A stretch of DNA of 64,000 bases from Clostridia bacterium (GTDB taxonomy: Bacteria; Bacillota; Clostridia; UMGS1883): positions 27,105-91,104 of the forward strand of contig JAZQAO010000004.1 of NCBI GenBank assembly GCA_045545295.1, in the 5' to 3' direction. Below, piece after piece: positions 1 to 64,000 of the stretch (position 1 is its first letter; the number at the start of each line of letters is the position of its first letter). The position numbers were made by a program, and so were the translations under genes. The notes below the pieces were generated by a model that did not search any database, was not told the origin of the DNA, and saw nothing but the letters and a program-made list of their open reading frames with translations.

Positions 1-802
1 TTTCCCAAAGCCCGCTTGTATTTGCAACGCCTCCACATACTGCAATAACGGGGTTTTCAAGTGCTCCTGTTTTTTTGCATACTCTTATTGCGGTATCGGC
101 AAGACCTTTTCCCGCTTTTTCAAATACAGATACGGCAAGCAAATCACCTTCTTTTGCATACTCAGCTGCAACTTTTGTGAATGCCGCTGTTTTATCTCTT
201 TCAAGAGGAAGTATTCTTTTTCTTACTTCGTCTCTTTTTTCTACAAGACCGTCAGTTTGTGCAGTGCACGAAAAAGGCTCTTTCTCCCCGGTTACTGCAG
301 TCACAAAAGGAGTTATAGAATCCTCTTCAAGAGCGTTAAGGCACGCTTTAACAACTTCAAGACCTATATAATATCCGCTTCCTGCATCGCCGATATCTCT
401 GCCCCAACCATCAGAAATAAAATATCCTTTCTTACCACAACCGAGAGCTATTGACCCGGTGCCCGCAAAGATTATCACATCCGCATTGGCATTTTTGCGG
501 ATAATATCTCCAATAACACCAGTTGATTCCCTAAACACATCTACAGATGCATTGGGACAGACTTTTTTAAGTGTGTTTTTAACCTGATTGCAGTTTTTTC
601 CACCAAGATTAACAACAATTCTTTCAATTTTATCGTATGACGGAATTTCCCTTATACAACCGGTTAACTCTTCAATCGGTTCATCATTGTTATCCTCTGC
701 AAGTCCAAAGCCCTTTATAATCTTTTCAAAAAAAACATTTCCCGCCATATCTGATGCCAAAATTTTTGTTTTTGTACCACCGCTGTCAATTGCAACTATC
801 AT
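1..802 (-). CDS. BadF/BadG/BcrA/BcrD-type ATPase, N-acetylglucosamine/MurNAc kinase-like (C-terminus lies beyond the left window edge)
   Basis: Own minus-strand translation from ATG at 802: MIVAIDSGGTKTKILASDMAG...IIFAGTGSIALG...DGWGRDIGDAGSGYYIG. The frame stays open to position 1. ATGA start/stop overlap with murQ. Confidence 0.8.
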   Translation of the reverse strand, partial: MIVAIDSGGTKTKILASDMAGNVFFEKIIKGFGLAEDNNDEPIEELTGCIREIPSYDKIERIVVNLGGKNCNQVKNTLKKVCPNASVDVFRESTGVIGDIIRKNANADVIIFAGTGSIALGCGKKGYFISDGWGRDIGDAGSGYYIGLEVVKACLNALEEDSITPFVTAVTGEKEPFSCTAQTDGLVEKRDEVRKRILPLERDKTAAFTKVAAEYAKEGDLLAVSVFEKAGKGLADTAIRVCKKTGALENPVIAVCGGVANTSGLWE

Positions 803-1608
803 TTTTTGTATTCCTCCACGGTTTTTCGTATGCTCCAGTCGTTCTTACTCAAATATTTTTCTGCCAATGTTTCGTCTACACCAAGGATTTCACAAACTAT
901 ACCAATTACGCGCTTTTTCAGTTTTACATTTGAGGGTTTTACATTTATCATCATATTTTCGTAAACCTTACCCGTCTTTACCATAGCCGCTGTAGTAAGC
1001 ATATTAAGAACCATCTTATGCGCTGTTCCTGCTTTCATACGGGTAGAGCCGGTTATTACCTCTGCGCCAGTATCGGTGATAATACATATATCGCTTTCTT
1101 TTTCAATTTTTGTGTCCTCGTTACAGGTAAGAGCAATTACTGTTGCACCAAGAAATTTTGCCTGCTGCATAGCACCGACAACATATTCAGCACCGCCCGC
1201 AACAGATATTCCGACAAGGACATCTCCTGCTTTTACTCCATATTCATTTACATCGTTAATTCCGCTTTTCAATCCGTCTTCTGCGCCCTCACTTGCAACA
1301 AAAACACAGTCTTTTCCACCTGCAATAATTCCCTGTACACATTCTGTGCTTACGCCATATGTAGGGGGGCACTCAGCAGCATCCATTATTCCGAGTCTGC
1401 CTGAAGTTCCTGCACCTATAAAGAATAATCTGCCTCCGTTTTCAAAAGACTTTGTTATAGCATCTGTTGCTTTTGCGATGCTGGGAAGTGCAGCTTCAAC
1501 CGCACGTACGGCGTTGTAGTTTTCGTCACTTATAATTTTCAGCATCTCTATTGTGTCCATTTTGTCAATATGAGTGCTGCTTGGATTTCTCATTTCAGTT
1601 TTTAACAT
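799..1608 (-). CDS. murQ: N-acetylmuramic acid 6-phosphate etherase
   Basis: 269 aa SIS-domain protein with GRLFFIGAGTSGRLG and STRMKAGTAHKMVLNM motifs typical of MurQ. Confidence 0.9.
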   Translation of the reverse strand: MLKTEMRNPSSTHIDKMDTIEMLKIISDENYNAVRAVEAALPSIAKATDAITKSFENGGRLFFIGAGTSGRLGIMDAAECPPTYGVSTECVQGIIAGGKDCVFVASEGAEDGLKSGINDVNEYGVKAGDVLVGISVAGGAEYVVGAMQQAKFLGATVIALTCNEDTKIEKESDICIITDTGAEVITGSTRMKAGTAHKMVLNMLTTAAMVKTGKVYENMMINVKPSNVKLKKRVIGIVCEILGVDETLAEKYLSKNDWSIRKTVEEYKK

Positions 1609-1626
1609 TTCTTACACCTCTTTAAA

Positions 1627-3540
1627 TCAATAGACATTTTTATTTTCTCTGTATTTCTGCCATACATTTTCAAAAAATCCGTCATCCTCGGGAATAGGTC
1701 TTGAATATCTCCACTCTGTTTTAATATTACCATCCACCAGTGAAAGCTGTTGAATCTTGCCTTCGTTTTTTTCTTCCGTAAGTGAAAAACGAAAAATTTC
1801 TTCAAGTCCCGTTCTGAGTTCACCTTTCGTATCTGTATAGAGAGCACTTCCACGCGAAACCTTTACTCTATCAAAATAATCAGTCATTGCAGTTAAAACC
1901 GCCTGCTGAACAATCATTGTATCCTTTAAGCGATATAGCCACTCTACATCCTTCAATTCTGAAATACCTATCTCAGATTTAAAAGCTGCCAGCTTGCTTT
2001 GCAGATAGCATTTGTGTTTTTCCATATTTTCTGTGTTTCGGATTGCCCCTGCACAGGCACTCATCGCCTTTCTTATATGCAAAAGCTCGCTTTTTGCATT
2101 TGCTTCATTATTAAAGGCATTTTCTATAAAGCTCCTGTTTTTAGATACCGAGGCATCTAAGCTTCTTTTAAAAGCATTCTCACAAATATTTTCAGATTTA
2201 CTTTCACAAATATACTGAGATGCCCGAAGAGCTCCTACCTGCCCCGCATTCAACGCACTTCCCCCAGGTCTTGCAACACCATGCGTCCCTGCACATTCTC
2301 CGATTGCAAATAACCCGCTGACTTCGGTTTCCCACCACTTATTTACAGAAACACCTCCATTGTTGTGTTGTGAGCATACGGCAATTTCAAGGTAACTTTC
2401 TGTTATATCGACGCCTTTTTCTCTGTAAAGCGAAATCGCCGGCATATTCATTTTTTCAAGACGCTGTATCGGCGTTCCAAAAAGTGCATTTGCATTTTCA
2501 AGATACTCATACACCTCGCGGTCAAGCTTTTCAAACTCAATTTCTTCAAGGTCGAAAGGGTTTTTGGTGAAGTCAAGATATACCGTTCTTCCCCTTAAAA
2601 TGTTCTCCCGGTACACAAGCAAATCAATAACAGATGACCCGTTTCTGACCTTGTTAATATCAAAGGGCCACTGATATCCTTTCAAAAACACTACGGACAT
2701 TGCCTCGTATTTATCCTCAAAGAATTCACTTAAAAATTCATACTCATTACCATTACTGTCAATCGACACAAAACGCGGCAACACCTGCATATATGTACCT
2801 GATACATTCCATTTCGGATTTACGGAAGCAAGTCCGTATTGCCACTCCGTCATATTCTGAAGCGACGCACCTGCTTCGAGCGCCAGACTTGAAAATCCGT
2901 TATGGCTTGTGGGATATACGCTGTCACTGTAAATTCCCGAAGGTCCGCCCGTTGCAAGAATTACATTATGACACCGAAATGCAATATACTCGTTATTATT
3001 TAAATCATAACCAAGAAGTCCACATACCTTTTTATTGCTCACGAGAATTTCTACCGTAAGAATTCTGTCATATACATCCGTCCCAAGTGCGGCTGCCTTA
3101 TTCTCAAGAGCTTCTGTCATATATTTTGATGTAAGAGGCCCCACGCTTGTAGCTCGGGCAAATGGGTCGTGATCTGTTTTGTACCCCACATATTCTCCGT
3201 AGCGGTTGCAGGGAAAAGGAACTCCCGCTTCACAAAGATTAAAAAAACATCTTACTGAAAGTGCCGCTTCGCAAAGAGCGTTATCACCGTCAACACATCC
3301 GCCTGAAAAAAGCGTCTGTGCCATACTTCTGACACTGTCGGGCGTATCTCCCGAAAGTCCCAGCTTATAATAGGTCTGCTTATCACTTCCCGTATTTCTT
3401 GAAGTACCGCACAAAACTCCCTCCGTTACTACGCAGACACTTTTTCTGCCGTCTTCCTTTATGCGACAAGCCGCACTGTAGCCGGCAGCACCGCTGCCGA
3501 CTATAACTGCATCATATTCTTTTACTTTTATATTTTGCAT
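1627..3540 (-). CDS. FAD-dependent oxidoreductase (fumarate reductase / L-aspartate oxidase flavoprotein-like)
   Basis: 637 aa. N-terminal dinucleotide fold YDAVIVGSGAAGYSAA; GECAGTHGVARPGGSALNAGQV motif of the FAD_binding_2 family. Confidence 0.75.
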   Translation of the reverse strand: MQNIKVKEYDAVIVGSGAAGYSAACRIKEDGRKSVCVVTEGVLCGTSRNTGSDKQTYYKLGLSGDTPDSVRSMAQTLFSGGCVDGDNALCEAALSVRCFFNLCEAGVPFPCNRYGEYVGYKTDHDPFARATSVGPLTSKYMTEALENKAAALGTDVYDRILTVEILVSNKKVCGLLGYDLNNNEYIAFRCHNVILATGGPSGIYSDSVYPTSHNGFSSLALEAGASLQNMTEWQYGLASVNPKWNVSGTYMQVLPRFVSIDSNGNEYEFLSEFFEDKYEAMSVVFLKGYQWPFDINKVRNGSSVIDLLVYRENILRGRTVYLDFTKNPFDLEEIEFEKLDREVYEYLENANALFGTPIQRLEKMNMPAISLYREKGVDITESYLEIAVCSQHNNGGVSVNKWWETEVSGLFAIGECAGTHGVARPGGSALNAGQVGALRASQYICESKSENICENAFKRSLDASVSKNRSFIENAFNNEANAKSELLHIRKAMSACAGAIRNTENMEKHKCYLQSKLAAFKSEIGISELKDVEWLYRLKDTMIVQQAVLTAMTDYFDRVKVSRGSALYTDTKGELRTGLEEIFRFSLTEEKNEGKIQQLSLVDGNIKTEWRYSRPIPEDDGFFENVWQKYRENKNVY

Positions 3541-3550
3541 ACACTACCCC

Positions 3551-4300
3551 TTACAATCTTCTTAAGTGAAATCCGCCGTCAACATCTATTGATTGCCCGG
3601 TAACATAAGGCAAACTGCCTGAACACAGTGCAAATACTGCAGAAGCGATATCTTCCGGTTTTCCCCATCTTTTTATCGGAAGAAGCCCTCCGTCTATTAG
3701 TGCATCGTACTTTTCCTTTACTTTTTCCGTCATACCGGTCTGAATTATACCGGGTCTTACTTCATTGACCGGTATGCCGTACTCTGCAAGTCTGTCGGCA
3801 AAAAGTTTTGTTATCATAGACACGCCTGCTTTTGATATGCAGTATTCTCCTCTACTGACAGAGCTTGTATACGCAGACATAGAGGATATATTACAGATAA
3901 AACCTCTGATATCCCCGTTTTTTTCGTTTCTTATCATTACATTTGAAACTGCCTGAGTAAGAAAAAGCGTACCCTTTGTGTTAATATTCATAACAAAATC
4001 GTAGCTTTCCTCTGTCATTTCCAGAATATCATTTCTCACTTTCGGAGCTACCCCTGCAACATTTACAAGACCATCTATTCTTCCAAATTTTTCAATTGCC
4101 TTAAGAACAAGCTTTTCTCTGTCTGTGCGGGAACTCAAATCGCATTTAACATAATAATATTTTTCATGCTGAATATTTTTTAAGGCAACTTCATTATCAG
4201 CGATATCCATTCCCGTAACAGCGTAGCCGTTATCTAAGAATTTTTTTGCAACAGCCTCTCCGATTCCTCCTGCACAACCAGTTACAATTATATTCTTCAT
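3551..4300 (-). CDS. SDR-family oxidoreductase
   Basis: 249 aa. TGCAGGIG cofactor motif, YCISKAG catalytic motif. 4-nt overlap with the upstream gene. Confidence 0.85.
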   Translation of the reverse strand: MKNIIVTGCAGGIGEAVAKKFLDNGYAVTGMDIADNEVALKNIQHEKYYYVKCDLSSRTDREKLVLKAIEKFGRIDGLVNVAGVAPKVRNDILEMTEESYDFVMNINTKGTLFLTQAVSNVMIRNEKNGDIRGFICNISSMSAYTSSVSRGEYCISKAGVSMITKLFADRLAEYGIPVNEVRPGIIQTGMTEKVKEKYDALIDGGLLPIKRWGKPEDIASAVFALCSGSLPYVTGQSIDVDGGFHLRRL

Positions 4301-5622
4301 ATATATAATTCTCCTTTTTTGAAAGCTTTGTATATTTCTGAATACAGTGAATCACGGATAACGCAACCCGGTGTTGTTCCTCCGCGCATAAGCTCCGTAC
4401 ATTTTGAACAACATATACATATTTTTTCTTTTTTCATTCCGTCTCCTGTTAAAATGTCATTTGCAAATTCAGGGTATGCAAAAATCGTTCTGCCGAAACC
4501 TGCAAAATCAAAGCCTCCCCGTTCAAGATATGCCGCACATACATAAGGTGCCGCAACACCAAGATAAGACACGCCCGAAGATATAATCTTTATTGACGGT
4601 ACTTCTTTTTTGAGCATTTCTGTTCCGTCAAGCATTCTTCTGACCCCTTCCAAAGGGTGCTCCTCTGCTTTGTAGCCGCCAGATGCGAAAGGGCGATTAA
4701 CATGAGGATTGAAGTAGGGATTGCCCATCGTTATATTAAGAAGCTGCACGCCCTCTTTCTCCAGTTCTTTTAAAAGCCAAACCGGCTCGTGTAAGTCAAA
4801 CTCAGTTCCACCTTCAGGATTAACACCAAATCCGTAGGGATATTCAAAGCCGTCATAAACATTTAACCTTGATGTTACTATAAAATCATCCGAACAAAGT
4901 TCCATTGCACCGCAGATTGCTTCTCTTAAAAGTCTTGTACGGTTTTCAAGACTTCCGCCATATTTTCCGTCTCTGTTGTATGCCGACAAAAGCTCAGAAT
5001 TAAGATATCTGTGACAGCATTTTATATCAACACCGTCAAAGCCTGCTTTTTCTGCAAGCTGCGCTGAAAAAATCAGGTTTTCTTTTATTTCATCTATCTG
5101 ATCATCTGTAAGGATATGGTTTTTATCAATCGGATTATTTTCTTCAAAAACAGGATTGTTATATGCAATAAGCGGTTCCGGCTTACCGTGTGGCTTGCTG
5201 TATCTTCCCGAATGTGTCGCCTGCATAATAATAATCGGTTCAAATCCGTTTTCTTTCATTGCCGTTTCTTTTATTTCCGAAACTATGCTTTTGAAATCAT
5301 CAAGATTTTCTTCTTTTATCCACAGCTGTCTTGGATTTGCTCTTCCGTCCTCACGGCAGGCAGTCGCTTCAAACCAGATAAGACCTGCACCGCCTTTTGC
5401 AAAGCGCCCATATCTTCTTCGGGTCAGTTCATCGGGAGAGCCTGCGAAAGTTCCGTCACAGCCTTCCATCGCCTGACAGACAAGTCTGTTTTCTACAGTT
5501 TTCTTACCTATAGTTTCTTTTTTTGAAAAAGCACTCAAATCATCACAAAACGGAAGATTTGCATTCAATATTTCGTTTTGTTCCTTAAAGTCATTTATAC
5601 TGCTGTAAACCTGTCTTTTCAT
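4297..5622 (-). CDS. Old-yellow-enzyme-like NADH:flavin oxidoreductase with a C-terminal Cys cluster
   Basis: OYE/2,4-dienoyl-CoA-reductase-like TIM barrel (GFDGVDIKCCHRYL). C-terminal CICCSKCTELMRGGTTPGC. The track start at 5634 is a TTG; the ATG at 5622 is preceded by GGAGGA, so I prefer it. Confidence 0.75.
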   Translation of the reverse strand: MKRQVYSSINDFKEQNEILNANLPFCDDLSAFSKKETIGKKTVENRLVCQAMEGCDGTFAGSPDELTRRRYGRFAKGGAGLIWFEATACREDGRANPRQLWIKEENLDDFKSIVSEIKETAMKENGFEPIIIMQATHSGRYSKPHGKPEPLIAYNNPVFEENNPIDKNHILTDDQIDEIKENLIFSAQLAEKAGFDGVDIKCCHRYLNSELLSAYNRDGKYGGSLENRTRLLREAICGAMELCSDDFIVTSRLNVYDGFEYPYGFGVNPEGGTEFDLHEPVWLLKELEKEGVQLLNITMGNPYFNPHVNRPFASGGYKAEEHPLEGVRRMLDGTEMLKKEVPSIKIISSGVSYLGVAAPYVCAAYLERGGFDFAGFGRTIFAYPEFANDILTGDGMKKEKICICCSKCTELMRGGTTPGCVIRDSLYSEIYKAFKKGELYI

Positions 5623-5646
5623 GTCATCCTCCAAATGCCCAATATC

Positions 5647-6363
5647 TTAATATTTTTCAATAAAATCTGCGATAATTGCAGGGTCATCAAGTCCATGGGG
5701 ATGATGATTGCAATTGTCTTTAATATAAACTTCTATGTCTGCACCGTTTTCTTTGTAGTATTTTTCTAACAACGCACCGTTTTCGGCATAAGGAACCACA
5801 TCGTCCAACGCTCCTGCCACCATGATAACGGGAAGATTGTTATTAACCAGAACATCAAGCTTATCCAGCGGATGGTCTCTGTAAGAAAGAAGCTCAACAA
5901 GTGTCATTTTTGTTTTTTCAAAAAACTCATTACTCCTCTCTTTTGAAGCACCGAATGCCGCAGGATAACTTAAAAGATTTATGACCGGAGCATCAAGATA
6001 CAGTACACTTATAAGTTCAGGAACAAGTGCCGCCGTTTTTACGGCATATAATCCTCCGCAGCTCATTCCCACAAGAGCGCATTTTTTGTTTAAGGAAAAT
6101 TCTTCTGAAACAAACCTTATAAATTCACATTTTCTTTTCAGGTCAAAATCCTGCGCCCAACGGTTGTGATTCTGATTATAAGCTATATGCCATCCCCTGT
6201 TTAATAACTCTTTTTCCAGAGATACAAAAGCACCGAAATATTCTGTTTTTAACGCCCACTTTCCGTTAGGCTCGCAATTTGGTTTTATTACACAAGCTTT
6301 AAGTCCATCGAATTCAAATTCAACGCCCCCAAAACCTTCCCACTCAAAGTTATTTAATTTCAT
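5647..6363 (-). CDS. alpha/beta hydrolase (esterase-like)
   Basis: 238 aa, GMSCGG nucleophile elbow (GxSxG), no signal peptide. First gene of the minus-strand operon. Confidence 0.6.
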   Translation of the reverse strand: MKLNNFEWEGFGGVEFEFDGLKACVIKPNCEPNGKWALKTEYFGAFVSLEKELLNRGWHIAYNQNHNRWAQDFDLKRKCEFIRFVSEEFSLNKKCALVGMSCGGLYAVKTAALVPELISVLYLDAPVINLLSYPAAFGASKERSNEFFEKTKMTLVELLSYRDHPLDKLDVLVNNNLPVIMVAGALDDVVPYAENGALLEKYYKENGADIEVYIKDNCNHHPHGLDDPAIIADFIEKY

Positions 6364-6431
6364 ATTGCTACCTTCCTTATTGGTTTTCTATATTATAAAT
6401 AATAATATTTTCCAATTAAATACTTTTTGTG

Positions 6432-6462
6432 AATTTGTCACTAAAAACACCAAATTTGTCAC
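6432..6462 (-). promoter_or_regulatory. Direct-repeat operator (2 x AATTTGTCAC, 21-bp spacing) upstream of the 6363 minus operon
   Basis: Exact 10-mers at 6432-6441 and 6453-6462, 73 and 94 nt upstream of the start codon at 6363. Same motif and geometry at 40803-40830. Confidence 0.65.
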
Positions 6463-6496
6463 GCACAAACCGATTTTATAATTTTATCTTTTCAGA

Positions 6497-6531
6497 AAGT
6501 GTGACATTTTTAATAAAACGCTGACACTTTT
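6497..6531 (+). promoter_or_regulatory. Mirror-image direct-repeat operator (GTGACATTTTT / CTGACACTTTT) upstream of the 6604 plus operon
   Basis: GTGACA at 6501-6506 and CTGACA at 6521-6526, 98 and 78 nt upstream of ATG 6604. The 17-mer GTGACATTTTTAATAAA (6501-6517) is identical to the reverse complement of 40814-40830. TATAAT at 6557-6562. Confidence 0.65.
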
Positions 6532-6603
6532 TGCTTTTATGTTGACTTGATTTTTCTATAATGCTAAAATCAGCCTGTATTCTAAAAAAAGGAAGTGTTT
6601 TCA

Positions 6604-7797
6604 ATGAGTATCAGAATTTTAACAGTTGGCGCAGGCGGCTTTGCCTCAAACTACACACGCCTTTTTCTCGATAACTTAGACAGTGGGAAATACGAGTATT
6701 CAGGCGTTGTGGAAATATGTGACGACTTTCCTTATAAAGACGAATTTATCGAAAAAAATATTCCCATATACAAAACAATAGAAGAATTCTATTCCGAAAA
6801 CGGTGCTGAGCTGGCATTTATAAGCACTCCGCCTCATTTCCATGCTCAGCAGTGTATATATGCCGTAAATCACGGCTCTGATGTCCTTTGCGAAAAGCCT
6901 ATCGCTACTGCATTTGAGGATGCCATGGCAATATGCGAAGCATCGGAAGCTGCCGGTAAATTTGTTGGAATTGGCTACCAGTACTCTTATGCAAAACCTT
7001 TTCTTGATTTAAAAAGAGATATTCTCAGCGGTGCACTCGGAAAGCCCATTCAACTTAAAACTATGCTTTCCTGGCCAAGAAGCCGGCAGTACTATAATAG
7101 AAGCAACGGATGGGCAGGTCGAGTAAAGGATGCCGATGGAAAGCTGATTCTTGACTCTGTTATTTCAAACGGCGCTGCACATTATCTTCACAATATGCTT
7201 TTTCTTTTAGGTGATACCACAGATACATCCTGTCTTCCCGAAAAATACAGTGCAGAGTTGCTGCGCGCCAATGATATTGAAAACTTTGATGCGGCGGTAA
7301 TACGTATGGAAACAAAGGACAATGTTAAACTGATGATTGCCGCAGGACACTGTGTAAATATCAACATTGACCCGATATTTGATTTTCAGTTTGAAAAAGC
7401 CTCGGTATACTACCGCACCAAGGAACATCTTACAGTAAACTTCAGCGACGGTACAATAAAAGATTACGGAATCCCCTCACATTCTGACGAAAGCAAAATA
7501 TGGAAGTCCATTGACGCCACAGAAAGCAGAGCACCTCTTCCCTGTGTCGCAAAAACAGCGATGCCGCATAATATAATTATTAATAATCTGTATGAAAAAT
7601 GTGAAGTTCAGGATGTCCCCCGCGATATGATTTCATTTGACGAAGAAAACGAGCTTTCCTATGTGAATGGACTTTCCGAAGCGCTTACCTTGTGCTTCGA
7701 GAAAAACAAAATGCTTTCAGAAATTGGTTGGGATTGGGTAAAGACAACCGATTTTCAGCTTGACGAAAAATATATACAGTTTCTAAGTAAAAAATAA
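6604..7797 (+). CDS. Gfo/Idh/MocA-family oxidoreductase
   Basis: Rossmann N-terminus IRILTVGAGGFASNY and the CEKP motif. The track start 6595 is a GTG; ATG 6604 follows GGAAG at suitable spacing. Confidence 0.85.
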   Translation: MSIRILTVGAGGFASNYTRLFLDNLDSGKYEYSGVVEICDDFPYKDEFIEKNIPIYKTIEEFYSENGAELAFISTPPHFHAQQCIYAVNHGSDVLCEKPIATAFEDAMAICEASEAAGKFVGIGYQYSYAKPFLDLKRDILSGALGKPIQLKTMLSWPRSRQYYNRSNGWAGRVKDADGKLILDSVISNGAAHYLHNMLFLLGDTTDTSCLPEKYSAELLRANDIENFDAAVIRMETKDNVKLMIAAGHCVNINIDPIFDFQFEKASVYYRTKEHLTVNFSDGTIKDYGIPSHSDESKIWKSIDATESRAPLPCVAKTAMPHNIIINNLYEKCEVQDVPRDMISFDEENELSYVNGLSEALTLCFEKNKMLSEIGWDWVKTTDFQLDEKYIQFLSKK

Positions 7798-7811
7798 AGG
7801 AGCTATGGCAA

Positions 7812-8675
7812 ATGCAAATTTTTGATATGCATATTCATATGGGGTTCGCCGAGCCTCAGGCTGATATTATTGAGAGGATGACAAACGCTGGAATTTACGG
7901 CGGATGCATCTTTTCTTCTCCCCCGAAAGAATCAAAAGATATTACCTATAAGGATTTTGATGAAAGAATTTACGAGGTGCTCGACTTTACATCGCAATAC
8001 AAAGACAGACTGTTTCCTGTTTTGTGGATTCATCCTGACGAAGAAAACATATTGAAAAAAATAGAAATTGCAATTCAAAAAGGAATTGACGGTTTCAAAA
8101 TTATATGTAACGATTTCTATGTCGGAGACGAGAAGTGTCTTGTTCTTCTACAGGAAATTGCAGATTTGGGGAAACCCGTATTTTTTCATTCCGGAATACT
8201 GTGGGACGGAAACATTTCCTCTGCTTATAATCGTCCGCTGAACTGGGAAGCATTATTAAGAATTAAGGGGCTGAGGTTCTCTATGGGACACTGTTCATGG
8301 CCGTGGCACGATGAATGTATTGCTCTCTACGGGAAATTTCTGAATTCGCTTTTATCCGACAAAACAGCAGAAATGTTTCTTGACATCACACCCGGAACAC
8401 CCGAGGTATACCGTGAGGAGCTTTTGAAAAAAATGTTTTTATCAGGATATGATGTTAAAGGAAATATCCTCTTCGGTACCGATAGTAATGCAGAAAACTA
8501 TAATAGTGAATGGGCAAAAAAATGGCTTGATATTGACGGTAGACTTATGGATATACTTGGTGTAGATAATTCCGCCAGAGAAAAAATATACTTTGATAAC
8601 CTGATGTACTTTCTCGGAAAAAGCAAAAAGAAAAGAACATATACGCTCCCTACACCAGATAACCCTTCAATTTAA
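7812..8675 (+). CDS. amidohydrolase-family (metal-dependent TIM-barrel hydrolase) protein
   Basis: 287 aa, N-terminal DMHIH metal motif. Paralog of the N-terminal half of the 8844-10523 product. Confidence 0.75.
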   Translation: MQIFDMHIHMGFAEPQADIIERMTNAGIYGGCIFSSPPKESKDITYKDFDERIYEVLDFTSQYKDRLFPVLWIHPDEENILKKIEIAIQKGIDGFKIICNDFYVGDEKCLVLLQEIADLGKPVFFHSGILWDGNISSAYNRPLNWEALLRIKGLRFSMGHCSWPWHDECIALYGKFLNSLLSDKTAEMFLDITPGTPEVYREELLKKMFLSGYDVKGNILFGTDSNAENYNSEWAKKWLDIDGRLMDILGVDNSAREKIYFDNLMYFLGKSKKKRTYTLPTPDNPSI

Positions 8676-8704
8676 TAGAGGAAACGTAAAAAAGTCCGGA
8701 CCGC

Positions 8705-8748
8705 AAAAGTGGCAGTTGGAAAAACAAATTTTCCAACTGCCACTTTTT
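8705..8748. terminator. bidirectional rho-independent terminator
   Basis: AGTGGCAGTTGGAAAA / TTTTCCAACTGCCACT 16-bp stem flanked by an A-run and a T-run, between convergent genes. Confidence 0.8.
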
Positions 8749-8750
8749 AC

Positions 8751-8840
8751 TGTATAGGAATTTATGTAATTTAATCGTGTTCAACATTTGTCTGAATTGA
8801 GTTTAGTTAGAACGCAACGAGTGTGAAATTACACGCTGCT
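8751..8840 (+). repeat. possible degenerate copy (D) of the GTATAGGAATTT repeat family
   Basis: Exact 12-mer GTATAGGAATTT at 8752-8763, starting 3 nt after the terminator T-run as in copies A and B. The rest is only weakly similar and ends in a hairpin plus T-run. Confidence 0.3.
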
Positions 8841-8843
8841 TTT

Positions 8844-10523
8844 TTATTTATTTACTATGCCCGTTACTTCAAAAAATTCTCCGCCTGCCATAATATGCTT
8901 TTTCACTTTTTGCGTAAATGACGAAACCGGCGCAAGACCTTTTAGCATCTGTCTTGTTGCATTCCACTTAAAAGTATATCTTATGATTGCATCTGACTTT
9001 TCTTTCAAAACCGGCTTGAACAGGCTTTGAAACTTTAGTATATTGCTTTCTTCATTCAAAAACTGCACCAATGTATCATCAAGAAGCCATGTATGACAGG
9101 TAAAGCATTTGTAATCATATTCAGGAAAATATTCTGAAAAGAATTTTTTTGCCAAAGCAAAAGATTTGAGGCATTCTTCGTAAGATAACGGTTCGCCCTC
9201 GGGAATATGCACTTCAATAACTTGGTCGCCTTTTTTGAGGTTTTCTTCGGGGATGTCGTGCTCCGCTTCTCCAAGGCAGAACTGAAGTCTTCCAAGGCGG
9301 AAAAGCTTAAAATCAAGGTGCCGCTTCAGCCATGAAAGCTCACCAAGATAAAGTCCGCCCTTTATATCACTCCATGTATTTGTCCACACTACAAGGTCTG
9401 TTAAAGTATCAAAAAGAATCTTTTCGTCTATTCCCTTTTCTTCGTATTTACTTTTAAGGTCCTCACACATATATAGGAACGAAAGCAAATTCCGCACGCC
9501 GTCACTTTCCGTACAATCGTATTTCTGAATTGTTATATTATCTGAAATTCTTATGTTTTTAAGGGCACAGAAAAACTCGTCATCGTATATTTTCGGGAAA
9601 TTCAACAAACCGTACCACTTTTTTATAATAGCATAAACATCAGGATTTATGCAGGACCAGTCGCTTGATTCGCCTGCTTTAACAGAAAGCTTATCTGCAG
9701 TTTTTTCGATTTTTCCGATAAAACGAAGGAAATTATCTCGGTACAGCTTTTGGCGGTTTTCCCTGCTTACACCGATTTTGTCCATTATTTTGCCATCAAG
9801 CTCCAGCCAATTTTTTGTCCAGCCATAATTATAGTTATTTGATGAGGCATCCGTGCCGAACATAATGTTGTCTCCGACATCGTAACCGATTGTATAGATC
9901 TTTGTCAAAAGCTCTTCACGGTAAATTTCAGGAGTCCCCGGTGTGATGTCAAAGAACATTTCTGCGGTTTCATTACTGTCAAGCAAAAACATATACTCGC
10001 CGTAAAGCGATATACAATCATCAACCCATGGCCACGAGCAGTGCCCCATTGAAAACCTGAGTCCCTTAATATTTATGAGTGCTTCCCAGTTAAACGGACG
10101 GTTATATTTCTCATTAACCTTTCTGTCCCACAGTATTCCGGAATGGAAAAACACAGGTTTATCGAGCTTTGCAATTTCTCTTAAAACCTCAAGACATTTT
10201 TCCTCGTACACATAAAAGTCACTGCAGATTATTTTAAATCCACACACACCTTTTTCTGCGGCTTTACGGACATTCTCTATTATATTTTCCTCATAAGGAT
10301 GTATCCACACAACAGGGAATATTCTGTCTTCGTGCCCTTTTGACCATTCAAGAACTTCGTTAAGTCTTTCTTCAAAGGAGCTTCCTTTTATTTCATTATC
10401 CTCTCTGGGGGGATTTGAAAAAACACAACCACCAAAGATCCCCGCTTTTTCCATATCTGAAAGCAGTTTATCAGGGTCAGGCACAGTGTTGCGGGCATGT
10501 ATGTGCATATCAATAATTTTCAC
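8844..10523 (-). CDS. amidohydrolase fused to a C-terminal domain of uncertain function (possibly acyltransferase-like)
   Basis: 559 aa. Residues 1-280 are clearly paralogous to the 7812-8675 product (DMHIH, FFHSGILWD, RFSMGHCSWPW shared). About 270 aa of C-terminal extension has no motif I can name confidently. Confidence 0.7.
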   Translation of the reverse strand: MKIIDMHIHARNTVPDPDKLLSDMEKAGIFGGCVFSNPPREDNEIKGSSFEERLNEVLEWSKGHEDRIFPVVWIHPYEENIIENVRKAAEKGVCGFKIICSDFYVYEEKCLEVLREIAKLDKPVFFHSGILWDRKVNEKYNRPFNWEALINIKGLRFSMGHCSWPWVDDCISLYGEYMFLLDSNETAEMFFDITPGTPEIYREELLTKIYTIGYDVGDNIMFGTDASSNNYNYGWTKNWLELDGKIMDKIGVSRENRQKLYRDNFLRFIGKIEKTADKLSVKAGESSDWSCINPDVYAIIKKWYGLLNFPKIYDDEFFCALKNIRISDNITIQKYDCTESDGVRNLLSFLYMCEDLKSKYEEKGIDEKILFDTLTDLVVWTNTWSDIKGGLYLGELSWLKRHLDFKLFRLGRLQFCLGEAEHDIPEENLKKGDQVIEVHIPEGEPLSYEECLKSFALAKKFFSEYFPEYDYKCFTCHTWLLDDTLVQFLNEESNILKFQSLFKPVLKEKSDAIIRYTFKWNATRQMLKGLAPVSSFTQKVKKHIMAGGEFFEVTGIVNK

Positions 10524-10539
10524 TGATTATCATTCCTTT

Positions 10540-12498
10540 TTAACCTATTACAAGAAGTTTTGTCAGTCCCGTTGCGGAGAAAAATCTTGAAAACTGGTAA
10601 TTTGCAACACCGAACTGAGGTTCCGTCTTCTGTCCGGGCGGAACAAGATACATACGCTCACACTCAAGTTCTTCAATAACATAGGTCGGGTCCTCTTTTA
10701 GTTTATCAAGATGATGGCGCACCGTTGCAAAACGCGACGCCATAGCCGCGTTATGAAGCTCTGTTACCTCGCTTCCGAAAGCTTTGTTGTAGAAAAGATA
10801 GAATTCGCGTGCTTCTTTTTTGAAATTACCGTAAAGTTCTTCTATTACCTTTGATTCTTCGTAAAGCTTATCAAGCATTTCATTATCACGGGAATCATAA
10901 GCTTTTTTAAGTCTTATTCCGTAATCAGCCTTTACGGAAAGCAGATGCATAATACTCTTAATATATCTGAAGCCAGGTGCAAATAAGCCTTTATCAGGTC
11001 CTCTGTCTTTGAAATTTTCATACATTCTCTTATAGAAAGTGCAGGCATCTACACCCTCGATATACTTGTCAACAAGCCCTATCAACGGGTCATTGTAAAG
11101 AAGAGCAAAGGAGGTTTTGACATAATCCTGTTCAACTGGAACTATACTGTTTTTTCTGCCTGCGGGATAGTTCATTTCTTCAAGGTCAAGGATATCGTCT
11201 GCCGCAAAGCCGAAAATGTACTTAAAACGCTTTTTGATTTCAGCTTCATCATACACTCCGTTATAGTCCATCTCCGCATAAAGTAAAATGCCGTAAAGCG
11301 CCATTACAAGAACGCCCTCGCCGCCATCATTCCACAATGCCGCTAATACATCGCGTACACCGTTTCGCATACAGGCAGAAAGCCCCTCTTTAGCGGAATA
11401 AACAGATAAAAGGTATGCAGGAACAGGTCCGACCCACGTTTGGATACCGCCTGAATACAGAATATTATCTGTAATTTTCTTATGAATTTTCAGTACTTTT
11501 TCATTTTCCTCAGCATCGAACACTTCCTCACCGTTTTCCGATGCAAAAATAGAATGCTGCCAATAGTTGAGCCTTATTCCATCTGGGATACGGTCTAACT
11601 GCTCTTTTGTAAATTCTATGTCCGATGTATATCTCTTTCCCGTAAATATTTGAAAAAGAATGTCACTTGAAAGAGTTATTTCAAAGCCGTACTTATCAGC
11701 AATCTCCTTAACACGGGAAAGATGCTCACAGAATATATCAAACTGCGGTCTTAAACCGTTTTTCTTCTTATATACAACACAGCCAAAGGTCGGTGCCTCA
11801 TCCATTCCCACATCAATACGACGGCTTGTAAAAGAATCGCTTAACGATGCAAACATTTTATCGATAAGGTCGTATGTCTTTTCGCTGCCCACAAGCAAAG
11901 TGCTTACCGGGTTATAATCTTCCCGGCAGTCGCCCATAGTACTCCATTTAAGAATCTGTTCAGCGTGACCGAGAGTCTGTATACACGGGAAAAGCTCAAT
12001 TCCGAATACCTGTGCATATTTATCCATATCACGGATTTCTTCTTTTGTGTATCTTCCGCGCTGATAGCCAAAATACGGATACTCGGGAACTTCAAATATA
12101 TCCTCAAGGTATAAGGAAAGTGTATTAAGCCCCATAATTGCCTGCTTGCGTATTATTTCTTTAACTATTTCAGGTCGAAGCACCATACTGTAGGATACAT
12201 CAAGAAGTGCACCGTTAGTCTTAAAATTCGGGGTTTCCTTTTTATAAAAAGAATCTTTTCCGTCAGCAATTGCTTCACACAGAAGGCCCAAGCCACGGAA
12301 AAAACGGATCGGTTGGTTTCCGTAGGTTATAACTGCTTCTTTTTGTTTTAAAGAAATCTCTACAATCTCATCTTCTGCTTTTTTTACAGATACACATATA
12401 TCTGCCTCTTCCTTTTTTCCAACCGTAAAGCCAAGCTCGGACGAAAGCTCTATAATACCGTAATCAAGGGTATCTGCGGTTTCAAAATATAATATCAT
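10540..12498 (-). CDS. GH20 beta-N-acetylhexosaminidase (GH20C-like, cytoplasmic)
   Basis: 652 aa, no signal peptide. YLEDIFEVPEYPYFGYQRGRYTKEEI, PCIQTLGH and IDVGMDEA (the GH20 D-E pair) match my recollection of Streptococcus pneumoniae GH20C. Confidence 0.85.
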   Translation of the reverse strand: MILYFETADTLDYGIIELSSELGFTVGKKEEADICVSVKKAEDEIVEISLKQKEAVITYGNQPIRFFRGLGLLCEAIADGKDSFYKKETPNFKTNGALLDVSYSMVLRPEIVKEIIRKQAIMGLNTLSLYLEDIFEVPEYPYFGYQRGRYTKEEIRDMDKYAQVFGIELFPCIQTLGHAEQILKWSTMGDCREDYNPVSTLLVGSEKTYDLIDKMFASLSDSFTSRRIDVGMDEAPTFGCVVYKKKNGLRPQFDIFCEHLSRVKEIADKYGFEITLSSDILFQIFTGKRYTSDIEFTKEQLDRIPDGIRLNYWQHSIFASENGEEVFDAEENEKVLKIHKKITDNILYSGGIQTWVGPVPAYLLSVYSAKEGLSACMRNGVRDVLAALWNDGGEGVLVMALYGILLYAEMDYNGVYDEAEIKKRFKYIFGFAADDILDLEEMNYPAGRKNSIVPVEQDYVKTSFALLYNDPLIGLVDKYIEGVDACTFYKRMYENFKDRGPDKGLFAPGFRYIKSIMHLLSVKADYGIRLKKAYDSRDNEMLDKLYEESKVIEELYGNFKKEAREFYLFYNKAFGSEVTELHNAAMASRFATVRHHLDKLKEDPTYVIEELECERMYLVPPGQKTEPQFGVANYQFSRFFSATGLTKLLVIG

Positions 12499-12510
12499 AA
12501 CTTTTCCTCC

Positions 12511-14451
12511 TCAGCCCACAACTAAGTTTCTTGCAATTCCTGTTGATGAATAGAAACGTCCGAACTCATAGTCTACTATATTATATACTACCTTTTCAGT
12601 CGGAGGAACCATATATAATCGCTCATCCTCAAGCTCTTCTATTATATAAGATGGGTCTTCTTTCAGCTTGTCAAGATAGTAACGGACCGTCTCAAAACGT
12701 GATGCCATTGCACTGAGGCGGACTTCGATTATTTCGCTTCCCAGATTTTTCGCATAGAATAAATGAAATCTTTGTGCCGTTTCTTTGAAATCCTTATACC
12801 GTTTTTCAAGTTCTATAGCATCGTTATATAAAACTTCCAGCGCCTTTTCATCGCGGGCATCGTAAGCCTTTTTTAGTCTTAAACCGTAATCAGCCTTCAA
12901 CGGCAGTATGTATAAAATGCCCTTTATAAAATCAAATGCCGGTCCGAACAATCCGCTGTCTGTACCTCTGTCCTTAAATTCTCCATACATTTTTGTATAA
13001 AAGCCCTTCGCGTCATAATCTTCAACATGCCTGTCCATAAGACCAAGAATAGGGTCGCTGTAGAAAAGCGCTATTGCTGTCTTTTTATAATCTGCCTCCA
13101 CCGGAAGCTTGTCATTTATTCTTCCCTCGGGGAAGTTTATTTTTTCAAGTTCAATGATATCGTCCGCTTCAAAGCCGAATATGTACTTAAAACGTTTTTT
13201 AATCTCTGCTTCATCATAAAAGCCATTATAGTCCATTTCCGCATAGATCATCAGCGCATACATTGCAAAAACAAGAGGAGCTTCACCGTCGCTCCAGATT
13301 GAGCACAAAACCTCTTTTACATCATTCTTTATACAAGCTTCAAGCGCATTTTTTGCCGAGTAATTTGATAAAAGATATAAAAATACAGGACCAACCCAGC
13401 TTTGAACACCTCCCATATATAAAAGGTTATCAGTCATTGTCTGATGTATTTTGAGCACCTTTTCATTTTCCGCAGCATCAAAAACTTTCTCGTCTTTTTC
13501 CGGAGTATAGATACCATATCTCCAATAGCAAAGCTTTACGCCCTCGGGAATAAGCTTTAATTGTTCTTCTGTAAAAGTAATATCGGAGGTATAATGCCCA
13601 CCTGTCATCATCTTGAAAAACATATCGCTTGAAACCATTATTTCAAAGCCATATTTATCTGCGATTTCCTTTACTTTTTCTATATGACGGCAGAATAATT
13701 CAAACTGAGGCTTAAGACCATTCTTATACTTATAATTTCCAAGACCCATCAGCGATGCTTCGTCCATACCGACCTCAAGATGCTTTGAAGAAAAGCTGTC
13801 TGCAATTGAAGCCATCATTCTGTCAATAAGGTAGTATGTTTTTTCATCATCAAGCATAAGTGTATTTATTGTATCACGATACTCTGTCATAGAATCCCAC
13901 TTAAGTGCCTGTTCAAAGTGACCAAGAGTTTGAATAGATGGAAAAAGTTCGATACCGAAAACTTGTGCATATTTATCCATATCACGGATTTCTTCTTTTG
14001 TGTATCTTCCGCGCATATGGCCAAAATAAGGGTATTCCGGCACTTCAAACATTTCCTCAAGATAGAACATAAATGTATTAAGTCCCATAATAGCCTGTTT
14101 GCGAAGCATTTCCTTTATTATTTCAGGACGGTGAACAAGTTTTCTTGCAAAATCAAACATTGATCCATTCATTGTGAAATTCGGGATTTCCTTTTTTGAA
14201 AAAACTTTTTTTCCGTCGCTTACAGCCTCGCACAAAAGTCCGAGACCCCTGTAAAATCGTATAAGCTGACCACCGTAGACAATGCTTGCCTCTTTTCCGT
14301 TAAGGCTAACCTCAACACAATCTTCATCTGTTTCAGAAACGCTGACAATTATGTCAGCGTTTCCCTTTTCTCCTTTTTCAAAGCCAAGTTCACAGGAAAT
14401 TTCTCTAATTCCATCAAGAAGTTTATCTGCATTCTCAAAATATAAAATCAT
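12511..14451 (-). CDS. GH20 beta-N-acetylhexosaminidase (tandem paralog)
   Basis: 646 aa, collinear with the previous product (YLEEMFEVPEYPYFGHMRGRYTKEEI, LEVGMDEA). Confidence 0.85.
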   Translation of the reverse strand: MILYFENADKLLDGIREISCELGFEKGEKGNADIIVSVSETDEDCVEVSLNGKEASIVYGGQLIRFYRGLGLLCEAVSDGKKVFSKKEIPNFTMNGSMFDFARKLVHRPEIIKEMLRKQAIMGLNTFMFYLEEMFEVPEYPYFGHMRGRYTKEEIRDMDKYAQVFGIELFPSIQTLGHFEQALKWDSMTEYRDTINTLMLDDEKTYYLIDRMMASIADSFSSKHLEVGMDEASLMGLGNYKYKNGLKPQFELFCRHIEKVKEIADKYGFEIMVSSDMFFKMMTGGHYTSDITFTEEQLKLIPEGVKLCYWRYGIYTPEKDEKVFDAAENEKVLKIHQTMTDNLLYMGGVQSWVGPVFLYLLSNYSAKNALEACIKNDVKEVLCSIWSDGEAPLVFAMYALMIYAEMDYNGFYDEAEIKKRFKYIFGFEADDIIELEKINFPEGRINDKLPVEADYKKTAIALFYSDPILGLMDRHVEDYDAKGFYTKMYGEFKDRGTDSGLFGPAFDFIKGILYILPLKADYGLRLKKAYDARDEKALEVLYNDAIELEKRYKDFKETAQRFHLFYAKNLGSEIIEVRLSAMASRFETVRYYLDKLKEDPSYIIEELEDERLYMVPPTEKVVYNIVDYEFGRFYSSTGIARNLVVG

Positions 14452-14479
14452 AGTTACATCTCCAAATCACTGTTGAGAA

Positions 14480-16075
14480 TTATTTTACCTTCATCATTCT
14501 CCATATCATCGTTGCTGCCTCCGCTCGGGTAAGGTTATCTTTTGGCATAAACTTATTATCACCCTTACCGTTTATAAGTCCCATCTGCTGCAACGCGGAA
14601 ACTGCCGTTTTTGCATAATTACTTACAGCATCTTTATCGCTGAATGTAATTTCATCGCCGTTTATAAAAGTGTGCTTGTTTCGGGCAAGGCTGTTATATA
14701 TAATAACCGCTGTATCCTGACGTGTAATATTTTTACCCTTGCCGAATGAACTGTCACTCATTCCTTTAATTATTCCTGCAGAATAAGCAGTATATATGTA
14801 TGGATAGCACCAGTCAGTTTTTTTGATATCATCAAAAGGAAGTGCTTCTGTTTCAGAATTTTGTTCTATTCCCGATGCAAGGACAATCATTTTCACCAGT
14901 TCTTCCCTTGTAAGGAAGTCGTCAGGACGGAATTTGCCTGAACCGTCACCATTTATAATCCCTTTGTCTTTCAGGCTTTTTACTGCATCCTTTGCCCAAT
15001 GAGAGTTTTCCACATCATCAAACGGTGCAATATCTGCAACAGGGTCTTTCATTTCCATAATGACACCCCCGCTGCCACCGCTTACAGAGGTACTTCCACC
15101 CCCTGCACCACCTCCGCCTGAGGCTGAACCGCTGTAGCTGTTTTTCGCAGGAACGGTTATTTCAAGTTTTTCCGAAATAGTGGTGCTTCCTATCTTAACT
15201 GTAACAATAAGCTCTACCTTGTGGCTTTCATCATCGGGTGTTACCGTTCCTTTGTCACTTAAAACAGCACTGTTACTGCTAGAATATGAAATTTCAGAAT
15301 TATTCGGTCCTACGGTGGGAAGAATCAGGCTTTCATTAATTCTGCCGAGATTATATCCGCTGCGAAGAGTATCAAGTACCCAATCCATATCTTCTCTCGC
15401 CATTTCACTAATCTCATCTGTGGCCATGGATTTTACAATTATCGGATAAGTGACAGCCGTTCTTTCATATCCGAAAGTGAAATTGACAGTGAAGTTTACG
15501 ATTTTGTCCTCATACATAGAACGCGTAATCTTTCCGTCGGAGGTGATAATTTCAGGATCTTCACTTACACAGGTGATTGCCATATATGTTCTTGTAAACT
15601 CGGGAATGATAAGGTCTTCGCGTACTGCCATAAGGTTTTGATTACTCATAAATTCTTTATCAAAATCATCCCTGAGGCTTTTTAGCGATTTACTTATTTC
15701 CCTGCCGATTGACATTTCTTCAATTCTTACCATGAAATTTCTGACAACCGATTTATTTTCATAGCTTATATGTGCCGAAAGGATGACACATACTCTGCCG
15801 TCACCGTAAGCAGGACGGCTTACTACGCCTTTGTTTCCATCAATGCTAATCAAAGTTTCATTGCTTGATGTCCAGTAAACATCTGTATTCTCCCACTTTG
15901 CGGGCAGATACAAATCCTCTGTTACATCTCCTATATTCTCCGAAGATAAAACGGAAAACACAAGCTTATTACGCGCCTGACGCAAAACACTATCTGCATC
16001 CTGGGCAAAACACGGAAAGCTTCCCAGCATTATTATTAAAGCTATAACAGCCGATATCACGGAATTTTTCTTCAT
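14480..16075 (-). CDS. secreted surface protein: 3 short Ig-like (LxLP..W.SS..G.V..P) modules, Gly/Ser linker, 3 C-terminal SLH domains
   Basis: Signal peptide MKKNSVISAVIALIIMLGSFPCFA. SGSASGGGGAGGGSTSVSGGSGG linker. SLH motifs (FDDVENSHWAKDAV.., FDDIKKTDWCYPYI.., FSDKDAVSNYAKTAV..). Confidence 0.8.
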   Translation of the reverse strand: MKKNSVISAVIALIIMLGSFPCFAQDADSVLRQARNKLVFSVLSSENIGDVTEDLYLPAKWENTDVYWTSSNETLISIDGNKGVVSRPAYGDGRVCVILSAHISYENKSVVRNFMVRIEEMSIGREISKSLKSLRDDFDKEFMSNQNLMAVREDLIIPEFTRTYMAITCVSEDPEIITSDGKITRSMYEDKIVNFTVNFTFGYERTAVTYPIIVKSMATDEISEMAREDMDWVLDTLRSGYNLGRINESLILPTVGPNNSEISYSSSNSAVLSDKGTVTPDDESHKVELIVTVKIGSTTISEKLEITVPAKNSYSGSASGGGGAGGGSTSVSGGSGGVIMEMKDPVADIAPFDDVENSHWAKDAVKSLKDKGIINGDGSGKFRPDDFLTREELVKMIVLASGIEQNSETEALPFDDIKKTDWCYPYIYTAYSAGIIKGMSDSSFGKGKNITRQDTAVIIYNSLARNKHTFINGDEITFSDKDAVSNYAKTAVSALQQMGLINGKGDNKFMPKDNLTRAEAATMIWRMMKVK

Positions 16076-16091
16076 TTTGCTTAACTCCTTA

Positions 16092-18746
16092 TCAATAAAC
16101 CACTATTACCTGATTTGATGACTGCTTCGTCATATAAACCCTCTGTCCTTCCACAAGCTCATACCTTGTAATAGGCTCAAACTTACGCGCATCATCGTCA
16201 TACTTCATAAATACTGCTTTGTTTGTAATGGGGATTGAGTATGACTTTTCAGTTCCGTTTTCATTTACAATAACCGAGCAGTATCCAAGCTCTGCAATAT
16301 CAAGAGTCCCCCACAATGTCAATATGCCGGGAAGGTCTTTTATAAGAACATCGTGGTCCCAGTAAATAGCTGAGCCCATATCTTTTCTGAAATCGAAAAT
16401 CTGTTCAAAAACAACCAGCTGCTCTGTATTTTCAGATGTCATTGCCCATGATTTTTCGTTAGTATTTTTCTCATACTGTATAACGGCTCCGGGTTTCAGT
16501 TTTAACATAGCCTGGGTATCGTGTGCCAAAGCATCGGATACATTAATCTTGATTTTTTCACCGTTCTGCCAGCCTTCTATAGCTGTAAAGCGCTCTCCGC
16601 TACCGTCAACCGTTCCTACAACCTTGTCAATATACAAAACAGGTGATGAGCCGTAGTTTATAATAGTTTCATACCCTCTTTCTATAGAGTCGTACTTTAT
16701 CATAATTTTGTCGTGTAAAACAACCGCTCCTACATGACCGTTATCAACATCGTACAAAGTGCAGGTATACCCTGTTCCATCGGAAAAGAACTTAGTATGT
16801 ATTCCTGATGCCATAACATCCTCGTAAACGGCATCTTTAGGAATAGCAAACACTATTGTGGAGTTATCCATAAAGTACTTCTGCCCGATAACGCCCTGAC
16901 GGTATGTCCAGTATGAGGATGGTGCATCCTCCGACAAAACATCGGGGTTTACAGTTGTATCGGCAAGATAAATTTCTTTCAAAACATTTTTGTCGTCCAC
17001 ACGGTATCTTATAATTTGCCTTTGGACATTTCCGCTTCCGCCGAGGGCATTGCAAAGTGCATCTCCGTAAAGATGCTTTTCAGTATACTCAAATCCCGTA
17101 TTCTGACCGAGCAGAACTTTTTTGTTTGCCTCAACCTCAAATATTTCGAAGCGGTTTTCTGCTGTCAGCACCTTTAATCTGGCACTTTTTCCCACAGCTC
17201 CGTTTCGCTCAGCTTCAATAAGATATCCGTATTTCAACACATCAGCACTGTTTTCATAATCAGAAAGCTTTATATCAGCAACCAGTCCAAAAGCTTCAAT
17301 GTAGAAGGTTAAAGTTCTTGAATCAGGCTCCTGCCAGTTTTCTGCAAGACCTTTTTTTACTGCATCCTTATAGCTTTCAGAAAGTATTAGTTCAAAGGTT
17401 TTATCCTCACTTTTTACAGTTAAAACTCTGTCGTTTTCAATATCTTCAATAGCTGAAATCTGACCGTTTATGACAGTGTGGTCTGCAATTATTTTTATCT
17501 TTTCGCCGTCAAGGCTTTCACAAACTGAAATGACATCGCCCTTTTTAAGGCTGTCTGCCGTAACCTCTATGTTTTCTTTTAAAATAAAAACATCTTTCGC
17601 CTCTTCAAGATTGACATGCTTTTTGTAAACATCGACTATTTTTCCTTCCGTAACATTATCAACAATGAGAGATCTGTAGCTGTTTACAACGGCAAAATCA
17701 TATATTCCGTCATCTTCCCTGTCAAAAAGGGTTACGCTTCCCTCTTCGGGGTTAAGCAAAGCATCTTTCACATTAACCGAACTTACTTCTTTTCCGTTGT
17801 AATGAATTATAATATTATCTGCCAGTTCAAGCGACTGAATTCTTTCATTCTTGTCATAATATAAGAAAGTATGTAAATCCGTATCCCCGATTATGTTTTT
17901 TGCATCTATTTCCATTCGTTCCTCGTTCTGAGATGCTTTTATATACACAACCCTCTTATCTGAATCTTTTCCCGTGAGATAGAATGTCACTTTATATCCG
18001 AAAAGCTCACTGATGGTATTGAAATCATTTTTATAAACTACACCGTCAATTTCAATATTTCCCTTTTCAACAGCTTTTCCCATAGATATTCCCGGGGTGC
18101 CCGTAACATATCCCTCAAAAATTTCCGTGTCGAGATACTCGCTCAAAACATTATGACCCGATACAACAGTTCCCATCGCGTCCATAATATCAACAGTAAG
18201 GCTGTTTAATATAAGATGACACGCATCTTCTCTTGTAAATTCGCCTCCTGATGAAGTGTTTTTAAGAATTTTAAAAGTTGTTGCAAGCTCATTATACCCT
18301 TTCGGATAGCCGCCCTTTATCTCTGCAAGTTCCTTATATCCGAGCGCGCAAATAATGATTTTAATTGCTTCCTGGCGGCTCACAGTCCTGTCAGGGGCAA
18401 AAGTATCCTCAGAAATACCGTCTATAAGATTTATACCTTTGGCAAATTCAATATATCCTTTTGCCCAGTGATTTTCAGATACATCTTTAAACACACCCTC
18501 TCCTGCGTATCCTCCGGTAATTTCATCGTGCCCCATCATACGCAGAATAAGCGCAGTATATTCAGAACGCTTAAGAGTATCTTCAAGACGCAAATCTCCG
18601 TTTTCATCGCCTTTCAGCAGATTTAATGCTACAAGCAAATTTATATCATTTTCAGTATATCTGCCTGCAGAAAATACAGCCATCGGCACTATTATCTGAC
18701 AAATCAGCAGCACAATCAGGAATAATCCTGTAATTCTTTTTTTCAT
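16092..18746 (-). CDS. SLH-anchored large surface protein, C-terminal ~700 aa unassigned
   Basis: 884 aa with a signal peptide and N-terminal SLH triplet (FKDVSENHWAKGYIEF..). Paralog of the next gene. Confidence 0.75.
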   Translation of the reverse strand: MKKRITGLFLIVLLICQIIVPMAVFSAGRYTENDINLLVALNLLKGDENGDLRLEDTLKRSEYTALILRMMGHDEITGGYAGEGVFKDVSENHWAKGYIEFAKGINLIDGISEDTFAPDRTVSRQEAIKIIICALGYKELAEIKGGYPKGYNELATTFKILKNTSSGGEFTREDACHLILNSLTVDIMDAMGTVVSGHNVLSEYLDTEIFEGYVTGTPGISMGKAVEKGNIEIDGVVYKNDFNTISELFGYKVTFYLTGKDSDKRVVYIKASQNEERMEIDAKNIIGDTDLHTFLYYDKNERIQSLELADNIIIHYNGKEVSSVNVKDALLNPEEGSVTLFDREDDGIYDFAVVNSYRSLIVDNVTEGKIVDVYKKHVNLEEAKDVFILKENIEVTADSLKKGDVISVCESLDGEKIKIIADHTVINGQISAIEDIENDRVLTVKSEDKTFELILSESYKDAVKKGLAENWQEPDSRTLTFYIEAFGLVADIKLSDYENSADVLKYGYLIEAERNGAVGKSARLKVLTAENRFEIFEVEANKKVLLGQNTGFEYTEKHLYGDALCNALGGSGNVQRQIIRYRVDDKNVLKEIYLADTTVNPDVLSEDAPSSYWTYRQGVIGQKYFMDNSTIVFAIPKDAVYEDVMASGIHTKFFSDGTGYTCTLYDVDNGHVGAVVLHDKIMIKYDSIERGYETIINYGSSPVLYIDKVVGTVDGSGERFTAIEGWQNGEKIKINVSDALAHDTQAMLKLKPGAVIQYEKNTNEKSWAMTSENTEQLVVFEQIFDFRKDMGSAIYWDHDVLIKDLPGILTLWGTLDIAELGYCSVIVNENGTEKSYSIPITNKAVFMKYDDDARKFEPITRYELVEGQRVYMTKQSSNQVIVVY

Positions 18747-18757
18747 AATGTTGCTCC

Positions 18758-21367
18758 TTAATAAATAACAGCCTCTCTTGAATTTTCATATCTCTGACGT
18801 ATAAACAACTTGCATCCTGTGCTTATTTCGTCAACAGTTACTTTTTCAAAACGTTTTCTTCCGCTGTCATATCTGAGAATCATAGTATTTTCGTGAATTC
18901 GTGCAGTATAATTTGAATCTCCCGCAGAAACAGTGTAATGCTCACCGTTTACATTCTGCACTTCTCCCCACAAAGTAGTAATCTGCGAACGTGTGCTTTC
19001 AAGCTTTGTATACTCCCATAACACATCGGAAGCCGGCATAGCCGTAAAGTCATGTACCGTCTTGAAAACAAGTATCTGACGCACATCATCGGCAGTTTCT
19101 GCTCTTGTAAGATTAATTTTATTATCCTCGTACTGTATTGCTATACCGGGCTTCAGATTAGATTTCGGCTCTGAATTCGGTTTAACCGCATCTGCAACAC
19201 AGATGCTCTTTTCTCTACCCCCTTCAAAACCGTTAAGACACATATATGTAATGCCGTCTTCAGCTTCACGGTAAGTAATTGTATCTATATAGAATATTGG
19301 CGAATTAACATAATCAAGAATTACCTCATACCCCGTTCTTTCAGTATCGTCATAAACAGTACCGAAAAGCGTACTGAGCACAACGGCATTAGCATAGTTT
19401 CCGTCAAGATCGTAAAAAGTACAGTATCTTTGCTGACCGTTCTTAAGTGTAGTCATATATGTACCTGCACTCGACAAAGAGTCCAGTGACTGAGCAGGCG
19501 CAAAAACAGCGGTATTCTGGTCAATATAGAATCTATTTCCGAAAACACCGTCATTATAATACATAAGCTCTGTATCTACAGGTCCTCTTGAGAAATAGTC
19601 TGTCCTTTGTATTGTGGAAAACTGCTGAATTTCAATAAGATAGCCGTCCTCATCAAGCTTATACTTAACAAGCTGTTTGGGATATTTAAGCTTTTCTGCA
19701 ACGTAGCCGGCATCTTCCTTTTTAATAACACCATGGCTGTTTCCGTATTTAATTTGCTCACCTTTACGGTTTTCAAAAACTTCAAATCTGTTTGCAAGTG
19801 TGAGAATCTTAAACGAACCGTTGGAGCTTATATCGTTTTTCCACGCTGTTGCAGTAAGAAATCCGTATTGCAGGTCATCCTCTTTGGAAAGCTCTGTAAC
19901 ATCTGAAACAAATCCGAATTTATTAAAATAAACTCTGATTTTCCTATTCGGGTCAACACTTATTTTTATTGCACCGTACTTACCGGATGAAAGCGCATTA
20001 AGATAACTCTTTGACAGGCGGATATCCTCCTGCTCGTTTGTTTTTGTATTTTCCAAGGTATATGTCGTACTTGTTGTAAAATCGTTTGCATATCTGATAT
20101 AGCCATCTGCATTTTCGTCAGACACATATATCTTTGTTCTCTTACCGTCAAGGCTTTTTGTTACACTGAGTATGTCTCCGTTTTTAATCTCCTCAATACT
20201 GATTTTCTCTCCATTTTTCAGGATAACCGTATTGTCACTGTCTGTTAAGTCAAGTCTTTCTCCGAACTTTCCATACACGACATCTTCGGAAATATACTGA
20301 ACGACATAATCGGTATACGCTTCAACAAGGGCTACATCGTATATCCCGTCACCGTTGCCGTCACGCAGAATTACACAGCCTGTCTCTGGAATAAGAATAT
20401 TGTTCGTGAGATTCTCACTCTTAACTGCATCACTGTTATAAAATACAGCAATATTATTTTCAAGTCTGAGATTTATTTTCTGATTACCGTCAAAGTAAAT
20501 AAACTTTGACACGGTGGTAGCAGGACTTATATCTTCTGCCGCTACTGTGACGGATTTTGTGTCTTCGAGAAACTGAATATATCTGATAGTTTGTTTTCCA
20601 CCGTCCATAAGCAAATAACAGGTGACTCTGCAGCCTATATAATCGTCAATGTAAGGATCAAGACAACGGTATACAACTCCGTCAACTTCAATTTCTCCGG
20701 AATTAAGCTTTTTGTCTTTGCAGTAGAAAGGAGTTGCCGTCACAACGCCTTGAACGACAGTAAAATTAAGATATTCTTCAAGAATGCTGCCTTTCTTCTT
20801 TTCTTCCACTGAATTATAGGTTTCTGTCTGCAGAGCATTGTAAATCAGCACACAGGTTGATTCTCTTGTAAGATATTCCTTTACCGAAGGAAGCTTTTTA
20901 TAAAGATTGAGCTTAGTCGCCATCTTTATATAACCGTCAGGATACCCTCCTGAATTTTCTGCCGCCTCACCGTAGCCGAGAGCAGAAACAACAATTTTTA
21001 CAGCTTCATTGAGAGTTACCTCTCTGTCAGGCTCAAAATTTCCGTTTCCGTCACCGTGAATAAGTCCAAGACCCACTGCTGTTGATATGGTTTTATATGC
21101 CCAATGGTCGTCAGGCACATCATTAAAGCCGGCAGCGTTTGTCATATCAACATCTTCCATGTTCATTATACGAACAATAAATGCTGTAAATTCTGCACGG
21201 GTTACAGTGCGGTCAAGAAAATAGTTTCCGTTTCCGTCACCGCGCAAAACATTTATTCCTGCAAGCAGTGAAACTGCTTTATCAGTGTGGCTCGCAGCTG
21301 AAGCAGGCATAACAAAACCCGCTATCATAAAGGAAACTGCAAGTATATATGCTAGTATTCGTTTCAC
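18758..21367 (-). CDS. SLH-anchored large surface protein (paralog), C-terminal ~700 aa unassigned
   Basis: 869 aa with a signal peptide and N-terminal SLH triplet (FNDVPDDHWAYKTIST..). Collinear similarity to the 16092-18746 product (GDGIYD, SLDGK.. blocks). Confidence 0.75.
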   Translation of the reverse strand: MKRILAYILAVSFMIAGFVMPASAASHTDKAVSLLAGINVLRGDGNGNYFLDRTVTRAEFTAFIVRIMNMEDVDMTNAAGFNDVPDDHWAYKTISTAVGLGLIHGDGNGNFEPDREVTLNEAVKIVVSALGYGEAAENSGGYPDGYIKMATKLNLYKKLPSVKEYLTRESTCVLIYNALQTETYNSVEEKKKGSILEEYLNFTVVQGVVTATPFYCKDKKLNSGEIEVDGVVYRCLDPYIDDYIGCRVTCYLLMDGGKQTIRYIQFLEDTKSVTVAAEDISPATTVSKFIYFDGNQKINLRLENNIAVFYNSDAVKSENLTNNILIPETGCVILRDGNGDGIYDVALVEAYTDYVVQYISEDVVYGKFGERLDLTDSDNTVILKNGEKISIEEIKNGDILSVTKSLDGKRTKIYVSDENADGYIRYANDFTTSTTYTLENTKTNEQEDIRLSKSYLNALSSGKYGAIKISVDPNRKIRVYFNKFGFVSDVTELSKEDDLQYGFLTATAWKNDISSNGSFKILTLANRFEVFENRKGEQIKYGNSHGVIKKEDAGYVAEKLKYPKQLVKYKLDEDGYLIEIQQFSTIQRTDYFSRGPVDTELMYYNDGVFGNRFYIDQNTAVFAPAQSLDSLSSAGTYMTTLKNGQQRYCTFYDLDGNYANAVVLSTLFGTVYDDTERTGYEVILDYVNSPIFYIDTITYREAEDGITYMCLNGFEGGREKSICVADAVKPNSEPKSNLKPGIAIQYEDNKINLTRAETADDVRQILVFKTVHDFTAMPASDVLWEYTKLESTRSQITTLWGEVQNVNGEHYTVSAGDSNYTARIHENTMILRYDSGRKRFEKVTVDEISTGCKLFIRQRYENSREAVIY

Positions 21368-21404
21368 TTAAATTCCTCCTAAGTTGACTTGAACGACAAA
21401 ATCA

Positions 21405-24400
21405 TCAGTCTGCAACTGTAACATATACAGGCTTTGAATATACACCCTCAGCACTTTTAGCTATGGCATATACCACCGTTTCTCCCTCTTTAACACCCAC
21501 AATAGAACCATCGGCACTAACTCTTGCAATATCCGCATCTCTTACGTCCCAGTTAACAGCCTTTGAAAAAGCATCGTCGGGAAGAACCGTAACCGTCATA
21601 GGAATTTCTTCTCCAACCTTTATTTCCACACTGTATTTATCAAGAATTACCTCCGTAGGCTTAACAGCAGGAAATGCAAGTTCCGCCATGGCACACGTAT
21701 CCCAATCTCTGAGTTGCCCTCTTTCATCGTACCATGATGCAATAATCTCGTGAGTTGATTTATGGCGGCTTACAGGCACTAAATCAGACTCACCGCGAAG
21801 ATACGCTTCAAGCTTTAATAAAACGTAGTAATAATCGCCTTCCGTATCAATATAAAGCATATCTGAATCGTGAATAATAAATTCTCCGTTAAACTTTGTC
21901 TTAATAATGTTATTTCCGATAATGCGTGCAAGTGTTAAATATTCTTCCCAGCCGGAAGCATCATATAAAGAAAACAAATATCTCATAAGATTAGGATCTG
22001 AAGAATTAGTCTCTATTTTAAGATTAGGTTTTTCTCCAAGAATTGGGTTTCCTATATCTCCTATGTGATATGTTTTATTAAGGTAATTCTTTACCAAACT
22101 CCATACCGCTTCTTTTTCTGCTTCAAATCCGGGAATATCCCTTGTTGCTACATAAAGAGCCGCAAAGTTTTCAGGAACATCGTTTCTTAGAGTAGCAGGC
22201 TCAAAGGTTTTTCCTATACTTCCATAATATCCCGGTCTTGTCCATCTTATTCCGTCAAGCACCAGTCCGTTTGATAAGAATGTACGTAACTTATTCTGAT
22301 CAAAATCATAAGCAATATCAACAAGGCTTTTTGATGCAACAAGATATGTTTCTAATATTTCATTCCCTTTCGCCTGTAAATCAGGGTCATCAGAAGCTAT
22401 CATAGCCTCTGCCATATGGATAGCAGCAAGCATCATCTTATCATACATAGAAACGGCACCGCCTAAAATATGCAAATGACCCTCTCTTAACTCTTCATCT
22501 GCCTCTTCCTTTGTAAGGTAGCCACCGCTTATAAGCATATCTGCAAACTGAATATATGCTCTGTCGCCATAGGAGTTATTTCCTGCCAGCTGTTTCGCAT
22601 CTTCTCTCGTATACCAGTTTTCCCCATACTGTTCCTCAAGAGAATATCTTCCCTGCATTCTGTGCGTACTGTTAAAGAGCGAGGCAAATATTCCAGTATC
22701 AGGATCCTTTGTATTCGCATAACGCTTCCAGAGATTATATGCCCACAAGATCATTTTCTTTCCTTCTTCAGGATCCGAACAATTCTGGAAATAATACTCC
22801 GCCATTGCAAAAAGGTCACAGGAGCTCGAGCTGAAGCAAAGGTCTGTGGTTCTTACAAACGGGTCATCGGGGTGAATCGGATCATCTGCGTTTGGATATT
22901 CCATAAAGTTATTTAAATCATTATATCCGCTGTAATTAGGGTCTTTTTCATTACTCCAGAGTGCATGACGGTTAAAACTCATTGTTCCCCAGTCATTGAT
23001 AATCGCACACCAGTGGTCCTTTATAATTTTAAGTCCCGCTTGCGTATCCAGTTCAAAAAACGGAGCAAAATAAAGGTCTCGTCCTTTTACCTCTACATAG
23101 TTTGATTTGGTAGCATATTTCTCATAATGCTCGGCCTGTTTTCCGGTTTCCAGATCAAGCGCCTGATGGTTTCCCCAAAACACAAGACCATTACGGCTTA
23201 TGGCATTGTCAAGATACCACTGATAAATCTGATTTACTCTGTTTGAATAGCTTTCATCCCCGGTAAGATTAGTAATACCCTTCATCGCCCTCATCGTTTG
23301 GAACTGCTCTGTAACATTACTTATGGGAGTTGGATTCTGAGGTCCTTTCAGATTCCAGAACGCATAAGTATGAGTGTATGGACTGATGTATGAAGCTATA
23401 AGGGGATTTCTTCCGTCGGGATTGCTTCCCACTTCTAAAACATTATCTATTGCTGTTATTACAGCATTAAGACGCTGAATATCATTACTGTAAGTGTCAT
23501 AGCTCTGAACAAGCACCCTTTTTTCGCCGTAAACAGCACTATTGTCGGCTAAAGTTGCCTTTACAATAACGACTTCATCCTTTTGGGGCATAGTTCCAGA
23601 TACCATCATAACACCGTCTGCAGAAATACTGATATCCGCACAGGAAAGATTTTCAACAGACCATATAAATTCAGACCCGGAAATTTCACCGCCTACCTGG
23701 TCATACAGTGCTGCTTCAAACTTAAAGGTGTGTGTTCTGTGCTGATATGCACTTACTCGGGGGGCTCCCGTGATTTTTATGTTATCACTTGCAGACTGTT
23801 CAACCGTAAGTCTGATTTTTTTACTCAAACCTCCGCCGGGAGTGGCTACAGTAAGAATTACTTCATTTCCTGCAAGAGCACTGTGGTCTATTTTAAGAGT
23901 GGCCGAGCTGTAATCATCTGACGGCTCAACAGAAATACCTTCGGTATTACTGCCCGATACAGTCCACACAAGCTCTTCACCCGTCAGGGCTAAGCCTTCT
24001 GAGCTGTAAATACAGGTCCCAAAAGTATATGTATTACTTCCACTCTTCGGTACTGTTCCCTTGAAGGTATACTGTGCCTCTTCATCCTGAGGTGATGACA
24101 CGGGGACAGCACCTGTTATTTCAAGTGTTCCGTATTCAGCTTCCTGAGAAACCTTGAAATCATCAAGGTAAAATCCCGGCAGGAAACGTGCATAAGCACT
24201 TACGGTATCAATGCCGTTTCCTGCTTTTACAAAAGCAAGTGTTGCTTTCTGTGTACCGTTCACAAAAAAAGTACAGGTTTTGTCTGAAACATTAACGGCT
24301 ACCCTTATATCGTACCAGCTATCGGCAAGATAGTTTCCAAAAAGCACCTCGTAAGAACCGTCTGTTTTGAGCGCACAAATATTTCCGCCATTTGTGGCAA

Positions 24401-24776
24401 CTGAAAACACAACATCCGATTTATACAGTGTTTCCAGAATTATATTCCCGTCAGACTTTACGTCAGGCTGCATAAAGGAAGCTTCTGCAACAACCTCTCC
24501 CGCATTTATTTCGGGAAAGCTTTTTGTTACAATTGTATAACTGCCGTCAGTACCATTGTCCATATACATAGCACGTCTTGACCCAATGTCTTGGGCTGTT
24601 ATACTGCCTGAGCCTGCATTGTATTTCCAGCCCTCAGGTAAAATCTCAGCTTCATAATCAGCAAAAGCAAAATATCGTCTGAAGTTTTCCTCCGCTGCTG
24701 CTATAAATGAGCATATATCAAAAAGCATAACGAGAGAAAGTATTAATGATATGTATGATTTAAGCATTTTTTTCAT
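21405..24776 (-). CDS. large secreted multi-domain protein (LamG-like N-domain, Ig-like region, large unassigned core, C-terminal Big_2-like domain)
   Basis: 1123 aa with a signal peptide. C-terminal VGEEIPMTVTVLPDDAFSKAVNWDVRDADIARVSADGSIVGVKEGETVVYA is Big_2-like. The central ~550 aa may be a glycan-active catalytic core, but I cannot assign it. Confidence 0.7.
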   Translation of the reverse strand: MKKMLKSYISLILSLVMLFDICSFIAAAEENFRRYFAFADYEAEILPEGWKYNAGSGSITAQDIGSRRAMYMDNGTDGSYTIVTKSFPEINAGEVVAEASFMQPDVKSDGNIILETLYKSDVVFSVATNGGNICALKTDGSYEVLFGNYLADSWYDIRVAVNVSDKTCTFFVNGTQKATLAFVKAGNGIDTVSAYARFLPGFYLDDFKVSQEAEYGTLEITGAVPVSSPQDEEAQYTFKGTVPKSGSNTYTFGTCIYSSEGLALTGEELVWTVSGSNTEGISVEPSDDYSSATLKIDHSALAGNEVILTVATPGGGLSKKIRLTVEQSASDNIKITGAPRVSAYQHRTHTFKFEAALYDQVGGEISGSEFIWSVENLSCADISISADGVMMVSGTMPQKDEVVIVKATLADNSAVYGEKRVLVQSYDTYSNDIQRLNAVITAIDNVLEVGSNPDGRNPLIASYISPYTHTYAFWNLKGPQNPTPISNVTEQFQTMRAMKGITNLTGDESYSNRVNQIYQWYLDNAISRNGLVFWGNHQALDLETGKQAEHYEKYATKSNYVEVKGRDLYFAPFFELDTQAGLKIIKDHWCAIINDWGTMSFNRHALWSNEKDPNYSGYNDLNNFMEYPNADDPIHPDDPFVRTTDLCFSSSSCDLFAMAEYYFQNCSDPEEGKKMILWAYNLWKRYANTKDPDTGIFASLFNSTHRMQGRYSLEEQYGENWYTREDAKQLAGNNSYGDRAYIQFADMLISGGYLTKEEADEELREGHLHILGGAVSMYDKMMLAAIHMAEAMIASDDPDLQAKGNEILETYLVASKSLVDIAYDFDQNKLRTFLSNGLVLDGIRWTRPGYYGSIGKTFEPATLRNDVPENFAALYVATRDIPGFEAEKEAVWSLVKNYLNKTYHIGDIGNPILGEKPNLKIETNSSDPNLMRYLFSLYDASGWEEYLTLARIIGNNIIKTKFNGEFIIHDSDMLYIDTEGDYYYVLLKLEAYLRGESDLVPVSRHKSTHEIIASWYDERGQLRDWDTCAMAELAFPAVKPTEVILDKYSVEIKVGEEIPMTVTVLPDDAFSKAVNWDVRDADIARVSADGSIVGVKEGETVVYAIAKSAEGVYSKPVYVTVAD

Positions 24777-27700
24777 ATACTTTTTTCCTTCCTGTAAATC
24801 TGCAGATTACTGATTGTTTCGTTATCACGATCACCGTCAACCATATATGCTGTTACCTTGCTGTTTGTACAGCTGGCAAGAGATATATCCGTATTCACAC
24901 TAAAGGACGCACCCTCTGGGGAATCGGAAACATCGTAAACATAAAAATTAACAAATTCGTTACGGTCATAAACCGCTACCATAAGCTTTGCTTTTCCCTC
25001 AAAAGCATTCTGCTTGACCGCACATATACTGCTGATCTTGTTATCGGAAACAGAAATGTTTTTAATTTCATACGCCATTTTATAAGATGTCTGCGCAGGA
25101 ACAGTTACATCAAATGACTTTGTTTTGACCACATTTTCATACCTTACGACAGCAGTAAGAGTTGCCTTTTTATCGACCGATGATGACGGATTTATCTTTC
25201 CGCCGCCTGAAACAACACCATCATCTGAGCTTTTCCACGAAACGCTGCAGTTTCCAACATACGAGGGAAGCTTCACATCCTCATTCAAAGAAGTTTCAAG
25301 CTCAATTCTTGCCAAAGCATCTGTCACAACAGTTTCAGCATCAGGCAGGCTGAATCTTCTTACTCTCATTTCATCTACAACAATATAATTCATGTGATCA
25401 CAAAACAGTCTCCACTGATGGAAGAAAGGTTGTGAACCTGAACCATATTCAATGGGGTCATCAGTGACCTTTTCTCCATTAATATATATATCAAGACGAT
25501 AAGATTTTATATCATAATAAAACGATACGTCATGCCAAACCAACGGTTCAAGCGCAGTACCAAATTTTTTATTCATAAAACCGTCTACATTAATTGATGT
25601 AGGTGTTATAGTGATATACGTTCCATCGATACAGTAGATTTCTCCTTTTATAATGTCTCCTGCATTTCTGAACTGTACTCTGAAATCAAGAACAAGAAAA
25701 TCTCCGTGATAGTTCTCTCCCGTCTTCGGATGAAGAAGCATTGTATGCGACATTCCTGTCACCATATCGTACTTTGCATTTGTGTATCTGTTAAGGAACA
25801 TCGCTTTGTTTGCCTCATCATAAGGCAAATAGCGGTCTGTTGGTGCCTTATCAGCAAACACCTGAGTTCCGTATTCGGTGTTGGCCTCTCTTGCACGAAG
25901 CTGCATTGTACTCCACGAGCTTATTTCTGAACCTGCATACGATTCTTCCATATCATCATAAAGATACTGTACAAGTATCTCTGCACCGGCATCAACTGCA
26001 AATTTAAGGTCTTTTGTTGCCTTTATTTCAGGATTTGTCTTTGAAGAAATGGTAGCAGTAAGAGTTGCTGCTGCTTCGTAGGGCTGTCTGAAAATTTCAC
26101 CCTTATTATTTATTATGGCAGGATAATTACTTTCCCAGGTTATATCAACACCGCCAATATCGGAAGCTCTTCCGTCTGTGATTTCTGTCGGAAGCTCAAG
26201 ATTTTTTGTCAGTCTGAAACGGCGTTCATCTGTTATATCCTCTTCATTAAGCTGAGAAGCTATAATTTCAAGAATTTCAACTGTTGGCGTTTCATTACCA
26301 CTACTTGCCTGTACCCTGTATGAAAAATCCTTATTTATAAACTCTCCGTTTTTTTCCACCTTTGCAGTTAAAACAACTGTTTTTTCAACACGAGGTTTTG
26401 TCACTCTTCCGTCTGCACCAATTATTTCAGCATCAGAAGATGTCCATGATACTTCTGTATTTTCAACACCGTAAAGCGGTAAATTTACCTTGCCCGTTTC
26501 GTAATCAATCACAGGCTGCTCAAGCGCTTCTTCTGCTCTTAATACTGCTTCTTTAGGGTCAAGAGTAATATCACGAACCATAATATTACGAATCATAAAG
26601 GTTTCGTGAACACCTGCAGTCTTGTGATTACTGTAGAAGTTAAGTCCGTCTATAGAATATGCACCGGGTTCATAAACGGGCTCGTCATTCAGTTTTTCAT
26701 AGTCAAGATAAAGTGTGTATTCACTTGTGTATCTGTTGATTTCTATTGTGAAATGATGCCACTTATTTGTAGAAAGCGTTTTTCCGTAGGGATGCTCAGG
26801 AAGCACCTTAAGTCCCATTCCCGTCTGAGATATACCATAATGACGGTTCATTCCGTCAAGCTCAACGTACAGAGTTGTTTTCTCATCTCTGAAAAGACAG
26901 TCAAAGTCTATGCGCATAATTTCTGCATCGACCTTTTTGGGAAATGCCATATTTACTTTCTGATTACATACAACACCCTCAGCCGAAGTCATATATCTTG
27001 ATATAGAAAGAACCTTTTCCGCCTCGTCATAAGGCTTGAGAGTATCGTTAACATCTTTTCTTATAACAGCATTAATGCTTGGAAGCTTATACGGCGTTGC
27101 AATTGTCCATCCGTTCCATCCGTCAACACTTTGTCCCTCTGTTGTAGGAGCTGAAAAATCTTCAAGATGAAGCACTTTTCCTCTGCCGGCGATTACAAGA
27201 TTGTATTTTCTTGTAAATGTACCATCCGGAGATGTAAATATACCCTTAAGTGTAACAGGAATATCTGAATCAGGAAGAATAACTGTACCATCGTGTTTCA
27301 GAACATCCGTATTACTGCTTTCCCAGCTGATTGAAGCACTGTTAAAGTTGTCTGTAAGGCTAAGGTCTTCTGTAATATGCCAGGAATGCTGACCGTTTCC
27401 GATATCTTCAAATGAAAGGTTTTCAGAAATATATTCAACCTCGCTGTAGCCTTTTACCGTAATTTCAAAATCTTTTGTAAAAGTCGTTCCCTCTCTTGTA
27501 ACATTCGCAGTCAGAACAACATCCTTATCTTCCCCTATAGGTCTTTTTATTGCACCGTCTGTAGCAATAACTTCAGGATCACTTGATGTCCACTCAATAC
27601 TTGTTCCGTAAAGGCTTGTGGACGGAAGCACTACACTCTGCGTAATACCTGCTTTGTCATATTCAACATCTATTTTATCAATAGCAAGCTTTAGCCATTC

Positions 27701-29572
27701 TTCATTGGTTTTTATGTGACGCTTAAAATGTACGTCGTCAAGATAGTTGTCGCCTCCCCAGCCGGCTCTTGGAATGTTTATCTCAATCAAATCAATTTTC
27801 GAAAGAGACATAAATACTTCCGGTCCTACTGGCTGTGAATTTATATAAAGCTGTGCTTTATGATCGAAGAAATTCATCAGAACACCAAATGTGTTCCATT
27901 TTTTCAGTTTAAACAACGCCTTTTCTTCTTCGGTAAATACAATCTCGGCACCGCTGTTGAAATCAGCAGACGGCTCCCACCTATCATTATAAAGTGCACC
28001 GAAAAAGTTACCCATTCTTATACGTCCGTTATTCATACTTATGTTTATTCTTCCCCCAAAGTATACCATATCTTTGGTAAACTCATTTTCTGCGGGGAAC
28101 TTCAATCTTCCTACCCAGTCTGTAATTTCTTTTCCGTCAACAGGTGAAGTGTGGTAGGAGTGATTAAGCTTTCTGGCAACATTCAGTGCCTTATTTGAAG
28201 GGTTTTGAGGGTCTTTCTTAATCCTAAGAAAAGTTCCCTCTGCTGCGGCTCTCTCCACAGTCGAAAACTCCCCGTTAACTGTCAGATTAGGAATTACACG
28301 CCAGTCCTTATAACCGCTGTTCGCATCTACAACAAGGTCTGTGTCAGGTTCCGCATCTTCAAAATCCTCGTACCAGAGAATGTTTCCGTTAAAAGGAACT
28401 GTTAAATTGAAAATCTGTTCATCAATCACATCACCACTTAAAAGGTCTTTAACCTTTGCGGTAAGCTTAACGCTTGCATCAAGAAAATCGGGCACTAAAA
28501 CAACTCCATCATCCGTAAGGACTTCGGGATTACTGCTTGTCCACTCAAAAGCATATTTGTCATTTTTCGAAATAAGATTCAGGTCTGAGACTACATTATC
28601 TGTAGTCTGTCCGTTTGAGATTTCTTCAAAGTTCACATACAAAGGTGATGCCTGATGTACAATTCTCAGATTATCTATTCTGAAAGCATTTTTACTTGCA
28701 TGCTGACCTCTTTCCTGGAACATAAGAAGTCTGTAGAAAGGCTCAATGGAGGTTACTTTCTGAATAGGTCCGATTTGTGTATCATCCACATATACACTTA
28801 CAGTATTTTTATCGTAATTCAAATACAGTTCAAATTTATGCCACTTATTAGGCTGATTGAACATTATTTCCTTTTCAGATGCATTGTAATTATATGTCGT
28901 TCCGCCTCTTACGGTGTAATACTCGCTTCTGAAACGGTCAAGGAACGGCGCAAGAGAGAAATTAAACGCTTCTATTGTATGTACATTTTTTGTGTAGTAC
29001 ATATCAAAGCTGATTTTTATCACTGCATACTCAATAGTCCCTTCAAACGTTTTCTTCATGTGGGTGTTTGTATGAAGATTATCATTTGTTCCTATCTGCG
29101 AAGGCAGCTTTTGAAACTTAAGCACCTTGTTTCCGCTTTTTTCAGGATCCGGGTCAGCATCTATCTGGAAAATATTAAGGCTGTTTTGTATAGCGGCATC
29201 GGGCCCTCCGAGCGTCCATCCGTGATAACCGATAAAGTTCTCAGCAACCATAAAATCGGTTGCGCCTTCTTTTTTCGTATAGGCATTTTGCGGAAGCTCG
29301 CCTTGTACATCTTCAAAGTCATCTTCATAAATTACTCTGTAGATTTCTTCCTGACTTTCATAAACAGTTTCCACGGGAAGTGTCTCTTCTTCCATACAGA
29401 TTTCCATCTCTGTGCCGTCTGCATCTTCAATTTCAGATAAAGTCATATCCTCTGCCACAGATGGTGTCTCTTCTTCTGCAAAAGCTATCCCCTGAAAGCA
29501 GGAAATCGCCACTACAAATATTAAAATTGCCGAAGCAAATCTTTTTAATGCCGGATTTTCAAATTTCTTCAT
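24773..29572 (-). CDS. giant secreted protein with alternating LamG-like jelly-roll and short Ig-like modules
   Basis: About 1599 aa from ATG 29572 (GGGGAGG RBS 7 nt upstream; signal peptide MKKFENPALKRFASAILIFVVAISCFQGIAFA). Four (Y/L)EDFE...GW modules and six LxLP..W.SS..G.V..P..V.LTA modules. ATGA overlap with the downstream gene. Confidence 0.8.
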   Translation of the reverse strand: MKKFENPALKRFASAILIFVVAISCFQGIAFAEEETPSVAEDMTLSEIEDADGTEMEICMEEETLPVETVYESQEEIYRVIYEDDFEDVQGELPQNAYTKKEGATDFMVAENFIGYHGWTLGGPDAAIQNSLNIFQIDADPDPEKSGNKVLKFQKLPSQIGTNDNLHTNTHMKKTFEGTIEYAVIKISFDMYYTKNVHTIEAFNFSLAPFLDRFRSEYYTVRGGTTYNYNASEKEIMFNQPNKWHKFELYLNYDKNTVSVYVDDTQIGPIQKVTSIEPFYRLLMFQERGQHASKNAFRIDNLRIVHQASPLYVNFEEISNGQTTDNVVSDLNLISKNDKYAFEWTSSNPEVLTDDGVVLVPDFLDASVKLTAKVKDLLSGDVIDEQIFNLTVPFNGNILWYEDFEDAEPDTDLVVDANSGYKDWRVIPNLTVNGEFSTVERAAAEGTFLRIKKDPQNPSNKALNVARKLNHSYHTSPVDGKEITDWVGRLKFPAENEFTKDMVYFGGRINISMNNGRIRMGNFFGALYNDRWEPSADFNSGAEIVFTEEEKALFKLKKWNTFGVLMNFFDHKAQLYINSQPVGPEVFMSLSKIDLIEINIPRAGWGGDNYLDDVHFKRHIKTNEEWLKLAIDKIDVEYDKAGITQSVVLPSTSLYGTSIEWTSSDPEVIATDGAIKRPIGEDKDVVLTANVTREGTTFTKDFEITVKGYSEVEYISENLSFEDIGNGQHSWHITEDLSLTDNFNSASISWESSNTDVLKHDGTVILPDSDIPVTLKGIFTSPDGTFTRKYNLVIAGRGKVLHLEDFSAPTTEGQSVDGWNGWTIATPYKLPSINAVIRKDVNDTLKPYDEAEKVLSISRYMTSAEGVVCNQKVNMAFPKKVDAEIMRIDFDCLFRDEKTTLYVELDGMNRHYGISQTGMGLKVLPEHPYGKTLSTNKWHHFTIEINRYTSEYTLYLDYEKLNDEPVYEPGAYSIDGLNFYSNHKTAGVHETFMIRNIMVRDITLDPKEAVLRAEEALEQPVIDYETGKVNLPLYGVENTEVSWTSSDAEIIGADGRVTKPRVEKTVVLTAKVEKNGEFINKDFSYRVQASSGNETPTVEILEIIASQLNEEDITDERRFRLTKNLELPTEITDGRASDIGGVDITWESNYPAIINNKGEIFRQPYEAAATLTATISSKTNPEIKATKDLKFAVDAGAEILVQYLYDDMEESYAGSEISSWSTMQLRAREANTEYGTQVFADKAPTDRYLPYDEANKAMFLNRYTNAKYDMVTGMSHTMLLHPKTGENYHGDFLVLDFRVQFRNAGDIIKGEIYCIDGTYITITPTSINVDGFMNKKFGTALEPLVWHDVSFYYDIKSYRLDIYINGEKVTDDPIEYGSGSQPFFHQWRLFCDHMNYIVVDEMRVRRFSLPDAETVVTDALARIELETSLNEDVKLPSYVGNCSVSWKSSDDGVVSGGGKINPSSSVDKKATLTAVVRYENVVKTKSFDVTVPAQTSYKMAYEIKNISVSDNKISSICAVKQNAFEGKAKLMVAVYDRNEFVNFYVYDVSDSPEGASFSVNTDISLASCTNSKVTAYMVDGDRDNETISNLQIYRKEKSI

Positions 29573-29603
29573 AGAGTTACCTCCCCATATAATTAAAGCA
29601 TTG

Positions 29604-31865
29604 TCATTCGTCAATATCCGTAATGTATTTTTTGAGTATTCTGTAATATGTTCTTACGTGATAAAATCCGACCTTTTCGGCAATCTCCTTGCTTGAAAGG
29701 TCACTGTTTTCCATAAGCTCTTTCGCTTTTATTACTCTGCATTTATTTATATAATCTGTAAGAGAAATTCCCGTTTCTTCTTTGAAAAGCCTCGAAAGAT
29801 AATAAGGAGACAGATTAAAGCTATCACCAATCGACGCAGTATTAAGAAGGGAATTACTGTAGTTTTCTTCTACATACTTAATTACATTTTCAATAAGCTT
29901 ACTCTTCCTTTTCAGCTTTCCGTCTTTTGCATTGCATACCATTTCGCACATCTGTCTGAGCCACTGTACAGTAAGATGGTGCCTTTCTTCAAGTGATTGT
30001 CTGAGTACATTTTCGTTAAGACGGCTTCCTTTCTCCATTATTGATTCATCCTTAAGAATCTCAAAAGCAGTTTTTGTTATAACCCTTAAGATATCCTGTA
30101 TGACATAATTTTTATATTCTTCCGAAAATTTATCGTTATTTTTAAGTATACGGAAAACCGTTTCAACAGAAGCAACTGCCTCCTCTGTTTTTCCTGCACG
30201 GATATCTCTTATCAGTTTATTTTCCTTTTCTTCGCCGAATAAGTATCCGTCCTTAAAGTCAAAGGAAATATCACTGTATACAAGACACTCCTGTATTCCC
30301 ATATTCATTTTGTATTCAAGAGCTTCAAGCATCTTTATGAATGTGTCTGAAATTTTTTCTTCTCCGATAAACAAATCAGAAAGAACGTATGTAAGTTCAA
30401 GGTTAAATTTCAAATTTATAAACTGAAGACGTTCATCTGCAATTTCTTTGAATTTTTTATAAATTTCCTGTGCGTTTTCATTAAAATTCACAAGACATAC
30501 CGTCTTCCCGTCAACATCAGCAACATACGCGCACAAATCCGCGTCATATTTTTCTTCGTAAATATTCTGAATGATGAAATGAAGGTACTCCCCTCTTTTT
30601 TCATCACTCATTTTTTCTTCTCTTAGAAGAGCGGAAATATCTTCAAGGCAGAAAATCATAACCGCAAAGTGATTTCCTGAAAAAGCTAATACTCCTTCAG
30701 ACTTTACCAATACCGAATTTCCTTTAAATTTTGCAACCAGAAGCATCTGCTTAAGGCTCGCTTCGTTTTTCATTTGCTCTTTTTTGAGGAAACGGTTTTC
30801 TTCCAGAAGCTGTTCCACAGACTGGAAAACCGTATGATATTCGTTTCCTTTTTCTTTTATATTAAGAATAGAGGATACTTTGTTGATATACTCCATATCA
30901 CGCTTTATAAAATATCTTATGAGCATAAACAGTATAATAAGTGCAAGAATAACACTTATTATAATAACAGTTCTGACAAGGTCTACCTTCGACTGCAAAA
31001 CCTCCTTAGGAATAGAAGTGGCAATATACCACTGCTCTGCATACGACGGTTGCGTCATTGTATAAACTGAATCCTTATCGGATTGTATAAGTTTTCTGAG
31101 TTCTGCAACAGTGTGAGGTATATCCTGTTCTTCTTTTCCTGTTTCGCAGTAAATTAACCTTTGAAATGAATTATATATGTACACATCAAAATCGTTAGAT
31201 TTATTTTGATTTTCCATATTACTGAGAAAATTATTTTTATCTATAATAATAACCGAAACCGCATTTTTATCCGTTGAAACAGGCGACAAAAACGCAAGCG
31301 AATCTACCCTCTCTCTATCCAGGTGACAATCAATATTTATATAATTTCTTTTTGTGTTTTCCTTTAGAATTAAAATCCAATCCTCGTAGGAAATACCCGT
31401 GTCTTCAAAATAAAGATTATAAAACATATCGCTGCTTATAATTCCGTGTTGAGATACAACCTCATCCGTAAGCTTCAGATATATAAAAATAAGATTTACA
31501 CTTCTGTATTCATCAGAAAACTCTTTAAGTTGAGTTACAGCATCTACGGCAGTCTGTGTGTTCCAATAATTAACTCCTTTGGACTGATTTTCCGCAATGG
31601 AGTTAATTGTCTTTTCTTCCATAATTTTCTTCTGAAGATTCTGAGTCTCGTCAAGAGAACGTCTCACAGACTGCGACACGGAAGAAAAGAAATAATTATT
31701 CAGTTCGTCACTTTCTCTCTGGACAATATTTTCATATCTGACAGTAATTATAGCAATGATAAACATACATATAAGAACTATCGCAACATAAGAAAACAAA
31801 AATGTTTTTTTAACACTCTGTCCGTTTTTTTTCTGAATAATTTTCACGATAAAAAAACACTCCAT
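29604..31865 (-). CDS. membrane-anchored AraC-family transcriptional regulator with a large sensor region
   Basis: 753 aa with two predicted TM segments (FLFSYVAIVLICMFIIAIITV, VIIISVILALIILFMLI). C-terminal AraC HTH (LSPYYLSRLFKEETG..., KEIAEKVGFYHVRTYYRILKKY). Confidence 0.8.
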   Translation of the reverse strand: MECFFIVKIIQKKNGQSVKKTFLFSYVAIVLICMFIIAIITVRYENIVQRESDELNNYFFSSVSQSVRRSLDETQNLQKKIMEEKTINSIAENQSKGVNYWNTQTAVDAVTQLKEFSDEYRSVNLIFIYLKLTDEVVSQHGIISSDMFYNLYFEDTGISYEDWILILKENTKRNYINIDCHLDRERVDSLAFLSPVSTDKNAVSVIIIDKNNFLSNMENQNKSNDFDVYIYNSFQRLIYCETGKEEQDIPHTVAELRKLIQSDKDSVYTMTQPSYAEQWYIATSIPKEVLQSKVDLVRTVIIISVILALIILFMLIRYFIKRDMEYINKVSSILNIKEKGNEYHTVFQSVEQLLEENRFLKKEQMKNEASLKQMLLVAKFKGNSVLVKSEGVLAFSGNHFAVMIFCLEDISALLREEKMSDEKRGEYLHFIIQNIYEEKYDADLCAYVADVDGKTVCLVNFNENAQEIYKKFKEIADERLQFINLKFNLELTYVLSDLFIGEEKISDTFIKMLEALEYKMNMGIQECLVYSDISFDFKDGYLFGEEKENKLIRDIRAGKTEEAVASVETVFRILKNNDKFSEEYKNYVIQDILRVITKTAFEILKDESIMEKGSRLNENVLRQSLEERHHLTVQWLRQMCEMVCNAKDGKLKRKSKLIENVIKYVEENYSNSLLNTASIGDSFNLSPYYLSRLFKEETGISLTDYINKCRVIKAKELMENSDLSSKEIAEKVGFYHVRTYYRILKKYITDIDE

Positions 31866-31885
31866 CTTTACAAAATTTTAGCATT

Positions 31886-31917
31886 AAATGATTGTGCCAT
31901 AAACGGCACAATCATTT
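31886..31917 (-). terminator. hairpin terminator after the ABC transporter operon
   Basis: 13-bp stem AAATGATTGTGCC / GGCACAATCATTT. The T-tract is imperfect. Confidence 0.55.
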
Positions 31918-31923
31918 ATTACC

Positions 31924-32871
31924 TTACCACAAAGCTGTATCGTTAAGTTTTCGGCTTATATAGTTTGTTCCGCAAAGGAATATAAGATTAATTGCAGAGT
32001 TAAACAGGTTTACAGCCGTTGAAAAGCTCCAGTCCTGCTCAAACAGACCTTTTCTGTAAACAAAGGTCGAAATGACATCTGCAACCTCCAGTGTTGCATC
32101 ATTATAAAGAAGAATTATCTTCTCATAACCTACGCTGAGGATTGAACCTACGCTCAGAATAAGCATAGTTATAATCGTCGGAGCAATTCCTGGAAGCGTA
32201 ATATGCCAAAGCTGTTTTGCCTTTCCCGCACCGTCAATTGCCGCCGCCTCATAAAGCGACTCATCAACGCCCATAAGAGCCGCAAGATAAATAATAGAGT
32301 CCCATCCCATATTCTGCCATATTCCACTTATTACATACACCGGTAAAAAATACTTGGGATAGTTAAGCATCGTTACTGGTTCTACGCCAAACAGTGCAAG
32401 CATAGATGATACTATACCTGTATCACGAGTAAATTCTTTAATCATACCGCAGATTACAACGGTAGATATAAAGTGCGGTATGTAAGTTGCATTCTGCACA
32501 ACTTTACCGAATTTCGCACTTCTTAATTCATTGATAAGAAGTGCAAGAATAATCGGCATCGGAAAACCGAAAACCAATGTAGAAATACTTATCCTAAGTG
32601 TATTGAAAAGAACTTCTTTAAATGAAGGGCTTGTAAAAAAGTAAATAAAGTGGTCAAATCCTGCCCACGGACTTCCCATAACGCCAAGCCTCGGTGAAAA
32701 GTTTTTAAATGCAATCAGCGCACCGTACATTGGAACATAATGAAATATGATATAGAACAAAAGTCCCGGAATCATAAGCATATACAATGATTTATTAACC
32801 TTAAAATCCTTCTTTATGGTTTTTCCGACGGAGACTCTGTGTTTAGTTGTATTTTTTGATGAAACCTGCAT
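31924..32871 (-). CDS. sugar ABC transporter permease (LplB-like)
   Basis: 315 aa multi-TM protein with an ABC permease EAA-type loop (DESLYEAAAIDGAGKAKQLWHITLP). Confidence 0.85.
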   Translation of the reverse strand: MQVSSKNTTKHRVSVGKTIKKDFKVNKSLYMLMIPGLLFYIIFHYVPMYGALIAFKNFSPRLGVMGSPWAGFDHFIYFFTSPSFKEVLFNTLRISISTLVFGFPMPIILALLINELRSAKFGKVVQNATYIPHFISTVVICGMIKEFTRDTGIVSSMLALFGVEPVTMLNYPKYFLPVYVISGIWQNMGWDSIIYLAALMGVDESLYEAAAIDGAGKAKQLWHITLPGIAPTIITMLILSVGSILSVGYEKIILLYNDATLEVADVISTFVYRKGLFEQDWSFSTAVNLFNSAINLIFLCGTNYISRKLNDTALW

Positions 32872-32894
32872 TGCTTTTTTCCTTTCTCCAGATA

Positions 32895-33779
32895 TTATCC
32901 TTTAACTGCGCCTATCATAACACCTTTTGTAAAATATCGCTGCAAGAAGGGATATACACACAAAATAGGCACAGTTGCCACAACAATTGTTGCATATTTG
33001 ATAGTTTCACCTATTGAATACTGGTCTTCAAAAACAGCATCCTGCGACATAGAAGAGGTATCATTCTGTATCAGAATTTCTCTTAATATAAGCTGCAGAG
33101 GGAATTTTGCTCTGTCTTTGATATAAATACTTGCATTAAACCATGAGTTCCAGTGACCTACCGCATAGTAGAGAATCATAACCGCAATAATTGATTTTGA
33201 CAAAGGCAAAACAATCTGAAAAAGCACCCTCAGATGACTGGCACCGTCAAGCCTTGCTGATTCAACAAGGCTTTCCGGAATCTGAGAAAACGAAGTTCTC
33301 ATTATTATAAGATAATACGTATCTATTGCCAAAGGAAGTATCAGAGCCAGAAATGTATTTGATAATCCCAGAGTCCTGCTTATAAGAAGATATTTGGGAA
33401 TCAGACCGCCCGAAATAAACATCGTCACCGTAATAAATTTCATTATTGTCTTCGACCAGAATACATTTTTCTGCGAAAGAGCATAAGCCATCATCGAAGT
33501 CAGAATAATATTTACTGTCACACCGCTTACTACAATAATAATTGTATTAATATAGCTTCTTATAATCAGGGGATTGCTGAACACGCCTTCATATGCAGCT
33601 ACACTCAATCCTATAGGTGAAAATATGGGGCCAATGTGAGAAACAAGCCTGTCACTTACGCTGAAAGAAGCGCAAAGCACGTGCCATATCGGATATATCA
33701 TTACCACTGACAAAAGCAACATCAGCATAATATTAAAAATGTCAAATACTCTTTGTGCTTTCGAAATTTTAATTTTCAT
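32895..33779 (-). CDS. carbohydrate ABC transporter permease (LplC-like)
   Basis: 294 aa with an EAA loop (ESLVESARLDGASHLRVLFQIVLP). Confidence 0.85.
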   Translation of the reverse strand: MKIKISKAQRVFDIFNIMLMLLLSVVMIYPIWHVLCASFSVSDRLVSHIGPIFSPIGLSVAAYEGVFSNPLIIRSYINTIIIVVSGVTVNIILTSMMAYALSQKNVFWSKTIMKFITVTMFISGGLIPKYLLISRTLGLSNTFLALILPLAIDTYYLIIMRTSFSQIPESLVESARLDGASHLRVLFQIVLPLSKSIIAVMILYYAVGHWNSWFNASIYIKDRAKFPLQLILREILIQNDTSSMSQDAVFEDQYSIGETIKYATIVVATVPILCVYPFLQRYFTKGVMIGAVKG

Positions 33780-33797
33780 TTTTTCCTGATTACTCCT

Positions 33798-35363
33798 TTA
33801 ACGGTTATTATAACGCTTAAGTGCAGCTGTCTGAATTTCCATAGCACGATCAACACCAAGCTGCTTCATTGTGCTGACATACTTGTCAAAATTCTCAATA
33901 GGCTCAATACCGTTTATGAATTTAACTATCATCTGGTCTCTGTATTTTGTAACTTCATTCATAATACGTGCATACTCAGCATTTTCTTCTGTTGTTGTAG
34001 AAATTGTAGGCATATCTCTCTTTTGGGACTCCTTAACATCCATTGTCCAGTTTTTAAGAGCCATCTGCTGCTGGGGAAGACTATAGTACTGTTCTATATA
34101 TCTTGAATCAAGTACGAATGCTCCGCCGTTACCTGCTTTCATATACAATCCAAGTGCCTGTGAAACAGTAAGTCCGTCAGGGTTATTCATTATAAGGTCA
34201 GTATATTTGGGATATCCGTCAACCATCTCGTATGAAATGCCCTCTATACCGAAGTTAACAAGCATATCTCCCTCTTCTGTATAGGGATAGTCGAGGAATT
34301 TTGCTGCCAAAGCAGGATTTTTTGCCTGTGTTGTTATAGAAGCACCGTATCCGTTAACATTATTTCCTACAGGAAGCCATGTGGAAGGCTCTCCGCTTCT
34401 TGTGGGATAAGGTACGCCTGCAAGGTCAAATTTGGGGTTACTCTGAGCTCCGATTTTCATATACTGACCGATGCCGCCACCACCGCTTGTAATAACGGCA
34501 CCCGTTTTATCGTTAAGAATCTGATTATCAATAAGTTTTGTATCAACAGAAATCAGATTCTTGTCAAGAAGGCCTTTTTCTACCCAATCGCGGATATTAA
34601 CAAGGGCATCCTTGAAGCTCGGCTGAATAGCACCATATTTTACAGTATTTCCGTCAACATAAGGCTCATAGCTTGCTTCAAACATATTGAAAAAGTAACA
34701 TATATTTGCATAGTTGAAAGACATCGGGGCAGTAGCACCCTTCTTTTCCTTGAACGCTGTAAGCATTACTTCCCAATCTTCAATAGACTTGGGAACATCA
34801 AGACCAAGCTCCTTAAGCCAGTCCATACGAACTGCAGGACCAGTAACCATAAGAAGGTTGTCACCGTCCTGAATTGAAGCAAACGCAAAATGTTCTTTAT
34901 TATCAGTCTGTGCCGGACGGTCATATTCAGGATGGTTCTTGAGAAAATCAAAATATGCGGGGGCATATTCCTTATAATCGTCAAGTGCGATAATTACCTC
35001 TTCATCAAGCGCTTTCGCAGGACCGCCGGGGTATCCGTCCCATGCATATTCAATAATATCGGGCAAATCGTTTGATGCAACCATAAGGTTAAGAGCCTCG
35101 GCTGTAGAGCCTGCTACAGGATGAAGATAATTAACTTTTATGCCTGTTCTCTTTTCAATCTCACGCGCTATTTCAGTTGCACCATAATTGTCAACAGACA
35201 TAGAAATATTAACGGGCAACGGCCTCCAGTATGTAAGAGTTTCCTCTGTACTTATAGGATATGAGGACAAGTCTATATTTTCATTTGACACAGATGCTTT
35301 TTTCTGACCGCAAGCAGACAACAGCATTGCCAAACAAAGGATTAATAATACTATTTTTTTCAT
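33798..35363 (-). CDS. extracellular solute-binding lipoprotein (LplA-like, large CUT1-type SBP)
   Basis: Lipobox LLSAC. About 520 aa, the typical size for polysaccharide-fragment SBPs. I prefer ATG 35363 (AGGAG upstream) over GTG 35372. Confidence 0.85.
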   Translation of the reverse strand: MKKIVLLILCLAMLLSACGQKKASVSNENIDLSSYPISTEETLTYWRPLPVNISMSVDNYGATEIAREIEKRTGIKVNYLHPVAGSTAEALNLMVASNDLPDIIEYAWDGYPGGPAKALDEEVIIALDDYKEYAPAYFDFLKNHPEYDRPAQTDNKEHFAFASIQDGDNLLMVTGPAVRMDWLKELGLDVPKSIEDWEVMLTAFKEKKGATAPMSFNYANICYFFNMFEASYEPYVDGNTVKYGAIQPSFKDALVNIRDWVEKGLLDKNLISVDTKLIDNQILNDKTGAVITSGGGGIGQYMKIGAQSNPKFDLAGVPYPTRSGEPSTWLPVGNNVNGYGASITTQAKNPALAAKFLDYPYTEEGDMLVNFGIEGISYEMVDGYPKYTDLIMNNPDGLTVSQALGLYMKAGNGGAFVLDSRYIEQYYSLPQQQMALKNWTMDVKESQKRDMPTISTTTEENAEYARIMNEVTKYRDQMIVKFINGIEPIENFDKYVSTMKQLGVDRAMEIQTAALKRYNNR

Positions 35364-35430
35364 AACTACCACTCCTGTTTTTTTATTTGAAAGGTTTGGT
35401 ATAATTAAATTTTATACCTTTTAAACACAA

Positions 35431-35467
35431 AAGACAATGGAAATTATTTACACAAAAGCATTGTCTT
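35431..35467 (-). terminator. hairpin terminator downstream of 35477-37555
   Basis: AAGACAATG / CATTGTCTT stem followed by a T-rich tract on the minus strand. Confidence 0.5.
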
Positions 35468-35476
35468 ACTACTTTT

Positions 35477-37555
35477 TTAATTCTGACCGCATTTTCTGAA
35501 GGTTTTAAGCTCCGAATTAAGAACATAGTCAACCTGGCGTATTTTCCATTCAAGCCTCTTCTTATCGGTCATATAATACATACTCGGTTCCCAACCGAGC
35601 CTTGAGTCATTTTCTACAAGCGGAATTGTATTTTCAGCGTTTTCTCTTTCTTCCAAAAGAATATTTTCCATTTCATCAAAAATATTTTCAACCACACCGC
35701 GGTCTGTTTCAATATGCATTTTTGTTCTTAAAACAAACCATTTTTTTGCATTAATCCCCGTTATAACAGTATTTTTAATAAAGCGGGACAAATTTAACAA
35801 TTCGTCTGTTTTCCTGTTGGGATTTTTTACTTTTTCAAGAAGCGCTACTGCACCTTCCACCTTTTCGAGCATTACTTCAAGAGATTTAAGCTCATCAGGA
35901 ATTCGTATTCCGTTAAGAGTATCTCTGAAAGACTGCCACATACAATAGGTTGGATACATTATTCTGTTTCCGAACATTGCCCGCGGATCTTCGGGGATAC
36001 TTAATTCCATATCAAGAATAAACGGGTATGACGGACCAACTCGGAATGCACCATACTGCTCCTGGTCAGTAGGTGGAAAATGTCGTATAGCCTCGCTCAG
36101 CTTTATGAGGGCTTCGTTGACCTTCATATAATTATCTTTGCCGAAATGACCGCTTATTACTTTTTTTGCGATTTCATTATAGTCACCTTCAGGCTCCATA
36201 AAGCACCATTTTGAAAGCTTTGAAATGAAAGACGGAAAGAAGCCGTAATGATGACATTCCATAATTCCTGAAAGCCGCCATTTTTTGTGAGCATCTCTCA
36301 TTTTTTCATATCTGCGCATCCACTGATACGGCATCGGTTCATAAGGAAGAACACCAAAATCCCAGGTTCTTCCGCCGGTGTTTGTCATTGAATATAATTT
36401 TATTTTGCGCTTTGCCGCCGCTTCCGCTTCACTTGTAAAAGAAAATCCCGGTCCTTCGCACGCCAGAGTATAATCCGCACAAACCGCCGTGCTGTTTTCC
36501 CTGTCAAAGAAATATCCCGATTCAAAGGTAGACAAAAGGGAAATTCCTTCTGGTAAATTCTCTATAAGCCTTACCCTTGCATCCTCTGGTTTCAGGCTCC
36601 AGTTATATGTCCAGAAAACAATGTCCGCATTAGGCTTATATTTATGAACTACCTTTTTGATAAGCTCAAGAAGTTGAGGATAGTCGCTGCAGGGCCACCA
36701 CCCGGGAGATATTTTCCCCGTGGGGATATTATTAAAGCCACTGCGGTCAGGCTTCCACGGACCCACATCGGGGTCTTTGCTCGGAAATCCCACCGACTCA
36801 CCCACCATTGTAACTCCGGCTAAGCCGGGACATTCACGGAAAAGTTTTCCATATGTGCTGTCATAGTATTCCTCTGCACATTCATCATCGGGATGAAACT
36901 TGCTGAGCATATAACTGTAGGAATAAACATCTATTCCATATTTTGCCGCACGGCGTATCAGATCATTAAAATCAAGATAGCCGCTTGGGGTCATATTAAG
37001 GTCTTTTGTAAAGACCAAAATTGCATCCCGTCCCTCGTGGGCAATCCTTGAAAGATATTCGTCGGGGAAATCATCAAGCCCGTATGCCGAATGAACCATC
37101 TGGGGAGAATACAACGGTTTTCTTTTTATTACACCGTATGGAACAGACGGTGCGTGATTAAGAGTCATTATGTCTTCGAGGTAGTAAAGGCCCTGCGCTA
37201 TGCCTCGTTCATCATGACCGTATACTTTTATTCCCGTTTCATCGGTAACAATCATAAAACCGCGGTAGCTTTTGACCTCACCAAGATCAATTCCGGCTTC
37301 TTCTGCAAGACAAACGAAAACATCACAGTCGTTTTCATCTTCCTCCACCGAAACGAAAACACCCATGGAAACGCGCATATAATCTGCAAAATCCAATGCA
37401 GCGCTTCTTGTAAGACTTCCGGAAGTTTTTCTTATTGAAACCTTTGCCTTATCATAAAAAAAATACTCGTTATCCTTTTTTGCTACCGATAAATCACGAA
37501 TCTCCTTTTCGTGTACACAAAGCAAATTTTTTCTGAAATCAAATATCTGTTCCAT
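35477..37555 (-). CDS. cytoplasmic putative glycoside hydrolase (GH20b/GH67N-like N-domain plus TIM-barrel-like core)
   Basis: 692 aa, no signal peptide. The N-domain ends ...GHDERGIAQGLYYLEDIM, which resembles the N-terminal alpha/beta domain of hexosaminidase-type GHs. The family is not assignable by eye. Confidence 0.45.
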   Translation of the reverse strand: MEQIFDFRKNLLCVHEKEIRDLSVAKKDNEYFFYDKAKVSIRKTSGSLTRSAALDFADYMRVSMGVFVSVEEDENDCDVFVCLAEEAGIDLGEVKSYRGFMIVTDETGIKVYGHDERGIAQGLYYLEDIMTLNHAPSVPYGVIKRKPLYSPQMVHSAYGLDDFPDEYLSRIAHEGRDAILVFTKDLNMTPSGYLDFNDLIRRAAKYGIDVYSYSYMLSKFHPDDECAEEYYDSTYGKLFRECPGLAGVTMVGESVGFPSKDPDVGPWKPDRSGFNNIPTGKISPGWWPCSDYPQLLELIKKVVHKYKPNADIVFWTYNWSLKPEDARVRLIENLPEGISLLSTFESGYFFDRENSTAVCADYTLACEGPGFSFTSEAEAAAKRKIKLYSMTNTGGRTWDFGVLPYEPMPYQWMRRYEKMRDAHKKWRLSGIMECHHYGFFPSFISKLSKWCFMEPEGDYNEIAKKVISGHFGKDNYMKVNEALIKLSEAIRHFPPTDQEQYGAFRVGPSYPFILDMELSIPEDPRAMFGNRIMYPTYCMWQSFRDTLNGIRIPDELKSLEVMLEKVEGAVALLEKVKNPNRKTDELLNLSRFIKNTVITGINAKKWFVLRTKMHIETDRGVVENIFDEMENILLEERENAENTIPLVENDSRLGWEPSMYYMTDKKRLEWKIRQVDYVLNSELKTFRKCGQN

Positions 37556-37592
37556 AACCTATTGTCTCTCCTTCTGTATCTGTCAAAGCCTG

Positions 37593-39587
37593 TCAGTCAG
37601 TTTCGTCGCTGTACTTAAAATTACCAAGGTCAGGATATTCTATCTGTGAATTTATTTTTTCCGATACATATTTTGAAAGAGGAATGTCAAGCTCTGCAAT
37701 TTTTTTTGCCATCATCTGAGCAAAAACATCCGCACCGTAGATTGTGAGATGAACATTGTCAAACTGAGTTCCTTCAAAATAATCTGAGCCTGTAATTCTT
37801 AAATCTTCGTGATATACAGCATTGTTAAAGTAGGTATCGCAGACAAAGTAATAGCAGCTTTCATCGCCTCTTACTGCATCCTTACCTATTAATTCTGCTG
37901 TTGAAGCCACCATATCGATACTTGCAAAACCTGTCATATCAGCATTTTCTTCAATGTAATTATAGAGAGTCTCCACATAATCTCCATTTTCACTTGTATA
38001 CATAGAAGTTCCCGTAAAATTACCCTCTTCGTCAAAACTTGCAAGGAATTTACCTTCTTCGTCAAACTTATACATTATGTTAACTGTGCTTAAAATTACA
38101 TTTGCTTTTTTAGAATGAAGCGCACCGATTATTGTGTTAAGATTTTCCTTGTAGTTTTCTATACCGATGTCATCTGCAAAGTCATTTATACCAAGCTGTA
38201 TTAAAACATAATCGCCTTCCTTAACCTTGTCTCTTACAAGACTCCAGTCATATCTGTGGTCAACACCCTCTGCATTAAGACCGAGATATGTGTCTGTACC
38301 TGCACCAGAAGCAGCTTTGTTTACTACTTCTATGCCGTCAAAGTATTCGGGAAGCATCATACCCGTTCCTGCTTTTGGGAAGTTCTTTTTAACATAATCT
38401 GCCATAGTGCTGTCGCCCATAAGGTAAAGGGTGGGTGCTTTTTCTGTAATTTCAAATACTGCCGGTTCCTCAAGTGGTTTTACTAAATCTGACTTTTCCC
38501 AGAAAAAGACTTTTGTTTTTCCGCCGTCAAGGTAAGCGTCTTCCGAAATCTGAAGATTGACGTCTATAGTTGCACTGTCATTTTCAAAATCTGAATCCGT
38601 TACATCTACAGCCTTGATTGCACTAAGCTTATTTTCGTTATCAAAGCAAGCTACAAGCAACTTGCACTCACCGTCAGAAGCTGCGGATTTTTCAACAGTT
38701 ACAGTTTCAATAACGTCACCGCCCGAAGGTGAGCTTACAAAAAATCCGTCAGCAGACATATATGAAATATCTGTCACACTGTAGCTTTCTACATATGAAA
38801 ACTGTTCAAGCTTAATATCATCAATGTAAAGCTTATTCTGTGACGCCCAGTCAGTTCTGCTGGTCCACAGTCTGATTTCCGTTACTTCCGGCATTGTTTT
38901 CATTTCCTGTGCAGGTCCAATCTGTGTATCGTTTACGATAAGAGAAAGTGTGCTGTTGTTATAGTCAAGCACAAATTCCACCTTATTCCATACCCACGCT
39001 TCAAAAATTGCTTTTTCTTCTTCTGTAAAATGGTAAGCGCTCTTACCGAAAGGCTTCCAATAAATATTGGTTAAGTCATCGGTAAAGAACTTAAAGCCCA
39101 TTGTAAATAAGTATCCGGAGTATGAACCGCCGCCGGGGCAAAGCTTATAACTGAGCTTAACTATATTGTTTTTTGAGGGTGCGGTATCAAGCTTTTTATA
39201 TAAGGTAGAACCACAGTTGCTTGTTGAACCGCTCTTTTCACGAGTAAGGTCAAGGTAAGCACTTTCGTTTCCTACAAGACCGCCCTCTTCTGATTTGTAA
39301 TCTACGGTATACATCCCCGGAATTTCATCTGCAGGAGCTTCTACATTTATGCTCCAACCTTTGTATCCTGTAATATTACCGCTTCCGCCACCTGCGGTTA
39401 TCTCATCGGAAGATAAAATAGACCTTGGGTATGTAACCGTTTCATTTTCGGGAGCTTCAAAATCCTCTGTAAAAAACACACCCTGACTTTCCAGACTTTT
39501 AGCATTAACAGTTACTGATGATACCAGACAAAATGACAGCATCATAACTGCAATAAAAGCTGATATAAATCTTTTCATAAAAATCAC
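37593..39587 (-). CDS. secreted LamG-like domain protein fused to an SGNH/GDSL (CE12-like) acetylesterase
   Basis: Signal peptide; EDFE..GYKGW LamG-like module. C-terminal blocks LYLMGDSTMADY, IQLGINDF, DNVHLT (SGNH blocks I, III, V). The start could be GTG 39587 or ATG 39578. Confidence 0.75.
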   Translation of the reverse strand: MIFMKRFISAFIAVMMLSFCLVSSVTVNAKSLESQGVFFTEDFEAPENETVTYPRSILSSDEITAGGGSGNITGYKGWSINVEAPADEIPGMYTVDYKSEEGGLVGNESAYLDLTREKSGSTSNCGSTLYKKLDTAPSKNNIVKLSYKLCPGGGSYSGYLFTMGFKFFTDDLTNIYWKPFGKSAYHFTEEEKAIFEAWVWNKVEFVLDYNNSTLSLIVNDTQIGPAQEMKTMPEVTEIRLWTSRTDWASQNKLYIDDIKLEQFSYVESYSVTDISYMSADGFFVSSPSGGDVIETVTVEKSAASDGECKLLVACFDNENKLSAIKAVDVTDSDFENDSATIDVNLQISEDAYLDGGKTKVFFWEKSDLVKPLEEPAVFEITEKAPTLYLMGDSTMADYVKKNFPKAGTGMMLPEYFDGIEVVNKAASGAGTDTYLGLNAEGVDHRYDWSLVRDKVKEGDYVLIQLGINDFADDIGIENYKENLNTIIGALHSKKANVILSTVNIMYKFDEEGKFLASFDEEGNFTGTSMYTSENGDYVETLYNYIEENADMTGFASIDMVASTAELIGKDAVRGDESCYYFVCDTYFNNAVYHEDLRITGSDYFEGTQFDNVHLTIYGADVFAQMMAKKIAELDIPLSKYVSEKINSQIEYPDLGNFKYSDETD

Positions 39588-39623
39588 TGTATCCTTTCTT
39601 CTGCCGAAAAATGTCCATGCTGA

Positions 39624-40727
39624 TTATTTTGAGAAAAATGATGCTTTTGCCAATGATTTCAGTTCTCCCATATTAAGGAAGAATACTTTTACATAATCTC
39701 CGCTTGCAAGAGCTTCATTTATATCAAGCCACGCAGTATTGTTGCTGAATTCTTCACCGGTAAATGCATACAATACTGCATTAATCAATTTACCGCTGCT
39801 GTCATAGCGCGCAACGATAACTGTGCCTTCACCGTCTGCCTGTGCATCCTTTTCAATTCTTACATTCTTTAAAGTGTTGCCTGCTAAAAGAATAGCACCG
39901 GCTTCATTTGTATATGTAGCACCGTTTGCAATGTAGTTTTCGTCAATGTATCGTACTTTTTCAAGCTTGAGATTGTCTATATACAAATTTTGTCCGATAA
40001 GCTTACCGTCGTTCATACCCCAAAGTCTTATTTCTTTAAAATCTGCAGTCTGATTAACTGTCTGCGTTGTGCCTACTTGTGTTCCGTTAACAAAAAGAGA
40101 AATTTCATTTTTTGTATAATCAAGCAAGAATTCTATTTTATTCCATTCATTTGTTTTGAAAAGTGCTTTTTCATCACTTGTAAATGTATATTCCGTTCCG
40201 TTCATAGGTTTCCATGCAGAAATTGTAAGTAAATCTGCAAAATATTTTGCACTGAAACGGAATCCGTTAGCAGCATTTGAGTAAAGAAGGTCAAGAGAAA
40301 ATCTTACTCTCAAATCTGCTTTTGACTGTGTTCCGAAATTTTTGTAAATAGACGGAATTGAGGTTGAACTAACATATCTTCTGAGGTCAAGGTAAGTAGT
40401 TGTATTTTCTTTGCGGGAACCAACGTCTGTTCTCTGCGCTACATGGTAGATTGAAGGAGTTATGTTCTGCTCGTCACCTGCCGATGCTGTAAGCCTCCAG
40501 CCATTATAGCCTTCAAAATTTCCTGCTGCTATGTCAGAAGCAGAAAACATTGACAAATACTTATAAGCATCTGTTGTAAACGCACCTTCAAAACCTGCCG
40601 CAGGCTCGAAGTCTTCTTCAAGTAAAACCTCGTAAGATTCAAAAACTTTTGCATTAACCGTTAATGCTGAAAATGTGCTCACCATGAGCAACGATGTAAT
40701 GAGAACTGCCGAAATAATTTTTTTCAT
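39624..40727 (-). CDS. secreted LamG-like domain protein (paralog of the N-terminal part of the previous gene)
   Basis: 367 aa with a signal peptide. EEDFE..GYNGWRL...YLDLRRY...WNKIEFLLDY..SLFVNGTQVG..LYIDNLKL. Confidence 0.7.
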   Translation of the reverse strand: MKKIISAVLITSLLMVSTFSALTVNAKVFESYEVLLEEDFEPAAGFEGAFTTDAYKYLSMFSASDIAAGNFEGYNGWRLTASAGDEQNITPSIYHVAQRTDVGSRKENTTTYLDLRRYVSSTSIPSIYKNFGTQSKADLRVRFSLDLLYSNAANGFRFSAKYFADLLTISAWKPMNGTEYTFTSDEKALFKTNEWNKIEFLLDYTKNEISLFVNGTQVGTTQTVNQTADFKEIRLWGMNDGKLIGQNLYIDNLKLEKVRYIDENYIANGATYTNEAGAILLAGNTLKNVRIEKDAQADGEGTVIVARYDSSGKLINAVLYAFTGEEFSNNTAWLDINEALASGDYVKVFFLNMGELKSLAKASFFSK

Positions 40728-40758
40728 AATTTTTTCATTTCCTTTCTTTTTTTTATAT

Positions 40759-40896
40759 ATTATAAATTTTGGTATTGTCTTTGTCTATGTTTTTACTAAT
40801 TTTGTCACTTGTGTTTATTAAAAATGTCACTCTTAACCCCTTTGCTAAGCGAAAAATCAAGAAAGGCTCTTTTGTTTTATTCCTTGATTTTGTCAC
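40759..40896 (-). promoter_or_regulatory. promoter/operator region of the 40727 minus-strand locus (TATAAT plus three GTGACA sites)
   Basis: Minus-strand TATAAT at 40759-40764. TGTCAC at 40803-40808 and 40825-40830 (76 and 98 nt from the start codon, 22-bp spacing) and 40891-40896. 17/17 identity of 40814-40830 with 6501-6517 (reverse complement). Confidence 0.65.
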
Positions 40897-41151
40897 AGAA
40901 AAACAGCCTTAAATTGTAAAATTTAATTCAAAAACCGCACAACATAATTATAATAATTATTTATAATCTTCCCCACGGAAGGATAATGTTTATATAAGCT
41001 ATATAAGCTTGGGAGAGGGAGAAAAATTTATCATCAGAGATAAATTATAGCTATAGATTACTTACTATAAATCATATTATTACATTTATAAAAATGCGTA
41101 TATAGATATACTACAGATATTACTATAAATGAATTTACAGAGGTATTTACA

Positions 41152-42231
41152 ATGACTATACATACATTTGAAACAAGTTGTCTTCTTACCGGAGACGATT
41201 ACTATCTGATACAAGATAAACTGAAAAATGCTGACCCATCCAAATGGGCAAAGGAAAAAACCGGAATGACCTACTGGGGATTTTCCGAAAAAGGAATCAT
41301 AATAAGAACTTTTATAACAAAGAATCAAAAGAAAGGCTATTATGCCTACAATATCATATATAGAATTTCAGCCCGACGAGTCATGGATAATCATGATTTT
41401 GTCGGGCTTTTTGATACAAAGAAATATGAAAAGCTTGAAGAAAAAGTAAATAAACTTCTTCATAAAAAGAGTTCACTTCTCCCCACTCTTGATGAATGCA
41501 AGATGAGAAGAATTGATTTTTGCTTTAATGCAAAGCTTGAAAGTCAGGAGCAAGTGAAGGCATATATAAAAACGATGAAACGTGCAAATATTCCGAATCA
41601 CCTTCATTTACTGGAATCGTATGATAAAAAGTCAAAAAGGACAAAACCTATGAAGGATGATTTTACAGTAACCAACAAGAATTATATAGAGGTTTCAATA
41701 TATAATAAACAAAGACAGATGATTAAAGAGCAAAAAGAGAATAACAAAATCATCTTCCCTGATTCAGAAATTAAACGAGCTGAAAATATTGTCCGTATTG
41801 AAATCCGTTGTATGGAAGGTAAAGTGAGCGAATTAAAGAAAAAATTCAAATTAAAAAGCATACGTGACTTTATGGAGTCATCACAAGAGATAGGTGATTA
41901 TTTATTCAGATACTATCTGTCAAAGATATGCAACGATGGAATAATCTGTACTCTTTCAAAAGCACTCAAAAGAATTGATATGGGAGAATATAATCCTGAG
42001 AACACCGAGCTTTTAAAGGAATTTATAAAGAACGCGAATGAGACACGTAGTGTTGCCGAAGCTATTTGTCTGTACAGAGAATTCTTAAGCAAAAAAGAAG
42101 TTAATCGTATAATCTGGATGCTCTCTAATATAGAAACCAACTATGTAACCGCTACGACAGAAGTTGTAAAATTATTTGACAACGGATATATTACTACACC
42201 ATTGGAATTGTATGAAGATTGGTGTGGTTGA
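41152..42231 (+). CDS. replication initiation factor-like protein (Rep_trans/phage CRI-like)
   Basis: 359 aa. Blocks MRRIDFCFN, IEVSIYNKQRQM and ENIVRIEIRC resemble the RxDxxxD / YdK / RxExxl blocks of Rep_trans initiators as I remember them. Not verified by search. Confidence 0.5.
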   Translation: MTIHTFETSCLLTGDDYYLIQDKLKNADPSKWAKEKTGMTYWGFSEKGIIIRTFITKNQKKGYYAYNIIYRISARRVMDNHDFVGLFDTKKYEKLEEKVNKLLHKKSSLLPTLDECKMRRIDFCFNAKLESQEQVKAYIKTMKRANIPNHLHLLESYDKKSKRTKPMKDDFTVTNKNYIEVSIYNKQRQMIKEQKENNKIIFPDSEIKRAENIVRIEIRCMEGKVSELKKKFKLKSIRDFMESSQEIGDYLFRYYLSKICNDGIICTLSKALKRIDMGEYNPENTELLKEFIKNANETRSVAEAICLYREFLSKKEVNRIIWMLSNIETNYVTATTEVVKLFDNGYITTPLELYEDWCG

Positions 42232-42412
42232 AATAAAAGTGCTTCATACCACATAATTTTCGACATGGATTTCTTGATATTTCTATAAAAAATACTTGAT
42301 TTCCGTCATTTGCCATGATACTTTTAATATCCAAGACAAATATAACTCATAAATAGACATTAAAAAAATTTTCAATGACTCTTTACAAAACTATTAAATT
42401 ATAACAAAGCTA

Positions 42413-42441
42413 TTGACAATATTACTTATAAGTAATATAAT
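42413..42441 (+). promoter_or_regulatory. consensus sigma-70-type promoter with an embedded 16-bp perfect palindrome (candidate operator)
   Basis: TTGACA (42413-42418), 17-nt spacer, TATAAT (42436-42441). The palindrome ATTACTTATAAGTAAT (42421-42436) fills the spacer and its last base is the first T of the -10. Confidence 0.75.
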
Positions 42442-42475
42442 AAAAACACTCCAATAGAAAGGATGTGAAGGTTTT

Positions 42476-42850
42476 TTGGAGATTGAGAAGGTAGACGGAT
42501 ATAAAAAAATATATCAACTTGAAGGTTTTCAAAAAGAATTTGAAAAAACAGTTTCAGAAACAAAGCCAACTGGCAGATATCATAAATGGCTGAAAAAACA
42601 ATTATTCTCTCTAGACGAATACGGGTATGACGCTCTTAAATTCGAAAACTTTGAGCCTTTATCTGATACCAATCCTAAATTATATGCTATCAGATATCCC
42701 CGTTCTAAGAAAAACCCTCGTGTAATATACATATATGTAGATGATTGCGAAGTCTATTTATTACACGCTTTTAAAGAATCAAAAACGAGCGATTATAATC
42801 AAGCGGTTAAAACAGCAGAAAAAAGGGCAAAATTGTTTGTAGGAGAATAA
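42476..42850 (+). CDS. RelE/ParE/Gp49(HigB)-like toxin
   Basis: 124 aa with a TTG start (no in-frame ATG). C-terminal LYAIRYPRSKKNPRVIYIYVDDCEVYLLHAFKESKTSDYNQAVKTAEKRAKLF fits the RelE/Gp49 addiction-toxin pattern. Confidence 0.65.
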   Translation: MEIEKVDGYKKIYQLEGFQKEFEKTVSETKPTGRYHKWLKKQLFSLDEYGYDALKFENFEPLSDTNPKLYAIRYPRSKKNPRVIYIYVDDCEVYLLHAFKESKTSDYNQAVKTAEKRAKLFVGE

Positions 42851-42888
42851 AATATATAAAGATTACCTAGAATGGAAAGGAAAATACA

Positions 42889-43275
42889 ATGAATACAAAT
42901 AAAATATCATCTAATGATTGGTTAATCAAAAATATTTCGGAAGAACAATTTCAAATTGAAAAAACTTTATCCAGTATTGCTGACAAAATTCATTTGAAGA
43001 GACTTGAATTAAATATGGATCAAAAACAATTTGCAAAATATATGCATGTTTCCCAAGGGATGGTTTCTCGTTGGGAGAGCGGTTCCTATAATTTCTCAAT
43101 ATCTACATTGGTTTCAATATGCGAAAAATTAGAATTATCTTTTAAACCAATAATTAATGATTTTGAAGCCAAAGAAGAGCATATTAAATTTATTCAACCT
43201 AATTTAAAAGGCTCTGATAATTGGAAAACTTGGAAACCTACTAAAGACAATATTATAATAGGGGGCGTTGCTTAA
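42889..43275 (+). CDS. XRE-family HTH antitoxin with a C-terminal extension
   Basis: 128 aa. HTH MDQKQFAKYMHVSQGMVSRWESGSYNFSISTLVSICEKL, followed by a ~40-aa aromatic tail (..NLKGSDNWKTWKPTKDNIIIGGVA). Confidence 0.75.
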   Translation: MNTNKISSNDWLIKNISEEQFQIEKTLSSIADKIHLKRLELNMDQKQFAKYMHVSQGMVSRWESGSYNFSISTLVSICEKLELSFKPIINDFEAKEEHIKFIQPNLKGSDNWKTWKPTKDNIIIGGVA

Positions 43276-43736
43276 TGGATCTTAATAAAGTTGTAGCAGA
43301 TTTAGAAATAGAAAAAACAACAATACATAGCATTGAAACCAAATGCGTGATGACCAAATTATCAGATTCAAACAAAAAAACATTTGGGTTGGATATAAAG
43401 TGTAGTCAACCATTAGTTAAAGAAAACAAAAAATATGGAAAGCTTCGTATGCAAATTGATATAAGCATAGATCAAAGCGAATTAGAAGGTGCTGCCGATA
43501 AATTTCAAATTGTTATAGAAGGTGTTTTTTCTTCATCACCATCTATTGAAGATGAAAAATTCATGGAATTATTGAACATAAACGGAGGCACCGCGTTGTA
43601 CTCAATTGCACGTGCAAAAATTGAAGCTATTTCCAGTTTGATATATGATGAAGGCAAAATTCTTCTTCCCATGATTAATATCATTCAATATTACAAAGAA
43701 AAATTTGAAGAAGAGAATAAACATTCAGACGGTTAA
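43275..43736 (+). CDS. SecB-like chaperone (candidate TAC chaperone)
   Basis: 153 aa, start overlaps the antitoxin stop (TAATG). Collinear by eye with E. coli SecB (155 aa), including NINGGTALYSIARAKIEAISSLIYDEGKILLPMINI vs [32 protein letters not shown]. Confidence 0.6.
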   Translation: MDLNKVVADLEIEKTTIHSIETKCVMTKLSDSNKKTFGLDIKCSQPLVKENKKYGKLRMQIDISIDQSELEGAADKFQIVIEGVFSSSPSIEDEKFMELLNINGGTALYSIARAKIEAISSLIYDEGKILLPMINIIQYYKEKFEEENKHSDG

Positions 43737-43773
43737 CCCTTCTTCATAGGTTTAAAAATAGATTCTTTATCCC

Positions 43774-43810
43774 TCCCCGCAAGCTAGATAGTTTGTGGGG
43801 ATTATTTCTT
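43774..43810 (+). terminator. rho-independent terminator of the three-gene cassette
   Basis: TCCCCGCAA / TTGTGGGGA stem (one G-U pair) followed by a T-rich run. Confidence 0.6.
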
Positions 43811-43816
43811 TCTGGG

Positions 43817-43944
43817 CTTGATTTTTACTTGACTCATAGTTGACTAGGATCCTGATAATAGGTAACAAAAGGCTTAATTATATGGATTTTTTAGTTGATT
43901 CATAGTTGATTTTATAAATAATCAAAACTTATAAAACTTGACTC
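43817..43944 (+). repeat. iteron-like direct repeats (TTGAYT core, 6 copies; CATAGTTGAYT twice)
   Basis: Cores at 43817-43823, 43828-43834, 43838-43845, 43893-43900, 43904-43911 and 43935-43944. Confidence 0.5.
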
Positions 43945-43965
43945 TTATAAAAATAATAGTATAAT
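43938..43965 (+). promoter_or_regulatory. promoter for the small acidic ORF
   Basis: TTGACT (43938-43943), 16-nt spacer, TATAAT (43960-43965). Confidence 0.6.
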
Positions 43966-44013
43966 AAATTCAAACAGATTTATTCTGGAATTGCATATTA
44001 GGAGGTGCTGTTA

Positions 44014-44139
44014 ATGCAAAAAGTTATAATTGATTCAGGGATGAGCTTATGTGTTGCCATAAATTCCGACTCGATTGAAAATAACGAAGACATTATGGAT
44101 GATGACACAATATCAGAAGAAAGCGATAACGAAGAATAG
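44014..44139 (+). CDS. 41-aa highly acidic small protein (hypothetical)
   Basis: AGGAGG sits 8 nt upstream of the ATG. MQKVIIDSGMSLCVAINSDSIENNEDIMDDDTISEESDNEE. Too short for the ORF track. Confidence 0.4.
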   Translation: MQKVIIDSGMSLCVAINSDSIENNEDIMDDDTISEESDNEE

Positions 44140-44311
44140 TTTGCCACAAATTTGCCACAACACGATATCAAAAATGGCAAAAATTACACACTTTACGGCA
44201 AAAAAATAAACAGCAAGGTATACAAAACCTACTGTTTTGGCGGTTTTAAGGCATTTTTTAACGATATAGGACACTCTCTATAGAACTCAAAGAGATAATT
44301 ATTTTATCTAC

Positions 44312-44349
44312 AAAACCCCACAACCGTGATGGTTGTGGGGTTTCTTTTT
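44312..44349. terminator. bidirectional rho-independent terminator
   Basis: CCCCACAACC / GGTTGTGGGG 10-bp stem with an A-run on the left and a T-run on the right. It lies downstream of the integrase remnant (minus) and the small ORF (plus). Confidence 0.75.
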
Positions 44350-44386
44350 ACCTCCGTGCCACGAATTTGCCACAAATTACGCTATG

Positions 44387-44628
44387 TTATACACTATGTA
44401 GAGCATTTGAAACGGTCCTTGCCACTCTTACTTTGACCTCATTATACATATGAGCATAGACCTTAGATGTCGTTTCAACACTTGCGTGTCCTAAGTGAGC
44501 AGAGACATTCTCTATATCTTCACCAGCAAACAATAATAACGAGGCGTTTGTATGTCTCAGCCCGTGAATAGTCAGATTGTGGTCAAGGTTAAGTTCTTCC
44601 TTAAACTCTATTGTTTTAATTATGCTGA
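44387..44628 (-). pseudogene. tyrosine recombinase/integrase, C-terminal fragment only
   Basis: Own translation: ..EFKEELNLDHNLTIHGLRHTNASLLLFAGEDIENVSAHLGHASVETTSKVYAHMYNEVKV..*. This carries the HxLRH, LGH and catalytic Y motifs. An in-frame stop lies just upstream and there is no N-terminal domain or start codon. Confidence 0.8.
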
Positions 44629-44700
44629 ATTATACACCACTGCTCACTATATTTATACTACCACTTTCTTTTTGAAGTTGCAATAATATTTAAGAATGTA

Positions 44701-44794
44701 AAAAAGAAGCGTACCGCTTCACCCGTGTCGCACTCTCACAGAAGTGTAAACACAGTTTCCTGCGTCTTAATTTGACGCAAATTCCTATACGGTG
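44701..44794 (-). repeat. multi-hairpin repeat family, copy A
   Basis: Minus-strand reading: CACCGTATAGGAATTTGCGTCAAATTAAGACGCAGGAAAC...GAAGCGGTACGCTTCTTTTT. About 87% identical to copy C by eye. Confidence 0.8.
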
Positions 44795-44828
44795 AAAAAG
44801 CACTGTTCGTTTGATGAAACAGTGCTTT
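44795..44828 (-). terminator. rho-independent terminator of 44839-46281
   Basis: AAAGCACTGTT / AACAGTGCTTT stem plus T5 on the minus strand. Confidence 0.8.
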
Positions 44829-44838
44829 ATTACAGTGA

Positions 44839-46281
44839 TTATTCTACTCTAGTTCTAATATTGCCAGTTACATAGTTTATATCAACTCTATAACGTGACT
44901 CTCCAGGTGTAAGTTTTTGTGTTCCTGTAAGATATATTCCTAATTCACACCAATCAGTATCATCTAGTGAATAATTATTTAGGTTTACCTGATTCCAACC
45001 AGGATTGTCAACACTATTAAAGAACAATTGTCCATTTCCACTGTTAAATGTAACTTTAATACAATGATGTTCAGATTTTAAATCAGGCAAGTAAAATTTT
45101 AATATATTTCCTTCTCTAACATAAGAGTTTTTAACATCCTCTATGACGAGCTTTGCATATTCTTCATTGATAGCTGTTTGATATATTTCTGTATTGTTAT
45201 AATCATTATGCTGTCCTGACATTACTGAATGTTGATGACTCTTTTCATATGCTTTTGTTGTATCTCCCCATTTGAGGGCTCCAAAAGTATATTGGTATCT
45301 TTCTTCAGCCTCCGGATTTACAACCTGGTCTAGCGAATAAACCCAAGGTAATGCTTTTCTTTCTGCATCAGTATAAAAATCACGTCCCCAGTTCTCCCAC
45401 CCAAAGAACTTTTGTTTTGTATAGTCTTTTGTAGCTTTGCAACACTCATTTATAAGTTTAAATATTTCTGCACGTGTTACATTTCCCATAGGTGAGATAT
45501 GACCTGCTCCGTTTCCTACCATTATACCCTTGTCCTTTAAAAGCATAATTGCTGCACCCTGTTCCATAGGTATATAACCTTGTTCAAACATTTTTTTAGC
45601 TATGCTACTATAATATGAGGCAACAACCTCATATCTACCATTAGGTGCAAAATATTCATCACTGGTCCATACGTGTTGTGAAAAGTCAGAATATTCACCC
45701 ATGGTAGAAAAGTCATTGTTTTGTACTTTGTTTATGTAATCTTCTAAACCTTTAGAGTCTATAATTTTAGCTAAAACGTAAGCTACTTCAGACCTCTTCA
45801 TTGGTGACTCCATAAACTCTACTTGCATCAGTTGACTACTATTATAAGGAAAAGCTTTAGCCATTACATTATAGTAATTGTTATACCACTTACCATCAAA
45901 ATATTTATTTATTAAACTACCACCTGACGGTATATAACCTTCAAATGCTGTAGTTATCATTTTAGCAAATTCCCCACCTGTTACAGGATTGTTAGGTCTT
46001 ATTGTTCCATCAGGATAACCCGATATTACACCTGTTGCAATAGGCATTATTGCATATTCATCCCACCAACCACTTTCAGTAGGAAAGGCTTCCTTATAAG
46101 CCTCTAGAAGTTCAGGCTTTGCTTTTTCAAATTCTTGTATTGCCTCTTCTACCTGCGAATACTGATAAAGTGTATATCCTACTGGACTTACTTCATCAGC
46201 AAAAGCAGTTAAACATCCAAAAGTCATACAAAAAATCAATAAAACGCACGATAAGTTAATAATATTCTTTTTAATTTTCAT
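44839..46281 (-). CDS. secreted protein with divergent SLH-like repeats
   Basis: 480 aa with a signal peptide (..CLTAFADE). SLH-like segments (ATGVISGYPDGTIRPNNPVTGGEFAKMI; KGIMVGNGAGHISPMGNVTRAEIFKLI). Confidence 0.6.
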   Translation of the reverse strand: MKIKKNIINLSCVLLIFCMTFGCLTAFADEVSPVGYTLYQYSQVEEAIQEFEKAKPELLEAYKEAFPTESGWWDEYAIMPIATGVISGYPDGTIRPNNPVTGGEFAKMITTAFEGYIPSGGSLINKYFDGKWYNNYYNVMAKAFPYNSSQLMQVEFMESPMKRSEVAYVLAKIIDSKGLEDYINKVQNNDFSTMGEYSDFSQHVWTSDEYFAPNGRYEVVASYYSSIAKKMFEQGYIPMEQGAAIMLLKDKGIMVGNGAGHISPMGNVTRAEIFKLINECCKATKDYTKQKFFGWENWGRDFYTDAERKALPWVYSLDQVVNPEAEERYQYTFGALKWGDTTKAYEKSHQHSVMSGQHNDYNNTEIYQTAINEEYAKLVIEDVKNSYVREGNILKFYLPDLKSEHHCIKVTFNSGNGQLFFNSVDNPGWNQVNLNNYSLDDTDWCELGIYLTGTQKLTPGESRYRVDINYVTGNIRTRVE

Positions 46282-46293
46282 AATTTACACCTT

Positions 46294-47067
46294 TTATCCT
46301 TCCCAATGAACTTTGCAATTTGATGGTGCACCCCAGTATGTTCCATCACCACTTAATTCTATACTCCCTCTTTCTTTCTCTATGTATATGTCTTTTAAGT
46401 TTATACATTCAAAAAATACATCTCCGTCTATTTTTGAAATATTTGCAGGCAATGTTATTTCTTTAAGTTCTGTACAACCTCGGAATGCAGACTCACCTAT
46501 ATCTAAAACACCATTTCCTAAATTCACGCTATTTAGTTTTGTACAATTCTCAAATGCTGCTGTTTTTATCATTGTGACGCTATCAGGTATTGTAATGCTT
46601 TCCAGACTTGTACATTCTGAAAATGCACCAAACCCTATTTTAGTTACACCATCAGGAATGTTTATGTTTTTTAGTTTTTTACATCGTGAAAATGCAAACT
46701 GCCCTATTGTTTCAATTTCCTTATTTAATATTACATCAGTGATGTTCTCACATTCATAAAATGTAGATTCACCAATATGTGTTATTCCAGTATCAAATAT
46801 TACCTTTTTCACAATTTCTCTATGTTCATAAGAAAAACAATTCTTGTATCTATCCGTCATTTTACCTTGACCAATCAATGTAAGTGTTCCGTCTCCCATA
46901 AGCTCCCACTCAATTTCAGAACCACAAGTGCCTGTTGCAACCAATTCATCAGAAGCATAGCTTTTTGTAATCTCATCTTCAACTTTGTTTGCAGAACGGC
47001 AAGCGGTAATTGTAAAAGCAAGCACCAAAAGTAATAATGCCACTGATAATTTTTTAATATGTCTCAT
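46294..47067 (-). CDS. BspA-type leucine-rich-repeat lipoprotein
   Basis: True start is MRHIKKLSVALLLLVLAFTITAC (lipobox), with AGGAGGAG upstream. Repeated I(P/T)xxVxxIGxxAFxxCxxL units. Confidence 0.8.
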   Translation of the reverse strand: MRHIKKLSVALLLLVLAFTITACRSANKVEDEITKSYASDELVATGTCGSEIEWELMGDGTLTLIGQGKMTDRYKNCFSYEHREIVKKVIFDTGITHIGESTFYECENITDVILNKEIETIGQFAFSRCKKLKNINIPDGVTKIGFGAFSECTSLESITIPDSVTMIKTAAFENCTKLNSVNLGNGVLDIGESAFRGCTELKEITLPANISKIDGDVFFECINLKDIYIEKERGSIELSGDGTYWGAPSNCKVHWEG

Positions 47068-47169
47068 TTTCTCCTCCTGTATGCAATATTTATAATCCGT
47101 ATAGTTATACCACTTTTTTGTTAGATTGTCAAGTTTCGCTGTATTAAATAAGCATTTACAAAATCCAAC

Positions 47170-47240
47170 GATGTCGCACCCTCGCAGGAGTGCAAACAAA
47201 GTTTCCTGCGTCATAATTTGACGCAAATTCCTATACGGTG
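47170..47240 (-). repeat. multi-hairpin repeat family, copy B (lacks the terminal hairpin)
   Basis: Nearly identical to copy C over ~70 nt (GTCGCACCCTCGCAGGAGTGCAAACAAAGTTTCCTGCGTCATAATTTGACGCAAATTCCTATACGGTG on the plus strand). Confidence 0.85.
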
Positions 47241-47270
47241 AGAAAGGCGCAGCGGAAATCCGCTGCGCCC
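47241..47270 (-). terminator. rho-independent terminator of rhaA
   Basis: GGCGCAGCGG / CCGCTGCGCC 10-bp stem plus TTTCT on the minus strand. Confidence 0.8.
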
Positions 47271-47312
47271 GACTATTTATATAAACTCATGGCAAGTTTA
47301 TATCAGATTAAA

Positions 47313-48545
47313 TTATCTTTTTGAAAGAACTTCTTTCTCGTACCTTAGCACTTCGTCTATGTAGTTTGCACTCACATTTTCGCGGCTAAGGTACTCTGCC
47401 CACACATCACCGAAGGGTGCTGTCTTGAGTTCTTCCTGAAGAACCATAAGCTCTGTAAGTCTATTTTCATTTTGAAGTGACTTAAGAGTATCTACAGGTT
47501 GTAAAAGTGCGTTAAGGAGTGCTTTCTGCACACTTCTCATACCTGTTACCCAAGCGGAGATACGGTTAATTGATGCATCAAAGTAGTCTGTTGCAATGAA
47601 TACACGGTCAAGTGCATCGTGATGCACTATTTCCTTTGCAATTTCCTTTGTTTCATCATCAAACAAAACTACGTGGTCACTGTCCCATCTTACGCCACGT
47701 GTTACGTGAAGAGCAATCTTTTCGTGGAAGGGAAGCATTGCTGCAATTTTATCGGATACCACTTCTGTGGGATGATAGTGACCGTTATCCATAAGGGGTG
47801 TGATACCCTTCTGATTTACATAGTTAAGGCAGAATTCTGCACTTCCTACTGTGTATGATTCCATACCTATACCGAATACCTTTGATTCAAGGCATACATA
47901 AACCTTTTCCTTGTCATAAGGAATAGAAAGGATTTCGTCAAGGGATTTCTTGAATCTTTCTCTCGGTCCGAGTCTGTCTGCAGGGATGTCCTTGTAGCCG
48001 TCTGGAATCCAGATATTCATTACACAGGGGATGCCTGTTTCTTCTGCAAAGTACTGTGATATTTCAACACATCTTTTGCCGTGTTCTACCCAGAACTTTC
48101 TCACTTCTTCATCGGGGGAAGAAAGTGTAAGATTATCCTTTACCATTGCGTGGGAGAAGAATGTGGGGTTAAAGTCAAGTCCCATTCCTCTTTCCTTTGC
48201 AAAATCCACCCAAGCCTTGAAGTGTTCGGGACGGAGTGCATCTCTGTCTGCTTTATTTCCGTTAAATACGGCATAGCAGGCGTGAACATTGATTTTCTTT
48301 TTACCGGGAATAAGGCTCATTGCTTTGTCAATATCCGCCATTAATTCTTCGGGAGAGGTTGCTCTGCCGGAGTAATTACCTGTTGCCTGGATACCTCCTG
48401 TAAGAGAACCGATGCTGTCAAAGCCGATTACGTCATCCCCCTGCCAGCAGTGCATGGAAATAGGTATGTTTTTTACTGCTTCAATTGCTTTTTCCGCATC
48501 TACGCCAAGACGTGCGTAGATTTCTTTCGCTTCGTTAAAACGCAT
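47313..48545 (-). CDS. rhaA: L-rhamnose isomerase
   Basis: 410 aa, collinear with E. coli RhaA as I recall it (PISMHCWQGDDV.GF, LTGGIQATGNY, NIWIPDG.KDI, RWDSDHVVL.DDET). Confidence 0.9.
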   Translation of the reverse strand: MRFNEAKEIYARLGVDAEKAIEAVKNIPISMHCWQGDDVIGFDSIGSLTGGIQATGNYSGRATSPEELMADIDKAMSLIPGKKKINVHACYAVFNGNKADRDALRPEHFKAWVDFAKERGMGLDFNPTFFSHAMVKDNLTLSSPDEEVRKFWVEHGKRCVEISQYFAEETGIPCVMNIWIPDGYKDIPADRLGPRERFKKSLDEILSIPYDKEKVYVCLESKVFGIGMESYTVGSAEFCLNYVNQKGITPLMDNGHYHPTEVVSDKIAAMLPFHEKIALHVTRGVRWDSDHVVLFDDETKEIAKEIVHHDALDRVFIATDYFDASINRISAWVTGMRSVQKALLNALLQPVDTLKSLQNENRLTELMVLQEELKTAPFGDVWAEYLSRENVSANYIDEVLRYEKEVLSKR

Positions 48546-48666
48546 ATATTACACCTCTTATATATTTATTTCTACAACTTCACCTGTTTCCGTTTATAAC
48601 GGCGGTAAGGATTTCGCTGTATTTAACAATAACATTAACCTTTTTAACAAGTCTGTCTTTACCGTT

Positions 48667-48759
48667 AAAAAGAAGCGTGCCGCTTCACCCACGTTGCACC
48701 CTCGCAGGAGTGCAAACAAAGTTTACTGCGTCATAATTTGACGCAAATTCCTATACGGG
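48667..48759 (-). repeat. multi-hairpin repeat family, copy C (full length)
   Basis: Three hairpins (TGCGTCA/TGACGCA; GCACTCCT/AGGGTGC; GAAGCG/CGCTTC plus T5 on the minus strand). Confidence 0.85.
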
Positions 48760-48808
48760 AACGCAAGCTCATTTTATTTACCCCAACTATTGGCAAAGAG
48801 CCTTTTAT

Positions 48809-50125
48809 TTATTTCAAAAGCTCATAAATTCTTACAGCCAACATAATTGCCTGCTCTCTTGAAGCATTGTTTAAAGGAGAAATTGTGCTTTCGCTTGTTC
48901 CTTTCATAACGCTGTTATTTGCAAGAATTCCGACAGAGTCTTTTGCCCACGATGCAATTGAATCATAGTCTGTATAGCCGTTCAAAACAGAATTGTCTTC
49001 TATAAACTTTTTGCCTGTTTCTTTTTCTGCATACTTAATAGCTCTGTGCATCATAACTGCTATTTCCTGACGTGTTATGTTCTTTTTAGGAGCAAACTTA
49101 CCGTCTCCTACGCCGTTTACAACGCCCATTTCATACGCAATATAAACATCTTCGTTTTCTGTGTCTGTAAATTCAACGTTGTTATTATTTTCCTCAACAA
49201 CCTCAGTGTAGGATTCGTCTCCAATAGGAGCAAACATACCTATCTGTAAAGGTTCTATACAACCAACTATAAGCGATGCAAATTCTTCTCTTGTTATATA
49301 ATCTTTATAGTAGTTTCCTTCTACGTTGTAGTTGCTGTACAAATTAGCTGTTATTCCGTAACTTTCTGCTTTTTCAATTTCTGCTTTTGCCCAGCTGCTG
49401 GGTTCCGGATTTGCAGGTTTCTGCTGCGGAACTTCGATCTGAGGAACGTCCGCTTCGAATTTTTCTTTTACAATATACATTTTGTCTTCGTCATAATCTT
49501 CAACGATTGCTATACCGTTATCAAAATGTACATATTCAAATTCTTTTCCGTTAATATTTATTGTTTTGCTTTCTTCGTTGCTGCAGCTGCCGATATCAAA
49601 ACAGATATATTCTGAAATGTCGTCATTTTCACCTACTCTTCCTAAAATATTACCGCTTTTGTCAATATAGTAGGTTTCTATATAGGCAGAATTATCTCCG
49701 TTATTATAGTAGCCGTCGAACTCTCTTTCCTGAATATGAACGATAGTTTTTCCGTTGACAAATTTACCAACTGAATAAATTCCCTGGAATGTGCGATAAT
49801 CAAATATAAAATCTATAACCAGGTTTCCGTTTTTGTCTATGTAACCAACTTTATTGTCGTTATTCATAACGGCTGCAAGACCATCGCCGAAAGTAAAGGT
49901 TACCAGATAATCATCTTTTAACCAAGACGGGATTTTACCGTTTTCGTCTATGTAGCTAAAGCTGCCATTAATGAGAATAGTCGCATATCCTTCGCTAAAA
50001 CACCCGTGAACATCGGGTGCGTACGGCAGTTCAATGATTTCGTACTGATATGCCGCAAAAGATGTCGCCACAATCAAAGTCGAAAACAATACTGCAACCA
50101 ATAATCCTGCCAAAAATTTTTTCAT
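48809..50125 (-). CDS. secreted WG-repeat protein with C-terminal SLH domains
   Basis: Start at ATG 50125 (AAAGGA RBS; the track start is a TTG). Repeated YID.NGK/W..D units, then SLH motifs (FTDTENEDVYIAYEMGVVNG.., YTDYDSIASWAKDSVG..). Confidence 0.75.
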   Translation of the reverse strand: MKKFLAGLLVAVLFSTLIVATSFAAYQYEIIELPYAPDVHGCFSEGYATILINGSFSYIDENGKIPSWLKDDYLVTFTFGDGLAAVMNNDNKVGYIDKNGNLVIDFIFDYRTFQGIYSVGKFVNGKTIVHIQEREFDGYYNNGDNSAYIETYYIDKSGNILGRVGENDDISEYICFDIGSCSNEESKTININGKEFEYVHFDNGIAIVEDYDEDKMYIVKEKFEADVPQIEVPQQKPANPEPSSWAKAEIEKAESYGITANLYSNYNVEGNYYKDYITREEFASLIVGCIEPLQIGMFAPIGDESYTEVVEENNNNVEFTDTENEDVYIAYEMGVVNGVGDGKFAPKKNITRQEIAVMMHRAIKYAEKETGKKFIEDNSVLNGYTDYDSIASWAKDSVGILANNSVMKGTSESTISPLNNASREQAIMLAVRIYELLK

Positions 50126-50195
50126 AATTAAACATCCTTTCAAATTTTTATCTAATTAGAATTTTATTACATTTTTTTTAAAAGTCAATTGTTTT

Positions 50196-50486
50196 TTATT
50201 CTGCCGTGGGGATTCCAAGAAGAAATGTACCCTTTTTTTCCTCATATTCCGCATCGGTCATTTTAAGGATTTTTATTCCCATAATAATACCTTTTACAGT
50301 ATTGAGTATTCCTATAATTCCAACGGAGAAAATTCCAAGCAACAGTCGTGCAACACCCAGCCAAACTCTTTTCTGCACAAAGCATGGCACACCAAAAGAA
50401 TTAAACAAAATGCATATAATTGCGAAAAAAATCCTTTTATTAAACGAAATTTTTTCTAAAAACTGCGGTTTTTTCAATTTTACCAT
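50196..50486 (-). CDS. small two-TM membrane protein (TM2/NINE-like?)
   Basis: 96 aa, two hydrophobic segments. The family call is tentative. Confidence 0.4.
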   Translation of the reverse strand: MVKLKKPQFLEKISFNKRIFFAIICILFNSFGVPCFVQKRVWLGVARLLLGIFSVGIIGILNTVKGIIMGIKILKMTDAEYEEKKGTFLLGIPTAE

Positions 50487-50488
50487 AA

Positions 50489-51280
50489 TTACTGCGCCTC
50501 TGTTTCTTCGGGAGTGACAGTTTTTTTACTCTCTTCTTCCCACTCTACGGGAGGAGCCTCTTTATTTTCAGTTTCAACTGTTATTTCTTCGGGATTTTCA
50601 GGTTCTTCGGGTTCTTGAGGCTCTTGTATCTCCTGTGGCTCTTCCTTCTTTTTAATAATACTGCTGCTGTAGGATATAGTCACAACCTCACGGGTTTCTT
50701 CATTTATTTCGCCACTGAAAACAACACCGTCTGCAAGGCTTTCTATAACGGAAACAAAGCTTACAACGGAAAGCTGACTGCCGTCCTCAATTATCTGAGT
50801 ATCACGGGTGAAAGAAATTCTCCTCTCACCTTCAAAAATCATTTTTTCATTGAAAAGTTTTGCACGCACAGTGTATGCCGTACCGTCCTTTTCCACAGAA
50901 TCTGTAACAAAAATGATGTTGCGGGCGGTGAAAGCCTCTTCCTCCAAAACTTCTTCCTCTTCTTCTGTAACTTCCCCGGAAGGCTCGTCAATAACCTCTT
51001 CGATTTCCTCTTCAGTCTCTTTCGGAGGTTCTTTCGTTATGAGAGTACACACTCCCCATATTCCCACAGCTACAAAAATAATGGCAACAGCAATAGCCGC
51101 TATTATGAGGGTTATACTTTTTTCTTTTGTTTCATCATAACTGTCTTCTTCTTTTGGATGAGGTTTTTCAGGAGGCTCGTACTCAAGCACTTCCTCCGGT
51201 ATTATTTCATCTTTTTTATCTTCCTTAATTGGGTTAAAAACCACTGTTTCGTCGGTTTTGTTATAATCTTTTTCTTTCAT
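50489..51280 (-). CDS. Glu/Pro-rich single-pass membrane protein
   Basis: 263 aa with one TM (ITLIIAAIAVAIIFVAVGIWGVCTLI), acidic low-complexity tails and a small central beta-rich domain. Confidence 0.5.
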   Translation of the reverse strand: MKEKDYNKTDETVVFNPIKEDKKDEIIPEEVLEYEPPEKPHPKEEDSYDETKEKSITLIIAAIAVAIIFVAVGIWGVCTLITKEPPKETEEEIEEVIDEPSGEVTEEEEEVLEEEAFTARNIIFVTDSVEKDGTAYTVRAKLFNEKMIFEGERRISFTRDTQIIEDGSQLSVVSFVSVIESLADGVVFSGEINEETREVVTISYSSSIIKKKEEPQEIQEPQEPEEPENPEEITVETENKEAPPVEWEEESKKTVTPEETEAQ

Positions 51281-51346
51281 TTATAACACCTCAATAGGAT
51301 ACTGCCAACCTCTTTAACGGGGTGGATAGTCATTTTAATTAAATTA

Positions 51347-53893
51347 TTATTCCACTGCGTTTTCAGAGGGAGCTTCAGTATTATTTTCAGCTGTATTTTC
51401 TGAATTTTCTGTTTCTTCCTCAATTTCTTCCGGCTCTTCGTGCTCTGTTACACCGATAGAAACTACCTTTACACCTTCTTTAAGGCGCATAAGCCTTACA
51501 CCCTTGGTGCTTCTTCCGATAGAGCTGATGGTATTTGCGGCAATTCTTATAATAATACCTTCTGAAGTGATAAGAAGAATATCCTCTTCATCAGATACAG
51601 TGCGAAGACCTATAACATTACCTGTTACGTCACTGCACTTATAGTTCTTAACACCCACACCGGCTCTTGACTGAACACGGTATTCGTCTATATCTGTTCT
51701 CTTACCGTAACCGTTTTCTGTTACTGTAAGAAGCTCGGTACCATCAATTGCAAGGCACATACCTACAACAAAGTCCCCATCACGCAGGTTAATTGCCTTA
51801 ACACCGCGGGTTACTCTGCCCATACTGCGGACATCCTTTTCGTTAAAGCGGATAGACATACCGCTGTATGTTCCTACAATGACGTCATTTTCACCGTTTG
51901 TAAGCTCAACACGAATAAGCTCGTCACCCTCGTCAAGTACGATACCGTTGATACCGCCTTTACGTGATGTATTGTAATCTGTAACGGCAGTTTTCTTGAT
52001 TATACCGTTTCTTGTGCACATAAGAAGATACTTATCATCCTCAAACTGAGGAAGAGAAATAACTGCAGTAACCTTTTCCTCTTTTTCAATGGGAAGAAGG
52101 TTAACAATTGCACTTCCCTTTGCCTGTCTGCCTGCTTCGGGAATCTGATAGCCTTTTATTCTGTACATTCTGCCCTTATCTGTAAAGAAGAGCATATTTG
52201 TATGAGTTGAAGCAACAATGATATTTTCCACAAAGTCCTCATCACGGGTTGAAAGTCCCTTAATACCCTTACCGCCTCTGTGCTGGCTCTGATAGGTTGA
52301 TGCAGGAATTCTCTTAATATATCCGAAATGAGTCAGTGTATAAACACTTTCCTCTTCTTCGATAAGGTCTTCAACATCAATTTCTGTCATTACATTTTCA
52401 ATATTAGTCTTTCTTTCGTCACCGAATTTATCGCGGATTTCGGAAAGCTCTTCCTTAATTTTTTCATTAAGAAGATTCTTGTCTGCAAGAAGTGCCTTAT
52501 ACTCTGCAACGAGAACTGTAAGGTTATTGAATTCGTCTTCAATTTTCTCTCCGTTCAGTCTCTGGAGCTGTGCAAGACGCATATCAAGTACGCTCTGTGC
52601 CTGAATTTCAGAAAGACCGAAGCGCGCCATAAGATTTTCTCTTGCATCGTCATAAGAATTACGTATAACTTCTATAACCTCGTCAATGTTACTGAGTGCA
52701 ATACGAAGACCTTCCAGTATGTGCATTCTTGCTTCTGCTTTTTCAAGGTCGTACTGTGTACGGCGTGTAACTATTTCTTCCTGGAAAGCAATGAAGTTAC
52801 GAAGGACATCTTTAAGTCCCATTGTTTTGGGCTTTCCGTCTTCAATAGCAAGCATATTTACAGAGAAGCTGTCCTGAAGACGTGTGTATTTATAAAGCTG
52901 ATTAAGTACAACGTAAGGATTTGCGTCACGCTTAAGGAATATTTCAAGACGAAGTCCTATACGGTCTGATGAATGGTCTTCAATATCGGAAAGTCCCTCA
53001 ATTCTCTTTTCCTTAACAAGATTTGCAATGGATTCAACAAGCATTTTCTTGTTAACCTGATAGGGAAGTTCTGTAATAATTATCGAAGATGTACCGTCCT
53101 TGTGTTCCTCTATATCTGCCTTCGCACGGATAATTATCTTACCTCTGCCTGTGTTATAAGCACTTCTTATACCACTTCTTCCCATAATAGTACCGCTTGT
53201 GGGGAAGTCCGGACCCTGGATGTATTCCATAAGCTCCTCAACAGTGATGTCGGGATTATCAATCTGTGCAATAACACCGTTAAGTACCTCTGTAAGGTTA
53301 TGAGGAGGTATATTTGTAGCCATACCTACGGCAATACCGCTGCTTCCGTTAATGAGAAGTGTGGGAATTCTTGTAGGAAGAACAGTTGGTTCTTTTCTCT
53401 TTTCGTCAAAGTTAGGTACAAAGTCAACGGTATTCTTCTCTATATTTTCAAGAAGAACGTTAGCCAGCTTACTCATTCTCGCTTCTGTATAACGGTAAGC
53501 AGCCGGCGGGTCACCGTCAACTGTTCCGAAGTTACCGTGACCGTCAATCAGCATATAACGCATGGAGAAATCCTGCGCCATTCTTACCATTGCATCGTAT
53601 ACGGATGCGTCACCGTGGGGATGATATCTACCGATAACATTACCGACGGTAGTAGCAGATTTGAAGAAAGCTTTATCATAAGTAAGGTTTTCTTCATACA
53701 TAGAGTAAAGAATTCTTCTGTGAACAGGCTTAAGACCGTCACGCACATCGGGAAGTGCACGGCTCACAATAACACTCATTGCGTAGTCAATGAATGCCTC
53801 TTTCATTCTTTTTTCAATATCAATATCTACAATGGTTTGTGTGTCGAAGTATTCTTCAAAATGAGAATCTTCGTAATTCTTATGTTTAGCCAT
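51347..53893 (-). CDS. gyrA: DNA gyrase subunit A
   Basis: 848 aa. [26 protein letters not shown] and the catalytic Tyr region (AAYRYTE). Confidence 0.97.
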
Positions 53894-53926
53894 TTTATAT
53901 TAATTCCTTTCTATAACTGAAAGATT

Positions 53927-54112
53927 TAAAGGGGTTTGTTAAGGGGTATCCCCTTGACATAAAATCCGTTAAAAACGGGGGCGCGTACCTCGTTTTTAAC
54001 TCCTTACAAGGTCTACCGCGGTGAGCGGTGCGCGAGCGAAAGACCTTCACTCGCAACAAATGCTTTTACGAAGTAAAACTTTTGTTGCGAAAGGATGACT
54101 CTGTCATCCTTT
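53927..54112 (-). repeat. ~183-bp structured repeat, copy S1 (gyrB-gyrA spacer)
   Basis: Its reverse complement matches 63144-63326 with about 8 mismatches over the ~165-nt core. Contains at least 4 strong hairpins. Confidence 0.9.
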
Positions 54113-56049
54113 TATACATCGAGGTTTGTTACATACTGTGCATTTTCTTCAATGAATTCACGTCTGGGCTCAACCTCATCACCCATAAGGATGCTGAATA
54201 TCTGGTCAGCCTTTTCGGCATCCTCAAGAGTAACCTTAAGGAGTATTCTGTTCTTCGGGTCCATAGTTGTTTCCCAAAGCTCTTCAGCATTCATTTCACC
54301 AAGACCTTTATAACGGCTTATTTCTACTTTTGCATTAGCATCACCGTTTTTAAGCTCTTCACTTATCTGATCTCTTTCTTCATCACTGAACGCTACCTGA
54401 GATTTTTTACCTCTTGAAAGCTTATAAAGGGGTGGCTTTGCAAGATATATATGCCCTGTTTCCACAAGTTCACGCATAAATCTGAAGAAGAATGTAAGGA
54501 GCAGCGTCTGAATATGTGCACCGTCGACGTCGGCATCCGCCATAATAATTACTTTGTCGTAACGGAGCTTTTCTATATTGAATTCACCGCCTATACCTGT
54601 TCCCAATGCCTGAATAACAGGTGTAAGCTTTTCATTTCCGTAAACCTTGTCTTCTCTCGCCTTTTCTACGTTAAGCATTTTACCCCAGAGAGGAAGGATT
54701 GCCTGATATTTACTGTCACGTCCTTTTTTTGCACTGCCTCCCGCACTATCACCCTCGACAATGTAAATTTCCGTCATTGTAGGATCTTTGGATATACAGT
54801 CGGTAAGCTTACCGGGAAGTGTAGAAGAACCAAGGGGAGTTTTTCTTGTAGCCTCTCTCGCTCTTCTTGCGGCAAGTCTTGCACGTGATGCCATAAGAGC
54901 TTTTTCAATAATAGCCTTACCAACGTTTGGATTTTCCTCAAGAAAATCTGCAAGCTTTTCCTTAACCATACTCTCAACAAGAGTACGCATTTCACTGTTT
55001 CCGAGCTTTGTTTTAGTCTGTCCTTCAAACTGAGGCTCTTCAAGCTTAACGGAAATTACGGCTATAAGACCTTCACGGGCATCTTCACCTGTCAGCTCTT
55101 CGTCATCCTTTATAAGCTTGTACTTTTTACCGTAGTCTAAAAGCACCTTTGTAAGAGCAGCCTTAAAGCCTGTTTCATGCATACCTCCCTCTGTTGTGGA
55201 AATATTGTTTGCAAATGACTCTATAACTTCGTCATAGCCTGTATTCCACTGGAGAGCAACCTCTGCCATACTTCCGTTTTTCTCACCGCTTACGTAAATT
55301 ACGTCACTGTGAACTTCCTCAAGAGTATCTTTTCTCTTCTTTTTATCGTTAAGAAGATAAGAAACGAAGTTTTTAATACCGCCTTCGTACTGGAGAATTT
55401 CTTCTCTCTTTTCTTCTCTGTCATCCTTGAATACAATTTTAATTCCGCCGTTAAGAAACGCCTGTTCACGAAGTCTCTTTAAAAGAACTTCATAATCATA
55501 AACTGTTTCATCGAATATCTCACCGTCTGCCCAGAAAGTAACTTGCGTACCGGTTCTGTCAGTTTTTCCGATAGTATGAACTTCACCGTCGGGAACACCT
55601 CTTTTATAGCTCTGAAACCACACGTTTTCACCGTCGTGTACTTCTACCTCAAGCTTTGTTGAAAGAGCATTAACAACAGATGCACCAACACCGTGAAGAC
55701 CGCCGGAAACCTTGTATCCTCCACCGCCGAACTTACCGCCTGCGTGAAGCACGGTAAAAATAACGTCAATTGTGGAGATACCCATCTTCGGATGAATACC
55801 GTGAGGCATACCACGTCCGTTATCCTTTACTGTAACGGAGCCGTCAGCATTAAGACTTACGTCAATCTGCGTGCAATAGCCTGCAAGTGCTTCGTCAATA
55901 CTGTTGTCTACTATTTCGTAAACAAGATGATGAAGACCTCTTACCGACGTTGAACCGATGTACATACCGGGTCTTTTACGTACAGCCTCAAGTCCTTCCA
56001 GTACCTGTATTTGATTTTCGTCGTAGGAATTATTAACTTTCTGTTCCAA
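54112..56049 (-). CDS. gyrB: DNA gyrase subunit B
   Basis: [24 protein letters not shown] begins ~10 residues after the TTG at 56049. The 34-codon upstream extension in the track overlaps the remB-like gene and has no GyrB similarity. Confidence 0.95.
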
Positions 56050-56356
56050 TTGAGTCAATCCTTTCTGCTCTCTTATAAAGTGTCTGCGATGAAATCTGCG
56101 ACACAAATATATTCTTTTCTTTTTTATTTTTATCAATGTCGGATGCGACACGGTTGAAGCGGCACGCTTCTTTTTTATTTTTTGTAATTATAAACGTTTT
56201 CGGAATATCGTAAGAAATATATTCTATATTTCCTTTTTTGTCGTTTATTTTTAAAAATTCTCTTGTTTTTTTACTTATAGACGTGTTTTCAAGATCAAAT
56301 ATACCTACAATATCTTTTTTACTTAATATTTTTCCTTCACCTATATGCAAAAACAT
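56033..56356 (-). CDS. DUF370/RemB-like small protein
   Basis: 107 aa in the conserved position between recF and gyrB in Firmicutes. ..[12 protein letters not shown].. motif. Confidence 0.7.
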
Positions 56357-57432
56357 CAGACAACCTTACCGTCCTTTACATTTATAATATTGGTGTTTTC
56401 ATTTATAAAAGAATTTTCAAGGTCTGTGCAGGTAATTATAATCTGTTTTCCTTTAATCTGAGAAATAAGAAAATCACGTCTTTTTTTATCAAGCTCACTC
56501 AATATATCGTCAAGAAGCATTATAGGATAATCTCCCGTTTCTTCTTTAATTATTTCCATCTGTGCCGACTTAAGACAAAGCACTGCTGTTCTTATCTGTC
56601 CCTGGCTGGCATAGGACTTTGCAATCTTTCCGTTTATTGAAAAATCAACCTCGTCACGGTGTATTCCCGCCATACAAAAGAGGTTTTCTTTTTCTTTTTC
56701 TTTGTATTCTTCAAGCTTTCTTAAAAAATTCTCTTTTATTTCATCAATACTTTCACCCATTTTTACACAGGGAGAGTACCTGACTGTAAGAATTTCCTTA
56801 TCGGACGAAATTTCTTTCTGAAGCTCTGCCGCTTTTTCTTCCATCCTCTTTATATAACTTGAACGCATAAGCATAATTTTGCTGCCGCTTTCGGCAAGCT
56901 TTTCGTTCCATATATCAAGAGTTGTATAATCTCTCATTTTTAAAAGAGCCGTTTTCTGATTTATTATGTTCCTGTAATGAATAAGCTCTTTTATAAACTG
57001 AGGACGAAGTGGCATAATAGAGCTGTCCACAAATCTTCTTCTTACATCGGGAAGTCCTTTTATAACTGACATTTCATCAGGTGTGAATACAACGCAGATA
57101 AAATTACCAAGAAGCTGACTTGTTTTTTTAAGTTCTATTTCATTTAAGTAAATTTCTTTGCGTTTTCCGCTTAAAAACTTAATTTCACCCTCATAATTTC
57201 TTTCATTATTAAAAAACGAAAGTGCAATACGGCTTTCTTTTTCACCGTCTTTTATAACTTCACGCCCACCGGCGCGGAAGCTCCTTCCGTAGGAAAAATA
57301 ATAAACCGCCTCGAGTATGTTTGTTTTTCCCATACCGTTGTCACCGTAAATTATATTTACCTCATCCCCGAAGGAAATTTTTTCATTTTCATAATTTCTG
57401 AAATTATAAAGCTCTAAAGATTCGGCTCTCAT
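56356..57432 (-). CDS. recF: DNA replication and repair protein RecF
   Basis: 358 aa with Walker A GDNGMGKTN and the ABC signature region. Confidence 0.95.
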   Translation of the reverse strand: MRAESLELYNFRNYENEKISFGDEVNIIYGDNGMGKTNILEAVYYFSYGRSFRAGGREVIKDGEKESRIALSFFNNERNYEGEIKFLSGKRKEIYLNEIELKKTSQLLGNFICVVFTPDEMSVIKGLPDVRRRFVDSSIMPLRPQFIKELIHYRNIINQKTALLKMRDYTTLDIWNEKLAESGSKIMLMRSSYIKRMEEKAAELQKEISSDKEILTVRYSPCVKMGESIDEIKENFLRKLEEYKEKEKENLFCMAGIHRDEVDFSINGKIAKSYASQGQIRTAVLCLKSAQMEIIKEETGDYPIMLLDDILSELDKKRRDFLISQIKGKQIIITCTDLENSFINENTNIINVKDGKVV

Positions 57433-57641
57433 CCTATTACAAATTCCTCATCTTCTATTTTAAATTTATCACCTTTATAAAGCTTTCTGCCGCGTCTGAG
57501 CTCTTTTTCGCCGTTAACGGTAACTAACCCTTCTAAAATCATTTCCTTGGCGTGTGCGCCATTTTCAGCGATTCCTGCGTATTTTAAAGCAGAGTCAAGC
57601 TTTATGTATTCTGTGTTAATTGAAATAATCATTTTTTTCAC
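57429..57641 (-). CDS. yaaA: S4-domain RNA-binding protein YaaA
   Basis: 70 aa in the conserved dnaN-yaaA-recF context. Confidence 0.85.
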   Translation of the reverse strand: MKKMIISINTEYIKLDSALKYAGIAENGAHAKEMILEGLVTVNGEKELRRGRKLYKGDKFKIEDEEFVIG

Positions 57642-57902
57642 AATTTTCCTTTTTATTTTTTTATCTGTTAAAGGAAATAGGAAAAAATGTTCAGAACGGA
57701 CAAACTGAACTGCGGCTTGCCGCAGGTTACCCGAAGCTGTATGTGTATACAGCGAGAGGTGAAGTTTGTTCGTAATTCGTTGGCATCAATTCAGAAATCC
57801 GCTTTGCGGATTTCAACCTTAAAAAATATTTATCAATTTTATAATAAAATTATATTAAAACTGTCGCCAACGAATGGTCTGGGCATTTTTAACATTTCCG
57901 CC

Positions 57903-59003
57903 TCATATTCTTACGGGAAGAACCATATAAAGATACGAGTCATCCTCTGTTGAATTTATTATAAGAGGATTAAAAGGGGAATTCATCTTAAGCTCAATCT
58001 CCTCACTGTCACATCTTGAAACGGCATCGTGAAGATATTTATAGTTAAATCCTATTTCTATATCTTCATCAAAGTAATCACATTCTACAATGTCATTTAC
58101 CTTACCAAGCACTGTTTCACAGCTGATTGATATTTTTCCGCCACCAAATCTGAAGCGAACGCAGTTTTTGCTTACTTCATCAATAATAGGCTCAACTCTT
58201 TCAATAGCTTTACTGAAAGCATAGCAATCTGTTTTAACCACATACTTTGATTCTGCAGGAATTGTATTTCTGTAAGAGAAAAATTCACCTTCTATAAGGC
58301 GTGATGTTATAATAACACCCTCACCCTCTATAAGAGCATAATTATCACTGAAGGATATGCTTATATCCTTATCGCTGCTTCCGCTTATAATTTTTGCAAT
58401 TTCGCTTTGTGTTTTACCGGGAATTATAAATTTAGCATCCTCGTGATCGCCTTCAAGCTCCATTTTAGTAAGAGCAAGCCTGTAACCGTCAACAGCTACA
58501 ACAGTAAGAGTGTTGTTTTCTATTTCGTAAAGAGATCCTGTAAGAATCTTTCTTGCATTGTCCATTGAAACTGCAAAAAGAGTTTTTCCTATTATTTCAC
58601 GAAGCTTCTCACTGTTTAAAACGATGGTGCTCTTTTTTGCAATCATTGGAGGCTGAGGAAATTCATCTGCATTCAGACCAACTATTTTGTAGTCTGCATT
58701 TTTACATATAATGGAAACATTGCCCTTTTCATTGGTTGTTATTTCACAAACATCTTCAGGAAGCTTTCTTACAATGTCGGAAAACATTTTTGAATTAAGT
58801 ACAATACTTCCCTCTTCCTGAATATTTGCGCTTATGGAGGTTCTTATTGAAATTTCAAGATTATTGCCAAGTAATGTCACAATACCCCCCTCTGCTTTGA
58901 GAAGTATACCTTCAAGATGAGGGATTGGTGATTTAACGGCAACTGCCTTCGAAACAATACCTATTGCTTCAGAAAGATTTTTTGTATCGCAGAAAAATTT
59001 CAT
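57903..59003 (-). CDS. dnaN: DNA polymerase III beta sliding clamp
   Basis: 366 aa in conserved context, with a typical three-domain length. Confidence 0.95.
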   Translation of the reverse strand: MKFFCDTKNLSEAIGIVSKAVAVKSPIPHLEGILLKAEGGIVTLLGNNLEISIRTSISANIQEEGSIVLNSKMFSDIVRKLPEDVCEITTNEKGNVSIICKNADYKIVGLNADEFPQPPMIAKKSTIVLNSEKLREIIGKTLFAVSMDNARKILTGSLYEIENNTLTVVAVDGYRLALTKMELEGDHEDAKFIIPGKTQSEIAKIISGSSDKDISISFSDNYALIEGEGVIITSRLIEGEFFSYRNTIPAESKYVVKTDCYAFSKAIERVEPIIDEVSKNCVRFRFGGGKISISCETVLGKVNDIVECDYFDEDIEIGFNYKYLHDAVSRCDSEEIELKMNSPFNPLIINSTEDDSYLYMVLPVRI

Positions 59004-59023
59004 TTTAAAATCATCCTTTCAGT

Positions 59024-59195
59024 CTTATATAATAATATATATATTATATAAAAGTATAAGTAGTAAAGTTAGTTGTGTGAATAAACTGTCATATCCCTTT
59101 CAGAGACCGGGAAAGACGGATTTAAAAGCTGTGAATAAAATGTGTAAGTAAAAATAATTAAAATTTAACCGTACTGTTAATTAACAATAATTGTG
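59024..59195. other. oriC part II (dnaA-dnaN spacer): AT-rich unwinding-like tract plus DnaA-box-like sites
   Basis: TATATAATAATATATATATTATATAAAAGTATAAG at ~59026-59060. TGTGAATAA at 59076-59084 and 59130-59138. Confidence 0.65.
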
Positions 59196-60500
59196 TTAAT
59201 TACCTGCACCCTTTATATCATTTATAAGTCCTTCAATATTTATTTTTATTCCCATATCATCATCCATCAGTTTTGAAATCTGTTTGTGTGCATAAATTGC
59301 AGTAGCATGGTCCTTTTCAAAAACTGCACCAATTTTAGGGAAAGAGTAGTCAATAACCTCTCTCATAAGATACATTGAAACCTGACGTGCAAAAGCAATT
59401 TCCTTTGTTTTCTTCTTAGAGTATATATCTTCTTTCTTAATGTTATAGAACTTAGCGCAGGCTTCTATTATATAATCCGGAGTTATTTTCTTGTCGTTGC
59501 TGTCGCCGTAGTCCTTCAGAGCCTCCATAGCGACGTCAATTGTTATTTCTTTATTTATAAGTCCGCGGTAAGCAACAACTCTGTTGAATACACCTTCAAG
59601 CTCACGGATGTTTGATTTTATTTTCTGAGCTATAAAATCTATAATGTCGTCTCCTATGATAACACCGTCGTCCTGTGCTTTTTTACGGAGAATAGCAACT
59701 CTTGTTTCGTAATCCGGAGGCTGTATGTCACAGATAAGTCCCCATCCGAATCTTGAACGGAGTCTTTCTTCAAGAGTTTTGATTTCATTTGGCGGACGGT
59801 CGCTTGTAAGAACAATCTGCTTATTGGCTTCGTGCAGAGCATTGAATGTATGAAAAAACTCTTCTTCCGTAGATGTTTTTCCTGCTATAAACTGAATATC
59901 GTCAACAAGCAGCACATCAATATTTCTGTACTTATCGCGAAATTCCTGATTTGTTTTGTCACGAAGGGAATTTATAAGGTCGTTTGTAAAAGTTTCAGCA
60001 CTTACAAATTCAATTCGGGCATTGGGGTTTTCACCCTTTATGTAGTTACCGATAGCGTGCATAAGATGTGTTTTTCCAAGACCTACACCACCGTAAATAA
60101 AAAGCGGATTGTAAGCATAAGCCGGAGCTTCCGCAACTGCAAGTGATGCACACTGTGCAAAACGGTTAGAGTTACCTACAACGAAATTATCAAAGGTGTA
60201 TTTATCGTAAACACTCGGGTTTTCCTGCCTTTTTTGAACTGCCGGCAAATTTTCCGAAAGAACAAACTCAATATTATAAAGCTTGCCTGTAATTTCGCTT
60301 ATGGTGTACTTAATAAGGTCGCGGTAGCGCATCTCAACCATATTTTTTATAATTGTGCTTCCTACGGAAAGAGTAAAAGTATCATCCGTAATGCTGACCG
60401 GCTTAATATCCTTTATCCAGGTGTTATAGCCGACCTGAGAAACCTCATCTTCGAGCATGAAGAGGCATTCTGTCCATAAATTCATCAAATCAAAATCCAT
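59196..60500 (-). CDS. dnaA: chromosomal replication initiator DnaA
   Basis: 434 aa with Walker A GGVGLGKTHL and a C-terminal DNA-binding domain. Confidence 0.97.
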   Translation of the reverse strand: MDFDLMNLWTECLFMLEDEVSQVGYNTWIKDIKPVSITDDTFTLSVGSTIIKNMVEMRYRDLIKYTISEITGKLYNIEFVLSENLPAVQKRQENPSVYDKYTFDNFVVGNSNRFAQCASLAVAEAPAYAYNPLFIYGGVGLGKTHLMHAIGNYIKGENPNARIEFVSAETFTNDLINSLRDKTNQEFRDKYRNIDVLLVDDIQFIAGKTSTEEEFFHTFNALHEANKQIVLTSDRPPNEIKTLEERLRSRFGWGLICDIQPPDYETRVAILRKKAQDDGVIIGDDIIDFIAQKIKSNIRELEGVFNRVVAYRGLINKEITIDVAMEALKDYGDSNDKKITPDYIIEACAKFYNIKKEDIYSKKKTKEIAFARQVSMYLMREVIDYSFPKIGAVFEKDHATAIYAHKQISKLMDDDMGIKINIEGLINDIKGAGN

Positions 60501-60734
60501 AAAATATTTCCCTCACCAAAAAAAAATTTAAAAAAGTTATAAACAGCGCTGTTAATAAAAGATGTTAATAAGTGGCTCTGTACTGCATAAATCGACAAAA
60601 AAACTGTGAATAACTGTACAAAAGTTAAAAAATCAGAGCAAAAACTGTGAATAACTCTCTTATTTATCTATCTAATTAAATATAACATATAGTATGTCGA
60701 AAATCAAGTCCAAACAAAAAAAATAAAATAAATG
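60501..60734. other. oriC part I / dnaA promoter region with DnaA-box-like sites
   Basis: TGTGAATAA at 60605-60613 and 60646-60654. TGTTAATAA at 60550-60558 and 60563-60571. Confidence 0.65.
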
Positions 60735-60763
60735 TTGACAAAAAAAATTTTTTTTGGTATATT
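60735..60763 (+). promoter_or_regulatory. rpmH promoter
   Basis: TTGACA (60735-60740), 17-nt spacer, TATATT (60758-60763). Confidence 0.65.
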
Positions 60764-60835
60764 AAGTTGGTATCGTTATGGTAAACTAGCTAAAATTAGC
60801 CCTTATGGCTTTTATTTTTAAGGAGGTGCAGATAA

Positions 60836-60970
60836 ATGCTCAGAACTTATCAGCCTAATGTAAGAAAAAGAAAAAAAGACCACGGTTTCAGAAAGAGAAT
60901 GAGTACCGCTAACGGCAGAAAGGTGCTCAGAAGACGCCGTCAGAGAGGTAGACGTGTTCTTTCTGCATAA
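60836..60970 (+). CDS. rpmH: 50S ribosomal protein L34
   Basis: Own translation: [53 protein letters not shown]. Below the ORF-track size cutoff. Confidence 0.95.
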
Positions 60971-60997
60971 GTGCAGAAAGAACACACTCTGTGTGTT

Positions 60998-61342
60998 ATG
61001 AAAGTTATTTCAATTAAAGAAAACAGTGATTTTAAAAGACTCTATTACAGGGGTAAGTCTGTGGTAAAGGGAAACATCGCCCTTTATTACAGAAAAAACG
61101 CTTTTTCTTACACAAGACTCGGTCTGACAGTTTCTCCCAAGGTGGGAAATGCCGTCACAAGAAACAGAATAAGGCGGCTTATCAAAGAGAATTACAGACT
61201 TTCAGAAGGTTTACTTATGGGTTATGATATCGTAGTAGTAGCCAGAAAAAGGTCAAAGGACGCATCCTTTGACGATATTAAAAAAGATTTGAAAAGTGCG
61301 CTTTGTGAAAGCGGGCTTTTAAAAGGGAATGAGACTGATTAA
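60998..61342 (+). CDS. rnpA: ribonuclease P protein component
   Basis: [20 protein letters not shown]... with a [10 protein letters not shown] motif. The track start 60971 is a GTG abutting the rpmH stop; I prefer the ATG at 60998. Confidence 0.9.
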
Positions 61343-61547
61343 AAAAATTTTTATCGGTATTATCAAATTTTACAGGAAATATATATCTCCTATGAAAAAA
61401 CCTTGTTGCCGCTTTACACCCACTTGTTCAGAGTATGCCATGCAGGCTTTTGAAAAGTATGGAGTGATAAAGGGGCTTTATTTGTCTGTAAAAAGAATTT
61501 TAAGGTGTCAGCCTTTTTGCAAAGGCGGATACGACCCTGTTCCGTAA
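61329..61547 (+). CDS. yidD: membrane protein insertion efficiency factor YidD
   Basis: 72 aa with [11 protein letters not shown] and [14 protein letters not shown] motifs. Confidence 0.9.
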
Positions 61548-61583
61548 CCGGCAGAAATCTCTGCCATTAAAAGGAGATTAAAA

Positions 61584-62444
61584 ATGAATTTTTTGTATGT
61601 ATTTGCAAAGCCTTTATCCTGGATAATAAGGCCTATTTATGAATGGATCGGTGACTACGGTCTTACTCTTATTGCAGTAACTCTTCTCATAAAAATTATA
61701 ACAATTCCTTTTACTATAATGTCGCAGAAGAGTACAGCTAAAACACAGCTTATTCAGCCTGAACTTCTGAAAATTCAGGAAAAATATAAAAACGACAAAA
61801 ATATGCAGAGCATAAAGATGCAGGAGCTTTACAGAAAGAACAATGTAAATCCTTTAGGCGGATGTCTCCCCCTTATATTACAGATGTTCGTTCTTTTCGG
61901 ATTTATCCGCGTTGTATATGATCCCCTTACTTATATGCTCGGTCTTACTGCAGAGCAGATTGATACAATTAAAGAAGCACTTAAAATAGAAGGTCATATA
62001 TATCAGGTAACACTTTGCGGTGTAGAAGGTTTCGCTCAGAAGCTTAAAGAAGTTGCTCCGAATATTGGTGCAATAGATTTTGATTTCTTTGGAATTGACC
62101 TTACTCTTACTCCAAAGGACCATATAATGAACTGGACTGTATGGATATTCCCTGCTCTTGCAACAATTTCAACTTTCCTTTCTTCTCATATAACAAAGAA
62201 GCAGATGGAAAGTAAACAGGCAGGTAACAAAAAGAAAAACTCTGCTGAAGACCAGGCACAGAATATGAGTGATACAATGATGAAAATTATGCCTATAATG
62301 ACAGCATTTTTCACTGTTACGATGCCCGTTGGAATGAGTCTTTACTGGTTTATATCAACTGCATTCCAGTTAGTTCAGCAAACTGTTATGAATGATTATA
62401 TAAACAATAAAATAAAAGCAGAAATAATGGCGAAAGGAAAGTAA
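61584..62444 (+). CDS. yidC: YidC/Oxa1-family membrane insertase
   Basis: 286 aa in conserved context. NPLGGCLPLILQMFV motif. Confidence 0.9.
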   Translation: MNFLYVFAKPLSWIIRPIYEWIGDYGLTLIAVTLLIKIITIPFTIMSQKSTAKTQLIQPELLKIQEKYKNDKNMQSIKMQELYRKNNVNPLGGCLPLILQMFVLFGFIRVVYDPLTYMLGLTAEQIDTIKEALKIEGHIYQVTLCGVEGFAQKLKEVAPNIGAIDFDFFGIDLTLTPKDHIMNWTVWIFPALATISTFLSSHITKKQMESKQAGNKKKNSAEDQAQNMSDTMMKIMPIMTAFFTVTMPVGMSLYWFISTAFQLVQQTVMNDYINNKIKAEIMAKGK

Positions 62445-62448
62445 TTAG

Positions 62449-63141
62449 ATGATAATTATAGAAAAAAGCGGTAAAACCATTGATGAAGCCGTTAATGCAG
62501 CACTTCTTGAGCTTAATGTGGACAAGGACAGCGTTGAAATAGAAGTTATTAACGAAGGAAAAAGAGGTATCCTCGGACTTGGTGCGGAAGATGCCGTAGT
62601 AAGAGTAAAAATGGAGGAAACTCCTCTCTCAAAAGCAGAAAAATACGTTGCATCCGTTATGGAAAAGTTCGGTATTGAAACAGAACTCAAGTCTTCTTTT
62701 GAAGATGAAACAGTAAATATAGAAATAGTTGGTGACAGCGAAGCAGTCGGTAAAGTAATAGGCAGACGCGGTGATACTCTTGACGCTCTCCAGTACCTTA
62801 CATCACTTGTTGTAAATAAAGATGAAGAGGATTATATAAGAGTTACAATTGATACCGAAAATTACAGAAGCAAGAGAGAGGAAACTCTTATAAAGCTTGC
62901 AAAGAGAATGGCAGGTATTGTGTCAAAAAGCAGAAAGAGCATTACTCTTGATCCTATGAATCCTAACGAAAGAAGAATTATACATTCTGCACTTCAGGAA
63001 TACAGAAATGTAACAACATATTCTACAGGTAAAGAGCCTAACCGTTGTGTGGTTATTACAACAAAGAAAAGAGAATATGATGAAAATTACGTTTCAAAGT
63101 ATCGTTACAATAGAAAAGAAAACGAACTCGAAGGAGTTTAA
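62449..63141 (+). CDS. jag: Jag/KhpB RNA-binding protein (Jag_N, KH, R3H)
   Basis: 230 aa. GKTIDEAVNAALLELN N-domain and a C-terminal R3H (PMNPNERRIIHSAL). Confidence 0.9.
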   Translation: MIIIEKSGKTIDEAVNAALLELNVDKDSVEIEVINEGKRGILGLGAEDAVVRVKMEETPLSKAEKYVASVMEKFGIETELKSSFEDETVNIEIVGDSEAVGKVIGRRGDTLDALQYLTSLVVNKDEEDYIRVTIDTENYRSKREETLIKLAKRMAGIVSKSRKSITLDPMNPNERRIIHSALQEYRNVTTYSTGKEPNRCVVITTKKREYDENYVSKYRYNRKENELEGV

Positions 63142-63143
63142 TC

Positions 63144-63326
63144 GGATGGCAACGCCATCCTTTCGCAACAAAAGTTTTACTTCGTAAAAGCATTCGTTGC
63201 GAGTGAAGGTCTTTCGCTCGCGCACCGCTCACCGCGGTAGACCTTGTAAGGTGTTAAAAACGAGGTACACGCCCCCGTTTTTAACGGAATTTATGTTAAG
63301 GGGTATCCCCTTAACAATCCCCTTTA
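63144..63326 (+). repeat. ~183-bp structured repeat, copy S2 (jag-mnmE spacer)
   Basis: Inverted with respect to S1. It starts with the jag terminator hairpin GGATGGC/GCCATCC. Confidence 0.9.
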
Positions 63327-63494
63327 GTTAGAAGAACTTCTTCGGTTCAGTTCGTGCGTTCTGCACTACTTTTGCTCGTTTTTAAGTGCTCGGAATTAAA
63401 TATGGTGAGAAAGAGGTGAAAGGTCTTTCTTATAAGATAAAATCTTATGAGAAGTATCGTTTTACCTCTTATTTTTTACATTGGAAGTGAATTT

Positions 63495-64000
63495 ATGATT
63501 GAAAATACTACAATTTGTGCCCTGTCTACCCCGCGGGGTAAAGGTGGAATTGCCGTTATAAGAGTAAGCGGTGAAAAAGCCCTTGAAATAACAGAAAGAG
63601 TTATAAAATCAAATAAAAAAATTACCGAGGCTGACGGGTACACAATAGTTTACGGAAAGGCAGTTTTTAATAATATCACTATTGATGAATGTCTTGTAAG
63701 CGTATTTCGTGCTCCTAACTCCTTTACCGGTGAAAATGTGTGCGAAATAAGCTGCCACGGCTCAATGGTAAGTGTTGAAAGAATTATAGACGCACTTCTG
63801 GAAAACGGTGCTTCCATGGCAGGCAAAGGTGAATTTACAAAAAGAGCTTTTCTTAACGGAAAGCTTTCCCTTACAGAGGCGGAAGCTGTAAATGATGTTA
63901 TAAATTCGAAGACCGACGAAGCTCTTTATGCCGCAGTAAACAGACTTGAGGGCTCAATTACGAAGCCTATCATAAAAATAAGAGAAGAGCTTCTCGATTT
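63495..64000 (+). CDS. mnmE: tRNA modification GTPase MnmE (N-terminal part; runs off the window)
   Basis: Own translation: MIENTTICALSTPRGKGGIAVIRVSG...SFTGENVCEISCHGS. Confidence 0.9.
   Translation, partial: MIENTTICALSTPRGKGGIAVIRVSGEKALEITERVIKSNKKITEADGYTIVYGKAVFNNITIDECLVSVFRAPNSFTGENVCEISCHGSMVSVERIIDALLENGASMAGKGEFTKRAFLNGKLSLTEAEAVNDVINSKTDEALYAAVNRLEGSITKPIIKIREELLD

Follow-up and report, generated by a model that had tools for sequence, protein, structure and literature searches.

A probable HigBAC-type toxin-antitoxin-chaperone operon on a decayed integrative element of a gut Clostridia bacterium

Introduction

Toxin-antitoxin-chaperone (TAC) systems are known as stress and addiction modules in Mycobacterium tuberculosis and as phage defense in Escherichia coli, where the chaperone senses phage structural proteins. 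The same composition is found in the paradigm from M. tuberculosis and in HigBAC, a defense system of E. coli: a Gp49-type HigB toxin, an XRE-family HigA antitoxin, and a SecB-like protein (PMC3581621, PMC11980606, bioRxiv 10.1101/2024.02.24.581848); the Pfam gp49 family includes HigB1 of M. tuberculosis (PMC11980606). Recognition of the chaperone-addiction (ChAD) element depends on aromatic residues (PMC5105189; bioRxiv 10.1101/2024.02.24.581848), and in M. tuberculosis HigA1 the terminal Val-Ala serves as the ClpX degron (PMC8165232). CmdTAC, listed as PD-T4-9, has a SecB-like chaperone as its C component (PMC9519451). Firmicutes and phages also have solitary SecB-like proteins of unknown role, and TACs were earlier noted in a firmicute (PMC3581621).

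The locus described here lies within a 64,000-nucleotide stretch of Clostridia DNA (the window), from a lineage that does not use SecB in housekeeping export (PMC3581621). We consider it probably a HigBAC-type TAC operon on a decayed integrative element. The initial annotation suggested that both the toxin/antitoxin combination and the lineage might be uncharacterized; neither suggestion stands, because the combination is that of the M. tuberculosis paradigm and of E. coli HigBAC, and because TACs have already been reported in Firmicutes. For the same reasons the locus does not define a new system type; it adds a well-formed example whose chaperone belongs to a family not annotated before.

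Results

The initial annotation placed three tightly packed plus-strand open reading frames (ORFs) behind one promoter and ahead of one terminator, and our coordinates and lengths agree with it exactly:

42413-42441, plus strand: sigma-70-type promoter, TTGACA-17 nt-TATAAT, 12/12 consensus match
42419-42438: 20-bp perfect palindrome (ATATTACTTA/TAAGTAATAT) that fills the promoter spacer, putative operator
42476-42850, plus strand: toxin gene, 124 aa, TTG start, without an in-frame ATG
42889-43275, plus strand: antitoxin gene, 128 aa (N-terminal segment, residues 1-30; XRE-type HTH, residues ~36-85; C-terminal tail, residues 86-128)
43144-43272, plus strand: antitoxin tail K86-A128, candidate ChAD, 43 aa
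43275-43736, plus strand: gene for the predicted SecB-fold chaperone (SecB-TA/HigC-like), 153 aa
43774-43811, plus strand: intrinsic terminator, 12-bp stem with 6 G-C pairs, 4-nt loop, T-rich tail

Toxin and antitoxin genes are separated by 38 nt; antitoxin and chaperone genes overlap by 1 nt, with the chaperone ATG overlapping the antitoxin stop (GCT TAATG G), so the TAATG junction noted earlier is indeed present. The promoter is the sole perfect sigma-70 match in the region; weaker matches occurred at about the same overall rate in shuffled sequence as in the real region. The terminator hairpin proper spans 43774-43801, with the T-rich tail reaching ~43811; no other terminator-like site occurs within 42200-44000. 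Since one promoter and one terminator were found, we take 42413-43810 as the transcription unit. Together the three genes make up a single operon, with predicted translational coupling.

The 29-nt promoter/operator block was found in 10 related loci with 0 to 4 mismatches, while the DNA on either side differs, and the palindrome core (TATTACTTATAAGTAATA) is kept in loci whose proteins are only 36 to 60% identical. We infer that the palindrome is an operator for the HTH antitoxin, through which it would repress its own operon. The TTG start of the toxin is also kept in relatives. We rejected "LTILLISNII" N-terminal extensions of toxin ORFs as coding sequence: these residues are what in-frame translation of the conserved promoter/operator gives.

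The first gene product had been called RelE/ParE/Gp49-like, and the profile search suggested at the time upholds this: it matches Pfam PF05973 (Gp49) over residues 57-119 (E = 1.1e-8; 35.4 bits versus a gathering cutoff of 23.9). The same domain is present in 15 of 17 close homologs, and a relative at 68% identity is named a RelE/ParE family toxin by NCBI. Its AF2 model (pLDDT 91, pTM 0.86) has a β-sheet and helices, including a long C-terminal helix at residues 104-122, a feature typical of Gp49-like toxins (PMC9098466). The best PDB fold matches are the Streptococcus pneumoniae TA toxin (6af3/6af4), Vibrio cholerae HigB2 (5jaa), and ParE2 (7r5a); the Gp49-like HigB toxins, to which the fold is closest, are also those nearest to the TAC toxin according to PMC9098466. 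A toxin profile run against PDB sequences gave no sequence-level match, and PADLOC returned none for the toxin. Homology and predicted fold together identify the product as a Gp49/HigB-type toxin of the RelE/ParE superfamily.

The catalytic residues defined in HigB-TAC are K58, R68, R77, K95, and K99. In an hhalign comparison of the toxin with M. tuberculosis HigB1, which is of low confidence (E = 0.024), R68, R77, and F93 of HigB1 correspond to R73, R82, and F99, all conserved in the toxin family, whereas the essential K58 and K95 fall opposite E60 and E101, both invariant Glu. If this low-confidence alignment is right, the catalytic chemistry of the toxin may differ from that of HigB1. The residue adjacent to E101, K100, is Lys in 13 of 17 sequences. 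Within the toxin family H36, like E60, R73, R82, and E101, is invariant.

The second protein was thought to be an XRE-HTH protein with an aromatic tail of ~40 aa. It matches Pfam HTH_3 at residues 36-85 (E = 1.8e-12), with weak matches to the antitoxin models MqsA, PezA, and HipB, and the 43-aa tail beyond this domain contains a conserved aromatic motif (N-W112-K-T-W115-K-P) and ends in Val-Ala. Homologs differ in the length and sequence of this tail but retain a [W/F/Y]-x-x-W-x-P motif; a hydrophobic residue followed by Ala ends the tail in 46 of 59 (30 VA, 13 AA), the exceptions being mostly short fragments. Both motif and hydrophobic-Ala end also occur in distant and viral loci. We regard residues 86-128 as a candidate ChAD element with a degron-like end. 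The antitoxin gene adjoins the chaperone gene, directly upstream, in every related locus, and a homolog search with the antitoxin recovered tailed proteins only and no close chaperone-less homologs.

The initial annotation proposed a structure search for the 153-aa third protein, which it had aligned by eye with E. coli SecB. The AF2 model (pLDDT 87.7, pTM 0.80) has four β-strands followed by two helices, and its top 19 Foldseek matches in the PDB are all SecB (1qyn, 1fx3, 1ozb, 5jtl) or M. tuberculosis Rv1957-ChAD (5mtw), with E values of 1.6e-6 to 4.9e-4, probability 1.00, and TM scores up to 0.79. By its model, then, the third protein has the SecB fold. The matches 2hng/2o2a and those in BFVD are solitary SecB-like proteins of Firmicutes or phages.

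At the sequence level, the window chaperone matches PADLOC model PD-T4-9_C (CmdC; E = 1.2e-4) and phrog_21664 (E = 2.5e-7). Within its family, 93 of 136 members match PD-T4-9_C (best E = 1.1e-9) and 40 of 136 match Pfam SecB; those that reach PF02556 are more distant members, not the window protein. The window chaperone itself has no match to PF02556 at E ≤ 1 and matched no family in Pfam or NCBIfam; none of its 120 closest homologs has a precomputed Pfam domain, and no significant match to SecB came out of phmmer or either of two profile searches of PDB sequences. The by-eye alignment fared unevenly: profile alignments to Haemophilus influenzae SecB (sequence from the PDB) and to E. coli SecB (hhalign) share one register and recover all three of its blocks, but neither is statistically significant in its own right (E = 0.18 and 0.021, respectively). 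We base the SecB relationship on the fold match and the transitive profile links, not on the by-eye alignment, and because PF02556 is not matched, we file the protein as SecB-like (SecB-TA) rather than SecB.

The initial annotation had called for a survey of how often the triad co-occurs. The toxin-HTH-chaperone order holds in each of the 38 informative related loci (those with enough upstream DNA), which represent ~15 lineages and include prophage-like viral contigs. Flanking genes differ among these loci; since the order recurs in 38 of 38 loci with differing flanks, the triad is not a chance arrangement. Our scan of GTDB species representatives found 7 loci, by a pattern search that reaches close relatives only; viral contigs were scanned with the chaperone alignment A1, the broad alignment A2 being too diverse. 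The chaperone family comprises 561 clusters at 50% identity, and the public copies that we examined are all unnamed or "hypothetical." In deposited records of phages and plasmids, tblastn found no match to the chaperone.

We weighed whether the locus might instead be an ordinary HigBA pair cotranscribed with a SecB-fold protein, such as a general holdase, a helper in export, or an assembly chaperone for a phage or element, that the antitoxin does not require. The family is very divergent from both canonical SecB and the solved TAC chaperones (10 to 17% identity), which would fit such independence, as would the solitary SecB-like proteins of Firmicutes and phages (PMC3581621). Yet in the 38 informative loci the chaperone is never found without the toxin-antitoxin pair, and in most cases the chaperone start overlaps the stop of the antitoxin; the antitoxins all carry a long tail, aromatic motif, and degron-like end, none of which a self-sufficient HigA needs; and the nearest defense-database model is the CmdTAC chaperone. 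We think an unneeded third gene highly improbable, and the TAC interpretation is supported, with toxicity and chaperone addiction predicted by analogy.

The cassette sits in a low-GC island with two other features:

41152-42231, plus strand: Rep-like protein, 359 aa
44387-44620, minus strand: truncated tyrosine recombinase, of which just the C-terminal 78 codons are left; no longer ORF present

The Rep-like protein has weak matches to Pfam Phage_CRI (E = 8.4e-4, below the cutoff) and to phrog_702, "replication protein" (E = 1.2e-3). We take the HGLRH box and the ...VYAHMY sequence at 44387-44620 to be tyrosine recombinase motifs; the 48-aa ORF of this remnant has no Pfam match. We looked for direct repeats or a tRNA gene marking the island ends and found neither. 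The setting is a mobile-element remnant, as was first proposed. Truncation of the neighboring recombinase and the weak family matches of the Rep-like gene could mean that the cassette, too, is a nonfunctional relic decaying with its element. All three ORFs, however, are intact and match their homologs in full length, with a promoter of perfect consensus and an intact operator and terminator; the window proteins keep every family-invariant residue, and near-identical copies (88 to 99%) are present on other contigs. Decay of the TAC operon itself thus seems to us most improbable, although an operon in so degraded an element could be silent.

Relatives of the cassette adjoin resolvases, IS21-type genes, and prophage repressors, and the triads on viral contigs adjoin a CI/LexA-type repressor. 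A position next to the prophage repressor is a typical site of prophage defense cargo. The same TAC architecture might nevertheless serve purely selfish maintenance of its carrier element or prophage, without phage sensing. Such a role would suit the low-GC island with its Rep-like gene and truncated recombinase as well as the neighbors of the relatives, and addiction predicts that an intact TA module would outlast the decay of its element. Conversely, the E. coli TACs that have been studied experimentally are abortive-infection defenses with the chaperone as sensor, and the site beside a prophage repressor suits defense cargo equally. The two roles are not mutually exclusive, and we judge maintenance as the only role to be unlikely, if far from negligible. 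Under the TAC reading that we prefer, the most likely biological role, argued by analogy, is phage defense or element maintenance.

Discussion

If M. tuberculosis HigBA1-SecB(TA) and E. coli HigBAC are a guide, the operon may work as follows. An antitoxin dimer would bind the palindrome and repress the operon; the weak TTG start would ensure that less toxin is made than antitoxin, and the overlap of stop and start would couple synthesis of the chaperone to that of the antitoxin. The antitoxin would neutralize the toxin, a presumed ribosome-dependent mRNA endonuclease, but its presumably disordered tail would destabilize it, by making it aggregate and/or by presenting the terminal Val-Ala to ClpXP, unless a SecB-like tetramer gripped the tail via its aromatic residues and thereby protected the antitoxin. 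If the chaperone were drawn off by a competing client, for which a nascent structural protein of a phage is the most plausible candidate, or if the operon were lost, the antitoxin would be destroyed; freed toxin would then cleave mRNA and stop translation, leading to abortive infection or postsegregational growth arrest.

A broader proposal is that the chaperone family is a widespread prophage/mobile-element abortive-infection sensor of gut Clostridia, responding to a Clostridia phage structural protein via a ClpXP-type Val-Ala trigger, and that the toxin uses a catalytic set (E60, E101, H36, R73, and R82) unlike that of HigB-TAC. We offer it tentatively, as a possibility less likely to be right than wrong.

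The locus opens no new category of system. It does place the TAC architecture in uncultured gut Oscillospiraceae/Clostridia and their prophages, and it offers a compact, well-delimited candidate for TAC defense work in Gram-positive anaerobes, with a strongly conserved promoter-operator as a handle on regulation. For annotation, its value is a profile covering ~560 clusters of SecB-TA proteins, a family missed by Pfam, by NCBIfam, and by system-level PADLOC detection.

Compared with canonical SecB (PF02556), the modeled window chaperone has the same fold and order of elements (TM 0.65 to 0.79, rmsd ~3 Å over ~140 residues), and profile alignments place the conserved G-x-F, Y/F-x-x-A-R, and L-P/A-x-x-N blocks of the two in register. 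Unlike housekeeping SecB, it is never solitary, being in every case the last of three genes in a TA operon on mobile DNA.

The gene order (toxin, antitoxin, chaperone) is that of M. tuberculosis HigB1-HigA1-SecB(TA) (Rv1955-Rv1956-Rv1957), as the initial annotation recognized. Both toxins belong to Pfam gp49/PF05973 and have a long C-terminal helix; in the low-confidence alignment, the equivalents of HigB1 R68 and R77 are conserved in the window toxin, while an invariant Glu stands opposite each of the catalytic K58 and K95. HigA1 and the window antitoxin are both XRE-HTH proteins with a C-terminal tail that ends in Val-Ala and contains two tryptophans, but the window tail has one copy of W-x-x-W-x-P where HigA1 has duplicated WHRLSSYR/WARHISVR motifs. 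Rv1957 and the window chaperone share the predicted SecB fold, with a structural match to 5mtw; they are only 10 to 12% identical in structural alignment, and the TM score to 5mtw (0.54 to 0.65) is below that to E. coli or H. influenzae SecB. The hosts also differ: an anaerobic gut Clostridia bacterium here, an actinobacterium there.

CmdTAC (PD-T4-9) supplies the closest sequence model, CmdC, and both proteins are SecB-like third genes of TA operons. The other components differ: CmdT is an mRNA ADP-ribosyltransferase, whereas the window toxin is predicted to be a RelE-fold protein, and CmdA is unrelated to XRE antitoxins such as the XRE-HTH antitoxin found here.

HigBAC of E. coli NT1F31 is, like the window locus, a HigB-HigA-SecB-like triad; it is a prophage-encoded phage-defense TAC in which HigC senses gpV, the major tail protein of lambda, and a prophage or mobile-element location is shared with relatives of the window cassette. 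Its ChAD relies on aromatics in an acidic/polar context, in Asp-aromatic-Ser/Thr motifs of HigA and gpV; comparable tail motifs are D/N-W-K-T in the window antitoxin and D-W-T or D-W-K in relatives. The E. coli ChAD has 96 residues with four spaced aromatics and reportedly has no ClpX degron, whereas the window tail has 43 residues, a single tight pair of aromatics, and a Val-Ala end that resembles a degron. Given this short tail and its Val-Ala end, the window antitoxin would be expected to lie closer to the ClpXP-dependent behavior of M. tuberculosis HigA1 and of CmdA.

Layout and control region of the cassette

The initial annotation placed three plus-strand genes behind one promoter and ahead of one terminator, an arrangement borne out by the ORF coordinates, sizes, and stop/start overlap, by a 12/12 consensus match of the σ70 promoter, and by a single hairpin:

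42413-42441, σ70 promoter, TTGACA-17 nt-TATAAT
42419-42438, perfect 20-bp palindrome (ATATTACTTA/TAAGTAATAT) occupying the promoter spacer
42476-42850, plus strand, toxin ORF (124 aa; TTG start, in-frame ATG absent)
42889-43275, plus strand, antitoxin ORF (128 aa)
43275-43736, plus strand, SecB-like chaperone ORF (153 aa; its ATG starts on the final A of the antitoxin TAA stop)
43774-43801, terminator-like hairpin followed by a T-rich tail, the sole such hairpin in the region

Since the promoter and this hairpin lie at its two ends, the interval first annotated (42413-43810) bounds one transcription unit. The operator anatomy is new relative to that annotation. Ten loci with proteins of only 36 to 60% identity carry the 29-nt promoter-plus-palindrome block with zero to four mismatches, and it is also present at a locus with an ∼37% identical chaperone, while the DNA flanking it is unrelated from locus to locus. 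By this conservation signature the palindrome appears to be a conserved operator, presumably bound by the HTH antitoxin. The TTG start of the toxin is also kept in related loci, which suggests deliberately weak translation.

Conservation of the triad

The toxin-HTH-chaperone order holds beyond the window: a Gp49-like ORF (∼125 to 145 aa), an HTH protein (∼125 to 143 aa), and the chaperone follow one another in 38 of 38 related loci with enough upstream DNA to be informative. These loci represent ∼15 distinct lineages, and their chaperones are as little as ∼26% identical. The stop/start overlap is usual across related loci, and neighboring genes vary by locus. The close subfamily was found only in gut Oscillospiraceae/Clostridia metagenome-assembled genomes (exact copies of the window proteins are in NCBI, unnamed, on a 100-kb contig); more distant members occur on 17 IMG/VR viral contigs, where several copies directly adjoin a CI/LexA-type repressor (HTH_3 and Peptidase_S24 domains).

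At five related loci (L001-L005, about 240-1500 in local coordinates, minus strand), two genes upstream from the triad, there are genes for proteins bearing a SEC-C motif (PF02810); the five loci share one genomic context and count as a single observation. SEC-C in SecA is a zinc-binding peptide that docks onto SecB, and its occurrence near these toxin-antitoxin-chaperone (TAC) genes may be coincidence.

The SecB-like chaperone

Searches of Pfam, NCBIfam, and PDB sequences, profile searches included, gave no match for the 153-aa protein. In its confident AlphaFold model (30 sequences; pLDDT 87.7, pTM 0.80), two helices follow four long strands, and its best 19 Foldseek matches in the PDB are all Escherichia coli or Haemophilus influenzae SecB or Mycobacterium tuberculosis Rv1957 with the HigA1 chaperone-addiction (ChAD) peptide (E = 1.6e-6 to 4.9e-4; TM ≤0.79), in agreement with the SecB relationship first proposed. 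The family comprises 561 clusters at 50% identity by exhaustive profile search. In a diverse set of 136 members, 40 match Pfam SecB and 93 match PADLOC model PD-T4-9_C, as does the window protein itself (E = 1.2e-4); PD-T4-9 is CmdTAC, in which component C is a chaperone resembling SecB (PMC9519451). In a viral library, the top match is a SecB-annotated protein from a siphovirus. The alignment with E. coli SecB originally made by eye fared less well: profile alignments recovered its blocks in the same register, but with nonsignificant E values (0.18 and 0.021). Leaving it aside, the third protein is a predicted SecB relative by its modeled fold and these transitive links.

Two members from the profile search, P0236 (212 aa) and P0244 (207 aa), are ∼50 to 60 residues longer than the others. 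In P0236 the C-terminal half of the chaperone begins at residue 122, so that a gene fusion or a gene-calling error is possible.

The antitoxin and its tail

As annotated, the antitoxin is an XRE-type HTH protein (HTH_3, residues 36-85, E = 1.8e-12) with an aromatic tail, 43 residues long. Across homologs neither the length nor the composition of the tail is constant, yet the motif [W/F/Y]-x-x-W-x-P is retained, here as N-W112-K-T-W115-K-P. The tail ends in a hydrophobic residue plus Ala in 46 of 59 homologs (VA in 30, AA in 13; the exceptions are mostly short fragments), and the last residues in distant and viral members are SA, AA, GGAA, or SSIA. The window antitoxin ends in Val-Ala; in M. 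tuberculosis HigA1 a terminal Val-Ala is the ClpX degron, located inside the ChAD (PMC8165232). Recognition of the ChAD by SecB-like TAC chaperones is aromatic dependent in M. tuberculosis and in E. coli HigBAC (PMC5105189; bioRxiv 10.1101/2024.02.24.581848). Set against this published ChAD and degron, the tail has the two sequence features expected of a chaperone-addiction element, an aromatic motif and a Val-Ala end, and is a candidate for one.

Among PADLOC candidate systems, models PDC-M64B and PDC-M64C also match the antitoxin (E = 5e-9 to 8e-8). Another PDC-M64C model is matched by 10 of the 136 chaperone-family members; the uncharacterized PDC-M64 may be a TAC of the same kind.

The toxin

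The RelE/ParE/Gp49-like assignment of the toxin is upheld by a PF05973 (Gp49) match above the curated cutoff (35.4 versus 23.9 bits; E = 1.1e-8) and by fold matches to HigB toxins. Its AlphaFold model, based on 17 homologs, has very high confidence (pLDDT 91, pTM 0.86) and a long C-terminal helix at residues 104-122; the best PDB matches are the Streptococcus pneumoniae TA toxin (6af3/6af4; probability 1.0, TM 0.54 to 0.66), Vibrio cholerae HigB2 (5jaa), and ParE2. The Gp49-like toxins nearest the TAC toxin are the HigB of S. pneumoniae and the HigB2 of V. cholerae, which have the long C-terminal helix in common with it (PMC9098466). PF05973 also includes M. tuberculosis HigB1; members of this family degrade mRNA in a ribosome-dependent manner and are encoded toxin first (PMC11980606). 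In a weak hhalign alignment with HigB1 (E = 0.024; sequence verified against PDB 7awk), R68, R77, and F93 lie opposite invariant R73, R82, and F99, while essential HigB1 K58 and K95 face family-invariant glutamates E60 (42653-42655) and E101 (42776-42778); K100, next to E101, is not invariant. The catalytic set may thus differ from that of HigB-TAC, a point we flag given the weak alignment. PADLOC did not recognize the toxin, so it would not call the triad as a system.

Mobile-element setting

The cassette sits in a low-GC island (∼40.75 to 44.25 kb; 27 to 31% GC versus 35 to 42% in the flanks) between chromosomal genes encoding surface proteins (SLH and BspA types), a GDSL lipase, and RhaA. 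"Mobile-element remnant" is a fair description of the island, given its GC content and two features:

41152-42231, weakly Rep-like ORF (359 aa; Phage_CRI, E = 8.4e-4; phrog_702, E = 1.2e-3)
44387-44620, minus strand, last 78 codons of a truncated tyrosine recombinase gene (HGLRH box and VYAHMY region), the rest of which is missing

The former may encode a divergent Rep of a decayed element. The cassette itself is without signs of decay, since its genes, promoter, operator, and terminator are all intact.

Just past the terminator, at 43822-43909, a 22-nt repeat occurs twice (TTTTTACTTGACTCATAGTTGA and TTTTTAGTTGATTCATAGTTGA) at a distance of 66 nt. Each copy has an internal TTGAYTCATAGTTGA half-repeat, and the pair may serve the element as iterons or as binding sites for a protein. 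The stretch at 43938-44139 has a second strong promoter (TTGACT-16-TATAAT; 11 of 12 consensus positions), an AGGAGG ribosome-binding site, and, behind them, a very acidic 41-aa ORF (44014-44139; MQKVIIDSG...EESDNEE) that had no match in PHROG. Two copies of TGCCACAAATTTGCCACAA, each a tandem of TTTGCCACAA-like units, lie 215 nt apart (44142-44375) around a perfect 13-bp hairpin (44313-44343) with a T tail. Surface/secreted-protein genes around the island (39624-40727, 44839-47226, 48809-50143) encode Laminin_G_3-like, two SLH-domain, and BspA-type leucine-rich-repeat proteins, and an L-rhamnose isomerase gene is nearby.

Proposed mechanism and relation to known TACs

The best explanation of the locus, and a probable one, is a TAC mechanism as such. 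The operon would be autorepressed, and the HigA-like antitoxin would neutralize a HigB-like ribosome-dependent mRNase. The antitoxin would be destabilized by its own tail, because it aggregates and/or because ClpXP recognizes Val-Ala, unless a SecB-like tetramer shields the tail via its aromatic residues; a competing client that diverts the chaperone, or loss of the operon, would free the toxin and arrest translation. E. coli precedents and prophage locations make abortive-infection defense against phages the most likely role; simple addiction of the carrying element is possible and is compatible with defense.

TACs with HigBA, MqsRA, HicAB, and CmdTA units are established. The suggestion that the toxin/antitoxin combination might be uncharacterized does not hold, because gp49-HigB/XRE-HigA/SecB-like is the M. 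tuberculosis paradigm. TACs were reported in 2012 in seven phyla, a firmicute among them (PMC3581621). The cassette is a well-formed new example of this paradigm combination, from an unannotated, fairly large SecB-like TAC chaperone subfamily of gut Clostridia.

Follow-up and report, generated by a model that had tools for sequence, protein, structure and literature searches.

A family of short (~95-nt) noncoding repeats lies directly behind intrinsic transcription terminators, both in the 64-kb stretch of Clostridia DNA analyzed here (the window) and in related uncultured Clostridia of gut type. Of the 15 copies whose 5′ end is intact, sampled from about eight genomes or bins, 14 begin 2–6 nt past the T-tract of a strong terminator hairpin. 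The reading we favor, to which we give roughly an even chance, is that the repeat is a small nonautonomous mobile DNA element that integrates at terminator T-tracts, a form of targeting previously known mainly from the much larger group IIC introns. An initial annotation of the window had listed such an element among its proposals, and the idea gains from this placement, from the differing genes that carry copies in relatives, from conservation above that of gyrase, and from the presence or absence of an element fragment in remB.

Copies in the Window Belong to One Family with Constant Ends

The three direct copies first described in the window (A, B, and C; Table 1) are confirmed: a 38-nt core is matched three times with ≤1 mismatch each, where shuffled sequences predict no match. 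Their reported identities were approximately correct, with 4 differences between B and C over 70 nt (2–3 had been claimed) and copy A 88–91% identical to other main-type copies (about 87% claimed). The fourth locus, at 8751, had been suggested by a shared 12-mer that is not significant by itself (~0.6 chance 12-mer matches are expected per 95-nt query). It is nonetheless a genuine member, as shown by its full-length profile match and by three metagenomic copies (L017, L018, and L022) that are intermediate between copy D and the main type. Copy D has the common 5′ TGTATAGGAATTT and ends in CACGCTGC-T6, where the stop codon of a convergent gene (8844–10523) overlaps its last TT plus A. A further fragment (E, ..GATGCGACACGGTTGAAGCGGCACGCTTC-T6) runs antisense within remB.

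Table 1. Positions of element copies and neighboring features in the window
Feature	Position	Strand	Details
Copy A, full length, main subtype	44700–44791	minus	family profile E=4e-27; 5′ CGTATAGGAATTT ... 3′ GAAGCGGTACGCTTC-T6
Copy B, main subtype, 3′ end truncated	47169–47237	minus	profile positions 2–77, E=4e-20
Copy C, full length, main subtype	48667–48757	minus	profile E=6e-28
Copy D, divergent subtype	8751–8845	plus	profile E=1e-15 over whole 98 nt
Fragment E, 3′ third of element	56140–56177	plus	profile E=9e-8
Terminator of SLH gene (44839–46281)	44795–44827	minus	3 nt (CAC) between its T5 and copy A; dG -11.1
Terminator of rhaA (47313–48545)	47241–47270	minus	GGCGCAGCGG-aaat-CCGCTGCGCC plus TTTCT; dG -21.7
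Terminator of amidohydrolase gene (7812–8675)	8709–8748	plus	2 nt (AC) between its T5 and copy D; dG -23.6
Sigma-70-type promoter, outside element	47104–47133	minus	TTGACA-17-TATAAC, TG before it; read from sequence
Integrase C-terminal remnant, outside element	44386–44583	minus	Pfam PF00589, profile positions 118–169 of 172
Orphan rpsI 3′ end plus terminator, outside element	44283–44345	plus	

The element is about 80–98 nt long and contains no open reading frame. Across subtypes, both ends stay constant, as YGTATAGGAAWTT on the 5′ side and the terminator GGGTGAAGCGGCACGCTKC-T5-6 on the 3′ side, and the interior varies between subfamilies except for a few short conserved blocks. The sequence GTATAGGAA is invariant in 15/15 copies, including the most diverged, a point against the mobile-element reading in that the resident copies could instead serve a function in the host. 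One copy (L004) is a mosaic, joining a main-type 5′ half to an 8751-type 3′ end. Terminal inverted repeats are absent: the 5′ ACYGTATAGGAATTT and the 3′ ...CACGCTTCTTTTTT give no reverse-complement match in any of the 15 copies. The 3′ end is itself a second terminator, GAAGCG-gca-CGCTTC plus T5-6, as had been noted for full copies; A and C carry both hairpin and T-run, and the truncated copy B stops after ...GCGACATCG and has neither.

Copies Begin a Few Nucleotides behind Strong Terminators

The hairpins behind which copies sit are strong (dG -11 to -24 kcal/mol) and mutually unrelated in sequence. In the window, copies A and B begin 3 and 5 nt past the T-rich tails of their upstream terminators, as reported earlier; for B, the distance is 3 nt (CAC) from the end of the rhaA terminator and 5 nt (CTCAC) by an automated count from its TTT run. 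Copy D is also placed as described, at a measured 2 nt rather than 3. Copy C departs from the general claim of placement right behind terminators: it has no T-tract or hairpin just upstream, and it is the only copy without a canonical terminator there. The element always has the orientation of the upstream gene, and the next gene is convergent in eight loci, so the element is not a 5′ leader. At copy B, the rhaA terminator lies on one side of it and the promoter of the downstream LRR lipoprotein gene on the other, a promoter that an automated scan missed because its -10 hexamer ends in C.

The hairpin is part of the target. The junction motif TTT[TC][AG]C occurs 241 times in the window, 31 times in intergenic DNA, and only 9 of these 31 lie behind a hairpin. 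The left flank is TTAC in 9/15 copies, with TCAC (2), TCGC, TTGC, TTCC, and more in the others. Full copies are bordered by T-tracts on both sides, constant on the right (5–6) and varying from 3 to 7 on the left, and the base following the T-tract is the same left and right in 7/11 copies, a proportion not above chance. Four convergent loci retain the whole T6, and in each of them the TAA stop of the opposing gene consists of the element's last TT plus A. The same overlap of stop and T-tract is present at an element-free convergent gene pair (L042).

Element Conservation Is Out of Step with Host Genomes

Eleven further copies were found in related uncultured Clostridia, a group with gyrA proteins 92–94% identical in which some members are labeled Ruminococcaceae/Oscillospiraceae. 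Main-type copies are 94–99% identical across four species, and the dnaA-to-gyrA DNA of three of these species is 77–89% identical, so that conservation of the element is out of step with that of the genomes. The genes upstream of copies are unrelated and mostly housekeeping, including SLH, rhaA, amidohydrolase, MTHFS, AraC, aroQ, malK-like, queT, nagB, and rpsI, and among the species compared we saw no gene whose 3′ end is occupied in two genomes. The rpsI terminator carries a copy in one genome (L024) and none in 12 relatives, whose 3′ flanks differ; comparison of the rpsI and coaX 3′ flanks, which are rearranged in relatives, yielded no clean filled/empty pair of orthologous terminators.

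A presence/absence difference involves fragment E. It lies within an in-frame 51-nt insertion (about 56132–56183) that is absent from the 90-aa RemB of relatives. An in-frame block containing the element fragment is likewise present in L024, at 39 nt, and is absent in L025 and L026. The remB block is an insertion polymorphism of an element fragment.

A crude extrapolation from unbiased loci gives a density of about one copy per 27 kb, and in about 440 kb examined this was the sole unit found repeated behind terminators. Plasmid, phage, and viral collections searched with the element gave no match, and no full-length autonomous version was seen among the copies found.

Comparison with Known Elements and Possible Mobilization in Trans

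If the element is mobile, the enzyme that moves it would act in trans and be encoded at another genomic location. Such an enzyme may recognize the shape "hairpin plus T-tract", which the target would share with the element's own 3′ end, and would join the element in, or directly after, the target's T-tract. Insertion there should be harmless, breaking no gene and following the point at which transcription has already ended, and the added terminator may insulate neighboring genes. No mobilizing gene and no gene traveling with the element was found beside the copies, and there was no Y1/HUH transposase among the window ORFs with inspected N-termini or the Pfam-scanned neighbor genes.

Several known systems share part of this behavior. 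Group IIC introns are ribozymes of several hundred nucleotides or more with domains I–VI, usually a reverse-transcriptase ORF, and a 5′ GUGYG. The element starts YGTATAGG, and its length, its lack of an ORF, and the absence of any match to Rfam intron models even at E=10 reject its identity as such an intron. The likeness lies in oriented insertion just after a terminator: group IIC introns choose such sites behind intrinsic terminators by recognizing a DNA hairpin plus very short pairing (PMC12584367, PMC4424553), a target choice that gives them a harmless intergenic location.

Derivatives of IS200/IS605 and REP/RAYT elements resemble the element in having no terminal inverted repeats, no evident target duplication, strict orientation, and a hairpin near an end. 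IS200/IS605 derivatives also insert 3′ of a short motif, and the commonest left flank of the element, TTAC, is the target of IS608. Membership in this group would call for similar subterminal hairpins at the two ends. Hairpins 1 (TGCGTCA/TGACGCA) and 3 (GAAGCG/CGCTTC) bear no relation to each other, and subtypes other than the main one have lost the left-end hairpin. A REP or REPIN is moreover a palindrome, unlike the unit described here, and the element needs a terminator hairpin in its target, which to our knowledge is not a feature of the IS200/IS605 family. REP/RAYT nonetheless provides a precedent for movement in trans by a single-copy enzyme (PMC3333891).

IS1272 / TnSha1 (IS1182 family) of staphylococci is, like the element, aimed at terminator hairpins and has little primary-sequence specificity. 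The cut made by IS1272 falls within the stem and part of the hairpin is lost; its insertions occur in either orientation, and it encodes a transposase and is bounded by inverted repeats (PMC4923244). The element differs in each respect, leaving the hairpin intact and sitting behind the T-tract in a fixed orientation, and it has neither inverted repeats nor a gene. The defining marks of MITEs are terminal inverted repeats, which the element lacks, and target-site duplications, which are not evident in it. It shares a short, noncoding, dispersed, and intergenic character and division into subfamilies with MITEs and small intergenic repeats such as BOX, RUP, ERIC, and Correia, some of which carry terminators or promoters (PMC10969869).

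A bolder proposal, which we hold to be distinctly improbable, would place the element in a new class of bacterial mobile DNA that spreads specifically to gene ends by copying itself, and does so because its own 3′ end mimics an intrinsic terminator. One conceivable route would be DNA recombination that is structure-specific and takes place within the T-tract. In the other, SINE-like route, a reverse transcriptase borrowed from elsewhere would copy an RNA ending in the terminator's U-tract, starting at a nick in the target terminator's A-tract. Were this true, either route would yield a "mobile terminator" able to shift the points at which transcription units stop.

Folding and Promoter Evidence Argue against a Small RNA Family

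It is unlikely that the repeats are instead a small RNA family or 3′-UTR module whose copies multiplied because they are useful. Such an RNA, of ~95 nt, would be made by terminator read-through or from an unrecognized promoter, would end at the element's own terminator, and would offer its single-stranded 5′ end (GUAUAGGAAUUU) as a seed or protein-binding site. Trans-acting small RNA families usually combine a conserved 5′ end, a variable middle, and a conserved terminator, and the element has this layout, with GTATAGGAA invariant in every copy. The fold of the main type is also more stable than that of shuffled sequence (z = -2.3 to -2.7), and in hairpin 2 of copy A, a main-subtype copy, the changes preserve pairing on the minus (sense) strand alone, where G-U pairs form.

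However, the three-hairpin fold described in the initial annotation holds for the main subtype only. The other subtypes lack hairpins 1 and 2 and fold no better than shuffles (z = +0.1 to +1.5), and the consensus fold retains essentially nothing but the terminal terminator and, marginally, a 4-bp stem at the 5′ end (covariation term -0.3). Helix 2 is paired in just 54% of cells. Covariation across the aligned copies, which the annotation had proposed as a check, is not above controls (score 0.162 vs. 0.150 in shuffles, reached by 63/500). We found no consistent sigma-70 promoter, with no hexamer pair at a fixed position on either strand, and the unrelated strong terminators upstream of the 5′ end leave no room for a conserved one. 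Nor does the window hold an excess of near-matches or complements to the 12-mer. The sequence therefore does not support a discrete structured RNA or 3′-UTR-derived small RNA, and the fixed 2–6 nt spacing from terminators would be unexplained under it unless an insertion mechanism were added. The related remark that the repeat is not any named RNA family agrees with a search of the whole window against Rfam 15, which gave no match at the gathering threshold and sub-threshold matches only on generic upstream terminator hairpins.

Invariant Sequence and a Common Left Border Disfavor Spread without an Enzyme

It is in our judgment quite unlikely that the unit spread with no dedicated enzyme, through template switching or illegitimate recombination at T-tracts during replication. 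Any segment between two "hairpin plus T-tract" structures could then be copied behind another terminator, and a spare terminator would be kept as harmless or useful. Several observations fit: full copies have T-tracts after hairpins at both borders, the T-rich TTCTTTTTTATTTTT is repeated on both sides of the remB fragment, opposing stops overlap the element's T-tract exactly as at the element-free terminator site, and copy L004 is a mosaic. Yet such a process needs no specific sequence, and GTATAGGAA is invariant and this unit alone was seen repeated behind terminators in the ~440 kb examined. The same left border is unlikely to arise from more than a dozen independent rare events, and near-identity across species would still demand transfer between genomes.

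The Integrase Remnant beside Copy A Belongs to a Different Scar

The DNA downstream of gyrA that contains copies A, B, and C is hypervariable, and each gene block in it ends in a terminator that, on the favored reading, has been hit by the element. The initial annotation had raised the possibility that the copies are recombination sites shuffling surface-protein cassettes, and had noted a tyrosine-recombinase remnant abutting copy A. A link between the copies and that recombinase is not supported. The remnant is real, as its PF00589 match attests. It is paired with the orphan rpsI 3′ end and terminator, and the segment 44283–44583 is the attachment-site scar of a different integrative element that targets the rpsI 3′ end.

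Gene-cassette sites resembling integron attC, at which a recombinase would move the WG/SLH, rhaA, and LRR+SLH blocks, are highly improbable: three direct copies do set off gene blocks, in DNA that is wholly different among close relatives, and in L024 an EAL gene is flanked by two copies in opposite (converging) orientation, but copies are mostly solitary and flank housekeeping genes, none of them has a linked recombinase gene, and the unit has no attC-type core sites (RYYYAAC/GTTRRRY ends) and forms separate small hairpins, or scarcely any fold, rather than a single imperfect hairpin. Ordinary homologous recombination between copies may have occurred. On the favored reading, copies A, B, and C arose by separate insertions or by recombination and do not serve as sites for cassette exchange.

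Copies in the window and in related Clostridia

The repeats of the window form one family. As claimed in the initial annotation, there are three 95-nt direct copies (A, B and C), recovered here with a repeat finder, and they share a 38-nt core that matches three times with at most one mismatch, against zero matches expected from shuffles. Every gene from gyrB through the SLH gene lies on the minus strand, so the element is informative when read on that strand, where the main type (A, B and C) has the layout 5′-(C)AC-CGTATAGGAATTT-GCGTCAaattaTGACGC-AGGAAACTTTGTTT-GCACTCCtgcgAGGGTGC-GACATGGGT-GAAGCGgcaCGCTTC-TTTTTT. The suspected fourth copy at 8751, of a divergent type, proved a true member: a family profile built from an alignment of copies detects it with E=1e-15 across 98 nt, and the same profile detects a 3′ element fragment (Table). 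Local segmental duplication as the origin of A, B and C was rejected, since similarity stops at the element limits.

Table. Coordinates of the features discussed (window positions unless a relative's locus is named)
Feature	Position	Strand	Remark
Copy A	44791-44700	minus	full length
Copy B	47237-47169	minus	without last hairpin
Copy C	48757-48667	minus	full length
3′ element fragment	56140-56177		detected by family profile
remB	56033-56356		insertion about 56132-56183
Integrase C-terminal remnant	44386-44583	minus	PF00589
Orphan rpsI 3′ end + terminator	44283-44345	plus	close match to relatives' real rpsI 3′ end
Rep-like gene	41152-42231		in decayed integrative element
Gp49/HigB-like toxin + HTH partner	42476-43275		in decayed integrative element
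~190-nt repeat	53927-54118, 63143-63326; L024 827-1018; L025 9787-9967; L026 6407-6587

Further copies came from related Clostridia, whose loci and contigs carry L-numbers. An 18-mer query against genome collections gave four true copies (L004, L005, L009, L010) in three Clostridia MAGs, the remaining eight loci being chance matches. A two-ended metagenome pattern (5′ 12-mer, gap of 50–80 nt, 3′ ACGCTKCTTTT) gave three subtype-2 copies in one assembly (L017, L018, L022), intermediate between the main type and the 8751 locus of the window. Viral matches to the pattern, like most metagenome matches, are chance occurrences inside coding sequence, and no match to the element links it to phages or plasmids. 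Loci not selected for the element, namely origin regions and rpsI loci of close relatives reached via gyrA and RpsI homologues, yielded four further distinct copies (L024a, L024b, L029, to which L030 is identical, and L051). About 9 copies lie in these ~240 kb, which by crude extrapolation would give each genome from tens to about a hundred copies. GyrA from L024 and L025 is 94% and 92% identical to that of the window, and the two contigs come from the MAGs that also supplied L009 and L004/L005; the carriers are thus a group of close relatives, some of them labelled Ruminococcaceae/Oscillospiraceae. Overall, the sample comprises 15 copies, drawn from some eight genomes or bins, and the evidence is entirely sequence-based. 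The element's sequence strings were not found described in the literature searched.

Placement behind terminators

Among copies with an intact 5′ end, 14/15 start 2–6 nt past a T-tract with a strong hairpin immediately ahead of it (ΔG −11 to −24 kcal/mol), and these hairpins are wholly different in sequence and length. AC is the commonest sequence separating the T-tract from YGTATAGG. The initial annotation placed the repeats right behind gene terminators, which is correct for copy A, starting 3 nt (CAC) past the SLH-gene terminator, and for copy B, starting 3 nt (CAC) past the TTTCT tail of the rhaA terminator (5 nt, CTCAC, by automated count from the TTT run), but not for copy C, which has no canonical terminator in front. 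The window has 241 occurrences of the motif TTT[TC][AG]C, 31 of them between genes, and only 9/31 intergenic occurrences stand behind a hairpin, several of them being the occupied sites themselves. Insertion is thus associated with the hairpin and not with the short motif alone.

The genes ahead of the copies are unrelated and mostly ordinary, encoding in the window an SLH protein, RhaA and an amidohydrolase, and elsewhere a 5-formyl-THF cyclo-ligase, an AraC regulator, a large surface protein, aroQ, a malK-like ATPase, queT, nagB, rpsI and small ORFs; no gene recurs beside the element among the neighbours of the copies examined. The next gene is convergent at eight copies outside A–C, the 8751 locus included, and copies A and B are each followed by a good sigma-70-type promoter (for B, TTGACA-17-TATAAC at 47133–47104). 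The idea of a leader had been raised because all genes in the 44–50 kb region lie on the minus strand, with a terminator-ended element upstream of the next gene; these downstream promoters and convergent neighbours exclude a 5′ leader, riboswitch or attenuator. Judged by position, the element belongs with the 3′ end of the preceding gene and not with the gene that follows. Its orientation simply tracks gene orientation, which makes replication strand bias uninformative. In L024 (14867–15724), two divergent copies in opposite, converging orientation stand on either side of a single EAL-domain gene, one behind a small-ORF terminator and the other behind the rpsI terminator.

At all four convergent loci with an intact T6 (8751, L005, L017, L022), the opposing TAA stop overlaps the element's T-tract, coinciding with its last two T's and the next A. 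The element-free convergent pair coaX/AraC in L042 has the same overlap between terminator T-tract and opposing stop. On the simplest reading, the right-end T-tract of the element would occupy the former place of the target terminator's T-tract, in which case the join would lie in or at the T-tract and could have arisen by T-tract duplication, by crossover within the T-tract or by insertion just after it. L009 (6982–7000) and L051 (13555–13575) have no 3′ T-tract and share the tail TTCATCTGT, which unrelated convergent genes ending inside it read in different frames; the tail may represent an alternative form of the element's 3′ end.

Conserved sequence and fold

Across subtypes, the 5′ end is conserved as YGTATAGGAAWTT, with GTATAGGAA present in 15/15 copies, and the 3′ end as GGGTGAAGCGGCACGCTKC followed by T5–6, while the short interior blocks CGYG, RAAC and GCGA are invariant or nearly so. 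Terminal inverted repeats are absent from the element. The proposed three-hairpin fold survives in the main type, which folds better than shuffles (z = −2.3 to −2.7), and is lost in subtype 2 and the 8751 copy (z = +0.1 to +1.5). RNAalifold retains only the terminal terminator and a marginal 4-bp 5′ stem, with a covariation term of −0.3, and helix 2 of the proposed model is paired in only 54% of alignment cells. Covariation among the aligned copies lends the fold no support (score 0.162, equalled or passed by 63/500 shuffles). No Rfam family matches at its gathering threshold, in line with the initial impression that the repeat is no named RNA family, and sub-threshold matches sit on generic upstream terminators. 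An sRNA or 3′-UTR module would fit the conserved 5′ end and the terminator, but the element has neither a conserved fold nor a promoter, no sigma-70-type hexamer pair occurring at a consistent position on either strand, and such a module would leave the placement behind terminators unexplained; we consider it unlikely.

Three further candidates were rejected. The palindrome TGCGTCA-N5-TGACGCA, a conceivable transcription-factor operator, is missing from the other subtypes. The 5′ block was also set against consensus sequences for alternative sigma promoters (sigma-H, F/G, E/K, ECF, sigma-54), and in no case does the required second element follow at the proper distance. Finally, a small ORF is excluded on either strand by an ATG that is not conserved (copy A, subtype 2).

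Evidence for movement

Main-type copies are 94–99% identical across four species, L005 and L009 differing solely at the first (Y) base over ~86 nt, whereas dnaA-to-gyrA DNA of three of those four species is only 77–89% identical. Element subfamilies coexist within one genome, and L004 joins a main-type 5′ half to a 3′ end of the 8751 type, which makes it a mosaic copy. Among the species compared, there is no case of the same gene's 3′ end being occupied in two of them. The rpsI terminator is followed by a copy in L024 and by none in 12 relatives, whose 3′ flanks differ and offer no clean empty site; a search for empty sites at the rpsI and coaX loci likewise found rearranged flanks in all relatives and no clean empty site.

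Within remB, the window and L024 carry in-frame insertions of 51 and 39 nt, respectively, that contain the 3′ part of the element in antisense. Four other relatives have a RemA-like protein of 90 aa, against 107 aa in the window and 103 aa in L024; the 17 and 13 additional residues are encoded by the in-frame antisense repeat fragment. The insertion is absent from L025 and L026, and in L050 and L051, too, RemB is of the short, 90-aa form. A repeated T-rich sequence brackets the insertion. Spread without an enzyme, through template switching or recombination at T-tracts, would fit both the remB fragment and the element borders but not the invariant 12-mer, and we regard it as distinctly unlikely. 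That the copies are cassette recombination sites is very improbable.

Interpretation and relation to known elements

The 14/15 placement, the dispersed sites, the conservation exceeding that of the genomes and the remB polymorphism make a terminator-targeting mobile element, one of the possibilities raised initially, the best reading, in which we have moderate confidence. The chances are about even that the element is non-autonomous and integrates at terminator T-tracts, always in one orientation, bringing its own terminator. No candidate for a mobilising enzyme turned up in the sequence examined. Its 3′ end is shaped like the target, a hairpin followed by a T-tract, which suggests that target recognition would be structure-based.

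To our knowledge, terminator targeting is rare and has so far been tied to group IIC introns and, differently, to IS1272. Closest in behaviour are group IIC introns, which recognise the terminator hairpin and insert behind it (PMC12584367; PMC4424553), but their ribozyme features are all absent from the element. Closest in architecture are IS200/IS605 derivatives and REP/RAYT elements, the latter moved in trans (PMC3333891), which like the element lack inverted repeats and are oriented. They also lie 3′ of a short motif, for which the element may offer a parallel, with TTAC as its left flank in 9 of 15 copies. The hairpins at their ends, or the palindromic unit, have no counterpart here. IS1272 also targets terminators but, unlike the element, cuts inside the stem, inserts in both orientations and has inverted repeats (PMC4923244). 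By definition, the element is not a MITE.

A 95-nt element without an ORF or inverted repeats that targets terminators would imply an unrecognised form of safe-site choice. It would supply ready-made extra terminators able to insulate or uncouple adjacent genes, and the hypervariable surface-protein region beside the replication origin could be rearranged through its 95-nt homologies. Such repeats can also break metagenomic assemblies at gene ends, and terminator-based predictors could mistake them for sRNA genes. Were the family a functional RNA instead, its strict placement behind terminators would itself demand a new explanation.

Other features of the region

The tyrosine-recombinase remnant reported beside copy A is real, comprising the C-terminal catalytic part (positions 118–169 of 172 of the PF00589 profile). 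Directly beyond it lies an orphan piece made of the last ~15 nt of rpsI, the rpsI terminator and downstream sequence; the window holds no full rpsI gene. Judging from these matches, the remnant and the orphan rpsI end are together the attachment-site scar of an rpsI-targeting integrative element. A link of copy A to the recombinase is not supported, their adjacency being a coincidence of the variable gyrA–rpsI region. The decayed integrative element, including remnant and scar, spans 41100–44600, and the motif GTGGCAAATT[CT]GTGGCA is repeated near 44140–44165 and 44365–44390.

The gene rhaA (47313–48545) encodes a complete L-rhamnose isomerase (Pfam RhaA, E=2e-176) and stands alone amid surface-protein genes; rhaB, rhaD and transporter genes were recognised nowhere in the window. 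The repeats D1 and D3 from the repeat finder, spaced 1953 nt apart, are explained by a tandem pair of paralogous genes at 10540–12498 and 12511–14451, whose products of 652 and 646 aa resemble each other at the N-terminus. Another repeat, ~190 nt long and unrelated to the element, occupies the gyrB–gyrA spacer and, in opposite orientation, the region downstream of jag; it is 76–92% conserved in relatives and contains GC-rich hairpin-like segments, with no Rfam match. Five independent assemblies (L043–L047) end 50–160 nt after coaX in the same sequence (GGCTACAACCGTAGCC...CAGTGTGTCGATAAACCTATCGACACACTG), which suggests another assembly-breaking repeat or mobile element.

Follow-up and report, generated by a model that had tools for sequence, protein, structure and literature searches.

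REP and BIME sequences, the repetitive extragenic palindromes of Enterobacteria, are cotranscribed with their neighbors, affect mRNA stability and are prone to recombination; when located near a stop codon, a REP also influences the termination of translation. REP units are single palindromes of 20 to 40 nt that share a conserved GTAG at the 5' side, lie in either orientation, often in alternating clusters, and are linked to RAYT transposases. Larger, modular intergenic repeats of 100 to 200 nt are found in Firmicutes and enterobacteria, i.e., BOX in Streptococcus pneumoniae, ERIC/IRU in enterobacteria and bcr1 in the Bacillus cereus group. They are transcribed together with adjacent genes, stable RNA folds are predicted for them, and copies present in one strain may be missing from another; target-site duplications or terminal inverted repeats are features of bcr1 and MITE-like repeats. 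The cis-antisense sRNA GadY of the gadXW locus comes from one locus, where its promoter and terminator have been mapped. Two inverted sequences on either side of a gyrB...dnaA-oriC-rpmH...jag block were compared with these systems. We are nearly certain that both belong to a lineage-specific, dispersed, modular and hairpin-rich family of intergenic elements of about 185 nt from a clade of uncultured gut Clostridia, located at the stop codons of housekeeping genes, co-oriented with them and usually intercistronic within an operon; the best reading of the element is an undescribed REP/BOX-like intercistronic structured repeat.

The original prediction that near-identical inverted repeats of about 183 bp bracket this block was made in a 64-kb stretch of DNA (the window). 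A repeat search of the window recovered them as arms of 191 nt, 92% complementary (92% identical when read in the same direction) and separated by 9018 nt. In a pairwise alignment of copies A and B, 9 mismatches fall in the part that runs from P2 to the tail; the other differences are confined to the first hairpin and the flanking sequence. Their longest exact common run is 56 nt (54002-54057 and 63196-63251). A core 30-mer matched the window twice (0.00 expected from 100 shuffles), and neither blastn nor a filter-free covariance-model scan found a third copy in the window. Each copy has a folding energy of about -68 kcal/mol (z = -5.2 and -5.8 versus shuffles), the stems listed earlier are present, as is the compensatory pair in the first hairpins (GGATGAC/GTCATCC versus GGATGGC/GCCATCC), and the gene map drawn around the block (gyrA, gyrB, jag and mnmE) stands. 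The features are collected in Table 1.

Table 1. Features of the two element copies and their flanking genes (window coordinates)
Feature	Position	Strand	Remarks
gyrA, downstream gene of copy A	51347..53893	-	start codon 37 nt past element
Copy A, gyrB>gyrA spacer	53927..54117	-	covariance-model match 53921-54121, 216.5 bits
Copy A, P5 hairpin (TCAAGGGG-ATA-CCCCTTAA) and C-rich tail CAAACCCC	53931..53957	-	conserved sequence, little covariation
Copy A, P4 hairpin GTTAAAAACG...CGTTTTTAAC	53968..54000	-	conserved loop
Copy A, P3 (AAGGTC/GACCTT) around invariant loop UUUCGCUCGCGC and P3b (ACCGC-UCACC-GCGGU)	54008..54047	-	
Copy A, P2 and nested P2b hairpin	54051..54090	-	both sides changed in 8/10 P2 pairs
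Copy A, inferred gene-conversion tract, P2-P3	54002..54090	-	1 mismatch to copy B; unlike L055 and L058 gyrB>gyrA orthologs
Copy A, P1 hairpin GGATGAC-AGA-GTCATCC	54093..54109	-	2 nt past gyrB stop codon (54112-54114); all 7 P1 pairs covary
gyrB, upstream gene of copy A	54112..56151	-	
jag (khpB/eloR), upstream gene of copy B	62449..63141	+	
Copy B, jag>mnmE spacer	63136..63326	+	covariance-model match 63132-63332, 220.8 bits
Copy B, P1 hairpin GGATGGC-AAC-GCCATCC	63144..63160	+	2 nt past jag stop codon (63139-63141)
Copy B, P2/P2b	63163..63202	+	
Copy B, P3/P3b	63206..63245	+	invariant loops
Copy B, P4	63253..63285	+	
Copy B, P5 and tail CAATCCCC	63296..63322	+	
mnmE 5' part, downstream gene of copy B	63495..64000	+	runs off window

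The element consists of five hairpins, P1 to P5, followed by the C-rich tail. Consensus folds show a row of local hairpins, like beads on a string, with neither a closing helix nor end-to-end pairing, and the loops UUUCGCUCGCGC, UCACC, GAGGUACACGCC and CUUAACAAUCCCC of the P2-P5 array are invariant. In other copies P3b is of a second type (GGCAC/GUGCC), which is fully compensated and switches as a unit from ACCGC/GCGGU. The first hairpin had been taken for the terminator of the upstream gene; P1 instead belongs to the repeat, being conserved in most copies from other species, and an intrinsic terminator was rejected as well, as P1 is followed by CUUUCG, with three U only, and a terminator scan called neither copy.

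A core 24-mer was found at 48 loci in 23 species-level Clostridia/Oscillospiraceae gut MAGs, with up to 5 per MAG, and the covariance model collected 62 copies, some lacking the 24-mer, at about 18 different housekeeping gene junctions. By NCBIfam assignment these are gyrB>gyrA, jag>mnmE, mnmE>mnmG, dnaN>yaaA, grpE>dnaK, dnaK>dnaJ, atpG>atpD, ybeY>era, pfp>mutS2, nrdD>nrdG, tsf>, infB>rbfA, >prfB, >mutS, pgk>tpiA, polA>coaE, radC> and efp>. Rfam release 15 gave no match in the whole window at gathering thresholds; at E values up to 10 on 63100-63520 the element core remained unmatched, the edges giving partial, chance-level matches to CRISPR-DR60 (E = 3.6) and MIR4359 (E = 9.9). A riboswitch or gene-specific cis-regulatory leader was rejected in view of the roughly 18 unrelated gene pairs, the lack of a closing helix and the position of some copies at operon ends. 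A small protein-coding gene was likewise rejected, the open reading frames of the two window copies being unconserved in the family; the copies share no common reading frame, because loop indels are not multiples of 3 and paired columns covary.

The position of the element relative to genes is strict. For 53 of the 62 copies, an ORF of 60 codons or more runs in the same direction and terminates close to P1, from 5 nt ahead of its start to 23 nt inside (with one outlier at 25 nt), and in 9 copies the stop codon is the TGA within the P1 arm GGATGAC. Wherever the flank can be resolved, a copy reads in the direction of the gene upstream and begins at the stop codon of that gene. Oppositely oriented copies 2 to 4 kb apart each follow their own upstream gene, and orientation thus tracks transcription, not replication. 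Copies A and B are inverted, again almost certainly, only because the element is always co-oriented with the upstream gene and the genes diverge from oriC. It is plausible that the origin lies between the two copies, where DnaA-box-like TTATTCACA sites occur at 59076, 59130, 60605 and 60646 and the GC skew changes sign near 60 kb.

These properties set the element beside, and apart from, the described systems. Like REP/BIME sequences it is dispersed, multicopy, structured, extragenic and prone to recombination, lying between cistrons or just past stop codons, but it differs in its length of about 185 nt, its five distinct hairpins with invariant loops, its one strict orientation relative to genes and the absence of a GTAG rule; GTAG is found only in type-A P3, with CCAG in type-B copies, and we did not assign it to REP/BIME, which are recognized by a short GTAG palindrome. 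It shares with BOX, ERIC/IRU and bcr1 the character of a modular, structured intergenic repeat of 100 to 200 nt with variable presence, but is unrelated to them in sequence (no Rfam or blastn match), and its strict start at stop codons and near-100% co-orientation are stronger than described for those families. As predicted sense-oriented structured RNA inside operons it also recalls EAR, put and rrn boxB-boxA, but it has no Rfam match to EAR or any other family and far exceeds a nut or boxA site in size. The element tail CCCCUUAACAAU, following a hairpin, resembles the E. coli rrn boxA, CUCUUUAACAAU, which we regard as a lead only; Firmicute boxA differs from that of E. coli.

Selection on structure is shown by strong covariation in the five hairpins; selection on an RNA had been one of several causes offered originally for the high identity of the repeats. 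Across the family alignment, 95.8% of the cells in paired columns were paired, versus 36 to 56% with the partners slid, and both sides had changed in 32 of 54 pairs (345 cells), a level reached by 0 of 500 shuffles. The strand that folds better is mostly the one antisense to the genes. When sequences were folded singly, it had the lower MFE in 56 of 59 copies (by a mean of 8.3 kcal/mol), and the RNAalifold consensus was -63.1 for the antisense versus -56.9 for the sense strand. In sense coordinates, A.C mismatches outnumbered G.U pairs (100 versus 42) and clustered at a small number of sites in P2, P4 and P5 (92 A.C versus 9 G.U at these key positions), where pairing is kept only in the antisense strand. 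Such an excess is the opposite of the pattern usually seen for a sense-strand RNA under selection.

These strand data are consistent with a family of antisense small-RNA genes, each with its own promoter in P5/J4-5 reading antisense to the operon and yielding an RNA of about 150 nt (P4'-P3'-P2') that ends at P1 as a bidirectional terminator. With copies about 90% identical, each such RNA could pair with the sense copies of all operons and direct their processing in the manner of GadY, which the element resembles in its intercistronic spacer, its better-folding antisense strand and a promoter-like site in about half of the copies. The invariant loops, read antisense, correspond to GNRA-type motifs (GCGA and GGUGA), and 34 of 62 copies carry the site TTGTTA-N17-21-TA(A/T)A(A/T)T, mostly with 18- to 19-nt spacing. 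However, a match of this kind would be expected in the region by chance, the other 28 copies have a degenerate site or none, and the spacing is suboptimal; a promoter there would leave P5 outside the RNA, yet P5 shares the antisense pairing bias, and it would fire into essential operons. P1 shows the sense-strand pattern (16 G.U versus 4 A.C), the U-tract after P1 in the antisense direction is inconsistent, and the abutment of every copy on a stop codon is left unaccounted for. Moreover, GadY is a single-locus gene, whereas the element has 5 or more near-identical copies per genome, with a putative promoter and terminator. We consider such a gene family unlikely.

The distribution of the element among relatives shows that copies are gained and lost. 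In L055 and L057, whose Jag is 91% identical to that of the window, the jag>mnmE junction has no element; the gyrB>gyrA spacers of L059, L060 and L061 are empty (39 to 42 nt); and relatives with Jag 84 to 85% identical lack the element at both sites. Copies are also homogenized within a genome by gene conversion; a recent event of this kind had been among the suggested sources of the high identity and is borne out by copy A. Over P1-P3, copy A shares 93% identity with copy B but only 64 to 69% with its gyrB>gyrA orthologs in the closest relatives, whereas its P4-tail part and flank are 94 to 95% identical to those orthologs. Copy A is a mosaic whose P2-P3 part derives from the mnmE-side type, and the exact 56-nt run shared with copy B falls within the inferred tract. 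The exchange was nonreciprocal, since copy B retains orthologous sequence. In the family at large, nearest neighbors are a mixture of orthologous-locus and same-genome copies, the ortholog being the best match for nrdD>nrdG, ybeY>era, pfp>mutS2, dnaN>yaaA and jag>mnmE.

Presence that differs between close relatives, together with multicopy dispersal, is also expected of a MITE-like or other nonautonomous mobile element that is purely selfish and without host function. Its structure would serve mobility only, e.g., as folded single-stranded DNA recognized by a transposase encoded elsewhere, and selection would spare only the harmless insertions just past stop codons and in one orientation. Truncated modular variants fit this view, as do the roughly 8 to 10 of 48 copies found no more than about 600 nt from the end of a contig (where near-identical repeats are expected), the occurrence of sister repeat families in the same spacers and the fact that the mRNA strand is not the better-folding one. 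However, the ends (5' GGATGRC... and 3' ...AACAATCCCC) are not reverse complements, and there is no target-site duplication signal (mean length of the longest word shared by the 14-nt flanks, 4.04 versus 3.81 when randomly re-paired; P = 0.12, n = 27), in which the element differs from bcr1 and MITE-like repeats. No matches were found in viral contigs, phages or plasmids, and no transposase lies nearby. Many copies occupy orthologous junctions across species with compensatory changes, which points to long vertical persistence under purifying selection, and a purely selfish element is, in our judgment, quite unlikely.

Finally, it is hardly credible that the role or main consequence of the repeats is homologous inversion of the 9-kb block they flank. 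The inverted pair does bracket the putative oriC, gene conversion demonstrates recombination between its copies, RecA could use the exact run of 56 nt and inversion by crossover is mechanistically possible. However, the family is dispersed over some 18 junctions in at least 23 MAG species rather than origin specific, an outcome originally named as grounds for refutation; one or both copies are missing in relatives, the exchange observed was not reciprocal, the block and its surroundings contain housekeeping genes only and no recombinase gene, all 7 related contigs spanning the block read gyrA-gyrB...dnaA|rpmH...jag-mnmE, the canonical order, with no inverted block, and the junctions are canonical (gyrB>gyrA, 9/9 observed; jag>mnmE, 4/4 observed), with no jag>gyrA or gyrB>mnmE junction among the 62 copies. 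A programmed invertible segment, which the inverted repeats might suggest, was rejected on the same contigs and gene content.

We therefore return to the intercistronic repeat. As a whole, its family identity, its turnover and a role in intercistronic punctuation together form the probable explanation; the punctuation mechanism itself is proposed tentatively. The element would be cotranscribed within the polycistronic mRNA, because several downstream genes start 16 to 40 nt past it, too close to fit a promoter in between; from copy A to the gyrA start codon, the sense strand has no promoter-like site. From this lack of promoter room, and from nothing else, a function on the sense strand may be inferred. 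P1, at or over the stop codon, would act as the 3' hairpin of the upstream cistron and be melted by terminating ribosomes, while the P2-P5 array with its invariant loops would form a structured 5' region for the downstream cistron and a platform to which a hypothetical conserved factor would bind in trans, e.g., the ribosome, an RNase or another RNA-binding protein. Spacers of the same kind are in this lineage also occupied by other dispersed repeat families. By acting in cis as a punctuation module, the element may uncouple the stability or expression of adjacent cistrons, as REP/BIME and BOX elements do, and the invariance of its loops across species suggests a function more specific than generic mRNA stabilization.

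The inverted near-identical repeats originally predicted at 53927-63326 were real, and a repeat search returned them as the single strong inverted pair in the window, with 191-nt arms that were 92% complementary and lay 9018 nt apart. The arms are two copies of a hairpin-rich element of ~185 nt (hairpins P1 to P5, with P2b and P3b nested in P2 and P3, and a C-rich tail), one in the spacer between gyrB and gyrA (copy A) and one in that between jag and mnmE (copy B); such junctions are written below as upstream gene>downstream gene. In a pairwise alignment, the region of P2 through the tail contained 9 mismatches, with more differences in the first hairpin, and the longest exact run common to both was 56 nt. 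A core 30-mer occurred twice in the window (0.00 expected by chance), and no third copy turned up in the 64-kb sequence by blastn or by a covariance-model scan run without filters. Single-strand folding of the two copies gave -69.1 and -67.4 kcal/mol (z = -5.2 and -5.8). The genes run gyrA(-), gyrB(-), recF, yaaA, dnaN, and dnaA(-), followed by rpmH(+), rnpA, yidD, yidC, jag(+), and mnmE(+), and DnaA-box-like sites together with a switch in the sign of the GC skew near 60 kb place a putative replication origin between copies A and B. Read along transcription, both copies had the same orientation, and in each P1 began 2 nt past the stop codon of the upstream gene (gyrB or jag), ahead of gyrA and mnmE, respectively.

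Positions of element copies and other features in the window and in loci from other assemblies (L numbers)
Feature	Sequence	Position	Strand
Copy A, gyrB>gyrA	Window	53927-54117	-
Copy B, jag>mnmE	Window	63136-63326	+
DnaA-box-like sites	Window	59076, 59130, 60605, 60646	
gyrA translation start region	Window	53879-53926	
Empty gyrB>gyrA site	L059	1932-1973	
Empty gyrB>gyrA site	L060	1833-1871	
Hairpin and U-run upstream of mnmE	Window	63412-63477	+
Copy with extra hairpin in P2	L010	1257-1472	
Copy with extra hairpin in P2	L040	1684-1938	
pgk-like/mnmE join	L019	1-231	
Repeat family 2	Window	57677-57813	-
Repeat family 2	Window	63340-63374	+
Repeat family 2	L058	10770-10877, 12487-12595	
Third repeat family	Window	44698-44792, 47144-47238, 48664-48758	
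Third repeat family, partial	Window	56144-56188	
Similar internal segments	Window	8077-8483 vs 9849-10255	
Similar internal segments	Window	11935-12177 vs 13888-14130	

The two copies belong to a dispersed family. Exact matches to a core 24-mer, CGCTCGCGCACCGCTCACCGCGGT, were found in 48 stretches from 23 species-representative metagenome-assembled genomes (at most 5 per genome), which were labelled Clostridia or Oscillospiraceae and originated from the gut of ruminants, other animals, and humans, and a second search pattern without the 24-mer retrieved 6 further loci in one metagenome. A covariance model built on 46 copies identified 62 copies in the loci searched; three loci contained a second copy, and some copies belonged to close relatives of the window genome. 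No match to the element was obtained in viral contigs (two patterns) or in phage genomes and plasmids (blastn), and Rfam held no family for it, either at gathering thresholds over the whole window or at permissive thresholds over the locus. Literature searches with element sequence strings and keywords found no paper on it, and no match was present in the text or the first 200 of the 408 supplement files of a human-microbiome structured-RNA catalogue (PMC8040213). The elements apparently make up a family that has not been described before; they are structured, intercistronic, REP/BOX-like, and coupled to stop codons.

In the model-based alignment of the 62 copies, standard pairs filled 95.8% of cells, versus 36 to 56% when partners were slid by 1 to 3 columns, and 32 of the 54 pairs had changes on both sides (345 cells); none of 500 column shuffles reached the observed values. 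A MAFFT alignment, built without fitting to the structure, gave 93.6% paired cells and 29 pairs with both-side changes. Covariation was seen in P1, P2, P2b, P3, and P4, whereas P5 was conserved in sequence and covaried only slightly; P3b had two forms, ACCGC/GCGGU and GGCAC/GUGCC, and switched between them as a whole in copies selected other than via the 24-mer. The unpaired stretches UUUCGCUCGCGC, UCACC, AAGGWG, GAGGUACACGCC, and CUUAACAAUCCCC were nearly invariant. Modular variants consisted of P1, P4, and P5 only, lacked P5 and the tail, had lost P2 sequence between CTTTCGC direct repeats, or carried an extra P2 hairpin; in two copies, in L010 and L040, an extra hairpin of ~55 nt (GGGGACAGGTCAATTTTTGTTACACCTGAGGCTTACAAAAATGTCCCC) lay within the loop of P2. 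A small open reading frame was ruled out, as no frame was conserved among copies, and a pseudoknot between loop UCACC and junction GGUG was ruled out by GGAG in half of the copies without compensation. Likeness of P4 to an integron attC site was rejected on inspection, since its order GTTRRRR...YYYYAAC is the reverse of the R''...R' of attC, and also because it is flanked by core genes and not by cassettes. The tail, CCCCUUAACAAU, may be boxA-like.

Junctions were assigned by NCBIfam identification of the flanking proteins. Copies were most often located at gyrB>gyrA (9, counted as genomes or contigs), atpG>atpD (5), jag>mnmE and grpE>dnaK (4 each), and mnmE>mnmG, ybeY>era, and dnaN>yaaA (3 each, the last with 2 additional truncated copies); pfp>mutS2, nrdD>nrdG, infB>rbfA, and tsf> had 2 to 3 copies each, and dnaK>dnaJ, >prfB, ylbF-like>mutS, pgk>tpiA, polA>coaE, radC>, and efp> had one each. 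A co-oriented upstream reading frame ended from 23 nt inside to 5 nt before the start of P1 in 53 of the 62 copies (one outlier, 25 nt); in the remaining 9, mostly the flank was cut by the end of the locus or the 5' part of the element was diverged or deleted. The stop codon was a TGA within the P1 arm GGATGAC in 9 copies, and in copies lacking P1, P2 began 1 to 7 nt past the stop. Downstream genes often started 16 to 40 nt beyond the element, and no sense-strand promoter for them was found. We infer that the element must be transcribed in the sense direction (that of the flanking genes) wherever the downstream gene has no space for a promoter of its own.

In two loci, copies in opposite orientations lay 2 to 4 kb apart and each tracked its own upstream gene, so that element orientation follows transcription and not replication; a replication-linked orientation as in IS200/IS605 was ruled out on the same grounds. 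The inverted pair around oriC is therefore the expected outcome of divergent transcription and shows that a striking inverted repeat on either side of an origin can arise as a side effect of gene orientation. The origin-specific significance first attached to the pair was not borne out, as two members of a family dispersed over many junctions happen to flank oriC. Nor did the proposed inversion of the 9-kb block find support: gene order was canonical in all 7 related contigs spanning it (L055, L056, and L058 to L061, plus L057 in part), and none of the 62 copies lay at a jag>gyrA or gyrB>mnmE junction. In L019, an element copy connected a pgk-like C terminus (EFLEGKELPGIVALQDK*) to mnmE and its leader, which could be a true recombinant between element copies or a chimera of k=141 short-read assembly; short-read contigs break at the element, and chimeric joins of this kind may result.

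Occupancy differed among relatives of the window genome. L055 and L057 (Jag 91% identical) had the element at gyrB>gyrA and unrelated sequence at jag>mnmE, and L058 (88%) had it at gyrB>gyrA only. L059 to L061 (84 to 85%) had compact, empty gyrB>gyrA spacers of 39 to 42 nt, with jag>mnmE and mnmE>mnmG also empty. The unrelated sequence at jag>mnmE precluded a clean filled-versus-empty comparison there, and the gyrB>gyrA flanks were too diverged to give exact insertion ends. A selfish element is one of two main rivals to a cis-acting role; the flank comparison yielded no significant signal of target-site duplication (P = 0.12), and the element ends were not inverted repeats of each other.

Nearest-neighbor analysis was mixed: for several copies the nearest neighbor was the ortholog from a different species, indicating vertical descent, and for others it was another copy within their own genome. 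Over P1 to P3, copy A was 93% identical to copy B, with one mismatch across P2 and P3 and a derived U-A pair (from G-C) in P3 in common, and only 64 to 69% identical to the orthologous gyrB>gyrA copies of L055 and L058. From P4 to the tail and flank, it was 94 to 95% identical to those orthologs and 87% to copy B. Copy A is a mosaic. Because copy B still matched its ortholog (94% identity with L027 over P1 to P3), the exchange was a non-reciprocal gene conversion and not a double crossover, in line with the recent gene conversion originally put forward as one possible source of the high identity. As regards genome stability, element copies recombine, here across oriC.

The gyrA start region contains a short anti-SD/SD hairpin (CUUUC...GAAAGGA) that was kept in filled and empty spacers, and insertion of the element at gyrB>gyrA separates this native hairpin from the gyrB stop codon. 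Immediately 5' of the mnmE start, a long, imperfect hairpin and the U-run after it were nearly invariant in the window, L027, L043, L055, L057, and L058, with or without the element. This is a conserved mnmE leader or attenuator; its only Rfam match, to SpF43, was below threshold (28 bits versus a gathering score of 70).

The lineage has at least two other families of dispersed repeats in its spacers, as would fit a genome in which structured repeats have colonised the spacers. Family 2, with the core ...ACGAACTTCACCTCTCG-hairpin-CTTCGGGTAACC-hairpin-GTTCAGTTYGTMCGTTC..., fills the 261-nt dnaN>yaaA spacer of the window, has a fragment 3' of copy B, and was also found in L055, L030, L034, L037, L046, and L027; it had no Rfam match. 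Copies of the third family (~95 nt, 77 to 87% identical) lay ~50 to 75 nt past the stops of minus-strand genes and read, on that strand, CCGTATAGGAA...GCGTC-loop-GACGC..., ending in the terminator GAAGCGGTACGCTTC-TTTTTT. The motif TTCCTATAC also occurred beside terminators in L036 and L039. Similar internal segments elsewhere in the window, inverted ones (71 to 75% identical) inside oppositely oriented reading frames and a direct repeat (81% identical) inside two adjacent long minus-strand frames, are probably paralogous genes.

In sense coordinates, A.C mismatches (100) outnumbered G.U pairs (42) and were clustered at a small number of sites within P2, P4, and P5, with the reverse in P1 and P2b. 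The antisense RNA had the lower minimum free energy in 56 of 59 copies (mean difference, 8.3 kcal/mol; Wilcoxon P = 3e-11), the consensus fold was -63.1 in antisense versus -56.9 in sense, and two invariant loops read antisense were GNRA-type motifs (GCGA and GGUGA). This strand asymmetry was unexpected. The second main rival holds that the copies are antisense sRNA genes; a promoter-like site, TTGTTA-N18/19-TAAAAT, occurred in 34 of the 62 copies, a chance-level match, but it was degenerate in nearly half of all copies, no consistent terminator was found, and the stop-codon rule would be left unaccounted for.

Our tentative preference, held at less than even confidence, is that the element acts in cis as RNA "punctuation" or as a binding platform. 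We consider it rather unlikely that it is a new regulatory RNA class whose invariant loops are read by a dedicated trans-acting partner, bringing core operons under one post-transcriptional control. Such control would link replication (dnaN and gyrBA), the chaperones grpE-dnaK-dnaJ, ATP synthase, translation factors (infB/rbfA, tsf, efp, prfB, era, and mnmEG), nrdDG, mutS, and mutS2, and might operate by sense/antisense pairing among copies or by detecting translation termination where the stop codon lies within P1. Given its invariant loops, strict stop-codon coupling, and strand asymmetry, the element is a clearly defined candidate for a new type of control between cistrons. If the overall reading of the element holds, a whole clade of abundant uncultured gut Clostridia would carry a previously undescribed structured insertion of ~185 nt at stop codons within its most essential operons.
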